Of a stretch of 64,000 bases of DNA, positions 1-64,000 are shown piece after piece. Below the pieces are notes generated by a model. It had not been told where the DNA came from and did not search any database. It worked only from the letters and a program-made list of their open reading frames with translations. The translations under genes and the position numbers were made by a program. Source of the DNA: Macrostomum lignano (taxonomy: Eukaryota). Location of the stretch: assembly GCA_002269645.1 (NCBI GenBank), contig NIVC01000613.1, positions 62,001 through 126,000 of the forward strand. Reading direction: 5' to 3'. How positions within the stretch are numbered: position 1 is the stretch's first letter; every line of letters begins with the position of its first letter.

Positions 1-3000
1 GAGAGGCAAGGGAGAGACAAGAGAGAGACAATAGAGAGACAAGAGAGAGGCAAGGGAGAGACAAGAGAGAGACAAGGGAGAGAAAGAGACAATAGAGAGA
101 CAAGAGAGAGGCAAGGAAGAGACAAGAGAGAGACAAGAGAGAGACAAGAGAGAGACAATAGAGAGACAAGAGAGAGGCAAGGGAAAGACAAGAGAGAGGC
201 AAGGGAGAGACAAGAGAGGCAAGGGAGAGACAAGAGAGAGGCAAGGGAGAGACAAGAGAGAGGCAAGGGAGAGACAAGAGAGAGGCAAGGGAGAGACAAG
301 AGAGAGGCAAGGGAGAGACAAGAGAGAGGCAAGGAAGAGACAAGAGAGAGGCAAGGGAGAGACAAGAGAGAGATGCAAGGGAGAGAGAGACATGAGAGAG
401 GCAAGGGAGAGACAAGAGAGAGACAAGAGAGAGGCAAGGAAGAGACAAGAGAGAGACAAGAGAGAGACAAGAGAGAGACAATAGAGAGACAAGAGAGAGG
501 CAAGGGAGAGGCAAGGAGAGACAAGAGAGAGACAAGGGAGAGAGAGAGACAATAGAGAGACAAGAGAGAGGCAAGAGAGAGACAAGAGAGAGACAAGGGA
601 GAGACAAGAGAGAGACAAGGGAGAGAAAGAGACAATAGAGAGACAAGAGAGAGGCAAGGGAGAGACAAGAGAGAGACAATAGAGAGACAAGAGAGAGGCA
701 AGAGAGAGACAAGAGAGAGACAAGAGAGAGACAAGAGAGAGGCAAGGGAGAGACAAGAGAGAGGCAAGGGAGAGGCAAGAGAGAGACAAGAGAGAGACAA
801 GAGAGAGACAAGAGAGAGGCAAGGGAGAGACAAGAGAGAGGCAAGGGGGAGACAAGAGAGAGGCAAGGGAGAGGCAAGAGAGAGACAATAGAGAGACAAG
901 AGAGAGACAAGAGAGAGACAAGAGAGAGGCAAGGAAGAGACAAGAGAGAGACAAGAGAGAGACAAGAGAGAGACAATAGAGAGACAAGAGAGAGACAAGG
1001 GAAAGACAAGAGAGAGGCAAGGGAGAGACAAGAGAGGCAAGGAGAGACAAGAGAGAGGCAAGGGAGAGACAAGAGAGAGGCAAGGAGAGACAAGAGAGAG
1101 GCAAGGGAGAGACAAGAGAGAGACAAGAGAGAGACAAGAGAGAGACAATAGAGAGACAAGAGAGAGGCAAGGGAAAGACAAGAGAGAGGCAAGGGAGAGA
1201 CAAGAGAGGCAAGGGAGAGACAAGAGAGAGGCAAGGGAGAGACAAGAGAGAGGCAAGGGAGAGACAAGAGAGAGGCAAGGGAGAGGCAAGAGAGAGGCAA
1301 GGAAGAGACAAGAGAGAGGCAAGGGAGAGACAAGAGAGAGATGCAAGGGAGAGAGAGACAAGAGAGAGGCAAGGGAGAGACAAGAGAGAGGCAAGGAAGA
1401 GACAAGAGAGAGGCAAGGGAGAGACAAGAGAGAGATGCAAGGGAGAGAGAGACATGAGAGAGGCAAGGGAGAGACAAGAGAGAGACAAGAGAGAGACAAG
1501 AGAGAGACAATAGAGAGACAAGAGAGAGGCAAGGGAGAGGCAAGGGAGAGACAAGAGAGAGACAAGGGAGAGAGAGAGACAAGGGAGAGACAAGAGAGAG
1601 ACAAGGGAGAGAAAGAGACAATAGAGAGACAAGAGAGAGGCAAGGGAGAGACAAGAGAGAGACAATAGAGAGGCAAGGGAGAGACAAGAGAGAGACAATA
1701 GAGAGGCAAGAGAGAGGCAAGAGAGAGACAAGAGAGAGACAAGAGAGAGACAAGAGAGAGGCAAGGGAGAGACAAGAGAGAGGCAAGGGAGAGGCAAGAG
1801 AGAGACAAGAGAGAGACAAGAGAGAGACAAGAGAGAGGCAAGGGAGAGACAAGAGAGAGGCAAGGGAGAGACAAGAGAGAGGCAAGGGAGAGACAAGAGA
1901 GAGGCAAGGGAGAGGCAAGAGAGAGACAATAGAGAGACAAGAGAGAGACAAGAGAGAGACAAGAGAGAGGCAAGGAAGAGACAAGAGAGAGGCAAGGGAG
2001 AGACAAGAGAGAGGCAAGGGAGAGACAAGAGAGAGACAAGAGAGAGACAAGAGAGAGATGCAAGGGAGAGAGAGACATGAGAGAGGCAAGGAAGAGACAA
2101 GAGAGAGGCAAGGGAGAGACAAGAGAGAGGCAAGGGAGAGACAAGAGAGAGGCAAGGGAGAGACAAGAGAGAGGCAAGGGAGAGACAAGAGAGAGGCAAG
2201 GGAGAGACAAGAGAGAGACAAGGGAGAGAAAGAGACAATAGAGAGACAAGAGAGAGGCAAGGAAGAGACAAGAGAGAGACAAGAGAGAGACAAGAGAGAG
2301 ACAATAGAGAGACAAGAGAGAGGCAAGGGAAAGACAAGAGAGAGGCAAGGGAGAGACAAGAGAGGCAAGGGAGAGACAAGAGAGAGGCAAGGGAGAGACA
2401 AGAGAGAGGCAAGGGAGAGACAAGAGAGAGGCAAGGGAGAGACAAGAGAGAGGCAAGGGAGAGACAAGAGAGAGGCAAGGAAGAGACAAGAGAGAGGCAA
2501 GGGAGAGACAAGAGAGAGATGCAAGGGAGAGAGAGACATGAGAGAGGCAAGGGAGAGACAAGAGAGAGACAAGAGAGAGGCAAGGAAGAGACAAGAGAGA
2601 GACAAGAGAGAGACAAGAGAGAGACAATAGAGAGACAAGAGAGAGGCAAGGGAGAGGCAAGGGAGAGACAAGAGAGAGACAAGGGAGAGAGAGAGACAAT
2701 AGAGAGACAAGAGAGAGGCAAGAGAGAGACAAGAGAGAGACAAGGGAGAGACAAGAGAGAGACAAGGGAGAGAAAGAGACAATAGAGAGACAAGAGAGAG
2801 GCAAGGGAGAGACAAGAGAGAGACAATAGAGAGACAAGAGAGAGGCAAGAGAGAGACAAGAGAGAGACAAGAGAGAGACAAGAGAGAGGCAAGGGAGAGA
2901 CAAGAGAGAGGCAAGAGAGAGGCAAGGAAGAGACAAGAGAGAGACAAGAGAGAGGCAAGGAAGAGACAAGAGAGAGACAAGAGAGAGACAAGAGAGAGAC

Positions 3001-6000
3001 AATAGAGAGACAAGAGAGAGGCAAGGGAGAGGCAAGGGAGAGACAAGAGAGAGACAAGGGAGAGAAAGAGACAATAGAGAGACAAGAGAGAGGCAAGGAA
3101 GAGACAAGAGAGAGACAAGAGAGAGACAAGAGAGAGACAATAGAGAGACAAGAGAGAGGCAAGGGAAAGACAAGAGAGAGGCAAGGAGAGACAAGAGAGG
3201 CAAGGGAGAGACAAGAGAGAGGCAAGGGAGAGACAAGAGAGAGGCAAGGGAGAGACAAGAGAGAGGCAAGGGAGAGACAAGAGAGAGGCAAGGAGAGACA
3301 AGAGAGAGGCAAGGAAGAGACAAGAGAGAGGCAAGGGAGAGACAAGAGAGAGATGCAAGGGAGAGAGAGACATGAGAGAGGCAAGGGAGAGACAAGAGAG
3401 AGACAAGAGAGAGGCAAGGAAGAGACAAGAGAGAGACAAGAGAGAGACAAGAGAGAGACAATAGAGAGACAAGAGAGAGGCAAGGGAGAGACAAGAGAGA
3501 GACAAGGGAGAGAAAGAGACAATAGAGAGACAAGAGAGAGGCAAGGAAGAGACAAGAGAGAGACAAGAGAGAGACAAGAGAGAGACAATAGAGAGACAAG
3601 AGAGAGGCAAGGGAGAGACAAGAGAGAGGCAAGGGAGAGACAAGAGAGAGGCAAGGGAGAGACAAGAGAGAGGCAAGGGAGAGACAAGAGAGAGGCAAGG
3701 AAGAGACAAGAGAGAGGCAAGGGAGAGACAAGAGAGAGATGCAAGGGAGAGAGAGACATGAGAGAGGCAAGGGAGAGACAAGAGAGAGACAAGAGAGAGG
3801 CAAGGAAGAGACAAGAGAGAGACAAGAGAGAGACAAGAGAGAGACAATAGAGAGACAAGAGAGAGGCAAGGGAGAGGCAAGGGAGAGACAAGAGAGAGAC
3901 AAGGGAGAGAGAGAGACAATAGAGAGACAAGAGAGAGGCAAGAGAGAGACAAGAGAGAGACAAGGGAGAGACAAGAGAGAGACAAGGGAGAGAAAGAGAC
4001 AATAGAGAGACAAGAGAGAGGCAAGGGAGAGACAAGAGAGAGACAATAGAGAGACAAGAGAGAGGCAAGAGAGAGACAAGAGAGAGACAAGAGAGAGACA
4101 AGAGAGAGGCAAGGGAGAGACAAGAGAGAGGCAAGGGAGAGGCAAGAGAGAGACAAGAGAGAGACAAGAGAGAGACAAGAGAGAGGCAAGGGAGAGACAA
4201 GAGAGAGGCAAGGGAGAGACAAGAGAGAGGCAAGGGAGAGGCAAGAGAGAGACAATAGAGAGACAAGAGAGAGACAAGAGAGAGACAAGAGAGAGGCAAG
4301 GAAGAGACAAGAGAGAGACAAGAGAGAGACAAGAGAGAGACAATAGAGAGACAAGAGAGAGGCAAGGGAAAGACAAGAGAGAGGCAAGGGAGAGACAAGA
4401 GAGGCAAGGGAGAGACAAGAGAGAGGCAAGGGAGAGACAAGAGAGAGGCAAGGGAGAGACAAGAGAGAGGCAAGGGAGAGACAAGAGAGAGACAAGAGAG
4501 AGACAAGAGAGAGACAATAGAGAGACAAGAGAGAGGCAAGGGAAAGACAAGAGAGAGGCAAGGGAGAGACAAGAGAGGCAAGGGAGAGACAAGAGAGAGG
4601 CAAGGGAGAGACAAGAGAGAGGCAAGGGAGAGACAAGAGAGAGGCAAGGGAGAGACAAGAGAGAGGCAAGGGAGAGACAAGAGAGAGATGCAAGGGAGAG
4701 AGAGACATGAGAGAGGCAAGGGAGAGACAAGAGAGAGACAAGAGAGAGGCAAGGAAGAGACAAGAGAGAGACAAGAGAGAGACAAGAGAGAGACAATAGA
4801 GAGACAAGAGAGAGGCAAGGGAGAGGCAAGGGAGAGACAAGAGAGAGACAAGGGAGAGAGAGAGACAATAGAGAGACAAGAGAGAGGCAAGAGAGAGACA
4901 AGAGAGAGACAAGGGAGAGACAAGAGAGAGACAAGGGAGAGAAAGAGACAATAGAGAGACAAGAGAGAGGCAAGGGAGAGACAAGAGAGAGACAATAGAG
5001 AGACAAGAGAGAGGCAAGAGAGAGACAAGAGAGAGACAAGAGAGAGACAAGAGAGAGGCAAGGGAGAGACAAGAGAGAGGCAAGAGAGAGGCAAGGAAGA
5101 GACAAGAGAGAGACAAGAGAGAGGCAAGGAAGAGACAAGAGAGAGACAAGAGAGAGACAAGAGAGAGACAATAGAGAGACAAGAGAGAGGCAAGGGAGAG
5201 GCAAGGGAGAGACAAGAGAGAGACAAGGGAGAGAAAGAGACAATAGAGAGACAAGAGAGAGGCAAGGAAGAGACAAGAGAGAGACAAGAGAGAGACAAGA
5301 GAGAGACAATAGAGAGACAAGAGAGAGGCAAGGGAAAGACAAGAGAGAGGCAAGGGAGAGACAAGAGAGGCAAGGGAGAGACAAGAGAGAGGCAAGGGAG
5401 AGACAAGAGAGAGGCAAGGGAGAGACAAGAGAGAGGCAAGGGAGAGACAAGAGAGAGGCAAGGGAGAGACAAGAGAGAGGCAAGGAAGAGACAAGAGAGA
5501 GGCAAGGGAGAGACAAGAGAGAGATGCAAGGGAGAGAGAGACATGAGAGAGGCAAGGAGAGACAAGAGAGAGACAAGAGAGAGGCAAGGAAGAGACAAGA
5601 GAGAGACAAGAGAGAGACAAGAGAGAGACAATAGAGAGACAAGAGAGAGGCAAGGGAGAGACAAGAGAGAGACAAGGGAGAGAAAGAGACAATAGAGAGA
5701 CAAGAGAGAGGCAAGGAAGAGACAAGAGAGAGACAAGAGAGAGACAAGAGAGAGACAATAGAGAGACAAGAGAGAGGCAAGGGAGAGACAAGAGAGAGGC
5801 AAGGGAGAGACAAGAGAGAGGCAAGGGAGAGACAAGAGAGAGGCAAGGGAGAGACAAGAGAGAGGCAAGGAAGAGACAAGAGAGAGGCAAGGGAGAGACA
5901 AGAGAGAGATGCAAGGGAGAGAGAGACATGAGAGAGGCAAGGGAGAGACAAGAGAGAGACAAGAGAGAGGCAAGGAAGAGACAAGAGAGAGACAAGAGAG

Positions 6001-7735
6001 AGACAAGAGAGAGACAATAGAGAGACAAGAGAGAGGCAAGGGAGAGGCAAGGGAGAGACAAGAGAGAGACAAGGGAGAGAGAGAGACAATAGAGAGACAA
6101 GAGAGAGGCAAGAGAGAGACAAGAGAGAGACAAGGGAGAGACAAGAGAGAGACAAGGGAGAGAAAGAGACAATAGAGAGACAAGAGAGAGGCAAGGGAGA
6201 GACAAGAGAGAGACAATAGAGAGACAAGAGAGAGACAATAGAGAGACAAGAGAGAGACAAGAGAGAGACAAGAGAGAGGCAAGGGAGAGACAAGAGAGAG
6301 GCAAGGGAGAGGCAAGAGAGAGACAAGAGAGAGACAAGAGAGAGACAAGAGAGAGGCAAGGGAGAGACAAGAGAGAGGCAAGGGAGAGACAAGAGAGAGG
6401 CAAGGGAGAGGCAAGAGAGAGACAATAGAGAGACAAGAGAGAGACAAGAGAGAGACAAGAGAGAGGCAAGGAAGAGACAAGAGAGAGACAAGAGAGAGAC
6501 AAGAGAGAGACAATAGAGAGACAAGAGAGAGGCAAGGGAAAGACAAGAGAGAGGCAAGGGAGAGACAAGAGAGGCAAGGGAGAGACAAGAGAGAGGCAAG
6601 GGAGAGACAAGAGAGAGGCAAGGGAGAGACAAGAGAGAGGCAAGGGAGAGACAAGAGAGAGACAAGAGAGAGACAAGAGAGAGACAATAGAGAGACAAGA
6701 GAGAGGCAAGGGAAAGACAAGAGAGAGGCAAGGGAGAGACAAGAGAGGCAAGGGAGAGACAAGAGAGAGGCAAGGGAGAGACAAGAGAGAGGCAAGGGAG
6801 AGACAAGAGAGAGGCAAGGGAGAGACAAGAGAGAGGCAAGGGAGAAACAAGAGAGAGGCAAGGAAGAGACAAGAGAGAGGCAAGGGAGAGACAAGAGAGA
6901 GATGCAAGGGAGAGAGAGACATGAGAGAGGCAAGGGAGAGACAAGAGAGAGACAAGAGAGAGGCAAGGAAGAGACAAGAGAGAGACAAGAGAGAGACAAG
7001 AGAGAGACAATAGAGAGACAAGAGAGAGGCAAGGGAGAGGCAAGGGAGAGACAAGAGAGAGACAAGGGAGAGAGAGAGACAATAGAGAGACAAGAGAGAG
7101 GCAAGAGAGAGACAAGAGAGAGACAAGGGAGAGACAAGAGAGAGACAAGGGAGAGAAAGAGACAATAGAGAGACAAGAGAGAGGCAAGGGAGAGACAAGA
7201 GAGAGACAATAGAGAGACAAGAGAGAGGCAAGAGAGAGACAAGAGAGAGACAAGAGAGAGACAAGAGAGAGGCAAGGGAGAGACAAGAGAGAGGCAAGGG
7301 AGAGGCAAGAGAGAGACAAGAGAGAGACAAGAGAGAGACAAGAGAGAGGCAAGGGAGAGACAAGAGAGAGGCAAGGGAGAGACAAGAGAGAGGCAAGGGA
7401 GAGACAAGAGAGAGGCAAGGGAGAGGCAAGAGAGAGACAATAGAGAGACAAGAGAGAGACAAGAGAGAGACAAGAGAGAGGCAAGGAAGAGACAAGAGAG
7501 AGACAAGAGAGAGACAAGAGAGAGACAATAGAGAGACAAGAGAGAGGCAAGGGAAAGACAAGAGAGAGGCAAGGGAGAGACAAGAGAGGCAAGGGAGAGA
7601 CAAGAGAGAGGCAAGGGAGAGACAAGAGAGAGGCAAGGGAGAGACAAGAGAGAGGCAAGGGAGAGACAAGAGAGAGACAAGAGAGAGGCAAGGGAGAGAC
7701 AAGAGAGAGGCAAGGGAGAGAGAGACAAGACAGAC
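1..7735. repeat. GA-rich satellite, 11-bp units (GAGAGACAAGA / GAGAGGCAAGG) with higher-order structure; fills the protocadherin intron
   Basis: Direct reading. The translated period of 11 aa equals 3 x 11 nt. The marker variant GATGCAAGGGAGAGAGAGACATG recurs at about 373, 1435, 2058, 2519, 3353, 3739, 4688, 5523, 5909 and 6902. Confidence 0.97.
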
Positions 7736-7793
7736 AACGGAGACAGGGGAGAGACAACTGAGAGGCAAGCAGAGTGGAGCAGCAGCCACTGAC

Positions 7794-8335
7794 CTGAGCA
7801 GGCCATTCGCAGTCGAGTCCGGGTCCGCTGCAGCTGGCAGCGGGAAGGTGGCTCCAATCTTGCTATTCTCGGCCACCTTCAGCGTGAACATTGGGATGGA
7901 GAACTTGGGCGGGTGGTCGTTCCTGTCGATCACTTCCACTCTTACCCGGGCGATGTCGCTGCCACCTTTGTCGTCGACAATTGCGACGCGCAATTCAATA
8001 ACGGCGCAGTTGACGTCGGAGTCTCCGACTGAGCACAGCTGCTCGCGGTCGATTTCACGACGCAGAGTCAACACGGTGTCGCGCCGGCGGATGTCGAAGT
8101 ATTCGCCGGAAAGACCGCCGCCGCTGCCTCCGCCGCCGAGCACTTTGAAGGTGGCAGCGGAGGCCGACATATCAGAGAGTCGGCATTCACCGCGGCCGTC
8201 TCGTCGGCGCAGAGCGGTGCCCGCCAGCGCGTCGTCCAGCACCTCGCAGTCCAACCGCGAGGATGGCGAATCGGCGAGAGTCTCTGCTACTAGGAGAACA
8301 AGCAGCAGGCAAACTGTTCTCGAATGGTGACTCAT
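7794..8335 (-). CDS. Protocadherin (delta-like), first coding exon: signal peptide, EC1 and start of EC2; the rest lies beyond the left edge of the window
   Basis: Hand translation from ATG at 8335: MSHHSRTVCLLLVLLVAETLA (signal peptide) ... LRREIDREQLC ... VIDRNDHPPKF ... VAENSKIGATFPLPAAADPDSTANGLLR. These are cadherin DRE, DxNDxxP, AEN and AxDxD motifs, and DREQLC is typical of protocadherin EC1. Phase-2 donor AG|GTCAGT at 7793. Absent from the ORF track because the frame has no stop before the window edge. Confidence 0.9.
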
Positions 8336-8439
8336 TTGAGCCTGGTGTGTCTGGTCTGGTCTGCAATTAATCATCAGAGTAATAGGTGGCACCTTTGAAA
8401 GCTTTGCGGGAGAATGTTTTTGAGTGGCATCAAATGGGG

Positions 8440-9960
8440 GACGAGAACAGAGAAAAGGAGAGAGAGGTGAAAGGAGAGGAGAGAGGGTAGAGGAGAGGGA
8501 GATGAGAGGGGAGAGGGGAGAAGAGAATGGAGAGAGGAGAGGAGACAGACGAGAGAGGAGAAGAGAGGTGTTGTGTTTTAGTTAATTGAATTGAATTCAG
8601 TCAGTTGGAGACACTTGGGTCTCGCTCAATATATTTATAGTCAAAGCATGCACGATGAACATTACTCAATCGTTAGCTAGCATTGGCACGTTAAACTGAA
8701 CACTGATTGTGCAATAACTTATCAATAGATTTCAAAGCAAACTATTCAATGAATCATCATGCAACTAAATCACGTTGCACTGTCACAACAAGAGGGGAGA
8801 GAGGAGAGAGGAGAGGGAGAGAGGAGAGGGGAGAGAGGAGAGAGGAGAGAGGAGAGGGGAGAGAGGAGAGGGGAGAGAGGAGAGGGGAGAGAGGAGAGGG
8901 GAGAGAGGAGAGGGGAGAAAGGAGAGAGGAGAAGAGAGGGGAGAGAGGAGAGGGGAGAGAGGAGAAGAGAGGGAGAGAGGAGAGGGGAGAGAGGAGAGGG
9001 GAGAGAGAGGAGAGGGGAGAGAGGAGAGTGGAGAGAGGAGAGGGGAGAGAGGAGAGGGGAGAGAGGAGAGGGGAGAGAGGAGAGGGGAGAGAGGAGAGGG
9101 AGAGAGGAGAGGGGAGAGAGGAGAGGGGAGAGAGGAGAGGGGAGAGAGGAGAGGGGAGAGAGGAGAGGGGAGAGAGGAGAGGGGAGAGAGGAGAGGGGAG
9201 AGAGGAGAGGGGAGAGAGGAGAGGGGAGAGAGAGGAGAGGGGAGAGAGGAGAGGGGAGAGAGGAGAGGGGAGAGAGGAGAGGGGAGAGAGAGGAGGGGAG
9301 AGAGGAGAGGGGAGAGAGGAGAGGGGAGAGAGAGGAGAGGGGAGAGAGGAGAGGGGAGAGGCGAGAGGGGAGAGAGGAGAGGGGAGAGAGGAGAGGGGAG
9401 AGAGGAGAGGGGAGAAAGGAGAGAGGAGAAGAGAGGGGAGAGAGGAGAGGGGAGAGAGAGGAGAGGGGAGAGAGGAGAGGGGAGAGAGGAGAGGGGAGAG
9501 AGGAGAGGGGAGAGAGAGGAGAGGGGAGAGAGGAGAGGGGAGAGGCGAGAGGGGAGGGAGGAGAGGGGAGAGAGGAGAGGGGAGAGAGGAGAGGGGAGAG
9601 AGGAGAGGGGAGAGAGAGGAGAGGGGAGAGAGGAGAGGGAGAGAGGAGAGGGGAGAGAGAGGAGAGGGGAGAGAGGAGAGGGGAGAGGCGAGAGGGGAGA
9701 GAGGAGAGGGGAGAGAGGAGAGGGAGAGAGGAGAGGGAGAGAGGAGAGGGGAGAGAGAGGAGAGGGAGAGAGGAGAGGGGAGAGAGGAGAGGGAAAGAGG
9801 AGAGGGGAGAGAGGAGAGGGGAGAGAGGAGAGGGGAGAGAGGAGAGGGGAGAGAGGAGAGGGGAGAGAGGAGAGGGGAGAGAGGAGAGGGGAGAGAGGAG
9901 AGGGGAAAGAGGAGAGGGGAGAGAGGAGAGAGGAGAGAGGAGAGGGGAGAGAGGAGAGGG
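8440..9960. repeat. GA-rich repeat (14-bp GAGGAGAGGGGAGA), interrupted by a solo LTR at 8569-8790
   Basis: Direct reading; the overlapping long ORFs are repeat artefacts. Confidence 0.95.
8569..8790 (-). mobile_element. Solo LTR, 222 bp
   Basis: Ends TGTTGTG...CACAACA (7-bp inverted termini, TG...CA). Flanked by 5-bp direct repeat AGAGG (8564-8568 and 8791-8795). CTATAAATA TATA-like box on the minus strand. Confidence 0.8.
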
Positions 9961-10304
9961 GTGGACGACAAAGGAGATGAAAGGGAAGAAGGAAAAAGCA
10001 AGAGGAAAATAGGGCAGATGCAGATGACTAAAAGAGGGGAAAACAGGAAGGCAAGGTCAAGAATGCATACGTGTAAAAATAGGGAATAAAAGGCCCTGCT
10101 GCGATGTTTTTTACGAATCATTTTTTATCCTTCAAGCTATCATTTGCCGCTGTCACATGAGCTCAAAGCGGTGATGGTGATTGACATCCAGCCTCTTTTG
10201 TTTGAATTGTAGAATAATATATGCTTCTTAAGTTTTTTATCATATTCGCTTCCCTTAGTGATGATGACATCAAGGGTCATCAGAGGTAAATTCATCCTGG
10301 ATGA

Positions 10305-10995
10305 ATCCATTTTCCAAGATTATGGGAAGCAGAGTGGATTTAAGGGGAATTTTTAACGGTATTAAGGATTTTTGGACGGAAGAATGCGAAGATGAAGAGC
10401 ATTGGAACAAGAAAAAAGCACTTCAACATTCAGTCTGTGATGCCGGGTGTTCCATCTGACCAGCGACTTCAACTAAAGGAGATCAGGATCCAAAACTTGG
10501 AGAGTTTGGAACTTGGAGTTAAACCCAGTTTTGAGGCAATTCTGCCCATTTCGCTGACTCCACGAGGATCACGACGCTTTTACGCCCTCTAGGCTGAACT
10601 GGCTAATATTAATGTCTCCCTGGAAACCACCATTGAGGTGTTGCTACTCCAGGCTCCAGATCTAGATCGCCTTGACTTGCGTACGTCCATGACTAAGTTC
10701 TGCTGGTGTACGAGAGGAGCTGGGTTATAAAATAATAAAAAGGGGAACACTGCACGCCACCTGCTTGCCTTCAATAAACGTGTCCCTTCCTAACTATAGC
10801 CATTGTAAAGGTGTTTTCCTCAAAAAAAAAAGGTTCGAACACAGCAAACGCAATCAAGGAGCAACCACTCTAGAAGGAGAACTGGTGCTGCTGGTCTTAA
10901 AGGTCAGAGGTTGTGATGCGGTGAAATCTACCAGAATTATGTTTAAAGCGTCTTCTGTTAAAAGACGAATAAGTAGAGAATTTCTAAGCAAGTAA
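10305..10995 (+). pseudogene. Possible decayed leucine-rich-repeat (F-box/LRR-like) coding remnant
   Basis: One frame broken by stops gives FPRLWE, IQNLESLELG and QAPDLDRLDLR; the next ORF has LVLKVRGCDAV. These are LxxLxL-like motifs only, with no database confirmation. Confidence 0.3.
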
Positions 10996-11014
10996 TTCTG
11001 GTCACCGAACCTTC

Positions 11015-11460
11015 GTTGGCTTTATAGTCTATGGCCCGAGTGCAGTTCTGTGGCAGTGGCTTTATTGTCTATGGCCCGAGTGCAGTTCTGTGGCAGTGGC
11101 TTTATAGTCTATGGCCTGAGTGCAGTTCTGTGGCAGTGGCTTTATTGTCTATGGCCCGAGTGCAGTTCTGTGGCAGTGGCTTTATTGTCTATGGCCCGAG
11201 TGCAGTTCTGTGGCAGTGGCTTTATTGTCTATGGCCCGAGTGCAGTTCTGTGGCATTGGCTTTATAGTCTATGGCCCGAGTGCAGTTCTGTGGCAGTGGC
11301 TTTATAGTCTATGGCCCGAGTGCAGTTCTGTGGCAGTGGCTTTATTGTCTATGGCCGAGTGCAGTTCTGTGGCAGTGGCTTTATTGTCTATGGCCTGAGT
11401 GCAGTTCTGTGGCAGTGGCTTTATTGTCTATGGCCCGAGTGCAGTTTTGTGGCAGTGCCT
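11015..11460. repeat. 40-bp minisatellite (TCTATGGCCCGAGTGCAGTTCTGTGGCAGTGGCTTTATTG), about 11 copies
   Basis: Direct reading. Confidence 0.95.
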
Positions 11461-12029
11461 TAGCTATCATCAACTTGACTTGTACTTTAAATTTTTTGTT
11501 TTTTACCAAGAGGTAATTCAAATTCAGTGAAGCTTTCTAAATGTAATGAATGTGGCTGGTCTATTGTCTGTTAAATTGGCCAGCCTGTCCCTTGTCCAGG
11601 TAGATACAGTAAAAAAGGCCTTTGGTTGATCTCGGGAGCAGCTTAATGATCTTTCCTATTCAATCCGGGGCCCCTATTCAAACCATTCCCGTTTGGAGGA
11701 CTCGTTCGTGTTTCGGGCTGCAGTAGTGTGTGCTTTTTTCGTTTGCTTGTATGCGGAACCGAGTGGCCGCGTCAACTGTAGCAATTAAGTAGCCAGGGGC
11801 TAAAAACACAGCCACGCACTTTCACTCTTTCCTTCATGGCTGGATAGCTTTGCTTTTTTTGCGCGCGAACTTTTGTGCATTCATCTGTTTGGAGTGAAGA
11901 GTATAAATTGCTTTGAGTGCAAAAATGAGTGCACAGTTATCGTAAAATTGCGTCGGAACTGGTAGCGTCACTTTTGATTCGTTATCTCACTGTCATGGGT
12001 GCCATTCATGGATGTAAAATACATCTCTT

Positions 12030-13440
12030 TGATTGTAAAATGTGCCACTTCGACCGTAAAATGTGCCGTTTCTTTTTTCGACTGTAAAATGTGCCATTTC
12101 TTTTTTCGACTGTAAAATGTGCCATTTCTTTTTTCGACTGTAAAATGTGCCATTTCTTTTTTCGACTGTAAAATGTGCCATTTCTTTTTTCGACTGTAAA
12201 ATGTGCCATTTCTTTTTTCGACTGTAAAATGTGCCGTTTCGACTGTAAAATGTGCCACTTCGACCGTAAAATGTGCCGTTTCGACTGTAAAATGTGCCAC
12301 TTCGACTGTAAAATGTGCCATTTAGACTGTAAAATGTGCCACTTCGACTGTAAAATGTGCCATTTAGACTGTAAAATGTGCCACTTCGACTGTAAAATGT
12401 GCCATTTAGACTGTAAAATGTGCCACTTCGACTGTAAAAAGTGCAATTTCGACTGTAAAAAGTGCCACTTCGACTGTAAAAAGTGCCACTTCAACTGTAA
12501 AAGTGCCATTTCGACTGTAAAAAGTGCCACTTCGACTGTAAAAAGTGCCATTTCGACTGTAAAAAGTGCAATTTCGACTGTAAAAAGTGCCACTTCAACT
12601 GTAAAAAGTGCCATTTCGACTGTAAAAAGTGCCACTTCAACTGTAAAAAGTGCCATTTCGACTGTAAAAAGTGCAATTTCGACTGTAAAAAGTGCCACTT
12701 CAACTGTAAAAAGTGCCATTTCGACTGTAAAAAGTGCCATTTCGACTGTAAAAAGTGCCACTTCAACTGTAAAAAGTGCCATTTCGACTGTAAAAAGTGC
12801 CATTTCGACTGTAAAAAGTGCCACTTCAACTGTAAAAAGTGCCATTTCGACTGTAAAAAGTGCCATTTCGACTGTAAAAAGTGCCACTTCAACTGTAAAA
12901 AGTGCCATTTCGACTGTAAAAAGTGCCACTTCAACTGTAAAAAGTGCCATTTCGACTGTAAAAAGTGCCATTTCGACTGTAAAAAGTGCCACTTCAACTG
13001 TAAAAAGTGCCATTTCGACTGTAAAAAGTGCCATTTCGACTGTAAAAAGTGCCACTTCAACTGTAAAAAGTGCCATTTCGACTGTAAAAAGTGCCACTTC
13101 AACTGTAAAAAGTGCCATTTCGACTGTAAAAAGTGCCATTTCGACTGTAAAAAGTGCCACTTCAACTGTAAAAAGTGCCATTTCGACTGTAAAAAGTGCC
13201 ATTTCGACTGTAAAAAGTGCCAATTCGATTGTAAAAAGTGCCACTTCAACTGTAAAATGTGCCATTTCGACTGTAAAAAGTGCCATTTCGACTGTAAAAA
13301 GTGCAATTTCGACTGTAAAAAGTGCCAATTCGATTGTAAAAAGTGCCACTTCGACTGTAAAAAGTGCCACTTCGACTGTAAAATGTGCCATTTCGACTGT
13401 AAAAACCATGCTTTGACTGTAGAATGTGCCATTTCAACTG
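12030..13440. repeat. 21-bp minisatellite (ACTGTAAAAAGTGCCATTTCG) with 20-bp and T-run variants at the left end
   Basis: Direct reading; 7-aa period in the spurious ORFs. Confidence 0.96.
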
Positions 13441-13919
13441 ACAACCCATTTTTGAGATGTGTTACTTTTGTCTATTGGAAAGTTGCCAAAGAAAGTTAAT
13501 CATATTTCTGCACACTCGAAATCAATATGAATGGAGTGGAGAGGGATATTTCGAACACATTACACAATGATACGACCGGGTACGCAGGGGACCGCAGCGA
13601 AAGCCGAAATGAATTGACAACAGCTGTTGTTGGAACAGGGGGGGGATTGCCTCATACACAAAGCCAGGAAACGAAGCCAAAAATCTATTAACATGACTCT
13701 GTCGGGGATTCGTCTGGCTAACCTCCATCCCAATTCAGTAATGGAGTGGCGGGCAGTGAGGTTGCTATGCAAATTGTCAATGCAAATATATTCCAATGTA
13801 TCAGAATGCTGGGTTCAAACAGATATTCCGAAATATTAAAGGGTTGGACTGACCGGCACCAGATATGCATCACAATGGCCGTGGCACGGGCCTGTTTTCC
13901 CTTAGGCGGAAGAAAAAGA

Positions 13920-13921
<2 letters not shown>

Positions 13922-13966
<45 letters not shown>
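13922..13966. repeat. (CA)n microsatellite
   Basis: Direct reading. Confidence 0.97.
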
Positions 13967-13968
<2 letters not shown>

Positions 13969-14554
13969 CTCCTTGCGGGCAGGGCGCGGGTCATATTGAA
14001 TTTGTGCCTTTCGCGATCGTAAATTATCCAGGGAGGGGTTGGCAGTCGGGCGCAAGGAGGCCCGGCGACACAAACTGGCGGAGCAACTCCCCAGTTTCAG
14101 ACACAACTGCAAATTGGCAAATCATCAGGCATGTACAGTCTCTGTGCCATGGGGACTGGACCTCGTGGGGTTTGTTAATTCTCGTGACCAAGCCTAATGG
14201 AACCAGGGCCCCATGAGTTGATGAAGCAATGTCACTGCAATTGCAAAAAGACTCTTCTTCTGCAACAGGCTGCAACAGGTGGTGAATCTATTTTCTTTGC
14301 TATTTACGCTTAGCTATGTTTATTGCTTAAGTTTTCTGCAATAAAATTCACACCTCTTTGTGAGCACTGTGTGAGCAGCTGATTGTTAAGCTTAGTAATA
14401 ATAATATTCTAGAAGACCCCTTTAGTTTAGTTGCTGAAATAGGAATATTTCAACTGTTTTATTCTGGAGTGGAGTCTGGAACTGAGGGACATATTGCTAG
14501 CCTGAAAGAAATTTGAGGGTAGCCTGAATGATTTTGGGAGGTCCCAAAGGATCA

Positions 14555-16140
14555 TGTATGTCCTGAGGGAATCGGGTATGTCCTGAGGGAATCGGGTATG
14601 TCCTGAGGGAATCGGGTATGTCCTGAGGGAATCGGGTATGTCCTGAGGGAATCGGGTATGTCCTGAGGGAATCGGGTATGTCCTGAGGGAATCGGGTATG
14701 TCCTGAGGGAATCGGGTATGTCCTGAGGGAATCGGGTATGTCCTGAGGGAATCGGGTATGTCCTGAGGGAATCGGGTAGTGTCCTGAGGGAATCGGGTAT
14801 GTCCTGAGGGAATCGGGTATGTCCTGAGGGAATCGGGTATGTCCTGAGGGAATCGGGTATGTCCTGAGGGAATCGGGTATGTCCTGAGGGAATCGGGTAT
14901 GTCCTGAGGGAATCGGGTATGTCCTGAGGGAATCGGGTATGTCCTGAGGGAATCGGGTATGTCCTGAGGGAATCGGGTATGTCCTGAGGGAATCGGGTAG
15001 TGTCCTGAGGGAATCGGGTATGTCCTGAGGGAATCAGGTATGTCCTGAGGGAATCGGGTATGTCCTGAGGGAATCGGGTATGTCCTGAGGGAATCGGGTA
15101 TGTCCTGAGGGAATCGGGTAGTGTCCTGAGGGAATCGGGTATGTCCTGAGGGAATCAGGTATGTCCTGAGGGAATCGGGTATGTCCTGAGAAAATCGGGT
15201 ATGTCCTGAGGGAATCGGGTATGTCCTGAGGGAATCGGGTATGTCCTGAGGGAATCGGGTATGTCCTGAGGGAATCGGGTATGTCCTGAGAAAATCGGGT
15301 ATGTCCTGAGGGAATCGGGTATGTCCTGAGGGAATCGGGTAGTGTCCTGAGGGAATCGGGTATGTCCTGAGGGAATCAGGTATGTCCTGAGGGAATCGGG
15401 TATGTCCTGAGAAAATCGGGTATGTCCTGAGGGAATCGGGTATGTCCTGAGGGAATCGGGTAGTGTCCTGAGGGAATCGGGTATGTCCTGAGGGAATCAG
15501 GTATGTCCTGAGGGAATCGGGTATGTCCTGAGAAAATCGGGTATGTCCTGAGGGAATCGGGTATGTCCTGAGGGAATCGGGTATGTCCTGAGGGAATCGG
15601 GTATGTCCTGAGGGAATCGGGTATGTCCTGAGAAAATCGGGTATGTCCTGAGGGAATCGGGTATGTCCTGAGGGAATCGGGTATGTCCTGAGGGAATCGG
15701 GTATGTCCTGAGGGAATCGGGTATGTCCTGAGGGAATCGGGTATATCTTGAAAGATCGGGTATGTACTGAAGGATCGGGTAGTGTCCTGAAGGATCGGGT
15801 AGTGTCCTGAAGGATCGGGTAGTGTCCTGAAGGATCGGGTAGTGTCCTGAAGGATCGGGTAGTGTCCTGAAGGATCGAGTAGTGTCCTGAAGGGTCGAGT
15901 AGTGTCCTGAAGGGTCGAGTAGTGTCCTGAAGGGTCGAGTAGTGTTCTGAAGGGTCGAGTAGTGTCCTGAAGGGTCGAGTAGTGTTCTGAAGGGTCGAGT
16001 AGTGTTCTGAAGGGTCGAGTAGTGTTCTGAAGGGTCGAGTAGTGTTCTGAAGGGTCGAGTAGTGTTCTGAAGGGTCGAGTAGTGTTCTGAAGGGTCGAGT
16101 AGTGTTCTGAAGGGTAGGGTAGTGTCCTGAAGGATTGGGT
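14555..16140. repeat. 20-bp minisatellite (GTCCTGAGGGAATCGGGTAT) grading into GTTCTGAAGGGTCGAGTAGT
   Basis: Direct reading; the unit changes progressively from about 15760 rightwards. Confidence 0.96.
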
Positions 16141-16459
16141 GGTGTTTTGAGGGATTCGGAACGTTCATTTCAAGCCCGTTTACATCATAAGTAAAGTTGC
16201 AAAGGCGAAATTCTCAACTTAGCTTACTCAGATCAATTGATGCAACATCAAAGAGGGGGTTGATTTCTATCAGATGCCTGTTTGCCTGGGCGCATCGAAT
16301 ACTTTCTATCGCTGATTGACAGTGATGAAAAACACAACTGATTCCGGATGTCCGTAGCGGCTAAATAGAAGCCCCACTGCCCAGATGACAGGATTATCAA
16401 ATTTCAAGCGATATCAACCTTCATAATGTTGATAATATTGATTCGTGAATGCGTTCATA

Positions 16460-17570
16460 GGTGAGGTTATGAGTGAGTTCATGAGTGAGTTCATGAGTGA
16501 GTTCATGAGCAAGTTCATGAGTGAGTTTATGATGGATTTCATGAATGATTTTATGAGTGAGTTCATGAGTGAGTTCTTAAGTGAGTTTATGAAAGAGTTC
16601 ATTAGCGAGTTCATGAGTGAGTTGGTGAGCGAGTTCATGAATGAGTTCATGAGTGAGTTCATGAGCGAGTTCATGAGTGAGTTCATGAGCGAGTTCATGA
16701 GTGAGTTCATGAGCGAGTTCATGAGCGAGTTCATGAGTGAGTTGGTGAGCGAGTTCATGAATGAGTTCATGAGTGAGTTCATGAGCGAGTTCATGAGTGA
16801 GTTCATGAGCGAGTTCATGAGTGAGTTCATGAGCGAGTTCATGAGTGAGTTCATGAGTGAGTTCATGAGCGAGTTCATGAGTGAGTTGGTGAGCGAGTTC
16901 ATGAGCGAGTTCATGAGTGAGTTCATGAGCGAGTTCATGAGCGAGTTCATGAGCGAGTTCATGAGTGAGTTCATGAGTGAGTTCATGAGCGAGTTCATGA
17001 GTGAGTTGGTGAGCGAGTTCATGAGCGAGTTCATGAGCGAGTTTATGAGTGAGTTCATGAGTGAGTTCATGAGCGAGTTCATGAGTGAGTTGGTGAGCGA
17101 GTTCATGAGCGAGTTCATGAGTGAGTTCATGAGCGAGTTCATGAGCGAGTTCATGAGTGAGTTCTTCAGTGAGTTTATGATGGAGTTCATGAGTGAGTTC
17201 ATGAGTGAGTTTATGATGGAGTTCATGAGTGAGTTCATGAGCGAGTTCATGAGTGAGTTTATGAGCGAGTTCATGAGTGAGTTGGTGAGCGAGTTCATGA
17301 ATGAGTTCATGAGTGAGTTCATGAGTGAGTTGGTGAGCGAGTTCATGATTGAGTTCTTCAGTGAGTTTATGATGGAGTTCATGAGTGAGTTCATGAGCGA
17401 GTTCATGAGTGAGTTTATGATGGAGTTCATGAGTGAGTTCATGAGCGAGTTCATGAGTGAGTTGATGAGCGAGTTCATGGGTGAGTTAATGAGCGAGTTC
17501 ATGAGTGAGTTGGTGAGCGAGTTCATGATTGTTTCTTCAGTGAGTTTATGATGGAGTTCATGAGTGAAGT
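16460..17570. repeat. 12-bp minisatellite (GAGTTCATGAGT/C)
   Basis: Direct reading. Confidence 0.96.
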
Positions 17571-18094
17571 TCTACAAAACCAACAACCCAGAACAGTCGA
17601 CTCACACGAATCGTAGAAGTCGGCAGATTATGTTTTAGACTCAGACGGTCTTTTTCCTATCTTCTGTCTTCTGCAACAGCAGGTGGTGTCCAAAGCCAAG
17701 GAGAGAGCATGCAGCTACGACCCTACTGGCCCGTTGCTGGGCCGGAGCCCAAGGAGCATGCTTTATGCAACCCGCCATTCTGCAGTGGAGTTTTTATTGC
17801 CGCCAACCAATGAGAACTGCCACAGCCATTGTGCCTGCGCTATATTGGCCCAATGGTTGAATGCTTGGCTCCGGGTTCTTTATATCGACTCAAAGCTTGT
17901 ATGGATACTACTGATGCGTTTGAATAGTCAGTAGTCAGATATGCAAATTTGATACCTTAGAAAATTATGTTTAAAAATAAATGAAAGAAGCTTAAAAATG
18001 TGACAATATAGAAAATTTATTGGCATTATTTCGTTGAAGATTGATTTGAGTTGCTTTGGGACATGAATTCAAAAAGTTTCACATGCTCACTTCT

Positions 18095-18540
18095 GTCAGT
18101 GCTCACTAATTGTGTCAGTGCTCACTAATGGTGTCAGTGCTCACAATTTGTGTCAGTGCTCACTAATTGTGTCAGTGCTCACAATTTGTGTCAGTGCTCA
18201 CTAATTGTGTCAGTGCTCACTAATTGTGTCAGTGCTCACTAATTGTGTCAGTGCTCACTAATTGTGTCAGTGCTCACTAATTGTGTCAGTGCTCACTAAT
18301 TGTGTCAGTGCTCACTAATTGTGTCAGTGCTCACTAATTGTGTCAGTGCTCACTAATTGTGTCAGTGCTCACTAATTGTGTCAGTGCTCACTAATTGTCA
18401 GTGCTCACTAATTGTGTCAGTGCTCACTAATTGTGTCAGTGCTCACTAATGGTGTCAGTGCTCACTAATTGTGTCAGTGCTCACTAATTGTGTCAGTGCT
18501 CACTAATTGTGTCAGTGCTCACTAATTGTGTCAGTGCTCA
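18095..18540. repeat. 19-bp minisatellite (TGTGTCAGTGCTCACTAAT), about 23 copies
   Basis: Direct reading. Confidence 0.96.
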
Positions 18541-19080
18541 AGTGTGCATAGCCATCCGATTTGCAAAATGGACTTCTAATTTTTTTAGAGAAAGATTCGT
18601 ACCTATGAGGGCTGACCCTAAACTAACAATAAACAAACCACACTACTTTCAATACAGTACTAAGCATCCGAATTTTTCTATCGAAAACACTAGAAAGTAA
18701 AAGAGGCCATCTAACGAGACAGAAATGGCTCAACTATTAGTAAAAGCAGCCGAAAATCTCCGAAATAAGGAAAGGAATACCTTTGATTTACTCTTGTCTA
18801 TCCAAACCAACAGTCACCTACTTGCCTACATTTCATTTGGCTACAAGATCGGCAAAGCTCACAGACTTCTCTCTCTCTCTCTCTCCAGTTACCTTTGGCT
18901 ATTTTAACACCGTGCGTGGCCTCACGAAAGTCATGCATGCTATTAAAAAAACTGCTGGCTGTGTGTATCGAGTCTTATCTGACATGCCAACCCCTGTCTC
19001 TCCGTGCGCACCCAGCATAAATTCTAGCCCGTCTCGGCATAAGGCACTAAAATTCTCAGACTGGTGAACACCTGGAAACA

Positions 19081-19332
19081 ATGTCTTCGAATAGTTTAAC
19101 AGGTGGCCAAGCCAACGACAGCATATCGCTGGGTTCAAGCAGCTCAGATCAGAGCGGACGGCAAGATCAACAAGCCAACAGTCGGGTCAAGGAGCTGGTT
19201 ATCGAGCGGCCAGCAGGCGGTCGGAAGTCCTACGGATTTGCAATTCGGACCTTTCGAATCCTGACTGTCCGGGGTCGCTGTGAGAGCCTGTCGTATGTGG
19301 ACTACGTGGAGGATGGCAGCCCCGCTTGGCAG
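19081..19332 (+). CDS. GRASP: GRASP/Tamalin/CYTIP-like PDZ scaffold, coding exon 1
   Basis: VKELVIERPAGGRKSYGFAIRTF...SYVDYVEDGSPAWQ is the first half of a PDZ domain. Phase-0 donor CAG|GTAGGG at 19333. An acceptor TTCTCAG at 19059 lies just upstream of the ATG. Confidence 0.8.
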
Positions 19333-19335
19333 GTA

Positions 19336-20636
19336 GGGGCTCTGGAAATTGGAACTTCAGGAGAGCTGAGATTGGAACTTCAGGGGCTCTGGAAATTGGA
19401 ACTTCAGGAGAGCTGAGATTGGAACTTCAGGGGCTCTGGAAATTGGAACTTCAGGGGCTCTGAAAATTGGAACTTCAGGGGCTCTGGAAATTGGAACTTC
19501 AGGGGCTCTGGAAATTGGAACTTCAGGGCTCTGGAAATTGGAAATTCAGGGGCTCTGGAAATTGGAACTTCAGGGGCTCTGGAAATTGGAAATTCAGGGG
19601 CTCTGGAAATTGGAACTTCAGGGGCTCTGGAAATTGGAACTTCAGGGGCTCTGGAAATTGGAAATTCAGGGGCTCTGGCAATTGGAACTTCAGGGGCTCT
19701 TGAAATTGGAACTTCAGGGGCTCTGGCAATTGGAACTTCAGGGGCTCTTGAAATTGGAACTTCAGGGGCTCTGGAAATTGGAACTTCAGGGGCTCTGGAA
19801 ATTGGAACTTCAAGGGCTCTGGAAATAGAAACTTCAGGGGATCTGGAAATTGGAACTTCAGGGGAGCTGAAATTGGAACTTCAGGGGCTCTGGAAATTGG
19901 AACTTCAGGGGAGCTGAAATTGGAACTTCAGGGGAACTAAAACTAGACCTTCAGGGGAGCTTGTTGTGGCGTGAGTACTAAGTACTAGTATTGAGTACTT
20001 CAGTTGCATCGTATTTATGTTTCAACAATACTGTATTCAACTCAAGCATTGCGTACATGTAACATTTAGCCAATCGGCCAGGTGTTATACACCCAACGTG
20101 CACGGTTCACTAAAGCAGCGAAGTCAGTCGAGACTCTACAATTCTTATTCTCAATTCTCACTCGCATAAAACCCACGCGTTCAATACACAACAGAGCTGA
20201 AACTAGACCTACAGGAAACTGAAACTAGACCTTCAGGAAAACTGAACCTAAACCTTCAGGAAACTGAAACTAGACCTTCAGGAAACTGAAACTAGACCTT
20301 CAGGGAAACTGAAACTAGACCTTCAGGAAAACTGAACCTATACCTTCAGGAAACTGAACCTAAACCTTCAGGAAACTGAAACTAGACCTTCAGGAAACTG
20401 AAACTAGACCTTCAGGAAAATGAAACTAGACCTTCAGGAAACTGAAACTAGACCTTCAGGAAAACTGAACCTAAACCTTCAGGAAACTGAAACTAGACCT
20501 TCAGGAAACTGAAACTAGACCTTCAGGAAACTGAACCTAGACCTTCAGGAAACTGAAACTATACCTTCAAGAAACTGAAACTAGACCTTCAGGAAACTGA
20601 AACTAGACCTTCAGGGAAGCTGAAACTAGACCTTCG
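19336..20636. repeat. Two related intronic minisatellites: 24-bp GGGCTCTGGAAATTGGAACTTCAG and 21-22-bp GAAACTGAAACTAGACCTTCAG
   Basis: Direct reading. Transitional units occur at 19860-19960, and the array is split by a solo LTR. Confidence 0.94.
19962..20193 (+). mobile_element. Solo LTR, 232 bp
   Basis: Ends TGTTGTG...CACAACA. 5-bp target duplication GAGCT (19957-19961 and 20194-20198) taken from the host minisatellite unit. Confidence 0.82.
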
Positions 20637-20697
20637 AGACAGCTTAAAGTAGACTTTGATTGAAGCTGAAATAATCAAATCCGTCATTATCCCGCAG

Positions 20698-21015
20698 GCG
20701 GGGCTGCTCCCAGGTCACGTGCTCATCTCGGTGAACAATTTCTCAGTAGAAGCAGTCGAGCACCGTCTAATTGAGGACCGAATTCGCAGCTGCCACCAGC
20801 GGATGGTGCTTCGAGTTCGGTTCGAGAATGTTGCCGAGCGAGTGGAACTGGCCAGGCGAGCTCTGAGGCTGAGGCGCCTCATCAGGGAGAAGCTGTCCGC
20901 CCTGAAGCAGATCGAAGACAGACAGAAGAAACTTGTAGAAGAAGCGTCAGAGTTGGTTGCAATTGCGAAACGAAAAGATAGTCGACAGACAGAAGAAGCT
21001 AAATCTGACATTTAG
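20698..21015 (+). CDS. GRASP: GRASP/Tamalin/CYTIP-like PDZ scaffold, coding exon 2 (PDZ end plus coiled coil)
   Basis: Acceptor CCCGCAG|GCG, phase 0. AGLLPGHVLISVNNFSVEAVEHRLIEDRIRSC...ERVELARRALRLRRLIREK matches the recalled GRASP/CYTIP pattern AGLxPGDxIxSVNG...ELxxRLxxLKxxLxEK. The joined product is 189 aa. Confidence 0.8.
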   Translation, partial: AGLLPGHVLISVNNFSVEAVEHRLIEDRIRSCHQRMVLRVRFENVAERVELARRALRLRRLIREKLSALKQIEDRQKKLVEEASELVAIAKRKDSRQTEEAKSDI

Positions 21016-21834
21016 TTGACTTGATTGGAGTTTTTAAAGGCTTAAAATCTCTTGCGTCTGTATTAAAGTTTTCGATTATGTACTGCTACATTCATTACAT
21101 GTCCATTTTATTCCTTCATCAGTGATGCCGGCTAGATTAGCAATCCATTCTAATCCTTGATCCATTATGGCGTTGGCTAGATTAGCAATCCTCTCTAATC
21201 CTTTGTTAAAGGTTTTGTTTGGAAAACAGGAATTTCGCATACGAAAATAAAATGCTGTAACGCTGGACAGAGAAGCGAGATTCAAGTAAGCGAAGCAAGA
21301 TAATGGGAAAATTTTTTGGAAATTGAGGGAAAGCAAAAGCCGCTAAAAGCAGAGCAGAAGCAGCTGCTTGGAAATTGAAGTAAACGCGTTTTTAAAGATT
21401 TTTACACTCGCACTATGAGAAGCGAGCCAGGAAAGACAGCACACAGATTTTGCAAAGCATTTTGGCTACTTAAAAAAGCAGGCAATCAGCCATTGGAAAA
21501 AAAGTGTTTTCCAGGAAACGGGAGACAGTGTGAGCAGTTCAAGACGCGCCAAAGCAAAATACGATGGAAAACACTTTTTTCTATTAGTGGGGAAGAATGC
21601 CTGTCTGGCTCATTGCAAGCACGACATGGATATTGAATAATCGATTGCGGATGGGACGCACAGGCCTTTAAAAACTTCTTAGTGAATGTTTAGCATTCAA
21701 GCAGACTCTCTGTACGCGGTCTGCGAGGGAATTCTAATGGTTTTTTTAAACCTGATTAATGGCATCAGATCATGATTGGGAAGTTGTGTTTAAACAGATT
21801 CGCGAAATGCGATGCTTGGAGATGTGGCAGAAAA

Positions 21835-22945
21835 CTGAGGAAGGGAGAGAGGAAGGGAGAGAGGAAGGGAGAGAGGAAGGGAGAGAGGAGGGAGAGAGGA
21901 ATGGAGAGAGGAAGGGAGAGATAAAGGGAGAGAGGAAGGGAGAGAGGAATGGAGAGATAAAGGGAGAGAGGAAGGGAGAGAGGAAGGGAGAGAGGAAGGG
22001 AGAGAGGAGGGAGAGAGGAATGGAGAGATAAAAGGAGAGATGAATGGAGAGATAAAGGGAGAGAGGAAGGGAGAGAGGAATGGAGAGATAAAGGGAGAGA
22101 GGAAGGGAGAGAGGAAGGGAGAGAGGAAGGGAGAGAGGAGGGAGAGAGGAAGGGAGAGATAAAGGGAGAGAGGAAGGGAGAGATAAAGGGAGAGAGGAAG
22201 GGAGAGAGGAATGGAGAGATAAAGGGAGAGAGGAAGGGAGAGAGGAAGGGAGAGAGGAAGGGAGAGAGGAGGGAGAGAGGAATGGAGAGATAAAAGGAGA
22301 GATGAATGGAGAGATAAAGGGAGAGAGGAATGGAGAGATAAAGGGAGAGAGGAAGGGAGAGAGGAAGGGAGAGAGGAAGGGAGAGAGGAAGGGAGAGAGG
22401 AAGGGAGAGATAAAGGGAGAGAGGAAGGGAGAGATAAAGGGAGACAGGAAGGGAGAGATAAAGGGAGAGAGGAAGGGAGAGAGGAAGGGAGAGAGGAGGG
22501 AGAGAGGAATGGAGAGATAAAAGGAGAGATGAATGGAGAGATAAAGGGAGAGAGGAGGGAGAGAGGAATGGAGAGATAAAAGGAGAGATGAATGGAGAGA
22601 TAAAGGGAGAGAGGAATGGAGAGATAAAGGGAGAGAGGAAGGGAGAGAGGAAGGGAGAGAGGAAGGGAGAGATAAAGGGAGAGAGGAAGGGAGAGATAAA
22701 GGGAGACAGGAAGGGAGAGATAAAGGGAGAGAGGAAGGGAGAGAGGAAGGGAGAGAGGAAGGGAGAGATAAAGGGAGAGAGGAAGGGAGAGAGGAAGGGA
22801 GAGATAAAGGGAGAGAGGAAGGGAAAGAGGAAGGGAGAGATAAAGGGAGAGAGGAAGGGAGAGAGGAAGGGAGAGAGGAAGGGAGAGAGGAAAGGAGAGA
22901 AAAAGGGAGAGAGGAAGGGAGAGAGGAAGGGAGAGATAGGGAGAG
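21835..22945. repeat. GA-rich 12-bp repeat (GAAGGGAGAGAG with ATAAAG/AATG variants)
   Basis: Direct reading. Confidence 0.96.
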
Positions 22946-23519
22946 ACAAAGGGCAGACAAAAAGGCAGTCAGGGGATTTTGTAGCAGTCCGCAAACCGGG
23001 CCAGGTGCTGAGAGGCTGCTGTTTTTGAGGCGCCACTGTGCAGATGATCCCCTAAATATGGGAGCTACTCGTTAATCCCTCGGGCGGTATTTGAACTGGC
23101 AGGCCGGATGTCTCACGCGCTCGCTCGCCCTAAGGGGGTATCGAAATCTGAAAGCTGTCACGGGGCTACAAATGGCGAAATAAAATCAGTGAACTGGGGA
23201 GAGCTCGATAAGACAGCTGCTCAAATGAATATTCGGTTTAAGTGATTTAACTTGTTGAAAATGAGCTTTGCTTGAGTGCTTTTTTTAATCGCCTCAAAGA
23301 CTGATTAAGGCGATGGAGGTTGCCTCGTGTTCGAGTAATGGCTGTTCATTGACTCAGCTTCAGCTTAAATGAGGATCTGGGTGGGGGGGACGAGAGGAGT
23401 GAGCGGTGATTGAGACTGACTAATTTTTGAGCAAACACAACTGCTCAGGAAGAGTTCAATTCTTGCTAAAATTTGTGGCATGGCTGTCTGCATTCTAGAG
23501 ATCTGTCTTCAGCTCAAGC

Positions 23520-24420
23520 AGCTGTCTCAGATTCAATTTGATTCTGTCTCAGATTCAAATTCTGTCTCAGATTCAAATTCTGTCTCAGATTCTGTCTCAG
23601 ATTCTGTCTCAGATTCAAATTTTGTCTCAGATTCTGTCTCAGATTGTGTCTCAGATTGTGTCTCAGATTGTGTCTCAGATTGTGTCTCAGATTGTGTCTC
23701 AGATTCTGTCTCAGATTGTGTCTCAGATTGTGTCTCAGATTGTGTCTCAGATTCAATTTGATTCTGTCTCAGATTCAAATTCTGTCTCAGATTCTGTCTC
23801 AGATTGTGTCTCAGATTCAATTTGATTCTGTCTCAGATTCAAATTCTGTCTCAGATTGTGTCTCAGATTGTGTCTCAGATTGTGTCTCAGATTCAATTTG
23901 ATTCTGTCTCAGATTCAAATTCTGTCTCAGATTCTGTCTCAGATTGTGTCTCAGATTGTGTCTCAGACTGTGTCTCAGATTGTGTCTCAGATTGTGTCTC
24001 AGATTGTGTCTCAGATTCAATTTGATTCTGTCTCAGATTCAAATTCTGTCTCAGATTCTGTCTCAGATTGTGTCTCAGATTCTGTCTCAGATTGTGTCTC
24101 AGATTGTGTCTCAGATTCAATTTGATTCTGTCTCAGATTCAAATTCTGTCTCAGATTCTGTCTCAGATTGTGTCTCAGATTCAATTTGATTTTGTCTCAG
24201 ATTCAAATTGATTCTGTCTCAGATTGTGTCTCAGATTCAATTTGATTTTGTCTCAGATTCAAATTCTGTCTCAGATTCTGTCTCAGATTCTGTCTCAGAT
24301 TGTGTCTCAGATTCAATTTGATTCTGTCTCAGATTCAGTCTCAGATTCAGTCTCAGATTCAGTCTCAGATTCAGTCTCAGATTCAGTCTCAGATTGTGTC
24401 TCAGATTCCCTCCTCAGATT
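23520..24420. repeat. 12-bp repeat (TCTCAGATTGTG) with recurring 18/22-bp variant cassettes
   Basis: Direct reading. Confidence 0.96.
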
Positions 24421-25239
24421 CACTATCAGCCTCATCCTTATCGCTGCCGCTTCTTAAACGAATCAAAACTCGAAGAAGCTGCTGCAGCAGAGCTGAGTCC
24501 TGCTGTGATCAATTGAATGGCATAATTGAAAATTTCGATCCATTTTGCTGCAGCCCCTGGCGGGCAGAAGACTGAGAAACCGCAGAAGATGAAGCTCAGG
24601 AAAATATATGATCTGTAATCAGCATGGTTCCATCATCACGGAACTCAAATTCTGATGAAGGCGCTATGAGAGTTAGATAAATCAATTATTATCCTATTAT
24701 ATTGATATTAATTCCCCCCAATCCGGCACTTTGATGCGGGGCCGCAACTCTCAGTCGCTGCTTCTTCAAACTTCATCAGTTCCTCATCCCGAATCTCCGG
24801 TGTCTCCGATTTCTTCAACAAACAAATCAGAGAGAATCGCAAGGCTGTTTGTTGGGCGATTGGGGGGGCCTGGGTTATTGAATTTTCCCCCAAGGAGAAT
24901 AATTTTGATTAGTATTTTGATGACACAGGCAGGTGCAATCGAGATGAAGACGGTCCGGAGACTCCTAATTGATAGATAAACTGAAAACAATCTCCCAGCA
25001 TGCGGCTGGCTGTCCCGAACCAAAGCAAACCGAGCGTGGCCAATCGGCCAACCAACCTGATATCCCCTTAAATGCGGTCGAGTTTTGGGAATTCGCCAGC
25101 TGCCGGGAAACGAGTTGTTAAGAGGAAGGTGCAAGAAGACCCGGGCAAAGGAGGCAAAGAAGAAATTCGAGCACAAGGTTGAGAGCCGAGCACGATTCTG
25201 GTCTGCAGCTTTGAGACTCGAAAAAGTGATTTTCGAAGA

Positions 25240-25550
25240 TTTTCTAAGAAAGCTGGCCAGCGTGTGACCTATTTAGTTTTTCTAAGAAAACTGAAATGTT
25301 GGTCAGCGTGTGACCTATTTAATATTTTCTAAGAAAACTGGAAGTGTTGGTCAGCGTGTGCCCTATTTAAGATTTTCTAAGAAAACTGGAAATGTTGGTC
25401 AGCGTGTGCCCTATTTAAGATTTTCTAAGAAAGCTGGAAATGTTGGTCAGCGTGTGACCTATTTAAGATTTTCTAAGAGAATTGGAAATGTTGGTCAGCT
25501 TGTGATCTATTTGATGTTTTCTAAGAAAACAGGAAATTTTGGTCAGCGTG
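25240..25550. repeat. 48-bp degenerate minisatellite, about 6 copies, upstream of the homeobox gene
   Basis: Unit TTTTCTAAGAAAACTGGAAATGTTGGTCAGCGTGTGACCTATTTAAGA read directly. Confidence 0.9.
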
Positions 25551-25924
25551 TGTGCATTTGTTGGACGACAATAAGAGAAGTTTGCAATGCTCATCGGATA
25601 CTGCAGTTTCTTAGAAATTTAATGCCAAATTCGAATTTTTTCAACTGATAGAACCGCTATGTCAATCTTAGAATCGAACGCTAAATCCACCTATACTAAA
25701 TCTCTAAGATCCTAACTAAATCTTGCTTTGAGGATGTGGCCGGAAAATCGCAGCCAATGACGAGAAACCACAGGCAGAGTTAAGAGAGCGGGCTGATGGG
25801 GTTGCTTAAAATGAGACTGAAAAAAAGCAGAAAAAGAAAATTCTGGATTGATAAAAAATCAGCGGCGATATCTAAGATCTATCAATTCCTCTATCAATCT
25901 ATCAATCGATCTATCAATCTGAGC

Positions 25925-26420
25925 ATGGACTCAAAGTTTAGATTCGGCATTGCTGACATACTGGGCGAGAATCTTCAACGAAGTGGTCGTCCCGAGTTCG
26001 AGTTCGCTGACCGACAGTCTGAAGCCTTCGATGTTCGAGGAGACCCTGACCGACAACGGGAGGGCCGTCCAGCTTCCGTTGATGAAGCCGAGGACAAAGC
26101 TGGGGTTGAAGGCGATGCCGCAGATGAAGACAGCGAAGATGACGACGGTTGCTATGGAGACGAAGCCGACGGGGAAGAGGATGAGCCGCTGACCGAAGAG
26201 CGACCGCCCGGAGCTGCCGGCTCATCTGCCGCCGCCGCCGCCTGCGGCTTCCCGTTTCCTGGAATACCGACATCGTTTGCCGCTGCAGCAGCTGCGGCGG
26301 CGGCGGCGGCTGCTGCTGCTGCTGCGGCGTCGAGCTCGGGACCGCGGCTGGACCAGGCGAGCCAGCTGGCCTGGCTGTACCCGGGGCTGGTGAACCGGCA
26401 GGGCATGTTCGGACTGGGTG
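25925..26420 (+). CDS. Bari: Bari/CEH-19-type NKL homeobox gene, exon 1 (eh1 motif, acidic and poly-Ala tracts)
   Basis: MDSKFRFGIADILG contains an eh1/Groucho motif (FxIxxIL). Phase-1 donor G|GTGAGC at 26421 matches the phase-1 acceptor at 28672. Confidence 0.82.
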
Positions 26421-26559
26421 GTGAGCGAACCCGCGTCTGCGGGCTGGGCAATTGCAAGGGGAATTAGAGGGAATTGTTCGGAGAATCGCGCAGGGAATTG
26501 AAAAAGGATTTTGCCGGGAATCACACGGTCAGGCAACGATAGCTCATGGGATCACTTGA

Positions 26560-27050
26560 AAAATTACGCAGTAAATTACGTGGAGAATCACGCGGGAGAT
26601 TACGGAGAGAACCGGCGGGGAATTACAAAGAAAACCGGTGGGGAATCACAAATAAAACAGGCGGGGAATCACAAAGAGAATCGGCAGGGAGTTACAAAGA
26701 AAACCGGCGGGGAATCTCAAAGAGAATTGGTGGGGAATCACAAAGAGAATCGACGGGGAATCTCAAAGAGAATTGGTGGGGAATCACAAAGAGAATCGAC
26801 GGGGAATCTCAAAGAGAATTGGTGGGGAATCACAAAGAGAATCGGCGGGGAATTACAAAGAGAATTGGTGGGGAATCACAAAGAGAATCGGCAAGGAATC
26901 ACGTAGAGAATTGGCGGGGAATCACAAAGAGAATCGGCAAGGAATCACGTAGAGAATTGGTGGGGAATCACATAGAGAATTGTTGGGGAATCGCACAGAG
27001 AACCAGCGGGGAATCACAAAGAAAAAAGTCGGATAATTAGAAAGAGAATC
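26560..27050. repeat. 23-bp degenerate minisatellite (GGGAATCACAAAGAGAATCGGCG) in homeobox intron 1
   Basis: Direct reading. Confidence 0.9.
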
Positions 27051-27784
27051 GCGTGGGGAATTACATGGAGAGTCATACGGGGAATTGCTAAAAATGTTCT
27101 GATTGTTAGAAGAGTGTTAGAAGAGAGTTTAATGATAAAATAGCATTATTATTAATATTCTTTTAAACATTCTTGAAATGCACACGGCACAGCTGAATGG
27201 CTTAAACAAATATGAGACCCCAGTTCCGAATGAAAGCATTTGAGAACTGCTGAGTCCACCATTTTAGCATAATTGACCATTTTGCCAAATAGATTACCCC
27301 AAGCTCTCAGCACTGAGAGGCGAGTCTAAAGAGGAAAAGTCAGACGGGCCACTCTCAGCCCTCAACTCCCACTTTCCCACAAGCACCTGACCGAGTTCCC
27401 ACAGATGAAGGATTCCAGACTCTCTCCTGCCTCTCCCTACCATATCATAGCCAATGAACAAAATTATGCGGATTGAATTGAGTTAATCTCCTGATTAAGA
27501 CGCTTGTCAGTGACAAATGGGCTGAGGCAGGACTCGAGAGGGGTCGGGAAGGGACAGGGAGGGGCAGAAGTTAGGGGCGGAGAACACGTGTGAAAGTGTG
27601 TTGTTTTCTCAGCAAACAAATCGACCCCAAAAAGCCATTTTCCTATATTTCCTCTTTGCCACTTTACATCACTTTAGAGTTCCTCGAAGGACTCAATGGA
27701 CCGCCATTAATGGGACTGGATCAGTTAGTTGGGGCCCGTGCAGACTCGTTCATGCGATCCAACGAATGAATACCTGGCCAATTC

Positions 27785-28612
27785 TTTTCCGTTTTCTTTT
27801 CAGTTTTCTTCTCCGTTTTCTTCTCCGTTTTCTTCTTCGTTTTCTTCTCCGTTTTCTTCTCCGTGTTCTTCTCCGTGTTCTTCTCCGTTTTCTTCTCCGT
27901 TTTCTTCTCCGTGTTCTTCTCCGTGTTCTTCTCCGTTTTCTTCTCCGTTTTCTTCTTCGTTTTCTTTTCAGTTTTCTTCTCCGTTTTCTTCTCCGTGTTC
28001 TTCTCCGTTTTTTTCTTCGTTTTCTTTTCAGTTTTCTTCTCCGTTTTCTTCTCCGTTTTCTTCTCCGTGTTCTTCTCCGTTTTCTTCTTCGTTTTCTTTT
28101 CAGTTTTCTTCTCCGTTTTCTTCTCCGTGTTCTTCTCCGTTTTCTTCTTCGTTTTCTTTTCAGTTTTCTTCTCCGTTTTCTTCTCCGTTTTCTTCTCCGT
28201 TTTCTTCTCCGTGTTCTTCTCAGTTTTCTTTTCCGTTTTCTTTTCCGTTTTCTTCTCCGTTTTCTTCTCTGTTTTCTTCTCCGTTTTCTTTTCAGTTTTC
28301 TTTTCCGTTTTCTTTTCCGTTTTCTTCTCCGTTTTCTTCTCTGTTTTCTTCTCCGTTTTCTTCTCCGTTTTCTTCTCCGTTTTCTTCTCCGTTTTCTTCT
28401 CCGTTTTCTTCTCCGTTTTCTTTTCAGTTTTCTTCTTCGTTTTCTTCTCCGTGTTCTTCTCCGTTTTCTTCTCCGTTTTCTTCTCCGTTTTCTTCTCCGT
28501 TTTCTTCTCCGTTTTCTTCTCCGTTTTCTTCTCCGTGTTCTTCTCCGTTTTCTTCTTCGTTTTCTTTTCAGTTTTCTTCTCCGTTTTATTTTCCATTTTC
28601 TTCTCCGTTTTC
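27785..28612. repeat. 12-bp pyrimidine repeat (TTTTCTTCTCCG) in homeobox intron 1
   Basis: Direct reading. Confidence 0.96.
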
Positions 28613-28672
28613 TTAGAAAGTGGTTGCCATGGCAACTCCAACAAAGCCATTCTGAATTCTGCCAACTCGCAG

Positions 28673-28776
28673 CTCCGAAGCAGCAGGGCCGTCGGGCTCG
28701 CAAGCCGGGCATGGAGCGAAAGCCGAGACAGGCGTACTCTTCCAAGCAGCTGGAGAGGCTGGAGACCGAGTTCAAG
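28673..28776 (+). CDS. Bari: Homeobox gene, exon 2 (homeodomain residues 1-21)
   Basis: Acceptor CTCGCAG|CT; encodes PKQQGRRARKPGMERKPRQAYSSKQLERLETEFK; phase-0 donor AAG|GTAATT. Confidence 0.88.
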
Positions 28777-28807
28777 GTAATTCTCCCTGGCAGTTCCTTG
28801 TGCTTCG

Positions 28808-29620
28808 GTGACTTCCCTGGTGTGTCAGTGACTTCCCTGGTGTGTCAGTGACTTCCCTGGTGTGTCAGTGACTTCCCTGGTGTGTCAGTGACTTCTCTGG
28901 TGTGTCAGTGACTTCCCTGTTGTGTCAGTGACTTTTCTGGTGTGTCAGTGACTTCCCTGGTGTGTCAGTGACTTCCCTGGTGTGTCAGTGACTTCCCTGG
29001 TGTGTCAGTGACTTTCCTGGTGTGTCAGTGACTTTCCTGGTGTGTCAGTGACTTTCCTGGTGTGTCAGTGACTTTCCTGGTGTGTCAGTGACTTTCCTGG
29101 TGTGTCAGTGACTTTCCTGGTGTGTCAGTGACTTTCCTGGTGTGTCAGTGACTTTCCTGGTGTGTCAGTGACTTTCCCTGGTGTGTCAGTGACTTCCCTG
29201 GTGTGTCAGTGACTTTCCTGGTGTGTCAGTGACTTCTCTGGTGTGTCAGTGACTTTTCTGGTGTGTCAGTGACTTTTCTGGTGTGTCAGTGACTTCTCTG
29301 GTGTGTCAGTGACTTCCCTGGTGTGTCAGTGACTTCCCTGGTGTGTCAGTGACTTCTCTGGTGTGTCAGTGACTTCTCTGGTGTGTCAGTGACTTCCCTG
29401 GTGTGTCAGTGACTTCCCTGGTGTGTCAGTGACTTCTCTGGTGTGTCAGTGACTTCCCTGGTGTGTCAGTGACTTTCCTGGTGTGTCAGTGACTTTCCTG
29501 GTGTGTCAGTGACTTTCCTGGTGTGTCAGTGACTTTCCTGGTGTGTCAGTGACTTTCCTGGTGTGTCAGTGACTTCCCTGGTGTGTCAGTGACTTCTCTG
29601 GTGTGTCAGTGACTCCCCCC
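28808..29620. repeat. 20-bp minisatellite (GTGACTTCCCTGGTGTGTCA), about 40 copies, in homeobox intron 2
   Basis: Direct reading. Confidence 0.96.
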
Positions 29621-29629
29621 GGTGTGTGA

Positions 29630-30322
<693 letters not shown>

Positions 30323-30399
30323 TTGTTGAAGAAAAGTTGAATGCTTTTTAGCTTTAGCATGATACTGACTTCTACGAGCTAAGAGACTTGTCAATTTTA

Positions 30400-30960
30400 T
30401 AGGACACTATGTACTTTTGTATCGATGTATTAAACCCTACAGTCAATCGGAGGGCTCTGTTTACTTTACGGCTCGTAGTACTGATGTACTAAACCCTGCA
30501 GTCAATATAATTGAAGGACACTGTGTACTTTTGTATCGATGTACTAAACCTTGCAGACAGACAAAATAATTAAAGGACACTGTGTACTTTGTACGAGCGT
30601 ATCGATGTACTAAATCCCGCAGTCAATATAATTAAAGGACACTATGTACTTTTGTATCGATGTGCTAAACGCTGCAGAAAATATAATTAAAGGACGCTAT
30701 GTACTTTCGTATCAATGTAATAAACCCTGCAGAACCCTGCAGTCAATATAATTAGAGGACACTATGTACCTTTGCATGGATGTACTAAACCCCGCAGTCA
30801 ATATTATAACTAAAAGACACTGTGTACTTTTGTATCGATGTACTAAACCTGCAGTTTATGATTAAAGGACACTATGTACTTTTGTATCGATGTACTAAAC
30901 CCTGCAGTCAATGTAATTAAAAGACACTTTGTACTTTTGTATCTATGTACTATACCTCGA
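30400..30960. repeat. Degenerate ~54-bp tandem repeat just 3' of the homeobox stop codon
   Basis: Recurring GACACTATGTACTTTTGTATCGATGTACTAAACCCTGCAGTCAATATAATTAAAG. Confidence 0.88.
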
Positions 30961-31416
30961 AGCAAATTCAATGATAGAGCACTGAGTGATTACGAGTTGG
31001 TATCCATGTACGAGCGTACTAAGAATCTACATACTACTTGCTGAGTTTATGATTACCTTTAGTTATATTGATGATAAGTACATGCAACTATTTAATTCTG
31101 AGTAAGTACACAATATTTATGTATTCAATAGAATTTCTGTTGTTGTCATTGTTGACATTTCAGCTTGAAATAGTAAGCATCAGTCAAATTGTTTTTGTTA
31201 TTCTGCATCAGTCATTTATTCACTGTTGAAAATAAAACAGTTCTGCTCGATGAAGTCATTATCTTTTTATTTTTGTGTTGTCTTTCTTGTGGTAAATTTC
31301 ATAGACAAATTTATTTGATACAAATAACTTTTTATGCACGGGCTCTGGAGGTATGAGCTGGAGGGATTTTGTCAGCTTGCATATGGTCCTCTTCCGGGTG
31401 ATGTTTTATATTTATG

Positions 31417-31505
31417 GATGGTTGTGGATGGTTGTGGATGGTTGTGGATGGTTGTGGATGGTTGTGGATGGTTGTGGATGGTTGTGGATTGGTTGTGGAT
31501 GGTTG
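31417..31505. repeat. 10-bp repeat (GATGGTTGTG)
   Basis: Direct reading. Confidence 0.92.
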
Positions 31506-31789
31506 TAGGTAGCTATGAATTTAATAAACTGTTTAATATCCTGATTGGTCGGCCTGACCTTCTTTGTTATCGGCTTCGTCTTTCCAGCCATGCGTCGGGT
31601 TTCATGTCTCTTTATCTGACGCCCTGCTGCTGGGCTCAGCCGAGACCCGGTTTGACTTTATAAATACAGCGACAAACTGCCTCAGCTAAAAGGTCTGAAT
31701 TTTACGACTCTTAGTAAGCTAAATGAAAGTAAAAATTTTTCTAGTTTTACCATTCAGGCAACCTCGCCTGATTCAAATGTCAACCTCAT

Positions 31790-32750
31790 TGTCTACCCAG
31801 TGTCTACTCCAGTGTCTACCTCATTGTCTACTCCAGTTTCTACTCCAGTGTCTACCTCAGTGTCTACTCCAGTGTCTACCTCATTGTTTACCTCCGTGTC
31901 TACTCCAGTGTCTACCTCATTGTCTACCTCCGTGTCTACTCCATTGTCTACCTCATTGTTTTTATGTGCTCATACTCCAGTTTTTACTCCAATGCCTACT
32001 CCAATGTCTACTCCAATGTCTACTCCAGTGTCTACTCCAATGTCTACTCCAATGTCTACTCCAATGTCTACTCCAGTGTCTACTCCAATGTCTACTCCAG
32101 TGTCTACTCCAATGTCTACTCCAGTGTCTACTCCAATGTCTACTCCAGTGTCTACTCCAGTGTCAACTCCAGTGTCTTTCCAGTGCCAATCCAATACTGT
32201 CTACTTCACTGTCTACTCCAATGTCTACTCCAATGTCTACTCCAATGTCTACTCCAGTGTCTACTCCAATGTCTACTCCAGTGTCTACTCCAATGTCTAA
32301 TCCAGTGTCTACTCCAATGTCTACTCCAGTGTCTACTCCAATGTCAACTCCAGTGTCTACTCCAATGTCTACTCCAGTGTCTACTCCAGTGTCAACTCCA
32401 GTGTCTTTCCAGTGCCAATCCAATACTGTCTACTTCACTGTCTACTCCAATGTCTACTCTAGTGTCTACTCCAGTGTCTTTCCAGTGCCAATCCAATACT
32501 GTCTACTTCACTGTCTACTCCAGTGTCTTTCCAGTGCCAATCCAATACTGTCTACTTCACTGTCTACTCCAATGTCTACTCTAGTGTCTACTCCAGTGTC
32601 TTTCCAGTGCCAATCCAATACTGTCTACTTCACTGTCTACTCCAGTGTCTTTCCAGTGCCAATCCAATACTGTCTACTTCACTGTCTACTCCAGTGTCTT
32701 TCCAGTGCCAATCCAATACTGTCTACTTCACTGTCTACTCCAGTGTCTAT
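31790..32750. repeat. 12-bp repeat (GTCTACTCCAGT) with a recurring longer cassette (TTTCCAGTGCCAATCCAATACTGTCTACTTCACT)
   Basis: Direct reading. Confidence 0.94.
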
Positions 32751-33039
32751 TGTCAATTATCTGCTGTAGGTAATATGCAGTAATCTTTATCACGAAAAAT
32801 CACGATCAAACTCTCTCTTTTAACTCCAATTCAATAAAAAAACATTTCTATTTCTATTATCAAACTTTTGCTAAGTAAAATTTTCTTACTTTTAAATAGA
32901 ATCTATTTTCTGGAGTCATTGGAGCATGAATGCATTTGGATAATATGGAGGGATTTTTTAATAATAGGGGGCAGTTTTCCGATAAATAGGGAGCGAATTT
33001 CTGATAAATAGGGAAGGGGCGAATTTCTGAATAAAAAGG

Positions 33040-33430
33040 GGCGGATTTCTGCGTAATGGGGGGCGGATTTCTGAATATTAGGGGCGGATTTCTGAATATT
33101 AGGGGCGGATTTCTGAATATTAGGGGCGGATTTCTGAATATTAGGGGCGGATTTCTGAATACTAGGGGCGGATTTCTGAATATTAGGGGCGGATTTCTGA
33201 ATATTAGGGGCGGATTTCTGAATATTAGGGGCGGATTTCTGAATATTAGGGGCGGATTTCTGAATATTAGGGGCGGATTTCTGAATATTAGGGGCGGATT
33301 TCTGAATATTAGGGGCGGATTTCTGAATATTAGGGGCGGATTTCTGAATATTAGGGGCGGATTTCTGAATATTAGGGGCGGATTTCTGAATATTAGGGGC
33401 GGATTTCTGAATATTAGGGGCGGATTTCGG
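33040..33430. repeat. 21-bp minisatellite (TTTCTGAATATTAGGGGCGGA), about 17 near-perfect copies
   Basis: Direct reading. Confidence 0.96.
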
Positions 33431-33814
33431 AATAAAAGTATCGGATGCCGTGAGGCCTCCTTTAGGTTAATGAGATTACAGAAGATAAGATTTCTGAAAC
33501 ATATATCTAGTATCAGAAAAGAGTAAAAATGAAAAATATGACTATTTACAGTTAATCAACTAGCTAATAAACATTGATAATTTTATAACTGATTTGTACT
33601 GGGTGGTTCTTGCATTAACCGATTAAGTTGATAAAGAAATTGAATTGTTGATAGGTGTAACAAACTTTTTGGGTAGATAAACATGAGTGAGATTATTGCA
33701 CAGAAGGGCGCCTTCTCAGTATTAACTACTAGCTAACTATTGATGGAGTGCATTGAAAAAAGATGGAAAAAATTTACATTGAAATCGTTTTGTTGCATTG
33801 TTTTTGTAAATTAG

Positions 33815-35290
33815 AAGAGGGGCGGAAGGAGAATCCGTCAGGGGCGGAAGGAGAATCCGATGGGGGCTGAAGGAGAATCCGTCAGGGGGCGGAAGGAGAA
33901 TCCGTCAGGGGCGGAAGGAGAATCCGTCAGGGGGCGGAAGGAGAATCCGATAGGGGGCGGAAGGAGAATCCGATAGGGGGCGGAAGGAGAATCCGTCAGG
34001 GGCGGAAGGAGAATCCGTCAGGGGGCGGAAGGAGAATCCGTCAGGGGGCGGAAGGAGAATCCGTCAGGGGCGGAAGGAGAATCCGATAGGGGGCGGAAGG
34101 AGAATCCGTCAGGGGGCGGAAGGAGAATCTTATAGGGGGGCGGAAGGAGAATCTTATAGGGGGGCGGAAGGAGAATCCGATAGGGGCGGAAGGAGAATCC
34201 GTCAGGGGGCGGAAGGAGAATCCGATAGGGGGCGGAAGGAGAATCTTATAGGGGGGCGGAAGGAGAATCCGATAGGGGGTGGAAGGAGAATCTTATAGGG
34301 GGGCGGAAGGAGAATCCGTCAGGGGGCGGAAGGAGAATCTTATAGGGGGGCGGAAGGAGAATCCGATAGGGGGCGGAAGGAGAATCTTATAGGGGGCGGA
34401 ATCTTATAGGGGGCGGAAGGAGAATCCGTCAGGGGGCGGAAGGAGAATCCGTCAGGGGGCGGAAGGAGAATCCGTCAGGGGGCGGAAGGAGAATCCGATA
34501 GGGGGCGGAAGGAGAATCCGTCAGGGGGCGGAAGGAGAATCTTATAGGGGGCGGAAGGAGAATCTTATAGGGGGCGGAAGGAGAATCGATAGGGCGGAAG
34601 GGAATCCGTCAGGGGGCGGAAGGAGAATCCGACAGGGGGCGGAAGGAGAATCTTATAGGGGGGCGGAAGGAGAATCCGATAGGGGGTGGAAGGAGAATCT
34701 TATAGGGGGGGGGGGGCGGAAGGAGAATCCGTCAGGGGGCGGAAGGAGAATCCGATAGGGGGCGGAAGGAGAATCTTATAGGGGGCGGAATCTTATAGGG
34801 GGCGGAAGGAGAATCCGATAGGGGGTGGAAGGAGAATCCGATAGGGGCGGAAGGAGAATCCGTCAGGGGGCGGAAGGAGAATCCGATAGGGGGCGGAAGG
34901 AGAATCTTATAGGGGGGCGGAAGGAGAATCCGATAGGGAGTGGAAGGAGAATCTTATAGGGGGGCGGAAGGAGAATCCGTCAGGGGGCGGAAGGAGAATC
35001 CGATAGGGGCGGAAGGAGAATCCGTCAGGGGGCGGAAGGAGAATCCGATAGGGGGCGGAAGGAGAATCTTATAGGGGGGCGGAAGGAGAATCCGATAGGG
35101 GGTGGAAGGAGAATCTTATAGGGGGGCGGAAGGAGAATCCGATAGGGGGCGGAAGGAGAATCCGTCAGGGGCGGAAGGAGAATCCGATAGGGGGCGGAAG
35201 GAGAATCTTATAGGGGGGCGGAAGGAGAATCTTATAGGGGGGGCGGAAGGAGAATCCGTCAGGGGCGGAAGGAGAATCCGATAGGGGGCG
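33815..35290. repeat. ~23-bp G-rich minisatellite (AGGGGGCGGAAGGAGAATCCGTC and variants), starting about 60 nt past the receptor stop codon
   Basis: Direct reading. Confidence 0.96.
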
Positions 35291-35350
35291 GGAGAGCCTC
35301 ACAGAAATAGTTTCAAAAGTGCTCGGCAAGCCCTCAGCTCAGCGGGGTGC

Positions 35351-35946
35351 CTAGGCGACCTTCTTGAACAGCGGCATGATGACCAGGATGATGATGGTGG
35401 ACATGCAGGCGGCCAGCAGGAACAGCCAGAACAGCAGGCGGTCGACAATGAAGGCCAGCATCCGCCAGTCGCTGATGATCATCTGGACGGCTTCGTCCTC
35501 GGCCTGACGGCGGATCAGCATCCGCAGGTGCCGCTGCAGCTGGTCGTACTGGCGCAGCACTGCGGGGTCGCCGCTGGGGCCGACCGGCGACGTCCCGGCG
35601 GTCGTCGAGAATCTCGTCGAAGCAGTTGGCGACTTCTCCGCTGATGCGCCGTTGCAGGCGTCGGTCTCAGCGGTGTCGGCGTCGTCCAAGGCGGTGTCAG
35701 AGTCGCCGGCGCCGTACGCCAGCCGGCTCTGCGTCTCCTCGAAGCGCTGGCGCCGCCGACGCGCCTTGCGCTCGTAGCGCGCCACGGAGGACATGCAGAG
35801 CAGCGGCGCCAGACTGCGGAACAAAATCCGCTTGATGGCTGCCGGCACCGGCCGGTCGTTCGGGCCGATGTGGTGCAGGTGGAGCACGAACACCGTCAGG
35901 ACGATCGACAGCGAGGTGGTGGACATTGTGACAGTCAGGTAGATGC
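35351..35946 (-). CDS. nAChR-family subunit, last exon (M3, cytoplasmic loop, M4)
   Basis: Phase-1 acceptor GCAG|GC; GIYLTVTMSTTSLSIVLTVFVLHLHH...SDWRMLAFIVDRLLFWLF; stop at 35351. Confidence 0.93.
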
Positions 35947-36014
35947 CTGCGGCCCGGAGTTCAGGGTTGGTTTTTGAATTGAAGATTGAGACGAACTCAA
36001 CCGAATTTTTATTT

Positions 36015-36835
36015 AGGTAGATTGGGGCGGATTTAGGTAGATTGTAGCAAATTTAGGTAGATTGGGGCGGATTTAGGTAGATTGTAGCAAATTTAGGTAG
36101 ATTGGGGCGGATTTAGGTAGATTGAGGCGGATTTGAGTAGATTGGGCGGATTTAGGTAGATTGGGGTGGATTTAGGTAGATTGGGCGGATTTAGGTAGAT
36201 TGGGGTGGATTTAGGTAGATTGGGGCGGATTTAGGTAGATTGGCGGATTTAGGTAGATTGGGCGGATTTAGGTAGATTGGGGCGGATTTAGGTAGATTGG
36301 GGCGGATTTAGGTAGATTGGGGCGGATTTAGGTAGATTGTAGCAAATTTAGGTAGATTGGGGTGGATTTAGGTAGATTGTAGCAAATTTAGGTAGATTGG
36401 GGCGGATTTAGGTAGATTGAGGCGGAATTGAGTAGATTGGGGTGGATTTAGGTAGATTGGGGCGGATTTAGGTAGATTGGGGCGGATTTAGGTAGATTGG
36501 GGCAGATTTAGGTAGATTGGAGCAGATTTAGGTAGATTGGGGCGGATTTAGATAGATTGGGCGGATTTAGGTAGATTGGGGCGGATTTAGATAGATTGGG
36601 CGGATTTAGGTAGATTGGGGCGGATTTTAGTAGATTGGAGCAGATTTAGATAGATTGGGCGGATTTAAGTAGATTGGGGCGGATTTTAGTAGATTGGAGC
36701 AGGTTTAGGTAGATTGGGGCGGATTTAGGTAGATTGGGGCGGATTTATGTAGATTGGGGAGGATTTAGGTAGATTGGAGCAGATTTTAGGTAGATTGGGG
36801 CGGATTTGAGTAGATTGGGGCGGATTTGAGTAGAT
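36015..36835. repeat. 20-bp intronic minisatellite (TTTAGGTAGATTGGGGCGGA)
   Basis: Direct reading. Confidence 0.96.
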
Positions 36836-36955
36836 TTGACTGTAATGATTAGATACGAACTCCAATTTTAGATTGGTATTGAAACAATGGCTCCACGATG
36901 CTCTCCAAGACAGGAATAAAAAGCTTCAATAAACAGCGATGAGCTGAGCTCTCAC

Positions 36956-37214
36956 CAATGAGCGGAACGAATTCGCTAGTGGCTGGCATGTTCTCAGCAA
37001 TGAGCAGCATGAACACTGAGAAGGCCAGCAGCACCGTGATGCCCAGGGTGATCTTCTCGCCCGAATCCGGCGGCAGCCAGAATCCCAGCAGGCTGAGAAC
37101 GGTGAGCCACAGGCAGGGAAAGATTATGTTGAACAGGTAGTAAAGGGTTCGGCGTCTGATCACGATGTGGAACTTGATATCCGGGTAGGGTACCGGACTG
37201 ATTGGGTAGATGGT
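36956..37214 (-). CDS. nAChR-family subunit exon (loop C, M1, M2)
   Basis: Acceptor CGCAG|ACC; TIYPISPVPYPDIKFHIVIRRRTLYYLFNIIFPC...PPDSGEKITLGITVLLAFSVFMLLIAENMPATSEFVPLI; phase-1 donor G|GTGAG. Confidence 0.95.
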
Positions 37215-37254
37215 CTGCGGGTTGAGCATGGCGCACATTATTGCGAGGGTGGTA

Positions 37255-37690
37255 CACTTGGGAGAGAGATGAAATGCCAAGATAGGGTTGAGGGCTCAGA
37301 GTGTACATTCGGGGAGAGAGATGAAATGCCAAGATAGGGTTGAGGGCTCAGAGTGTACATCCGGGGGAGAGAGATGAAATGCCAAGATAGGGTTGAGGGC
37401 TCAGAGTGTACATTCGGGGAGAGAGATGAAATGCCAAGATAGGGTTGAGGGCTCAGAGTGTACATTCGGGGAGAGAGATGAAATGCCAAGATAGGGTTGA
37501 GGGCTCAGAGTGTACATTCGGGGAGAGAGATGAAATGCCAAGATAGGGTTGAGGGCTCAGAGTGTACATTCGGGGGAGAGAGATGAAATACCAAAAAAAG
37601 GTGGAGGGCTCAGAGTGTACGTTCGGGAGAGAGATGAAATGCCAAGATAGGGTGGAGGCTCAGAGTGTACGTTCGGGAGAGACACTTGCC
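37255..37690. repeat. 52-bp intronic minisatellite, about 8 copies
   Basis: Unit GGGGAGAGAGATGAAATGCCAAGATAGGGTTGAGGGCTCAGAGTGTACATTC. Confidence 0.94.
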
Positions 37691-37824
37691 CGTGCAAACG
37701 CATTGTTACTCGTATTATTGATATTAGAAACTTAAAAATCAAAAGTTGATCGTTTCAAAAAGTTGATCAACCTATAGAAATTGGAGACTAACACAATTAT
37801 TTTATCATTAATTAATAGTCTCAC

Positions 37825-37903
37825 CTCCTGTCGCTCCACATCGATTCTAATCAGATTCCACTCTCCACTTTGAACATAATTTTGAAAGTCAACCTCATCC
37901 CGC
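37825..37903 (-). CDS. nAChR-family subunit exon (loop F)
   Basis: TTTCAG|G; RDEVDFQNYVQSGEWNLIRIDVERQE; phase-0 donor GAG|GTGAGA. Confidence 0.9.
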
Positions 37904-37991
37904 CTGAAATTTTAGTTTTCGCGATTTACCCTGAGTAGCATGAATTGAGTTTTTCGTCTTTCCAATTGAAAAAGGCTAAAAATCTTCTCAC

Positions 37992-38189
37992 TTCTTGGTG
38001 ATGTTAACTTGAAATCCGTCGTAGGTCCACGAGCCGAATTTCATCGTGCACACCTGGTCGTCGAATGGGAAATATGTGATGTCGATTTTGCAGGTCGATC
38101 TGAGCTTGGCCGGCGGCGGCCAGAACACGGTGCCGTTGGCATCGACCATCGCCTTGCTCTGCATGTAGCCCGTGGTGAAGTCATCGGCG
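37992..38189 (-). CDS. nAChR-family subunit exon (Cys-loop, loop B)
   Basis: [58 protein letters not shown] contains the C-x13-C signature; phase 2 at both ends. Confidence 0.95.
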
Positions 38190-38350
38190 CTAAAAAAAGT
38201 AAAAAAAAAATTGTAATTAAAATTCAGTAAATTGTCAAATCAGAAAATTTTTAAGCGATTTAAATCTTTTTTCGGCACTTTTACAAAAAACGGCAACAAA
38301 ATGCTCAGCTTGCCTACTAATGGTCAGTAGTAGAACTCGGACAGGCTCAC

Positions 38351-38460
38351 CTATTATAAAGTACAATATCGGGCAGCCAAATCTTCTGACAGGGAATGCG
38401 CAAGATTTCCAATCCGTTGTACTCCTTGGGATCCCAGTGGAGTCGCTCGTCGTGCCATTC
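38351..38460 (-). CDS. nAChR-family subunit exon (loop A)
   Basis: 110-nt exon EWHDERLHWDPKEYNGLEILRIPCQKIWLPDIVLYNS; TAG|GAA acceptor, AG|GTGAGC donor. Confidence 0.94.
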
Positions 38461-38689
38461 CTAGAAATCGGAGGGAATCGGGGCTTCTCGCGATCGCTGC
38501 TAAACTATTTAGCATAATTGTCCTAGAAATGCTATCCAGGCATTTCAGCTAGGATCTCGTAATTTAAACAGAATTTCATTTGCAAAAACTTGAGTCTGTT
38601 GAAATACAAACTCTGTTCTACAATGCAAGGATCACTAGTAGTCCTTGATGGGGCAGGCTTGATATTGGTTTGACAACTTTGGCAACCGG

Positions 38690-39490
38690 AATCTTCACCA
38701 GCCCGAATCTTCACCAACCCGAATCTTCACCAACCCGAATCTTCACTAATCTGAATTTCACCAACCCGAATCTTCATCAACCCGAATATTCACCAACCCG
38801 AATCTTCACCAACCCGAATCTTCAATAACCTGAATCTTCACTAACCCGAATCTTCACCAACCCGAATCTTCACCAACCCGAATCTTCACCAACCCAAATC
38901 TTCACTAACTTGAATCTTTACCAACCCGAATCTTCACTAACCTGAATCTTCACTAACCTGAATCTTCACCAACCCGAATCTTCACCAACCCAAATATTCA
39001 CCAACTCGAATCTTCACCAACCCGAATCTTCACCAACCCGAATCTTCACTAACTTGAATCTTTACCAACCCTAATCTTCACTAACCTGAATCTTCACCAA
39101 CCCGAATCTTCACCAACCCAAATATTCGCCAACTCGAATCTTCACCAACCCGAATCTACACCAACCCGAATCTTCACCAACCCGAATCTTCACCAACCCG
39201 AATCTTCACCAACCCGAATCTTCACCAACTCGAATCTTCACCAACCCGAATCTTCACCAACCCGAATCTTCACCAACCCGAATCTTCACCAACCCGAATC
39301 TGCACCAACCCGAATCTTCACCAACCCGAATCTTCACCAACCCGAATCTTCACCAACCCAAATCTTCACTAACTTGAATCTTTACCAACCCTAATCTTCA
39401 CTAACCTGAATCTTCACCAACCCGAATCTTCACCAACCCAAATATTCACCAACTCGAATCTTCACCAACCCGAATCTGCACCAGCCCGAA
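38690..39490. repeat. 16-bp intronic minisatellite (ACCAACCCGAATCTTC)
   Basis: Direct reading. Confidence 0.96.
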
Positions 39491-39825
39491 TAAGCAAACT
39501 TTTACTATCTCATCCTTAAAGTCTTCTAACATCCTCTCGCGCAAACCCGGCCATCGGATGCCGATAAAAAATCCCCAAAAAGTTTTACACTGCCAATCCC
39601 AAGTAGGTGGGAACGCAGGCAGTTGCCTTTGCGAGTCATAAACGAAAGTTATCGTTTATTTCAACACTCGCCACCTGTCAAGATATTGGCAGTTAAGCCA
39701 AGTGCAGCTGCACAGATATTTTTTCAATACAGACAGAGTGTACATTCCTGACCATTAGAAAGTCAAAGTACACCCAGTGTGAGCGGATTTATCCCTGGGA
39801 AATTAACAAGCACAGCTAAACTCAC

Positions 39826-39870
39826 CTGCTCCAGCCAGACATTGGTAGTCAGCACTTGGTTAACCTCATC
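39826..39870 (-). CDS. nAChR-family subunit, first common exon (loop D)
   Basis: 45-nt exon DEVNQVLTTNVWLEQ; TTTTCAG|GAT acceptor, CAG|GTGAGT donor, phase 0. Confidence 0.93.
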
Positions 39871-40249
39871 CTGAAAATTAATCATTTTATTTTCGTAAAG
39901 GATTCTGACAACTGGAAGACTACCAGAAGACAGTAAAAGCCAGGATTCAGTCACGACTATCCCTATGATTTCCCAGAAGACTTGATGCGGATGAAAGATT
40001 TCTTTTAATCTTTTAATCCTGAACTCTTTGATCTATCGGATGCCCCAGAGAATGGTGTCCCCAATTTAGAAGAGCGGCAATGATTAAAAGAATTTCTGCT
40101 AACGAAAACCTTTCCGAGACAAAATTAGCTACTGTATATGTGAATGCGGAGACCGCGAGGAAGACCATGGACTCTTAATTATACTTATAAATCTGGATTG
40201 GAAACTTTTTTGATTCATTTAAAAGATTAGAAAACTGAATTTAGCAGAT

Positions 40250-40560
40250 ATGAGACACAGGAGATGCAGAGGGAGATACAGGAGATGCAGAGGGAGATAC
40301 AGGAGATGCAGAGGGAGATACAGGAGATGCAGAGGGAGATACAGGAGATGCAGAGGGAGATACAGGAGATGCAGAGGGAGACACAGGAGATGCAGAGGGA
40401 GATACAGGAGATACAGAGGGAGATGCAGAGGGAGACACATGAGATGCAGAAGGAGATGTAGAGGATGCGGCAGAGGGAGATTCAGAGGATGAGGCAGAGG
40501 GAGAGGCAGATGAAGACAGAGAGGGAGGCACAGGAGAGGCAGAGGGAGACACAGGAAGGA
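40250..40560. repeat. 21-bp intronic repeat (GAGGGAGATACAGGAGATGCA)
   Basis: Direct reading. Confidence 0.92.
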
Positions 40561-41099
40561 CAGCCAGACACAGTCGGTCCCCGCTCCAGGCCCAATATCG
40601 CAGGCCTCCATGGCTGGCATCAAATCGATTCCAGCCACTGTTGAGTCCCTCAGATTTGCTGCACGAACGGACACAGCTAATTCAAGATAATAGATAAGAG
40701 AGGGTGAAGTGAGAGTCCGCACTCAACCCTACTCTCGCTACACTGTCACACTGCTAGGACGCTAAATTAGACACCCGTCTATCTGCCCAGATCTCCACTG
40801 AGTAAGAGATGTAGAGTGGCTTGTGAGAGGAGGCAGAATCCTCGCATTGCAATTTCAGACTCCGCCGCATCCCTACTTCATCTACTCCATCTTCCTTATC
40901 TATTCTAATAGTTTCTTAAGCTTATTTTGCAGATAATCCAGTGGTTGCTGTTGTTGCCCCGGCATGCGGAGCCTTCTGCTCATCCGGTGTGAGGGCCGAG
41001 AGTTCGCGTCTTCAGCTCATTATTGTGAGCGCAGAAAAGACGCAGCCAAGTGGCATAATCCAGGATGACTAGCTGAGAGGCTGAATGAGAAGCTGAGGG

Positions 41100-41675
41100 A
41101 GATGCAGAGGAGGCAGAGGGGAAGAGGGGGGGCAGAAACAGAGGGGCAGGCAGAGGGGCGGAGGGGCAGGCAGAGGTGCGGAGGGGTAGGCAGAGGTGCG
41201 GAGGGGTAGTCAGAGGGGCGGAGGGCCAGGCAGAGGGGCGGAGGGGCAGGAAGAGGGGCGGAGGGGTAGGCAGAGTGGCGGAGGGGCAGGCAGAGGGGCG
41301 GAGGGGCAGGCAGAGGGGCGGAGGGGCAGGCAGAGGAGCGGAGGGGCAGGCAGAGGGGCGGAGGGTAGGCAGAGGGGCGGAGGGGTAGGCAGAGGGGCGG
41401 AGGGGTAGGCAGAGGGGCGGAGGGGTAGGCAGAGGGGCGGAGGGGTAGGCAGAGGGGCGGAGGGGCAGGCAGAGGGGCGGAGGGGCAGACAGAGGGGCGG
41501 AGGGGCAGACAGAGGGGCGGAGGGGCAGGCAGAGGGGCAGAGGGGCAGACAGAGGGGCGGAGGGCAGGCAGAGGGGCGGAGGGGCAGGCAGAGGGGCGGA
41601 GGGGCAGGCAGAGGGGCGGAGGGCAGGCAGAGGGGCGGAGGGCAGGCAGAGGGGCGGAGGGATAGGCAGAGGGGA
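41100..41675. repeat. 20-bp G-rich intronic minisatellite (AGAGGGGCGGAGGGGCAGGC)
   Basis: Direct reading; starts about 8 nt inside the donor at 41682. Confidence 0.95.
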
Positions 41676-41682
41676 CACTGAC

Positions 41683-41840
41683 CATGTCTGTAATGAGGAT
41701 GAGGGCGAACCCGAATCGCACAGTGACCTGGTCGGAAGCGTTAATGACCGGCCTCACGGAGGGGTCATAGCGGATCATGAGGTTCTCCATGAGCTGCTGC
41801 TCGTCAGGTTTTCGTTTGCCCGTGCCGAGGCGCCTGTCGC
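41683..41840 (-). CDS. nAChR isoform A, exon 2 (N-terminal helix and beta1)
   Basis: Phase-1 acceptor CTCTTCAG|GC; DRRLGTGKRKPDEQQLMENLMIRYDPSVRPVINASDQVTVRFGFALILITDM; phase-0 donor ATG|GTCAGT. Confidence 0.88.
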
Positions 41841-42009
41841 CTGAAGAGCGAATAAGCATTTCTTGTTTTTTTTTGTTTGATTGACAGCCGATGTAGTCTG
41901 ACTGTTTTAATTGATTATTACCTTAATTAAAAGCCGAACATTACACTTTTTGCAGCCTATTCAACACTACAGGCATATTTATTAATTATTGATTAGAAGG
42001 TTTCCAGTG

Positions 42010-42610
42010 AATCACTGAATCCTGAGATGCCGTAGCTGAGTACAGTGACTGAATCCTGAGCTGCCTTAGCTGAGTACAGTGACTGAATCCTGAGATGCCT
42101 TAGCTGAGTACAGTGACTGAATCCTGAGATTCCTTAGCTGAGTACAGTGACTGAATCCTGAGCTGCCTTAGCTGAGTACAGTGACTGAATCCTGAGCTGA
42201 CTTAGCTGAGTACAGTGACTGAATCCTGAGCTGCCTTAGCTGAGTACAGTGACTGAATCCTGAGATGCCGTAGCTGAGTACAGTGACTGAATCCTGAGCT
42301 GCCTTAGCTGAGTACAGTGACTGAATCCTGAGATGCCTTAGCTGAGTACAGTGACTGAATCCTGAGATGCCTTAGCTGAGTACAGTGACTGAATCCTGAG
42401 CTGCCTTAGCTGAGTACAGTGACTGAATCCTGAGCTGCCTTAGCTGAGTACAGTGACTGAATCCTGAGCTGCCTTAGCTGAGTACAGTGACTGAATCCTG
42501 AGCTGCCTTAGCTGAGTACAGTGACTGAATCCTGAGATGCCGTAGCTGAGTACAGTGACTGAATCCTGAGCTGCCTTAGCTGAGTACAGTGACTGAATCC
42601 TGAGATGCCT
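42010..42610. repeat. 34-bp minisatellite (GTGACTGAATCCTGAGCTGCCTTAGCTGAGTACA), about 17 copies
   Basis: Direct reading. Confidence 0.96.
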
Positions 42611-42803
42611 TCTACAAAACCAGTTCCGCCCAAGCTACAAGAGAACCAATTAAGAGATTAAGGAAATTCCGCCAGGGTTTCCATACGACTCCTGAAGCCT
42701 TTATTCAATCAGCTTTTTAGTTTGATGCCCGGAAAGCAGAAAATCTGCAACTCGATGTCCAGACTCCATGACGGCAGCGACTTTGCCCAATGGCGATGCT
42801 CAC

Positions 42804-43022
42804 CAACTGGGATATCTGCACCATCGCAATCTGGAACCGGACTTCCAGCGTTGCCGACGCATCAATGGTGGGCCTGGATGCCGGCTCGTAGTCTGTGAGC
42901 AGGTGGGTGAGCAGCCGCTGCTCATCTGTGACCGCAGCCGACGGCTCTGTTGTCGAACTGGCCACCAAAGAAGAGTCAAGAAGACCAGCAAACAGGCAGA
43001 CTATGACGCTCAGATGTGGCAT
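42804..43022 (-). CDS. nAChR isoform B, alternative first exon (signal peptide, N-terminal helix and beta1)
   Basis: MPHLSVIVCLFAGLLDSSLVA (signal-like) ... DEQRLLTHLLTDYEPASRPTIDASATLEVRFQIAMVQISQL; phase-0 donor TTG|GTGAGC. Confidence 0.85.
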
Positions 43023-43078
43023 TCTTTAGCTTAGAGTGAAATTTCCCGACTTTCTTTTACAACCTCTGTTTGTCCGCT

Positions 43079-43114
43079 CTTATATATAGAAGAAGATCTA
43101 TTTGGACACACGTG
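43079..43114 (-). promoter_or_regulatory. Candidate promoter of isoform B: TATA box and E-box
   Basis: TATATATAAG on the minus strand about 60 nt upstream of ATG 43022; CACGTG at 43109-43114 within the palindrome CACACGTGTG. Confidence 0.5.
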
Positions 43115-43469
43115 TGCCAAGCTGGCTACTTATATGAGTAGAAGGCAGTGTCTAGAGGTCATTTTTTACTATAAAATTTAGAAGTTCTTGAAGAGGATTA
43201 ATGGGAAAAATCAATGAATAAAATCTACGAAATCTCAAGTCCACTTGACTCGAAGCTGTAATGTTCATGTCCAAAATCACTTGGCCGATGTCTGTCTGTC
43301 TGTCTTTTCTATTTGAACTGGCTATAGAGTCTTGAAGATGTGAAAGCTGAACTTGAGTCTGTCAATCATAATCTGATGGAATCACCGCTTTAGGAAATCT
43401 CCCTGCCTGATCTTCTGCAGAGCCATTCGTGACTTACTGGGGAAAATTATGGTAAGGGGGAAATGCTCA

Positions 43470-43880
43470 CCCGAAACTGTGCATCACAAACTGCACATCA
43501 GAAACTGCGCATCACAAGCTGCACATCACAAACTACACATCACAAACTGCACATCACAAACTACACATCACAAACTGCACATCACAAACTGCATATCACA
43601 AGCTGCACATCTCAAACTGCACATCTCAAACTGCACATCTCAAACTGCACATCACAAACTGCACGTCACAAACTGCACATCACAAACTGCAAATCTCAAA
43701 CTGCACATCACAAACTGCACGTCACAAACTGCACATCACAAACTGCACATCACAAACTGCACATCACAAGCTGCAGATCTCAAACTGCACACCACAAACT
43801 GCGCATCACAAACTGCACATCACAAACGGCACATCACAAACTGCACATCACAAGCTGCACATCACAAACTGCACATCACC
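43470..43880. repeat. 14-bp minisatellite (CATCACAAACTGCA)
   Basis: Direct reading. Confidence 0.94.
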
Positions 43881-44032
43881 TAAATTGGAATATCTAAATT
43901 AAAATTTTACATTGCATTGTTATGTTTCGATTATATAATTTACAAAGCTATTATAGAGTCTTTCTAGGAAAATACGCCGAATTTAACGGGTATTAAAGCA
44001 AGAATTTGATAAAATACATTTGAATAACTCAC

Positions 44033-44147
44033 TAGAATTTGTAGTATCAGTAGTGGAGCAGAAGATCGCATTGCAGAAAACAATAATAATGGACAAATTA
44101 ATTACTAAAAGTATAGAGAACTTATTCAAGCACCAGTGAGGTACCAT
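44033..44147 (-). CDS. nAChR isoform A, exon 1 (signal peptide)
   Basis: MVPHWCLNKFSILLVINLSIIIVFCNAIFCSTTDTTNS, followed by a perfect phase-1 donor A|GTGAGT that matches the phase-1 acceptor at 41841. Confidence 0.75.
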
Positions 44148-44699
44148 GGTGCTCAGCCTTAGGCCATTGATTGCTCCGAAAAGTCTCAAGTCAAACCTGG
44201 CATTTCGCCTTGACTCTCGAGAGCTTGTAGAGCTATAAAAAGGGATTTTTTGGTCAGCCAATCAACAGACACACTGCCCCGTGCAGATTTGCGAGCTCTC
44301 TACCTTCAGTCAGTCAGTCTTATGAAATGAAACTCCAGATCTTAATCCCCCCGGAAAAACCTTGGGGCTAGAGGGCCAACTGGGCGCACCTGTCAGCAAG
44401 TTCCCCCCCCCCCGCTTCCTTGAAGTATTGAGCTATACGGGAAGTCTTGAATAAGTGCAGCTTATAGTCTTCAAGAGAAGTCTCGAACTCTCTGCTCTGA
44501 GAAAGATCCTGCTTAGTTAAGTTAGGTATTCTTCCTGAGTGTGGATTTTTGTCATGCTCTTCGTCTGAGCAATGTTTGCACACTTCTAAGCATTTCTCTT
44601 CTAGAGAAGACAGGTCATGCTATGCTACCTACATGTACGAGTATGTGTTTCAATGCACATGTGCATGGTTAAGAAAGCAAAAATGCAGATTTAATTTCA

Positions 44700-45240
44700 T
44701 TGAAATCATTGTCTATGGCTCACACAATTTCTATGGCTCTGAAATGATTGTCTATGGCTCTAAAATGATTGTCTATGGCTCTGAAATCATTGTCTATGGC
44801 TCTGATATGATTGTCTATGGCTCTGATATGATTGTCTATGGCTCTGATATGATTGTCTATGGCTCTGATATGATTGTCTATGGCTCTGAAATCATTGTCT
44901 ATGGCTCTGAAATCATTGTCTATGGCTTCGAAATCATTGTCTATGGCTCTGAAATGATTGTCTATGGCTCTGAAATCATTGTCTATGGCTCTGAAATCAT
45001 TGTCTATGGCTCTGAAATCATTGTCTATGGCTCTGAAATCATTGTCTATGGCTCTGAAATGATTGTCTATGGCTCTGAAATGATTGTCTATGGCTCTGAA
45101 ATCATTTTCTATGGCTCTGAAATGATTGTCTATGGCTCTGAAATGATTGTCTATGGCTCTGAAATCATTTTCTATGGCTCTGAAATGATTGTCTATGGCT
45201 CTGAAATGATTGTCTATGGCTCTGAAATCATTTTCTATGA
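44700..45240. repeat. 21-bp minisatellite (TCTATGGCTCTGAAATCATTG), about 25 copies
   Basis: Direct reading. Confidence 0.96.
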
Positions 45241-45599
45241 CGCCGAAACAACAACGTTAAAAATATCAAGCTTTTTCCCAGTCGGTCAAAAACTATTTTT
45301 ATAGCGACTTCGAACAGTCAAGTTGAATTCAAGTGGTTCCATGTCTCATCCGCGTTCTCCCCCATTTCATCAAACCAAGTGCCGCTGAACACTCGACTCC
45401 AGTCCGTTTCGAACGGATCTGAAGCACAGCAAGCAGCGGTTAAGGCGAAAAGTACATTGAAGAAGCAGCGATGGCGGCTTTAATAGCAAAGTGCTTTCTC
45501 CCTCAGATAGACAGGTGCTATTTAATGGAAATATACAAGCGTACGTTCTTTGCACTTTATTATAATGACCGAATGTCCGCTTCTGTAATCTCGTAGTGA

Positions 45600-45643
45600 C
45601 TGTCTTTGTCTGTCCGTCTGTCTGTCTGTCTTAGTGTCTTAGT

Positions 45644-45677
<34 letters not shown>

Positions 45678-45687
45678 CTGTCTGTCG

Positions 45688-45751
<64 letters not shown>

Positions 45752-45754
45752 TAG

Positions 45755-45809
<55 letters not shown>

Positions 45810-45819
45810 CTGTCTGTCG

Positions 45820-45902
<83 letters not shown>

Positions 45903-45920
45903 CGGCTGTCTGCCTGCCTG
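45600..45920. repeat. (TCTG)n microsatellite
   Basis: Direct reading. Confidence 0.97.
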
Positions 45921-46638
45921 CCCATCTAACTCAGGGATCACTCAGCCCAACTGTCAGTAATCAGAGTCGGTTCGGCCTAAATTCCAGGCAAAGTTTTGGC
46001 CGGGAGACTTAACGAACAGAGCACGCCACAGGCGGTCCCCAACTCTTGCTTGCTCTTGCATTTATCCCATTCTGTCGAGCCAAACTTTGCCGGTCAGCGC
46101 CCCAGCTCCCCTCCCAGTCTCCCTTCATCTCTCCCGTTTAACTAAGTAAGTAAGAAGTCGAAATCAAATAGTTTTATCCCATTCTCCCTCCTAAAGTAAA
46201 TTGCGTTACGGCTCATGCTATTCCGCCCTGTTAGCTACAGAAAAAAATAAACTAAAAGATACAAAGAAGCGCGCTTTGGACTGCTCAGAGTTGCTTTTAG
46301 AAGACAAGATTAATGATGTATAGCGAAATGCTATTTTGCCTGGAGTGCAAATGCATGAAATGCTTTTAATGCGGTTGCAATGTTACTGCTGATTGCAAAA
46401 TAAAAAAAGGCTTGATCTAGATGACATTGGAATTTCGGGACTGTGTTATTAGTGACCTGTCTGTGGGTTTCTGAATGGACTGAAGAGCATCACCTGATTG
46501 AAAAACGTTGTAATAGTTCAACTCTATTGTCTACCAGTGTAATACATTAGCATTTTTTTATCTTTCATCATTCGTTTACAGCTTCCATTGAGTATAATCC
46601 TAATTCAGGGAGGGAGGTACATGAACAATGTCTGGACT

Positions 46639-47366
46639 CAGGGGCGTCACCATGGATTTTATGGTGGGGGGACAAAGCCAGGAATTCTACATGTACGTGT
46701 AAATGACCAAATTCCTACATGTACATTACTTTTAGAATCGATTTTGTCAGCGCTCATTTTAGCACCGCAGACACTCATTTTGGCGCCGCAGGCACTCATT
46801 TTGGCGCCGCAGGCACTCATTTTTGCACCGCAGACACTCATTTTGGCGCTGCAGGCACTCATTATTGCACCGCATGCACTCATTTTTGCACCGCAGACAC
46901 TTATTTTGGCGCCGCAGGTACTCATTTTGGCGCCGCAGGCACTCATTTTGGCGCCGCAGGCACTCATTTTGGCGCCACAGACACATATTTTGGCGCCGCA
47001 GGCACTCATTTTAGCACCGCAGACACTCATTTTAGCGTCGCAGGCACTTATTTTGGCGCCGCAGGCACTCATTTTGGCGCCGCAGACACTCATTTTGGCG
47101 CCGCAGGCACTCATTTCGGCGCTGCAGACACTCATTTCGGCGCTGCAGGCACTTATTTTGGCGCCGCAGGCACTCATTTTAGCGCCGCAGGCACTCATTT
47201 TATAATAGTGCCGCAGGCGCTATATTTTGTCGCCGTGAAGCAAAATTATTGATTTTCATAACGGGTAACAAGGTGGGGTAGGGGGGGACAAAGCATTGGC
47301 ATGTCCCCCCATAGATTTCACTGGGGGGACATGTCCCACTGCCCCCTCCCAGTGACGACGCCCCTG
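46639..47366. mobile_element. hAT-type non-autonomous element (MITE) with an internal 21-bp minisatellite (TTTTGGCGCCGCAGGCACTCA, about 46750-47230)
   Basis: TIRs CAGGGGCGTC ... GACGCCCCTG. Flanking 8-mers TCTGGACT / TCTGCTCT match at 6 of 8 positions. Subterminal GGGGGGACAAAGC occurs near both ends, with GGGGACATGTCCC palindromes. Confidence 0.72.
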
Positions 47367-48059
47367 TCTGCTCTGATGTTTTTCATAATGTGCTTGATAT
47401 GAGCTGCAACGCCTGCAATGGTGTTACACTTTAAAGTAATGTTAGCTTTATATCAGAGAAATTCAGAATGCAAAATGCAGTAGCAGTTCATTTTTGTATT
47501 CCACACCTTTTTGGGCGGCCACAATCGCGCTTAAATAACTTATGAATTTGGAAGCAGTTCAAATAAAAGCGCTGACTTATATAGCGCATTATTAACTGCT
47601 CATGCTCAGGTTAACAGGCAAGCAGGTCGGTCGAGGTTAATTTGGTATGCAATATTTGCGGTTGGCAAACGCATTTCATATTTTTCTTTTATTATTTGCA
47701 TGAACTGGAAAAACGATTTTGTATATATAATAATTGTTCAACCAACTATGAAAATCGGCGCAGTAAGGCATTTTAGTCAACCAGAAGCTTACGGTGCAAC
47801 CCATATCTGATATAGTTATCAATATACATGCAATTTCTATATTACAAACCGACTGCTACATCATAAATCACTCACATCGTGAGGGCGTGCCGCAATAGAC
47901 TGTGGGGAAAATATTGTAATTATCTTGTCGTTTTCTGTCTCTCCACTCAAAAGCACTGCCTGCGCTTCTCTGGGCCTCTGCAATATCATTTTTGCTAATC
48001 TCGTGTCAGCGTGATATTATCTTTTTGTTTTATCAGATCAGGTCTTGCAGTTGTAACTC

Positions 48060-49230
48060 TATCACATTTGAGGCTCATCTACACCAAATCTAGTCCAAAC
48101 ACATCTAGTTTCATCTACACCACATCTAGTCTTATCTCCACCACATCTAGTCTTATCTCCATCACATCTAGTCTCATCTACACCACGTACATCGAGTCTT
48201 ATCTCTAACAAATCTAGTCTTATCTCCAGCACATCTAGTCTTATCTCCATTACATCTAGTCTTATCTCTATCACATCTAGTCTTATCTCTACCACATCTA
48301 GTCTTATCTCCATCACATCTAGTCTCATCTACACCACGTACATCGAGTCTTATCTCTACCAAATCTAGTCTTACCTCCACCACATCTAGTCTTATCTCCA
48401 TTACATCTTGTCTAATCTCTATCACATCTAGTCTTATCTCTACCACATCTAGTCTCATCTACACCAAATCTAGTCTTATCTCCAGCACATCTAGTCATCT
48501 ACGCCACATCTAGTCTTATCTCCACCACATCTAGTCACATCTACACCACATCTATTCTTATCTACATCACATCTAGTCTTATCTCTATCACATCTAGTCC
48601 TATCTCCACCACATCTAGTCTTATCACCACCATATCTAGTCTTATCACCACCATATCTAGTCTTATCTCCTTCACATCTAGTCCTATCTCCACCACATCT
48701 AGTCTTATCACCACCACATCTAGTCTTATCTCCATCATATATAGTCTTATCTCCATCACATCTAGTCTCATCTACACCATATCTAGTTTCATCTACACCA
48801 CATCTAGTCTTATCTCCATTACATCTAGTCTTATCTCTATCACATCTAGTCTTATCTCTACCACATCTAGTCTCATCTACACCAAATCTAGTCTTATCTC
48901 CAGCACATCTAGTCATCTACGCCACATCTAGTCTTATCTCCACCACATCTAGTCTCATCTACACCACACCTATTCTTATCTACATCACATCTAGTCTTAT
49001 CTCCATCACATCTAGTCCTATCTCCACCACATCTAGTCTTATCACCACCATATCTAGTCTTATCTCCATCATATATAGTCTTATCTCCATCACATCTAGT
49101 CTCATCCTCACCACATCCAGTCTCATTCTCATCACGTCAAGTCTCGTCCCCTTCGCGCCTATTCTCACTCCAATGACATCTACAGTTTCAACTCTAACCT
49201 ACATCTAGTCTCATCTCCACCACATCTAGT
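48060..49230. repeat. 21-bp degenerate minisatellite (CATCTAGTCTTATCTCCACCA)
   Basis: Direct reading. Confidence 0.94.
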
Positions 49231-49880
49231 CTCAGCTTCATCCTGTATACTAAAATCACATTTATAATGATAGATTTCTCTGTATTACAACTAGATAGGC
49301 TGTCTCTTGTGAAGGTGGCATAAAGTACACCCTTCAATAACCGTATCAAAAGATTAAGCCAAAAAAACACAAGCAATAAATGCTTTGAGTCAATATTCAA
49401 TGCACACTTTGCTCAATCTAAAGGTAGAATATATCACATTAGATCAAGAAATGCAATGACTATATTATTAAAAGTATAAAATGTTTATATATTAATAGTA
49501 TAGCTACTAAAAGTAGACAATCACACAGGAGTATTATTGCATACAGTACATGGTGAACCCGAATGCTACATTGCTTAAAATCTAATGGCGGTGACCTTTT
49601 AAAGGCCTTAAAAGGCTAGAAAAATGCCCTAGATATGACCACTGTTGTGATACAGAAAATGTGTAATCTTATAACTGACTAGAAAATAGATTAATATATC
49701 ATGTCAAAAACTTACTTAATAATTTGCGCAGATTTTTTAAAAACGAATGGTCAATAAAAAACAGAACAGAGATAGAAAAAACGGCTCTTTCTACTTCAAT
49801 GTCGGCTTGTGAATTTTTCTCTCTACTCTCGATGGAGGGCGAGGTAAAATGAAATCACTTCGCTTTCCAAGGATCTACAC

Positions 49881-49950
49881 CAGGGTTCGACAAACTTTTT
49901 CAACGTAAGGGCCAGATATAAAATCTAGCGCATGACTGCGGGCCAGAGAG
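49881..49950 (+). mobile_element. hAT/Charlie-like terminal fragment, running into a GA-rich tract (to about 50170)
   Basis: CAGGGTTCGACAAACTTTTTCAACGTAAGGGCCAGATA...GCGGGCCA resembles recalled Charlie/MER58-type ends. Preceded by ATCTACAC, close to the NTCTAGAN target consensus. No matching right end found. Confidence 0.45.
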
Positions 49951-50585
49951 AGGAGAGGAGAGAAGAGAGGAGAGTAGAGATGAGAGGAGAGGGAAGAGAA
50001 GGGAGACGTGGGAGAGGGGAGAGAGGGAATGAGGGGAGAAAGGAGAGAATGAAGAGGAGAGTGGAGAGAGGGAGAGAGGAGGGAAGAGATAGGAGACGGG
50101 AGAGGTGGGGAGAGAGGAGAGAGGCGAGATGAGAGATGAGAGGATAGATGAGCGGAGAGAGGAGACCTGAGAAGAGACAACCCTTGAGTGGGCCAGGTTG
50201 TTATTGTGAAGTTTCATGGACCTAAACAAAGAGCCACTGGAGCTGCGCGAACTCCAAGAAGGTTCAATTAAGTCTGCTTGCTGATTCGGAGTCTTCGTTG
50301 AAGTCAATCGACGTTCAGTGGCACTACTGTTGCCCGTCAATAAGGACCAACCAAGGCAGTTCGAACAACTTTTTTCTTCAAAAATCTCGTAAAAATAAGA
50401 GCTACATGCACGAACCACTGCTGGACAGCAAGTAGCTGACAGAATGTTAACTTGGAGTGAAGCATCTAGGGTAGATAGTATCTGCAGGTGTCCTACTTCA
50501 TTTGTCCATGAAACAGAGGCACTGTAACGTTTGTCTCTTTATATTGTAAATTTAAGTACACAAGTACACAAGTACACACGTGTAG

Positions 50586-51788
50586 CTAACGCAGTCTCCG
50601 TCGCCATAGCAACAGCACAACCCAGACGGCTGCGGCGGCTGCGGCAAAAGCGGCAAAAGCGTCCCACAAATCTGAGATCCGTCCGCCTCGCCTTCGACCA
50701 GCAACTGCAGAGCTTTGCTCTCGCCGTACCGCCGTATCCGTGGCCGACAACAGTCGTTGAAGATCGGCATGAAGGCGAACTAAAGCCTGCGTCGGACGTC
50801 GCCGCCACGCCGTCGTGGGCCAGGGAGGTCGCAGATTTGTACTTTCTGCATCAACAGAATCATCTTTATTTACGTTTGTATCTTCAACTTGTGAATTGAA
50901 TTGTAGAACATGGCGAATGCAATGACTTGTTTGTCCGTGATGGACTATTGAAGATTTATTGCTATTTGAGAAATGGTTTTTGCCATTCTCGATGCTTAAA
51001 TCTTGGACCTCGTTGTTTACACTGCCTGGATTTTCTACCTCACCATCATTTTCATTCTCACCATCCGATTCATCGATCTCGCCATTCTCGCCATTCGAAC
51101 CATCGACCTCGCCATTATCATCTTTGTCATTCTCGCCATCCGAACCATCGACCTCGCCATTATCATCTCTGCCATTCTCGCCATTCGAATCATCATAGAC
51201 CTCGCCATTATCGTCTCTGCCATTCTCGCCATCCGAACCATCGACCTCGGCATTATCATTTCTGCCATTCTCGCCATCCGAACCATCGACCTCGCCATTA
51301 TCATCTCTGCCGATGCCCCCATCTGCCAGTTGCTCCTCATCCGAGCCGATGGGCTCGTCAATCGGATAAGTCGGCACCGGCTTCCTGCCCTCCCAGCTGC
51401 ATCCATTCACTCCGTCGTCATCTTCGTCAATTCCATCGGCGACCAACTCCAGAAAACGCGTCAACTCCGGCGACGAAGTGTCCGCTGAGTCCAGGGCCAG
51501 CTGGTGCAGCTCAGCAACGTAGGCTCGCATGGCCGCTAATCGAGGCATTTCGCCCAGAGCGGACCAGGCGGACCATTTGGCCCGGCCGATCGGATCTCCA
51601 GGTGGGGGTGCAGCTACTCGACACGGGCCGGCTGTGGCCTGTCGGTACAGCGAGTAGAAAGTCAACAGTCCCCGACGGTCGGTCAGCGGCATCGGGTGCG
51701 GCTGCATCGGCCCGGGGCTGTCGCCGTTTTGGCTGCTCAAACAGCCGACTGCGCGCACTGCAGCTTCGAATTGGAGTCGGATTGACAT
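50586..51788 (-). CDS. ACBD5: ACBD4/5-like tail-anchored acyl-CoA-binding domain protein (400 aa, apparently one coding exon)
   Basis: FEAAVRAV...LLTFYSLYRQATAGPC...GRAKWSAWSALGEMPRLAAMRAYVAEL is an ACB domain. It is followed by an acidic linker and a C-terminal hydrophobic helix (AFAAFAAAAAAVWVVLLLW) with a basic tail (RRRLR). Confidence 0.85.
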   Translation of the reverse strand: MSIRLQFEAAVRAVGCLSSQNGDSPGPMQPHPMPLTDRRGLLTFYSLYRQATAGPCRVAAPPPGDPIGRAKWSAWSALGEMPRLAAMRAYVAELHQLALDSADTSSPELTRFLELVADGIDEDDDGVNGCSWEGRKPVPTYPIDEPIGSDEEQLADGGIGRDDNGEVDGSDGENGRNDNAEVDGSDGENGRDDNGEVYDDSNGENGRDDNGEVDGSDGENDKDDNGEVDGSNGENGEIDESDGENENDGEVENPGSVNNEVQDLSIENGKNHFSNSNKSSIVHHGQTSHCIRHVLQFNSQVEDTNVNKDDSVDAESTNLRPPWPTTAWRRRPTQALVRLHADLQRLLSATDTAVRREQSSAVAGRRRGGRISDLWDAFAAFAAAAAAVWVVLLLWRRRLR

Positions 51789-51884
51789 CAAATGCCAGCA
51801 GTGCTACTTGTAGTAGGAGAGAAACGGTCTGATTAGTAGAATATACTTCAAGCCAATTTTTATACAATTTGAACTGTTCAGTAT

Positions 51885-52975
51885 AGAGCACTGAGGGAGA
51901 GCGCAGAGGCAGATTCCCAACCACTGAGGGAGAATGGAGAGGCAGATTCTCAGGCACTGAGGGGGGGGCAGATTCTCAGGCACTGAGGGAGAGCGGAGAG
52001 GCAGATTCCCAACCACTGAGGGAGAGCGAAGGCAGATTCTCAGGCACTGAGGGAGAGCGGAGAGGCAGATTCTCAGGCACTGAGGGAGAGCGGAGGCAGA
52101 TTCTCAGGCACTGAGGGAGAGCGGAGAGGCAGATTCTCAACCACTGAGGGAGAGCGAAGGCAGATTCTCAGGCACTGAGGGAGAGCGGAGAGGCAGATTC
52201 TCAGGCACTGAGGGAGAGCGGAGGCAGATTCTCAGGCACTGAGGGAGAGCGGAGAGGCAGATTCTCAGGCACTGAGGGAGAGCGGAGGCAGATTCTCAGG
52301 CACTGAGGGAGAGCGGAGAGGCAGATTCTCAACCACTGAGGGAGAGCGAAGGCAGATTCTCAGGCACTGAGGGAGAGCGGAGAGGCAGATTCTCAACCAC
52401 TGAGGGAGAGCGAAGGCAGATTCTCAGGCACTGAGGGAGAGCGGAGGCAGATTCTCAGGCACTGAGGGAGAGCGGAGAGGCAGATTCTCAGGCACTGAGG
52501 GAGAGCGGAGAGGCAGATTCTCAACCACTGAGGGAGAGCGAAGGCAGATTCTCAGGCACTGAGGGAGAGCGGAGAGGCAGATTCTCAGGCACTGAGGGAG
52601 AGCGGAGAGGCAGATTCTCAGGCTCTGAGGGAGAGCGGAGAGGCAGATTTTCAGGCACTGAGGGAGAGCGGAGAGGCAGATTCTCAGGCACTGAGGGAGA
52701 GCGGAGAGGCAGATTCTCAGGCACTGAGGGAGAGCGGAGAGGCAGATTCCCAACCACTGAGGGAGAGCGAAGGCAGATTCTCAGGCACTGAGGGAGAGCG
52801 AAGGCAGATTCTCAGGCACTGAGGGAGAGCGGAGAGGCAGATTCTCAGGCTCTGAGGGAGAGCGGAGAGGCAGATTCTCAGGCTCTGAGGGAGAGCGGAG
52901 AGGCAGATTCTCAGGCACTGAGGGAGAGCGGAGAGGCAGATTCTCAGGCACTGAGGGAGAGCGGAGAGGCAGACT
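51885..52975. repeat. 33-bp minisatellite (GGCAGATTCTCAGGCACTGAGGGAGAGCGGAGA) with 31-bp variants
   Basis: Direct reading. Confidence 0.96.
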
Positions 52976-53262
52976 AACTAAAACTTGTTAGGTAATGACA
53001 AATGAAGGACACAAACAAATACTAAGTATTTAACGGAAGAACAGAGAATCGAAAAAATGGTAAAAAAGCATTTTTATTTTGCACAGAGCGGGAAGTGGTG
53101 AAGGCGGTTAAAAATGCTAAGCACGCTAAAGTTGGTAGTAATAAAAGCGAGTTAACAATCCTTTAGCACTTTATGAGCAGTTACGTTTCCAAAAAAGGTA
53201 AAAAATATTGACTTTAAAAACCTTCGTGAATAAGATTGCACGTACAAAAGCTTTGATAATTA

Positions 53263-53801
<539 letters not shown>

Positions 53802-54189
53802 TTATTGGTTTGATAACAATAACAAAAAATGCTGCAACACACTGTTGCTATAGCAACACACAATAAGTTTTATGTTTAAATCACGTCTGTCAACAAATAT
53901 ATAGACCCTGTTGGGTAAAAAAAGAATTCCGGAAGCGTTGAAATACTAACCAGTAGTAAACCAGGTTACAAACTGCAAAGCCTTAATTTTTTGAGTCCAG
54001 ATTAGCAAAATTATTTATACTGGATACAATTAATCAATACATGTGCTTGAGAGGTAAAAGTTTTTGTTGATAAACGCGATCGGGCAAGCAAAAGCAACAG
54101 AGTTACTGGGTTTATTTGAGTTGCAAGAAGTTGAGTTATTTCTGTGCTAATAAGAACTGGATAAAGATGATGGAGAAACACGCACGTAT

Positions 54190-55175
<986 letters not shown>

Positions 55176-55232
55176 AATGAGCAGAACAAGCAGTGAAGCA
55201 GTCAGCTGCACGCCAGCTAGCGGCCGCACTCG

Positions 55233-56367
55233 CTACTGAGGCTGACCATAATTGCTGCTGTTGGAACTCTGCAGCGCAGGATGAAACAATGAAATCGACT
55301 GCCGCTGCTGACCACAACTAACAACATCACTATTAGCAGTAGTAGCCGCAGAACTTCGTTGGCATAATACGATTGAGCTGACATTCGATCCTGAGTGTGA
55401 CCTGGAATTCGGGAGACAAGCGGGCGGTGGCGGCGGCAGCCGAGGCAGCGCCAGAGAGGCGGAAGGCAACAGCAGCTGGCCATCCTGGCTGGGCGCTGCA
55501 TTAACAATAAGAAATCCAGACGCTATGGACAGAGCCGGTAGACAGGAACTGCCGGCACTTTGCTCACGACTCCGATGATTCGGTAATTGAAGGAACTCGC
55601 AAACGGCGGGACTGCTGCTACAGTGGATAAAGGCGGCTAGCAGCGAGGGAACTGACCGATGCTGCCGAATACGAAAGCGGCACTGCAGCAGCGATGGCTC
55701 GCAGCAGAGCAGAGAGTGCCTGGCGCACTCAGTCGGAGTAGGGAACGACTTGCGGCAGAGCAGGCAGGCCACCGGATCGGCAGCTTCACCGGGTCTGTTG
55801 CTATGCAACCTGGCTGGCAAGCGCATTGGCAACACAATAACTGCGGCACTGTCCGGTACAATGTCCGTAGCTGCTGGACACCGGCAGGGCTGACGCTGCC
55901 CAGCTGGCATCAGGGCGTCGCTGGCCGGAACCAAGCTAGCGCAGACGCCGCAGGCCAGGAACAGAGCACAGGATAGCAGATTGCCCTCGCCAATATTGAA
56001 CCCGCCTGAGCAGCACAGATCGCCGCGGCCTCCGGCCAACTGATTAAACGGTCGTTCGTAGATTTTCCTGACTGACAGCAACGGCGAACTGATGGACAGC
56101 TCGGAGTCTAATGGCGGCGAGATCAATGGGAATCGGTCCGCTAAGCAGAGCCTGTGCAGCCAGCAGAGGGACTCGGTGTTCACAACTTGCAGTACGGGTT
56201 TTGAGAAGTTGGTCTGACTGCGATCATGGCTAATGAAATAGCACAGGTCAAAGCTGGAGGAGGGAACCAGCGGGTGGCACTGGTCGCGACCTGCGCAGTG
56301 CAGCAGTAGGAAGTCGATTACGCGCGAGGCCGGCGCCGCAGGCGGCAGCGAGACCGACAGCTTGCAC
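55233..56367 (-). CDS. Unrecognised Cys-rich protein, last exon (C2HC-like fingers)
   Basis: Long ORF; acceptor GTCCAG|G is phase 2, matching the donor at 56971; contains VACLLCRKSFPTPTECARHSLLC. The 3' end is uncertain because alternative frames at 55200-55500 also look open. Confidence 0.6.
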
Positions 56368-56429
56368 CTGGACAGGACGGCCGTTGGGGCTGGCGTTAAT
56401 AAACAGACAACAGCAAAAATCCCCAATCA

Positions 56430-56940
56430 GACCAAAGAAAAATCATCGCCCCGCCACATCAGACCCGAGAAAAATCATCGCCCCCCCCACATCAGACCCG
56501 AGAAAAATTATCGCCCCCCCCCCACATCAGACCCGAGAAAAATTATCGCCCCCCACATCAGACCCGAGAAAAATTATCGCCCCCCCCACATCAGATCCTA
56601 GAAAAATCGCCCCCGTACATCAGACCCTAGAAAAATCGCCCCCGTACATCAGATCCTAGAAAAATCGCCCCCGTACATCAGACCCTGGAAAAATCGCCCC
56701 GGTACAACAGACCCGAGAAAAATCGCCCCCCCACATCAGACCCGAGAAAAATCGCCACCTCCAAATCAGACCCGAGAAAAATCGCCCCCCCACATCAGAC
56801 CCGAGAAAAATCGCCCCCTCCAAATCAGACCCGAGAAAAATCGCCCCTCCCCACATCAGACCCGAGAAAAATCGCCCCCCCCCACATCAGACCCGAGAAA
56901 AATCGCCCCCCCCCACATCAGACCCGAGAAAAATCGCCCA
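56430..56940. repeat. ~28-bp intronic minisatellite (AAAAATCGCCCCCCACATCAGACCCGAG)
   Basis: Direct reading. Confidence 0.94.
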
Positions 56941-56971
56941 GACTCGCCCACCACTCTAATTTCCATACTAC

Positions 56972-57267
56972 CTGACGCATTGCAGGCCGATCCAGACCAT
57001 ATTGGTGACATTGGGCACGGGCAGACAGTAGTGTCCAGGCCGATCCAAGCCGCAATGCCTGGCTGCTGATTCAGCCCCGTTTGCATGCACGCCGTCTCTG
57101 AAGCTGCAGTGCAGGCAGGCGAAGCTCACCCCATTGTTGCCCGAGTAATTGGCCGGTATCTGGCAGTGAAGCAGTCGCTGGGTAAATGCACAAATTCGGT
57201 TTTTGTCGGCGTTAGCAGCTTCCAACATGGCCACGCCTTCGTCGTCCATCTGGGTGTTGGCCTGCAA
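56972..57267 (-). CDS. Unrecognised protein, exon 4
   Basis: Acceptor CTGCAG| (or 6 nt later, same phase 0); FACLHCSFRDGVHANGAESAARHC...LQCVR; phase-2 donor AG|GTAGTA. Confidence 0.6.
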
Positions 57268-57319
57268 CTGCAGCAGCAGGGAGTGGGGATTTAAATATAC
57301 ATGTAGTTGTTATGCATGT

Positions 57320-58320
57320 GGCTGAGGGATATTGGGGATTAGTAGCTATGGGATATTAGGGATTAGTAGCTATGAGATATGGGGGGATTAGTAGCTATGG
57401 GATATTAGGGATTAGTAGCTATGGGATTTTTGGGATAAATACCTATGGTATATTGGGGATTAATAGCTATGGGGTATTTGGATTAGTAGCTATGGGGTAT
57501 TTGGATTAGTAGCTATGGGATATTGATGATTAGTAGCTATGGGATATGGGGGATTAGTAGCTATGGGATATTGGGGATTAGTAGCTATGGGATATTGGGG
57601 ATTAGTAGCTATGGGATATTAGGGATTAGTAGCTATGGGATTTTTGGGATAAATACCTATGGTATATTGGGGATTAGTAGCTATGGGGTATTTGGATTAG
57701 TAGCTATGGGATATTGATGATTAGTAGCTATGGGATATGGGGGGATTAGTACTATGGGATATTGGGGATTAGTAGCTATGGGATATTGGGGATTAGTAGC
57801 TATGGGATATTAGGGATTAGTAGCTATGGGATATTTGGGATTAATACTTATGGTATATTAGGGATTAGTAGCTATGGGGTATTTGGATTAGTAGCTATGG
57901 GGTATTTGGATTAGTAGCTATGGGATATTAGGGATAAATACCTATGGTATATTGGGGATTAGTAGCTATGGGATATTGATGATTAGTAGCCATGGGATAT
58001 TGGGGATTATTAGCTATGGGATATTTGGGATTAGTAGCTATGGGATATTTGGGATTAGTAGCTATGGGATATTTGGGATTAATACTTATGGTATATTAGG
58101 GATTAGTAGCTATGGGGTATTTGGATTAGTAGCTATGGGGTATTTGGATTAGTAGCTATGGGATATTAGGGATAAATACCTATGGTATATTGGGGATTAG
58201 TAGCTATGGGATATTGATGATTAGTAGCCATGGGATATTGGGGATTATTAGCTATGTGATATTTGGGATTAGTAGCTATGGGATATTGAGGATTTGCAGA
58301 GTCCCATAAGATATTGGGGA
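57320..58320. repeat. 24-bp intronic minisatellite (GGGATTAGTAGCTATGGGATATTG)
   Basis: Direct reading. Confidence 0.95.
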
Positions 58321-58375
58321 TTCGCAGCTAGAAAAATGGGGATTTAAATAACTGTGAATCAAAACGGCAACTTAC

Positions 58376-58765
58376 ACCAATGCAGCCTAGATCGTCAGCG
58401 GACGAATCGCAATCCATGGGCATGGTTGTCTCGGATTTCATTGACGTGTTAAGAACTAAATCTTCGCGAGATTCGGTTTCGGCAACTTCCGCCTCCGCAT
58501 CCGGTTGGATATTGTCAGTCTCATCCGCATTGTTATTAAGCTCGGTCTCTAAGACGGAAAAACCATCCACGTCGATACAGATGGTGTCGCAAGTGGCCTC
58601 TAATCTAGCCTTATCGTCGACTTCATACTCGTTCACAGCTTCGCAATTATTATTCCTGTCATTATTGTCATCATTATCAATATCCTGTTGCGGTATCGAT
58701 CTAGGAAAGGGCAAGTAACGGACCGTCACAGTGCTCGCCGCACCCTCTCTTCTAGGTCCATAGGC
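58376..58765 (-). CDS. Unrecognised protein, exon 3 (acidic)
   Basis: Acceptor TTTCCTCAG|GCC and donor GGT|GTAAGT, both phase 0; open frame of 130 codons. Confidence 0.65.
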
Positions 58766-58817
58766 CTGAGGAAAGGTGGGCATGGGCAAGATATTTAGAG
58801 ATCTGAGAGATAATAAA

Positions 58818-59720
58818 ATGGATTGCTAATCTTAGCTTATGATGGATTGCTAATCTAGCTTATGATGGATTGCTAATCTTAGCTTATGATGGTTTGCTAA
58901 TCTAGCTTATGATGGATTGCTAATCTAGCTTATTATGGATTGCTAATCTAGCTTATTATGGATTGCTAATCTAGCTTATTATGGATTGCTAATCTAGCTT
59001 ATGATGGATTGCTAATCTAGCTTATTATGGATTGCTAATCTAGCTTATTATGGATTGCTAATCTAGCTTATTATGGATTGCTAATCTAGCTTATGATGGA
59101 TTGCTAATCTAGCTTATGATGGATTGCTAATCTAGCTTATGATGGATTGCTAATCTTAGCTTATGATGGATTGCTAATCTAGCTTATGATGGATTGCTAA
59201 TCTAGCTTATGATGGTTTGCTAATCTAGCTTATGATGGATTGCTAATCTTAGCTTATTATGGATTGCTAATCTAGCTTATGATGGATTGCTAATCTAGCT
59301 TATGATGGATTGCTAATCTAGCTTATGATGGATTGCTAATCTAGCTTATGATGGATTGCTAATCTAGCTTATGATGGATTGCTAATCTTAGCTTATGATG
59401 GATTGCTAATCTAGCTTATGATGGATTGCTAATCTAGCTTATGATGGTTTGCTAATCTAGCTTATGATGGATTGCTAATCTTAGCTTATTATGGATTGCT
59501 AATCTAGCTTATGATGGATTGCTAATCTAGCTTATGATGGATTGCTAATCTAGCTTATGATGGATTGCTAATCTAGCTTATGATGGATTGCTAATCTAGC
59601 TTATGATGGATTGCTAATCTTAGCTTATGATGGTTTGCTAATCTAGCTTATTATGGATTGCTAATCTAGCTTATGATGGATTGCTAATCTAGCTTATGAT
59701 GGATTGCTAATCTAGCTTAA
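58818..59720. repeat. 23-bp intronic minisatellite (TGATGGATTGCTAATCTAGCTTA), about 39 copies
   Basis: Direct reading. Confidence 0.96.
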
Positions 59721-59840
59721 TCTAGTCATTTTCGACAGTCATCTGTGAAAATATTTCATTATTGCAACATCGATTCCAAATACTCTAAGTACATACAAGT
59801 ACATACAATTACATACAAGTACAGTTCAGGCTCTTATTAC

Positions 59841-61291
59841 CTCAGTTAGACAATCTTCAAACTTAATTCTGCTAAGCGCCGCGAACTGTTCCTGAGCCTC
59901 CATGAACGTGAAGGCAAGCTTGTCCATGGTGGCCTTCAATCCTAAACAGGGAAACTCCGCCGCGACCATATTCTGAACAAAGGTACGGCCCAACTCTCTG
60001 TAACAAGTTTCCTCATCGTCACTGTTTGTTGGTGTACTAGCGCCACTATCTTCAGAGTGCTCTGATGCTGATTTGGTCAATTTGGAGATAATGTCGGAGA
60101 GTTTCAGCAGAGCACTAGGCTCCTCGGTTGCTGGCGAGGCAAGACAGGTCACAATGGAAGAAGAATCATCAACGTCGTGATTGATCTCAATAGAGTTTGT
60201 CTCAGCCACAGGCAAACTGGATTCACTTGAACCTAAGATTTTTTTGTTTCAATCTTGCAAACAGAGGCAGACTAGAATAGGCGACGGATTTGTCATTGGA
60301 CAAATTCGGTAAGCAAGGCTTGGTTGACATTGCCTGGCCCTGGCTGATATGCTCCTCATGTTCTTCGTCCGCATTCTGCTCCTCATGTTCTTCGTCCGCA
60401 TTCTGCTCCTCATGTTCTTCGTCCGCATTCTGCTCCTCATGTTCTTCGTCCGCATTCTGCTCCTCATGTTCTTCGTCCGCATTCTGCTCCTCATGTTCTT
60501 CGTCCGCATTCTGCTCCTGGTGTTCTTCGTCTGAGTTCTGCTCCTGATGTTCTTCGTCCGCATTCTGCTCCTGGTGTTCTTCATCTGCATTCTGCTCCTG
60601 ATGTTCTTCGTCCGCATTCTGGTCCTGGTGTTCTTCGTCTGCATTCTGCTCCTGATGTTCTTCGCCTGCATTCTGCTCCTGGTGTTCTTCGTCCGCATTC
60701 TGCTCCTGATGTTCTTCGTCCGCATTCTGCTCCTGATGTTCTTCGCCTGCATTCTGCTCCTGGTGTTCTTCGTCCGCATTCTGCTCCTGATGTTCTTCGT
60801 CCGCATTCTGCTCCTGGTGTTCTTCGTCTGAATTCTGCTCCTGATGTTCTTCGCCTGCATTCTGCTCCTGGTGTTCTTCGTCTGAATTCTGCTCCTGATG
60901 TTCTTCGCCTGCATTCTGCTCCTGGTGTTCTTCGTCCGCATTCTGCTCCTGATGTTCTTCGTCCGCATTCTGCTCCTGATGTTCTTCGTCCGCATTCTGC
61001 TCCTGATGTTGTTCATTCCAACTTTGCATTTCATGCAGTTCAACCGAATTCCGATTTTGTTCCCCATCCGAATTCTGTATCAGCTGCGCAGCATCTGAAT
61101 TTAGCATCATAAAATCGCTACTGAAGCTCCGTCGATCATCTGCCCGATTTTGATAGCTGACACTATCACTTTGCTGCTGTGCAGGCTTGTCCTGAGGCAA
61201 ATCCGGTAACAATTCAACAACATTAAACTGTGCTTTAAAAGGGGCGAGAGTCTTCTGCTGTCTGTTTTTGCGTCGTTTCGACCGAGGCTTC
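59841..61291 (-). CDS. Unrecognised protein, exon 2: basic NLS-like stretch, about 25 x EEHQEQNAD repeat, frame break at about 60240
   Basis: Acceptor TATTTACAG|G (phase 2); KPRSKRRKNR. ORFs 60223-61212 and 59826-60215 join if one A is removed from an A7 run or a 40-nt intron is used. Donor GAG|GTAATA, phase 0. Confidence 0.6.
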
Positions 61292-61459
61292 CTGTAAATA
61301 ATTTATGAGGTGGAATATCGTTATATCAAGCTGTATTCTTTACATATCAATGAGAAATTCTTATAGAAATCTAAAAATACATGTAGGTCACTCATGTGCT
61401 GAATCATTGGTCTACGAGCTATATGACTGAACAAAGAAAACAATTGAATTTTTACTAAC

Positions 61460-61773
61460 TCGATGCTTGACGCCTCCAGAACCTGACGTTTCAATGGCGT
61501 CAAAGCCGTCAGAGCAGCTGCTGAATCAGCAGCCGGTCGCTTCCTGGCCGCCTGATGACCATCGCAACTTGGAGGAGTTCCACTGTCGAGTATTTTCAGC
61601 TTCACACAGGACGGGTAAATGTAGACAAATCCCGGCCTCTCTCTGGCCGGCGGGCGCGAAAGTATTCGCCAATTGATCGATTGTTTCAAAGCATTTGTAA
61701 TGGCAAGTTTGGCCAAATATTTCGACGCGCGATTGCATCGCTGCGTCCTGGAGCTGACTGAGACGTTTTCCAT
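61460..61773 (-). CDS. Unrecognised protein, putative exon 1
   Basis: ATG at 61773; phase-2 donor GA|GTTAGT fits the next acceptor. The start and donor choices are tentative. Confidence 0.45.
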
Positions 61774-62044
61774 CCACTTTTATTGTATTTTTCTTATAAA
61801 ATTACGAAGCTAGAGTAGTTTTATTGACGATGTTGGATGCTGGCAGTAGGCACGCTAAAAGCGGCACAATCTGTGAGTAAGCATATCTTCAGAACTGGAC
61901 AGTGTGTGATACAAACTTGCATAAATTTTTAGATTGAAAGTTAAATAGCTGTTAGAAACCTCAGAATCGCAGTGCTATTTGGCATTCTGGACCTAAACTC
62001 AACATGCCATTGCGTCAAATTGAAGCCAAAACTATAATAGGTGT

Positions 62045-62560
62045 AGCTAAAATTACAGTAGTAGCTATAGCTAAATCTGCAGTAGCTATAACTAAATCTA
62101 CAGTAGCTATAGCTAAATCTACAGTAGCTATAGCTAAATCTGCAGTAGCAATACCCAAATCTGCAGTAGCAATACCCACATCTACCGTAGCTATAGCCAA
62201 ATCTACAGTAGCTATACCCAAATCTACAGTAGCTATACCCAAATCTACAGTAGCTATACCCAAATCTACAGTAGCTATACCCAAATCTACAGTAGCAATA
62301 CCCAAATCTACAGTAGCAATACCCAAATCTACAGTAGCTATACCCAAATCTACAGTAGCAATACCCAAATCTACAGTAGCTATAGCCAAATCTACAGTAG
62401 CTATAGCCAAATCTGCAGTAGCAATACCCAAATCTACAGTAGCTATAGCCAAATCTACAGTAGCTATAGCCAAATCTACAGTAGCTATAGCCAAATCTAC
62501 AGTAGCTATAGCCAAATCTACAGTAGCAATACCCAAATCTACGAGTACAATAGCTATAAG
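62045..62560. repeat. 21-bp minisatellite (ATCTACAGTAGCTATACCCAA)
   Basis: Direct reading. Confidence 0.95.
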
Positions 62561-63154
62561 CAAATCTGCATTCAAGCAGCAACAAAGATGAAGCATTGCA
62601 TGCTGGCAAATTGCGTTGTTGGACAGTTTACATGGCTAAATAAAATCAATATCAAAACAATCAACACTACAAGACAAACAGTAAAACAAACACAAATTCT
62701 ACAATGCCACTAATGTAATTTCAAAATACAGAGAAAAAATAATTTGAACAAAAGTTAAAGTGGAACGATAAGCAAGAAAAATATACGTGCTGAGCACTCT
62801 AACAGTAGTAATAAGATGAGTAGCAAACAACTTGAAGGCCTTGGCAACAACAACAACAATTAATACACTGGTCTATCATTCCAGTAAATAAAAATGCTTC
62901 ATTGAAACAGAAAATGCTGCAAATCAGTCATTGGTCTCATTGTATTGGCTTCCGTATGCATGATATGCATGATAAGTCAAGAAAGAAAATCAAGAGAGAC
63001 TCAAGAGAGAAGCAACAATGCAAATTTGCTAAACCATTGCCAGCGACTTAAAAATGCTTGGCGCACAGTCAGGACCAAGGCCAGCGAAGTCACCTCTGCC
63101 ATCAGAGAGCGGAGTTGAATATCTGCGACACAAATTGCTGCTCAGAGTGACTTT

Positions 63155-64000
63155 TCAGACTGTTGCTGCAGTAACCATGCACTCAAATGGCTTTTCTCCT
63201 GTGTGCAGCACTGAGTGCGTAGTCAGGTGAACTTTCTGGTTGAATCTCTTGCCGCACACCTTGCACTCAAATGGCTTTTCTCCTGTGTGCAGCACTGAGT
63301 GCGTAGTCAGGTGAACTTTCTGGTTGAATCTCTTGCCGCACACCTTGCACTCAAATGACTTTTATCCTGTGTGCAGCACTGAGTGCGTAGTCAGGTGAAC
63401 TTTCTGGTTGAATCTCTTGCCGCACACCTTGCACTCAAATGACTTTTCTCCTGTGTGCAGCTTTGAGTGAGAAGAGAGGCTGCTGCTGAAACCGAATCTC
63501 TTGCCGCACACCTTGCACTCAAATGGCTTTTCTTCTGTGTGCAGCACTGAGTGCGTAGTCAGGTGAACTTTCTGGTTGAATCTCTTGCCGCATACCTTGC
63601 ACTCAAATGGCTTTTCTCCTGTGTGCAGCACTGAGTGCCTAATAAGGTTGGCGATCTGGTTGAACCGCTTGCCACACAAATTGCACTCAAATGGCTTTTC
63701 TCCTGTGTGCAGCACTGAGTGCCTAATGAGGTTAACGATCTGGTTGAACCGCTTGCCACACAAATTGCACTCAAATGACTTTTCTCCTGTGTGCAGCTTT
63801 GAGTGAGAAGAGAGGTTGCTGCTGAAACCGAATCTCTTGCCGCACACCTTGCACTTGTGCGGTTTCGCCTTCTTGTGCACTGCACTAATGTGAGCTTTGA
63901 GGTGGCTTTTACTGGTGAACTTCTGGCAAGTGCCGCACTGGAACAGCCTCTGAACACTTTGAGTTCCATGGTGCCGTGTTGCAGCACTCTTTGAAGCTCG
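63155..64000 (-). CDS. Tandem C2H2 zinc-finger protein, 3' part (9 fingers visible, in-frame TAA after finger 7); the 5' end is outside the window
   Basis: The frame is open from the window edge: [23 protein letters not shown], then CxxC-x12-H-x3-H fingers with TGEKPF linkers. GAA>TAA at 63362-63364, and two more fingers follow in the same frame. Confidence 0.92.

What the first reader, a model, noticed from the sequence alone, without database searches (positions are those of the whole stretch)
39826..44147. Cys-loop receptor gene with two interchangeable N-terminal modules, one nested in the intron of the other
Seen: exon 44147-44033 (signal peptide, phase-1 GTGAGT) fits exon 41840-41683 (DEQQLMENLMIRYDPSVRPVINASDQVTVRFGFALILITDM). 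Between them lies a self-contained first exon, 43022-42804, with its own signal peptide, a TATA box about 60 nt upstream, and the homologous but strongly diverged segment DEQRLLTHLLTDYEPASRPTIDASATLEVRFQIAMVQISQL. Both modules end at the same alignment column in phase 0 and can only continue into the single 45-nt exon DEVNQVLTTNVWLEQ, giving 519-aa and 501-aa products. Known: this segment holds the alpha1 helix (subunit assembly) and beta1 (complementary face, loop G region). Inference: one locus makes two subunits with different assembly or ligand properties by promoter choice. The mutually exclusive nAChR exons I know from insects (alpha4 exon 3, alpha6 exons 3 and 8) are internal cassettes, not promoter-coupled modules of this kind.
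Basis: partly seen in the sequence, partly recalled or inferred. Interest (0 to 1): 0.85.

Follow-up and report, generated by a model that had tools for sequence, protein, structure and literature searches.

The report
Nicotinic receptor gene, two alternative N-termini
A flatworm nicotinic-receptor gene carries two alternative, homologous front ends, one sitting inside the first intron of the other; the same layout occurs in ribbon worms, molluscs and brachiopods, so it is real and ancient but belongs to a known class of gene architecture.

Summary
On the minus strand, E1a (44147-44033) plus E2a (41840-41683), or the single exon E1b (43022-42804), join in frame to one 45-nt exon (39870-39826). 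They give open 519-aa and 501-aa Cys-loop subunits. E1b-to-E2a and E1a-to-E3 splicing both hit premature stops.

The decisive evidence is comparative. RefSeq isoform pairs of the orthologous "alpha-10-like" gene in Lineus, Haliotis, Octopus, Patella, Lingula, Biomphalaria and Mytilus differ in exactly this segment. The Lineus, Patella and Lingula genomes show the same nested order and the same intron phases (1, 0, 0). Two RNA-derived contigs from one unidentified species carry the two N-termini and different 5'UTRs on otherwise 99.4% identical sequence.

Module B is the only module found in Schistosoma, and the N-terminus annotated in Fasciola and Cryptocotyle is also B-type. Modules A and B both occur in Macrostomum lignano (86% and 74% identical to the window). 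A rotifer has a single module.

So this is a tandem-exon-duplication N-terminal substitution, most likely driven by an internal promoter, and ancient in Lophotrochozoa. The mechanism class is well known and the isoforms are already in public annotation. I found no paper describing it. Expression in this species, promoter use and functional difference remain inferred.

The parts
44033..44147 (-). E1a: first coding exon of the type I (A) isoform. Signal peptide MVPHWCLNKFSILLVINLSIIIVFCNAIFCSTTDTTNS, ends in phase 1 at GTGAGT.
   Evidence: It is the only candidate signal exon with a phase-1 GTRAG donor in the 22 kb upstream of E2a. There is no homology support. GC3 is 0.42-0.43.
44233..44240 (-). 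Weak TATA-like TTTTATAG, with an inverted CCAAT (GATTGG, 44258-44263), upstream of E1a. Candidate distal promoter, low confidence.
   Evidence: Read from the sequence. Not tested.
43079..43086 (-). TATATAAG box 57-64 nt upstream of the E1b ATG. Candidate internal promoter for the type II (B) isoform.
   Evidence: No YTNCAG trans-splice acceptor motif (motif taken from PMC8629364) lies in the 230 nt upstream.
42804..43022 (-). E1b: self-contained first coding exon of the type II (B) isoform (signal peptide, alpha1 helix, beta1 strand). Ends in phase 0 at GTGAGC. It lies inside the E1a-E2a intron.
   Evidence: It is the orthologue of the trematode N-terminus (shared RPT, FQ and Q-L signatures; 53-65% identity). 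It is 74% identical to M. lignano module B.
41683..41840 (-). E2a: second coding exon of the type I (A) isoform (basic leader GKRK, alpha1 helix, beta1 strand). Enters in phase 1 and ends in phase 0 at GTCAGT.
   Evidence: It is 86% identical to M. lignano module A. It has the same exon structure and phases as type I exon 2 in Lineus, Patella and Lingula.
39826..39870 (-). E3: common 45-nt exon DEVNQVLTTNVWLEQ (start of beta2, loop D Trp). It is the only in-frame partner of both modules.
   Evidence: It is 100% identical to M. lignano and aligns to the alpha7 sequence DEKNQVLTTNIWLQM.
38351..38460 (-). E4, common exon (110 nt, loop A region).
37992..38189 (-). E5, common exon with the Cys-loop C-x13-C ([15 protein letters not shown]) and the loop B Trp.
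37825..37903 (-). E6, common exon.
36956..37214 (-). E7, common exon: loop C remnant without vicinal Cys (TIYPISPVPYPD), TM1-TM3, GEK motif.
35351..35946 (-). E8, last exon: end of TM3, cytoplasmic loop, TM4, stop TAG.
42014..42611 (.). Tandem array of 34 nt x 17.6 copies. It fills most of the 963-nt spacer between the E1b donor and the E2a acceptor. On the pre-mRNA each unit contains CAGGAUUCAGUCAC.
39941..39954 (-). Single 14-nt perfect complement (GUGACUGAAUCCUG on the pre-mRNA) of the array unit, 71 nt upstream of the E3 acceptor. Candidate pairing that would loop out E2a. A lead only.
   Evidence: It is the only occurrence outside the array in the 64 kb. About 0.02 perfect 14-nt inverted pairs are expected in this 3.4-kb region (my estimate).
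43474..43879 (.). Intronic 14-nt x 29 tandem array between E1a and E1b. Similar arrays lie at 41141-41674 (C-rich 20-mer x 27, starting 9 nt after the E2a donor) and at 40252-40556.

Best explanation
The locus is the Macrostomum-type orthologue of a lophotrochozoan alpha7-like nicotinic receptor gene. An ancient tandem duplication of coding exon 2 (N-terminal alpha1 helix plus beta1 strand) produced a second copy immediately upstream. That copy acquired its own start codon, signal peptide and, most likely, its own promoter.

Transcripts from the distal start use E1a (signal peptide) and splice over E1b, which has no usable acceptor, to E2a and then E3. This gives the 519-aa type I isoform, with a basic N-terminal tail and an NAS glycosylation sequon.

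Transcripts from the internal start near 43055 begin with E1b and splice to E3, skipping E2a. This gives the 501-aa type II isoform, which has no sequon and has G>Q and DM>QL changes in beta1.

Reading frame enforces exclusivity: E1b-to-E2a and E1a-to-E3 both give premature stops. In Lineus and Patella the 37-59-nt spacer also makes E1b-to-E2a splicing sterically unlikely.

Shown: exon anatomy, frame logic, homology, conservation of both modules, the nested layout in four phyla, and transcripts of both forms in another species.

Inferred: that both forms are expressed in this animal, that the internal start is a promoter, and that the swap changes assembly, clustering or complementary-face pharmacology.
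For: - Anatomy and frames.
- Only two in-frame combinations exist.
- Both modules carry coding GC periodicity equal to the rest of the gene, and both give full-length Pfam LBD matches.
- RefSeq isoform pairs differ only in signal peptide plus module. Examples are Lineus XP_064619929.1/XP_064619930.1, Haliotis, Octopus, Patella, Lingula, Biomphalaria and Mytilus edulis.
- Genomic order is type I signal exon, then type II first exon, then type I exon 2, then the 45-nt exon, with phases 1/0/0. This holds in Lineus (spacer 37 nt), Patella (59 nt) and Lingula (191 nt).
- Many ORF read-throughs with type II followed by type I occur in other taxa, including the flatworm-like P0202.
- Logan RNA contigs L004 and L005 are 99.4% identical over 799 nt from the module/E3 junction onward. 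Upstream they are unrelated, including the 5'UTRs.
- Window versus M. lignano P0121: module A 86%, module B 74%, core exons 92-100%, cytoplasmic loop 47%.
- Module B shares flatworm-specific residues with Schistosoma, Fasciola and Cryptocotyle.
- TATATAAG lies about 60 nt upstream of the E1b ATG, a stop lies 6 nt upstream, and there is no YTNCAG motif.
Against: - There is no transcript, CAGE or RNA-seq evidence for this species. Its proteins are not in the searched collection, and no Macrostomum DNA could be fetched, so dN/dS was not possible.
- E1a rests on sequence logic alone.
- The 963-nt spacer here removes the steric block, and E2a has a good acceptor. Internal-start transcripts could therefore often splice E1b-to-E2a and be lost to nonsense-mediated decay.
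- Weak in-frame AG sites exist inside E1b (for example at 42946), so cassette-like use from E1a is not excluded by sequence.
- Schistosoma shows that one module can be lost.
- The overall similarity of A and B to the type I and type II sets is only weakly discriminating. The orthology assignment rests on a few signature positions plus exon structure.
Confidence: 0.7

Rival explanations
1. Single-promoter cassette model. All transcripts start upstream, at E1a or at an unseen non-coding exon. Module B is chosen by alternative splicing into an acceptor in or just before E1b, so the choice is splicing-regulated rather than promoter-coupled.
For: In-frame AG sites inside E1b keep the frame open when joined to E1a (43000, 42946, 42925). 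An AG lies within 10-25 nt upstream of the type II ATG in all four species, although that is expected by chance.
Against: Those AGs have poor polypyrimidine tracts (50-55% pyrimidine). Type II exons in four phyla all keep their own ATG and hydrophobic signal peptide, which a cassette exon would not need. L004 and L005 share no 5'UTR sequence. A canonical TATA box sits at the right distance. E1a joined to the leader just upstream of the E1b ATG gives an immediate stop (my translation of the sequence read).
Confidence: 0.1
2. SL trans-splicing model. The B mRNA 5' end is made by trans-splicing the Macrostomum spliced leader onto the primary transcript near E1b. No separate promoter is needed, and isoform choice is cis- versus trans-splicing competition.
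For: About 30% of M. lignano genes are SL trans-spliced (PMC8629364). E1b lies in an intron of a longer transcription unit.
Against: No YTNCAG acceptor motif lies in the 230 nt upstream of the E1b ATG. SL trans-splicing is not, to my knowledge, reported in molluscs, nemerteans or brachiopods, which have the same layout. That statement is from memory and was not tested here. The SL ends in ATG, which would be out of frame or create a short upstream ORF at the nearest AG (43029).
Confidence: 0.08
3. One module is a relic in this species. The gene is functionally single-isoform. Either type I is being lost, as in Schistosoma, or E1b is silent.
For: Schistosoma intercalatum has only the type II exon. 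A rotifer has only one module. E1a has weak codon bias. Module B has lost the NxS sequon.
Against: Both modules are open with intact splice sites. Both show full coding periodicity. They are 86% and 74% identical to M. lignano where the unconstrained cytoplasmic loop is 47%. Module B is the sole trematode form, so it is clearly functional.
Confidence: 0.1
4. Assembly artefact: two paralogous genes were collapsed or mis-joined, so the two modules do not belong to one gene.
For: M. lignano has at least three paralogues of this gene. The region is full of tandem arrays.
Against: Chromosome-scale assemblies of Lineus and Patella and the Lingula scaffold show the same order and phases. Only one copy of every downstream exon is in the window. 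Independent M. lignano models (P0023, P0121) carry both modules in the same order.
Confidence: 0.02

Closest known systems
RefSeq isoform pairs of 'neuronal acetylcholine receptor subunit alpha-10-like' in Lophotrochozoa (e.g. Lineus longissimus XP_064619929.1/XP_064619930.1; Patella vulgata XP_050402296.1/XP_050402297.1; Lingula anatina XP_013393012.1/XP_013393011.1; Haliotis, Octopus, Biomphalaria, Mytilus)
   Same: It is the same orthogroup (56-61% identity over at least 93% of the query for the near-full-length hits). The same swapped segment joins the same 45-nt exon. The nested exon order is the same, as are the intron phases 1/0/0. Type I has a basic leader and type II is a single first exon with its own signal peptide.
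   Different: The spacer between the type II donor and the type I acceptor is 963 nt here, inflated by a 598-nt tandem array, against 37-191 nt in the others. The Macrostomum protein has lost the loop C Cys-Cys pair. Module B is more diverged (FQ, QL, no NxS sequon).
Tandem-exon-duplication-derived N-terminal substitutions driven by alternative promoters (class defined in PMC8373072; textbook cases UGT1A and clustered protocadherin variable first exons)
   Same: Homologous 5' coding exons sit in tandem, each presumably with its own start, and are spliced to shared downstream exons. They are ancient and conserved.
   Different: There are only two alternatives, and one of them is split into two exons that flank the other (nested). 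The gene family is a pentameric ligand-gated channel.
Insect nAChR mutually exclusive exons (alpha6 exons 3a/3b and 8a-c; alpha4 exon 4/4') - from my own knowledge
   Same: Duplicated homologous exons diversify the extracellular domain of an alpha7-like nAChR. As I recall (not checked here), insect alpha6 exon 3 is the 45-nt exon equivalent to E3.
   Different: Those are internal cassettes sharing both flanking exons and one promoter. Here the exon one step upstream is duplicated and is tied to its own signal peptide and 5' end.
Human CHRFAM7A (dup-alpha7), a partial duplication of CHRNA7 exons 5-10 fused to FAM7A exons; a structure appears in PDB as 9qto
   Same: It is an alpha7-type subunit with a replaced N-terminus. 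As I recall, it co-assembles with the canonical subunit and modulates it.
   Different: It is a separate, recent, human-specific gene. The new N-terminus is non-homologous and removes part of the ligand-binding domain.
C. elegans unc-49 GABA receptor locus - from my own knowledge
   Same: One Cys-loop receptor locus encodes several subunits by combining shared and alternative modules.
   Different: unc-49 shares the N-terminal part and swaps the C-terminal binding and channel modules. This is the mirror image of the present case.

Membership tests
Cys-loop (pentameric) ligand-gated ion channel | Neur_chan_LBD plus Neur_chan_memb domains | tested here: met
   PF02931 at 3.6e-67 (profile 1-216/216) for both isoforms. 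PF02932 at 7.4e-45 (1-232/233).
Cys-loop (pentameric) ligand-gated ion channel | Cys-x13-Cys signature loop | tested here: met
   [15 protein letters not shown] in E5.
Nicotinic acetylcholine receptor, alpha7-like clade | Closest solved relatives are nAChR alpha7; GEK cation-selectivity motif before M2 | tested here: met
   human alpha7 chains are the best hits (E about 4e-89). DSGEKITLGITVLL is present.
nAChR alpha-type subunit | Vicinal Cys-Cys in loop C | tested here: not met
   The window and M. lignano have TIYPISPVPYPD. Trematode, nemertean, mollusc, brachiopod, annelid and rotifer orthologues keep Y-x-C-C. By convention this is a non-alpha subunit despite the 'alpha-10-like' naming of its orthologues.
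Lophotrochozoan dual-N-module alpha7-like orthogroup | Nested order: type I signal exon, type II first exon, type I exon 2, 45-nt exon | tested here: met
   Window; Lineus, Patella, Lingula.
Lophotrochozoan dual-N-module alpha7-like orthogroup | Intron phases: 1 after the type I signal exon, 0 after both modules | tested here: met
Lophotrochozoan dual-N-module alpha7-like orthogroup | Module signatures. Type I: xPDEQ, basic leader, G[LFM] at positions 34-35. Type II: xTDEQ, ASRP, I at position 35, S at position 41. | tested here: met
   column table. B matches the type II consensus at T2, D14, P17, A18, S19, I35 and S41. A matches type I at P2, R14 and F35 and has a GKRK leader. Whole-module identity discriminates only weakly (0.54 versus 0.52 for A; 0.42 versus 0.49 for B).
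Tandem-exon-duplication N-terminal substitution by alternative promoter | Alternative exons are homologous and adjacent | tested here: met
   40% identity, E = 2e-6, 963 nt apart.
Tandem-exon-duplication N-terminal substitution by alternative promoter | The alternatives are never combined in a productive mRNA | tested here: met
   In silico, E1b plus E2a gives a stop after 22 codons, and E1a plus E3 gives an immediate stop.
Tandem-exon-duplication N-terminal substitution by alternative promoter | Each alternative has its own transcription start | tested here: inconclusive
   A TATA box lies about 60 nt upstream of the E1b ATG and no acceptor motif is present. Transcripts in another species have distinct 5'UTRs. 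There are no TSS data for this species.
Classical mutually exclusive cassette exons (insect alpha6 exon 3 type) | Both alternatives are internal exons sharing the same upstream exon | tested here: not met
   E1b starts with its own ATG and signal peptide and has a stop 6 nt upstream. Only weak internal AGs are available. Type II isoforms in the RefSeq orthologues start at their own Met.

The most novel reading that the evidence does not exclude
A promoter-coupled swap of the apical alpha1-beta1 module of an alpha7-like nicotinic subunit has been kept, in the same nested genomic layout, since before flatworms, nemerteans, molluscs and brachiopods diverged, and has never been described or tested. 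On this reading the two forms (a basic-tailed, glycosylated type I and a short type II) would define two receptor populations. They would differ in assembly partners, extracellular clustering or complementary-face pharmacology. In Macrostomum, where a repeat insertion abolished the steric block, a 14-nt intronic pairing (array 42014-42611 with 39941-39954) would loop out E2a to keep E1b-to-E3 splicing efficient.
Probability: 0.35. Interest if true: 0.7.

Novelty: new member of a known kind. Interest (0 to 1): 0.5.

Why it matters
The finding shows that a whole branch of animals (Lophotrochozoa) diversifies one conserved alpha7-like receptor at its apical N-terminal helix and first beta strand. 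This region is implicated in subunit biogenesis and assembly and in the complementary face of the ligand site.

It does so by a two-start gene design rather than by extra genes or internal cassette exons.

The finding also gives a ready-made natural experiment: two isoforms that are identical except for about 45 mature residues.

It explains recurrent gene-model errors in which both modules are concatenated (M. lignano P0023 and P0121, Nucella P0028).

It flags a difference within flatworms: Macrostomum keeps both modules, whereas only type II was found in Schistosoma. This matters when cholinergic receptors are compared as anthelmintic targets.

Tried and rejected
- **Exact look-up of window proteins.** Isoform A, isoform B and two ORF-style products are not in the collection, so there is no annotation or transcript for this species.
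- **Word-index searches with the two N-terminal fragments.** These returned only 21 and 11 candidates. They missed even P0023, so absence there means nothing. They did yield the informative pair P0122/P0124.
- **Locus look-ups that failed.** Lingula X2, Dimorphilus, Adineta and Owenia are not on record, and the Haliotis gene is too long. Annelids therefore remain untested at the genomic level.
- **dN/dS for the modules.** Not possible because no Macrostomum DNA was reachable. I used segment-wise protein identity against the cytoplasmic loop instead.
- **Whole-module identity for assigning A and B to types I and II.** Only weakly discriminating. I relied on signature columns and exon structure.
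- **More distant paralogues with X1/X2 isoforms.** Liolophura, a second Lineus gene, Paramacrobiotus and Procambarus do not show the module swap. Mya and Mercenaria X2 skip the 45-nt exon instead.
- **Rfam scan of the window.** No hits.
- **Literature.** Nine searches found no description. The main lophotrochozoan nAChR survey (PMC6896357) contains neither 'isoform' nor 'alternative'.
- **Rejected readings.** Misassembly; pseudo-exon status for E1b; the in-frame ATG at 41859 as a start for module A, because it gives no signal peptide.

Full report
**1. What is in the window.** The region 35351-44147 holds one gene on the minus strand. I re-derived every exon from the sequence.
- E1a 44147-44033: 115 nt, ATG in the context gcaccATGg, hydrophobic leader, donor GTGAGT, phase 1.
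- E1b 43022-42804: 219 nt, own ATG with an in-frame TAA 6 nt upstream, leader MPHLSVIVCLFAGLLDSSLVA, donor GTGAGC, phase 0.
- E2a 41840-41683: 158 nt, acceptor ctcttcag, donor GTCAGT, phase 1 in and phase 0 out.
- E3 39870-39826: 45 nt.
- Common exons: E4 38460-38351, E5 38189-37992 (Cys-loop), E6 37903-37825, E7 37214-36956 (TM1-3) and E8 35946-35351 (stop TAG).

E1a+E2a+common gives 519 aa. E1b+common gives 501 aa. Both give full-length Pfam Neur_chan_LBD matches with the same score, plus Neur_chan_memb. The closest solved structure is human alpha7. In that alignment the swapped segment corresponds to mature alpha7 residues 2-42, which are the N-terminal helix and beta1. E3 corresponds to DEKNQVLTTNIWLQM.

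**2. Is it more than chance?** The two modules are 40% identical (tblastn E = 2e-6), and nothing else in the 64 kb resembles any exon of the gene. Both modules show the same coding periodicity as the rest of the gene: GC at codon positions 1/2/3 is about 0.6/0.4/0.77. Flanking introns are flat at 0.3-0.45.

Only two exon combinations are productive. E1b-to-E2a gives a stop after 22 codons, and E1a-to-E3 stops at once.

E1a has no homology support, because signal exons do not conserve. It is, however, the only ATG-started hydrophobic ORF with a phase-1 GTRAG donor in the 22 kb upstream of E2a.

TATATAAG sits at 43086-43079, about 60 nt upstream of the E1b ATG.

**3. Relatives.** The best database hits are Macrostomum lignano models at 67-73% overall identity. 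Against P0121 the core exons are 92-100% identical and the cytoplasmic loop 47%. The window is therefore from Macrostomum or a close relative. Its own proteins are not in the collection.

Two M. lignano models (P0023, P0121) contain both modules concatenated in the window's order, B then A. This is a prediction artefact, but it proves that both exons exist there. Module A is 86% identical to the window and module B 74%.

Trematode orthologues (Schistosoma, Fasciola, Cryptocotyle) start with a B-type module that shares the flatworm-specific residues RPT, FQ and the Q-L ending. In the S. intercalatum locus I found only that exon and the 45-nt exon. No type I exon 2 appeared in the 29-kb intron or in the 10 kb upstream.

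**4. The key result.** RefSeq isoforms X1/X2 of the orthologous "alpha-10-like" gene differ only in signal peptide plus this module, and both join the same DEVNQVLTxNVWLEQ. This holds in Lineus (Nemertea), Haliotis, Patella, Octopus, Biomphalaria and Mytilus (Mollusca) and Lingula (Brachiopoda).
- Type I has a longer leader ending in a basic stretch (often R-x-R-R) before xPDEQ.
- Type II is short and usually reads xTDEQRL...ASRP...GITLTQISDM.

I fetched three loci and mapped the exons.

| Locus | Type I signal exon | Type II first exon | Type I exon 2 | 45-nt exon |
|---|---|---|---|---|
| Lineus L001 | 10001-10079 | 19668-19865 | 19903-20069 | 35791-35835 |
| Patella L002 | 3001-3067 | 35866-36066 | 36126-36275 | 75143-75187 |
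| Lingula L003 | 3001-3079 | 10137-10406 | 10598-10770 | 18643-18687 |

In all three, as in the window, the type II first exon lies inside intron 1 of the type I form, immediately upstream of type I exon 2. The phases are 1, 0, 0 in all of them. The spacer between the type II donor and the type I acceptor is 37, 59 and 191 nt, against 963 nt in the window.

The exhaustive HMMER search with E1b found many ORF read-throughs with type II followed by type I in further taxa. One is P0202, whose common part is closest to trematodes (69%) and to the window (67%).

A rotifer locus has a single module in the canonical two-exon form. The duplication therefore probably arose after Gnathifera split off, or was lost there.

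Window A matches type I in exon structure, basic leader and signature columns. Window B matches type II at seven signature columns.

**5. Transcript evidence elsewhere.** Two Logan contigs, L004 (SRR15851233) and L005 (SRR22292628), have their upstream introns removed, so they are RNA-derived. L004 carries a type I N-terminus and L005 a type II N-terminus. They are 99.4% identical over 799 nt from the module/E3 junction onward. They share nothing upstream, including 185 and 90 nt of 5'UTR. Both isoforms are therefore made, with different 5' ends, in at least one species (unidentified, mollusc-like).

**6. Mechanism.** The best reading is a tandem-exon-duplication N-terminal substitution driven by two starts.
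- Distal-start transcripts splice E1a to E2a across E1b, which has no usable acceptor.
- Internal-start transcripts begin at E1b and splice to E3.

Frame incompatibility removes mixed products. In Lineus and Patella the 37-59-nt spacer is probably too short to be spliced out, as is known for other mutually exclusive exon pairs.

In the window a 34-nt x 17.6 tandem array (42014-42611) has expanded the spacer. Something else must therefore favour E1b-to-E3, or nonsense-mediated decay clears E1b-to-E2a products.

One lead is that each array unit contains CAGGAUUCAGUCAC. Its only other occurrence in the 64 kb is a perfect reverse complement at 39941-39954, 71 nt upstream of the E3 acceptor. Pairing there would loop out E2a. 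My estimate is about 0.02 perfect 14-nt inverted pairs expected in this 3.4 kb. It was found post hoc, so I treat it as a hypothesis only.

SL trans-splicing is common in M. lignano: about 30% of genes, acceptor motif YTNCAG, and an SL that ends in ATG (PMC8629364). No such motif precedes E1b.

**7. Likely consequences (inferred).** The isoforms differ in about 45 mature residues at the top of the extracellular domain and in beta1.
- A keeps the NAS sequon and has a basic N-terminal tail (GKRK).
- B has DAS, so no sequon, plus G>Q and DM>QL in beta1.

The Macrostomum subunit lacks the loop C Cys-Cys pair that all other orthologues examined retain. It would therefore contribute mainly a complementary or structural face, and beta1 changes could matter there. 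Assembly, extracellular clustering and pharmacology are all plausible targets. None was tested.

**8. Novelty.** The class is well known. Homologous N-terminal substitutions from duplicated 5' coding exons with alternative promoters include 39 human cases and the UGT1A and protocadherin arrays (PMC8373072). The isoforms themselves are already in RefSeq for many lophotrochozoans.

I found no paper that describes the feature in nicotinic or other Cys-loop receptors. The main lophotrochozoan nAChR survey does not mention isoforms at all (PMC6896357; searches). From my own knowledge, the insect alpha6 exon 3 alternatives affect the neighbouring 45-nt exon and are internal cassettes.

I therefore rate this as a new member of a known kind. 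Interest is moderate because the nested layout is conserved across four phyla and offers a clean natural experiment.

Noticed in passing
window 28700-30322, + strand: A homeobox gene on the opposite strand, downstream of the receptor gene. The homeodomain is split by an intron: RKPRQAYSSKQLERLETEFK ends near 28770, and [20 protein letters not shown] lies in the ORF 29645-30322. A poly-Pro and poly-Gln tail follows. Pfam Homeodomain 4.6e-15.
   Followed up: partly
window 1-7774 and 8791-9961: Very large purine-only satellites: the 11-mer GAGAGACAAGA x 712 copies (7.8 kb) and AGAGAGG-type 7/14-mers (1.2 kb). AT skew is 0.96 and GC skew 0.65. Tandem arrays also fill most introns of the receptor gene.
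   Followed up: partly
window 39941-39954 versus 42014-42611: A 14-nt perfect reverse complement of the intronic 34-nt array unit lies 71 nt upstream of the E3 acceptor. It is the only copy outside the array in the 64 kb. It could form a loop that excludes E2a.
   Followed up: partly
window 37214-37170 (E7 start, loop C): The Macrostomum orthologues (window, P0121, P0001) have lost the vicinal Cys-Cys of loop C (TIYPISPVPYPD). Trematodes, nemerteans, molluscs, brachiopods, annelids and rotifers keep it. The subunit has become non-alpha in this lineage.
   Followed up: yes
window 41840-41800 (E2a leader) and type I leaders of orthologues (P0131, P0010, P0015, P0020, P0012, P0157): Type I isoforms in several phyla carry a polybasic, often R-x-R-R, stretch just before the alpha1 helix (RHRR, RSRR, RLRR, RGRR, KKRR). 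The window has DRR...GKRK. Type II lacks it. It may be a convertase site or a matrix-binding tail.
   Followed up: no
window 42860-42852 (module B, DAS) versus 41766-41758 (module A, NAS): The conserved N-glycosylation sequon N-A-S in the alpha1-beta1 loop is kept in module A. It is lost in module B of the window (DAS), M. lignano (HAG), Fasciola (VAS) and Cryptocotyle (IAS). Schistosoma B keeps NAS.
   Followed up: partly
window 41141-41674: A 534-nt C-rich 20-mer array (CCCCTCTGCCTGCCCCTCCG-like on the transcript) starts 9 nt after the E2a donor. It could bind poly-C or pyrimidine-tract proteins and influence E2a use.
   Followed up: no
P0048 (Mya arenaria X2) and P0153 (Mercenaria X2): In two bivalves a RefSeq isoform skips the 45-nt exon (E3 equivalent) in frame, joining the module directly to EW[IV]DERL. 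This is a second kind of variation at the same spot.
   Followed up: no
P0023, P0121 (M. lignano), P0028 (Nucella), P0198, P0202: Public gene models that concatenate the type II and type I modules into one protein. These are almost certainly prediction errors caused by this architecture.
   Followed up: yes
window 41859-41841: An in-frame ATG sits in the polypyrimidine tract just upstream of the E2a acceptor (MLIRSSGDRRLG...). It would give a product without a signal peptide, so I judged it not to be a real start.
   Followed up: yes
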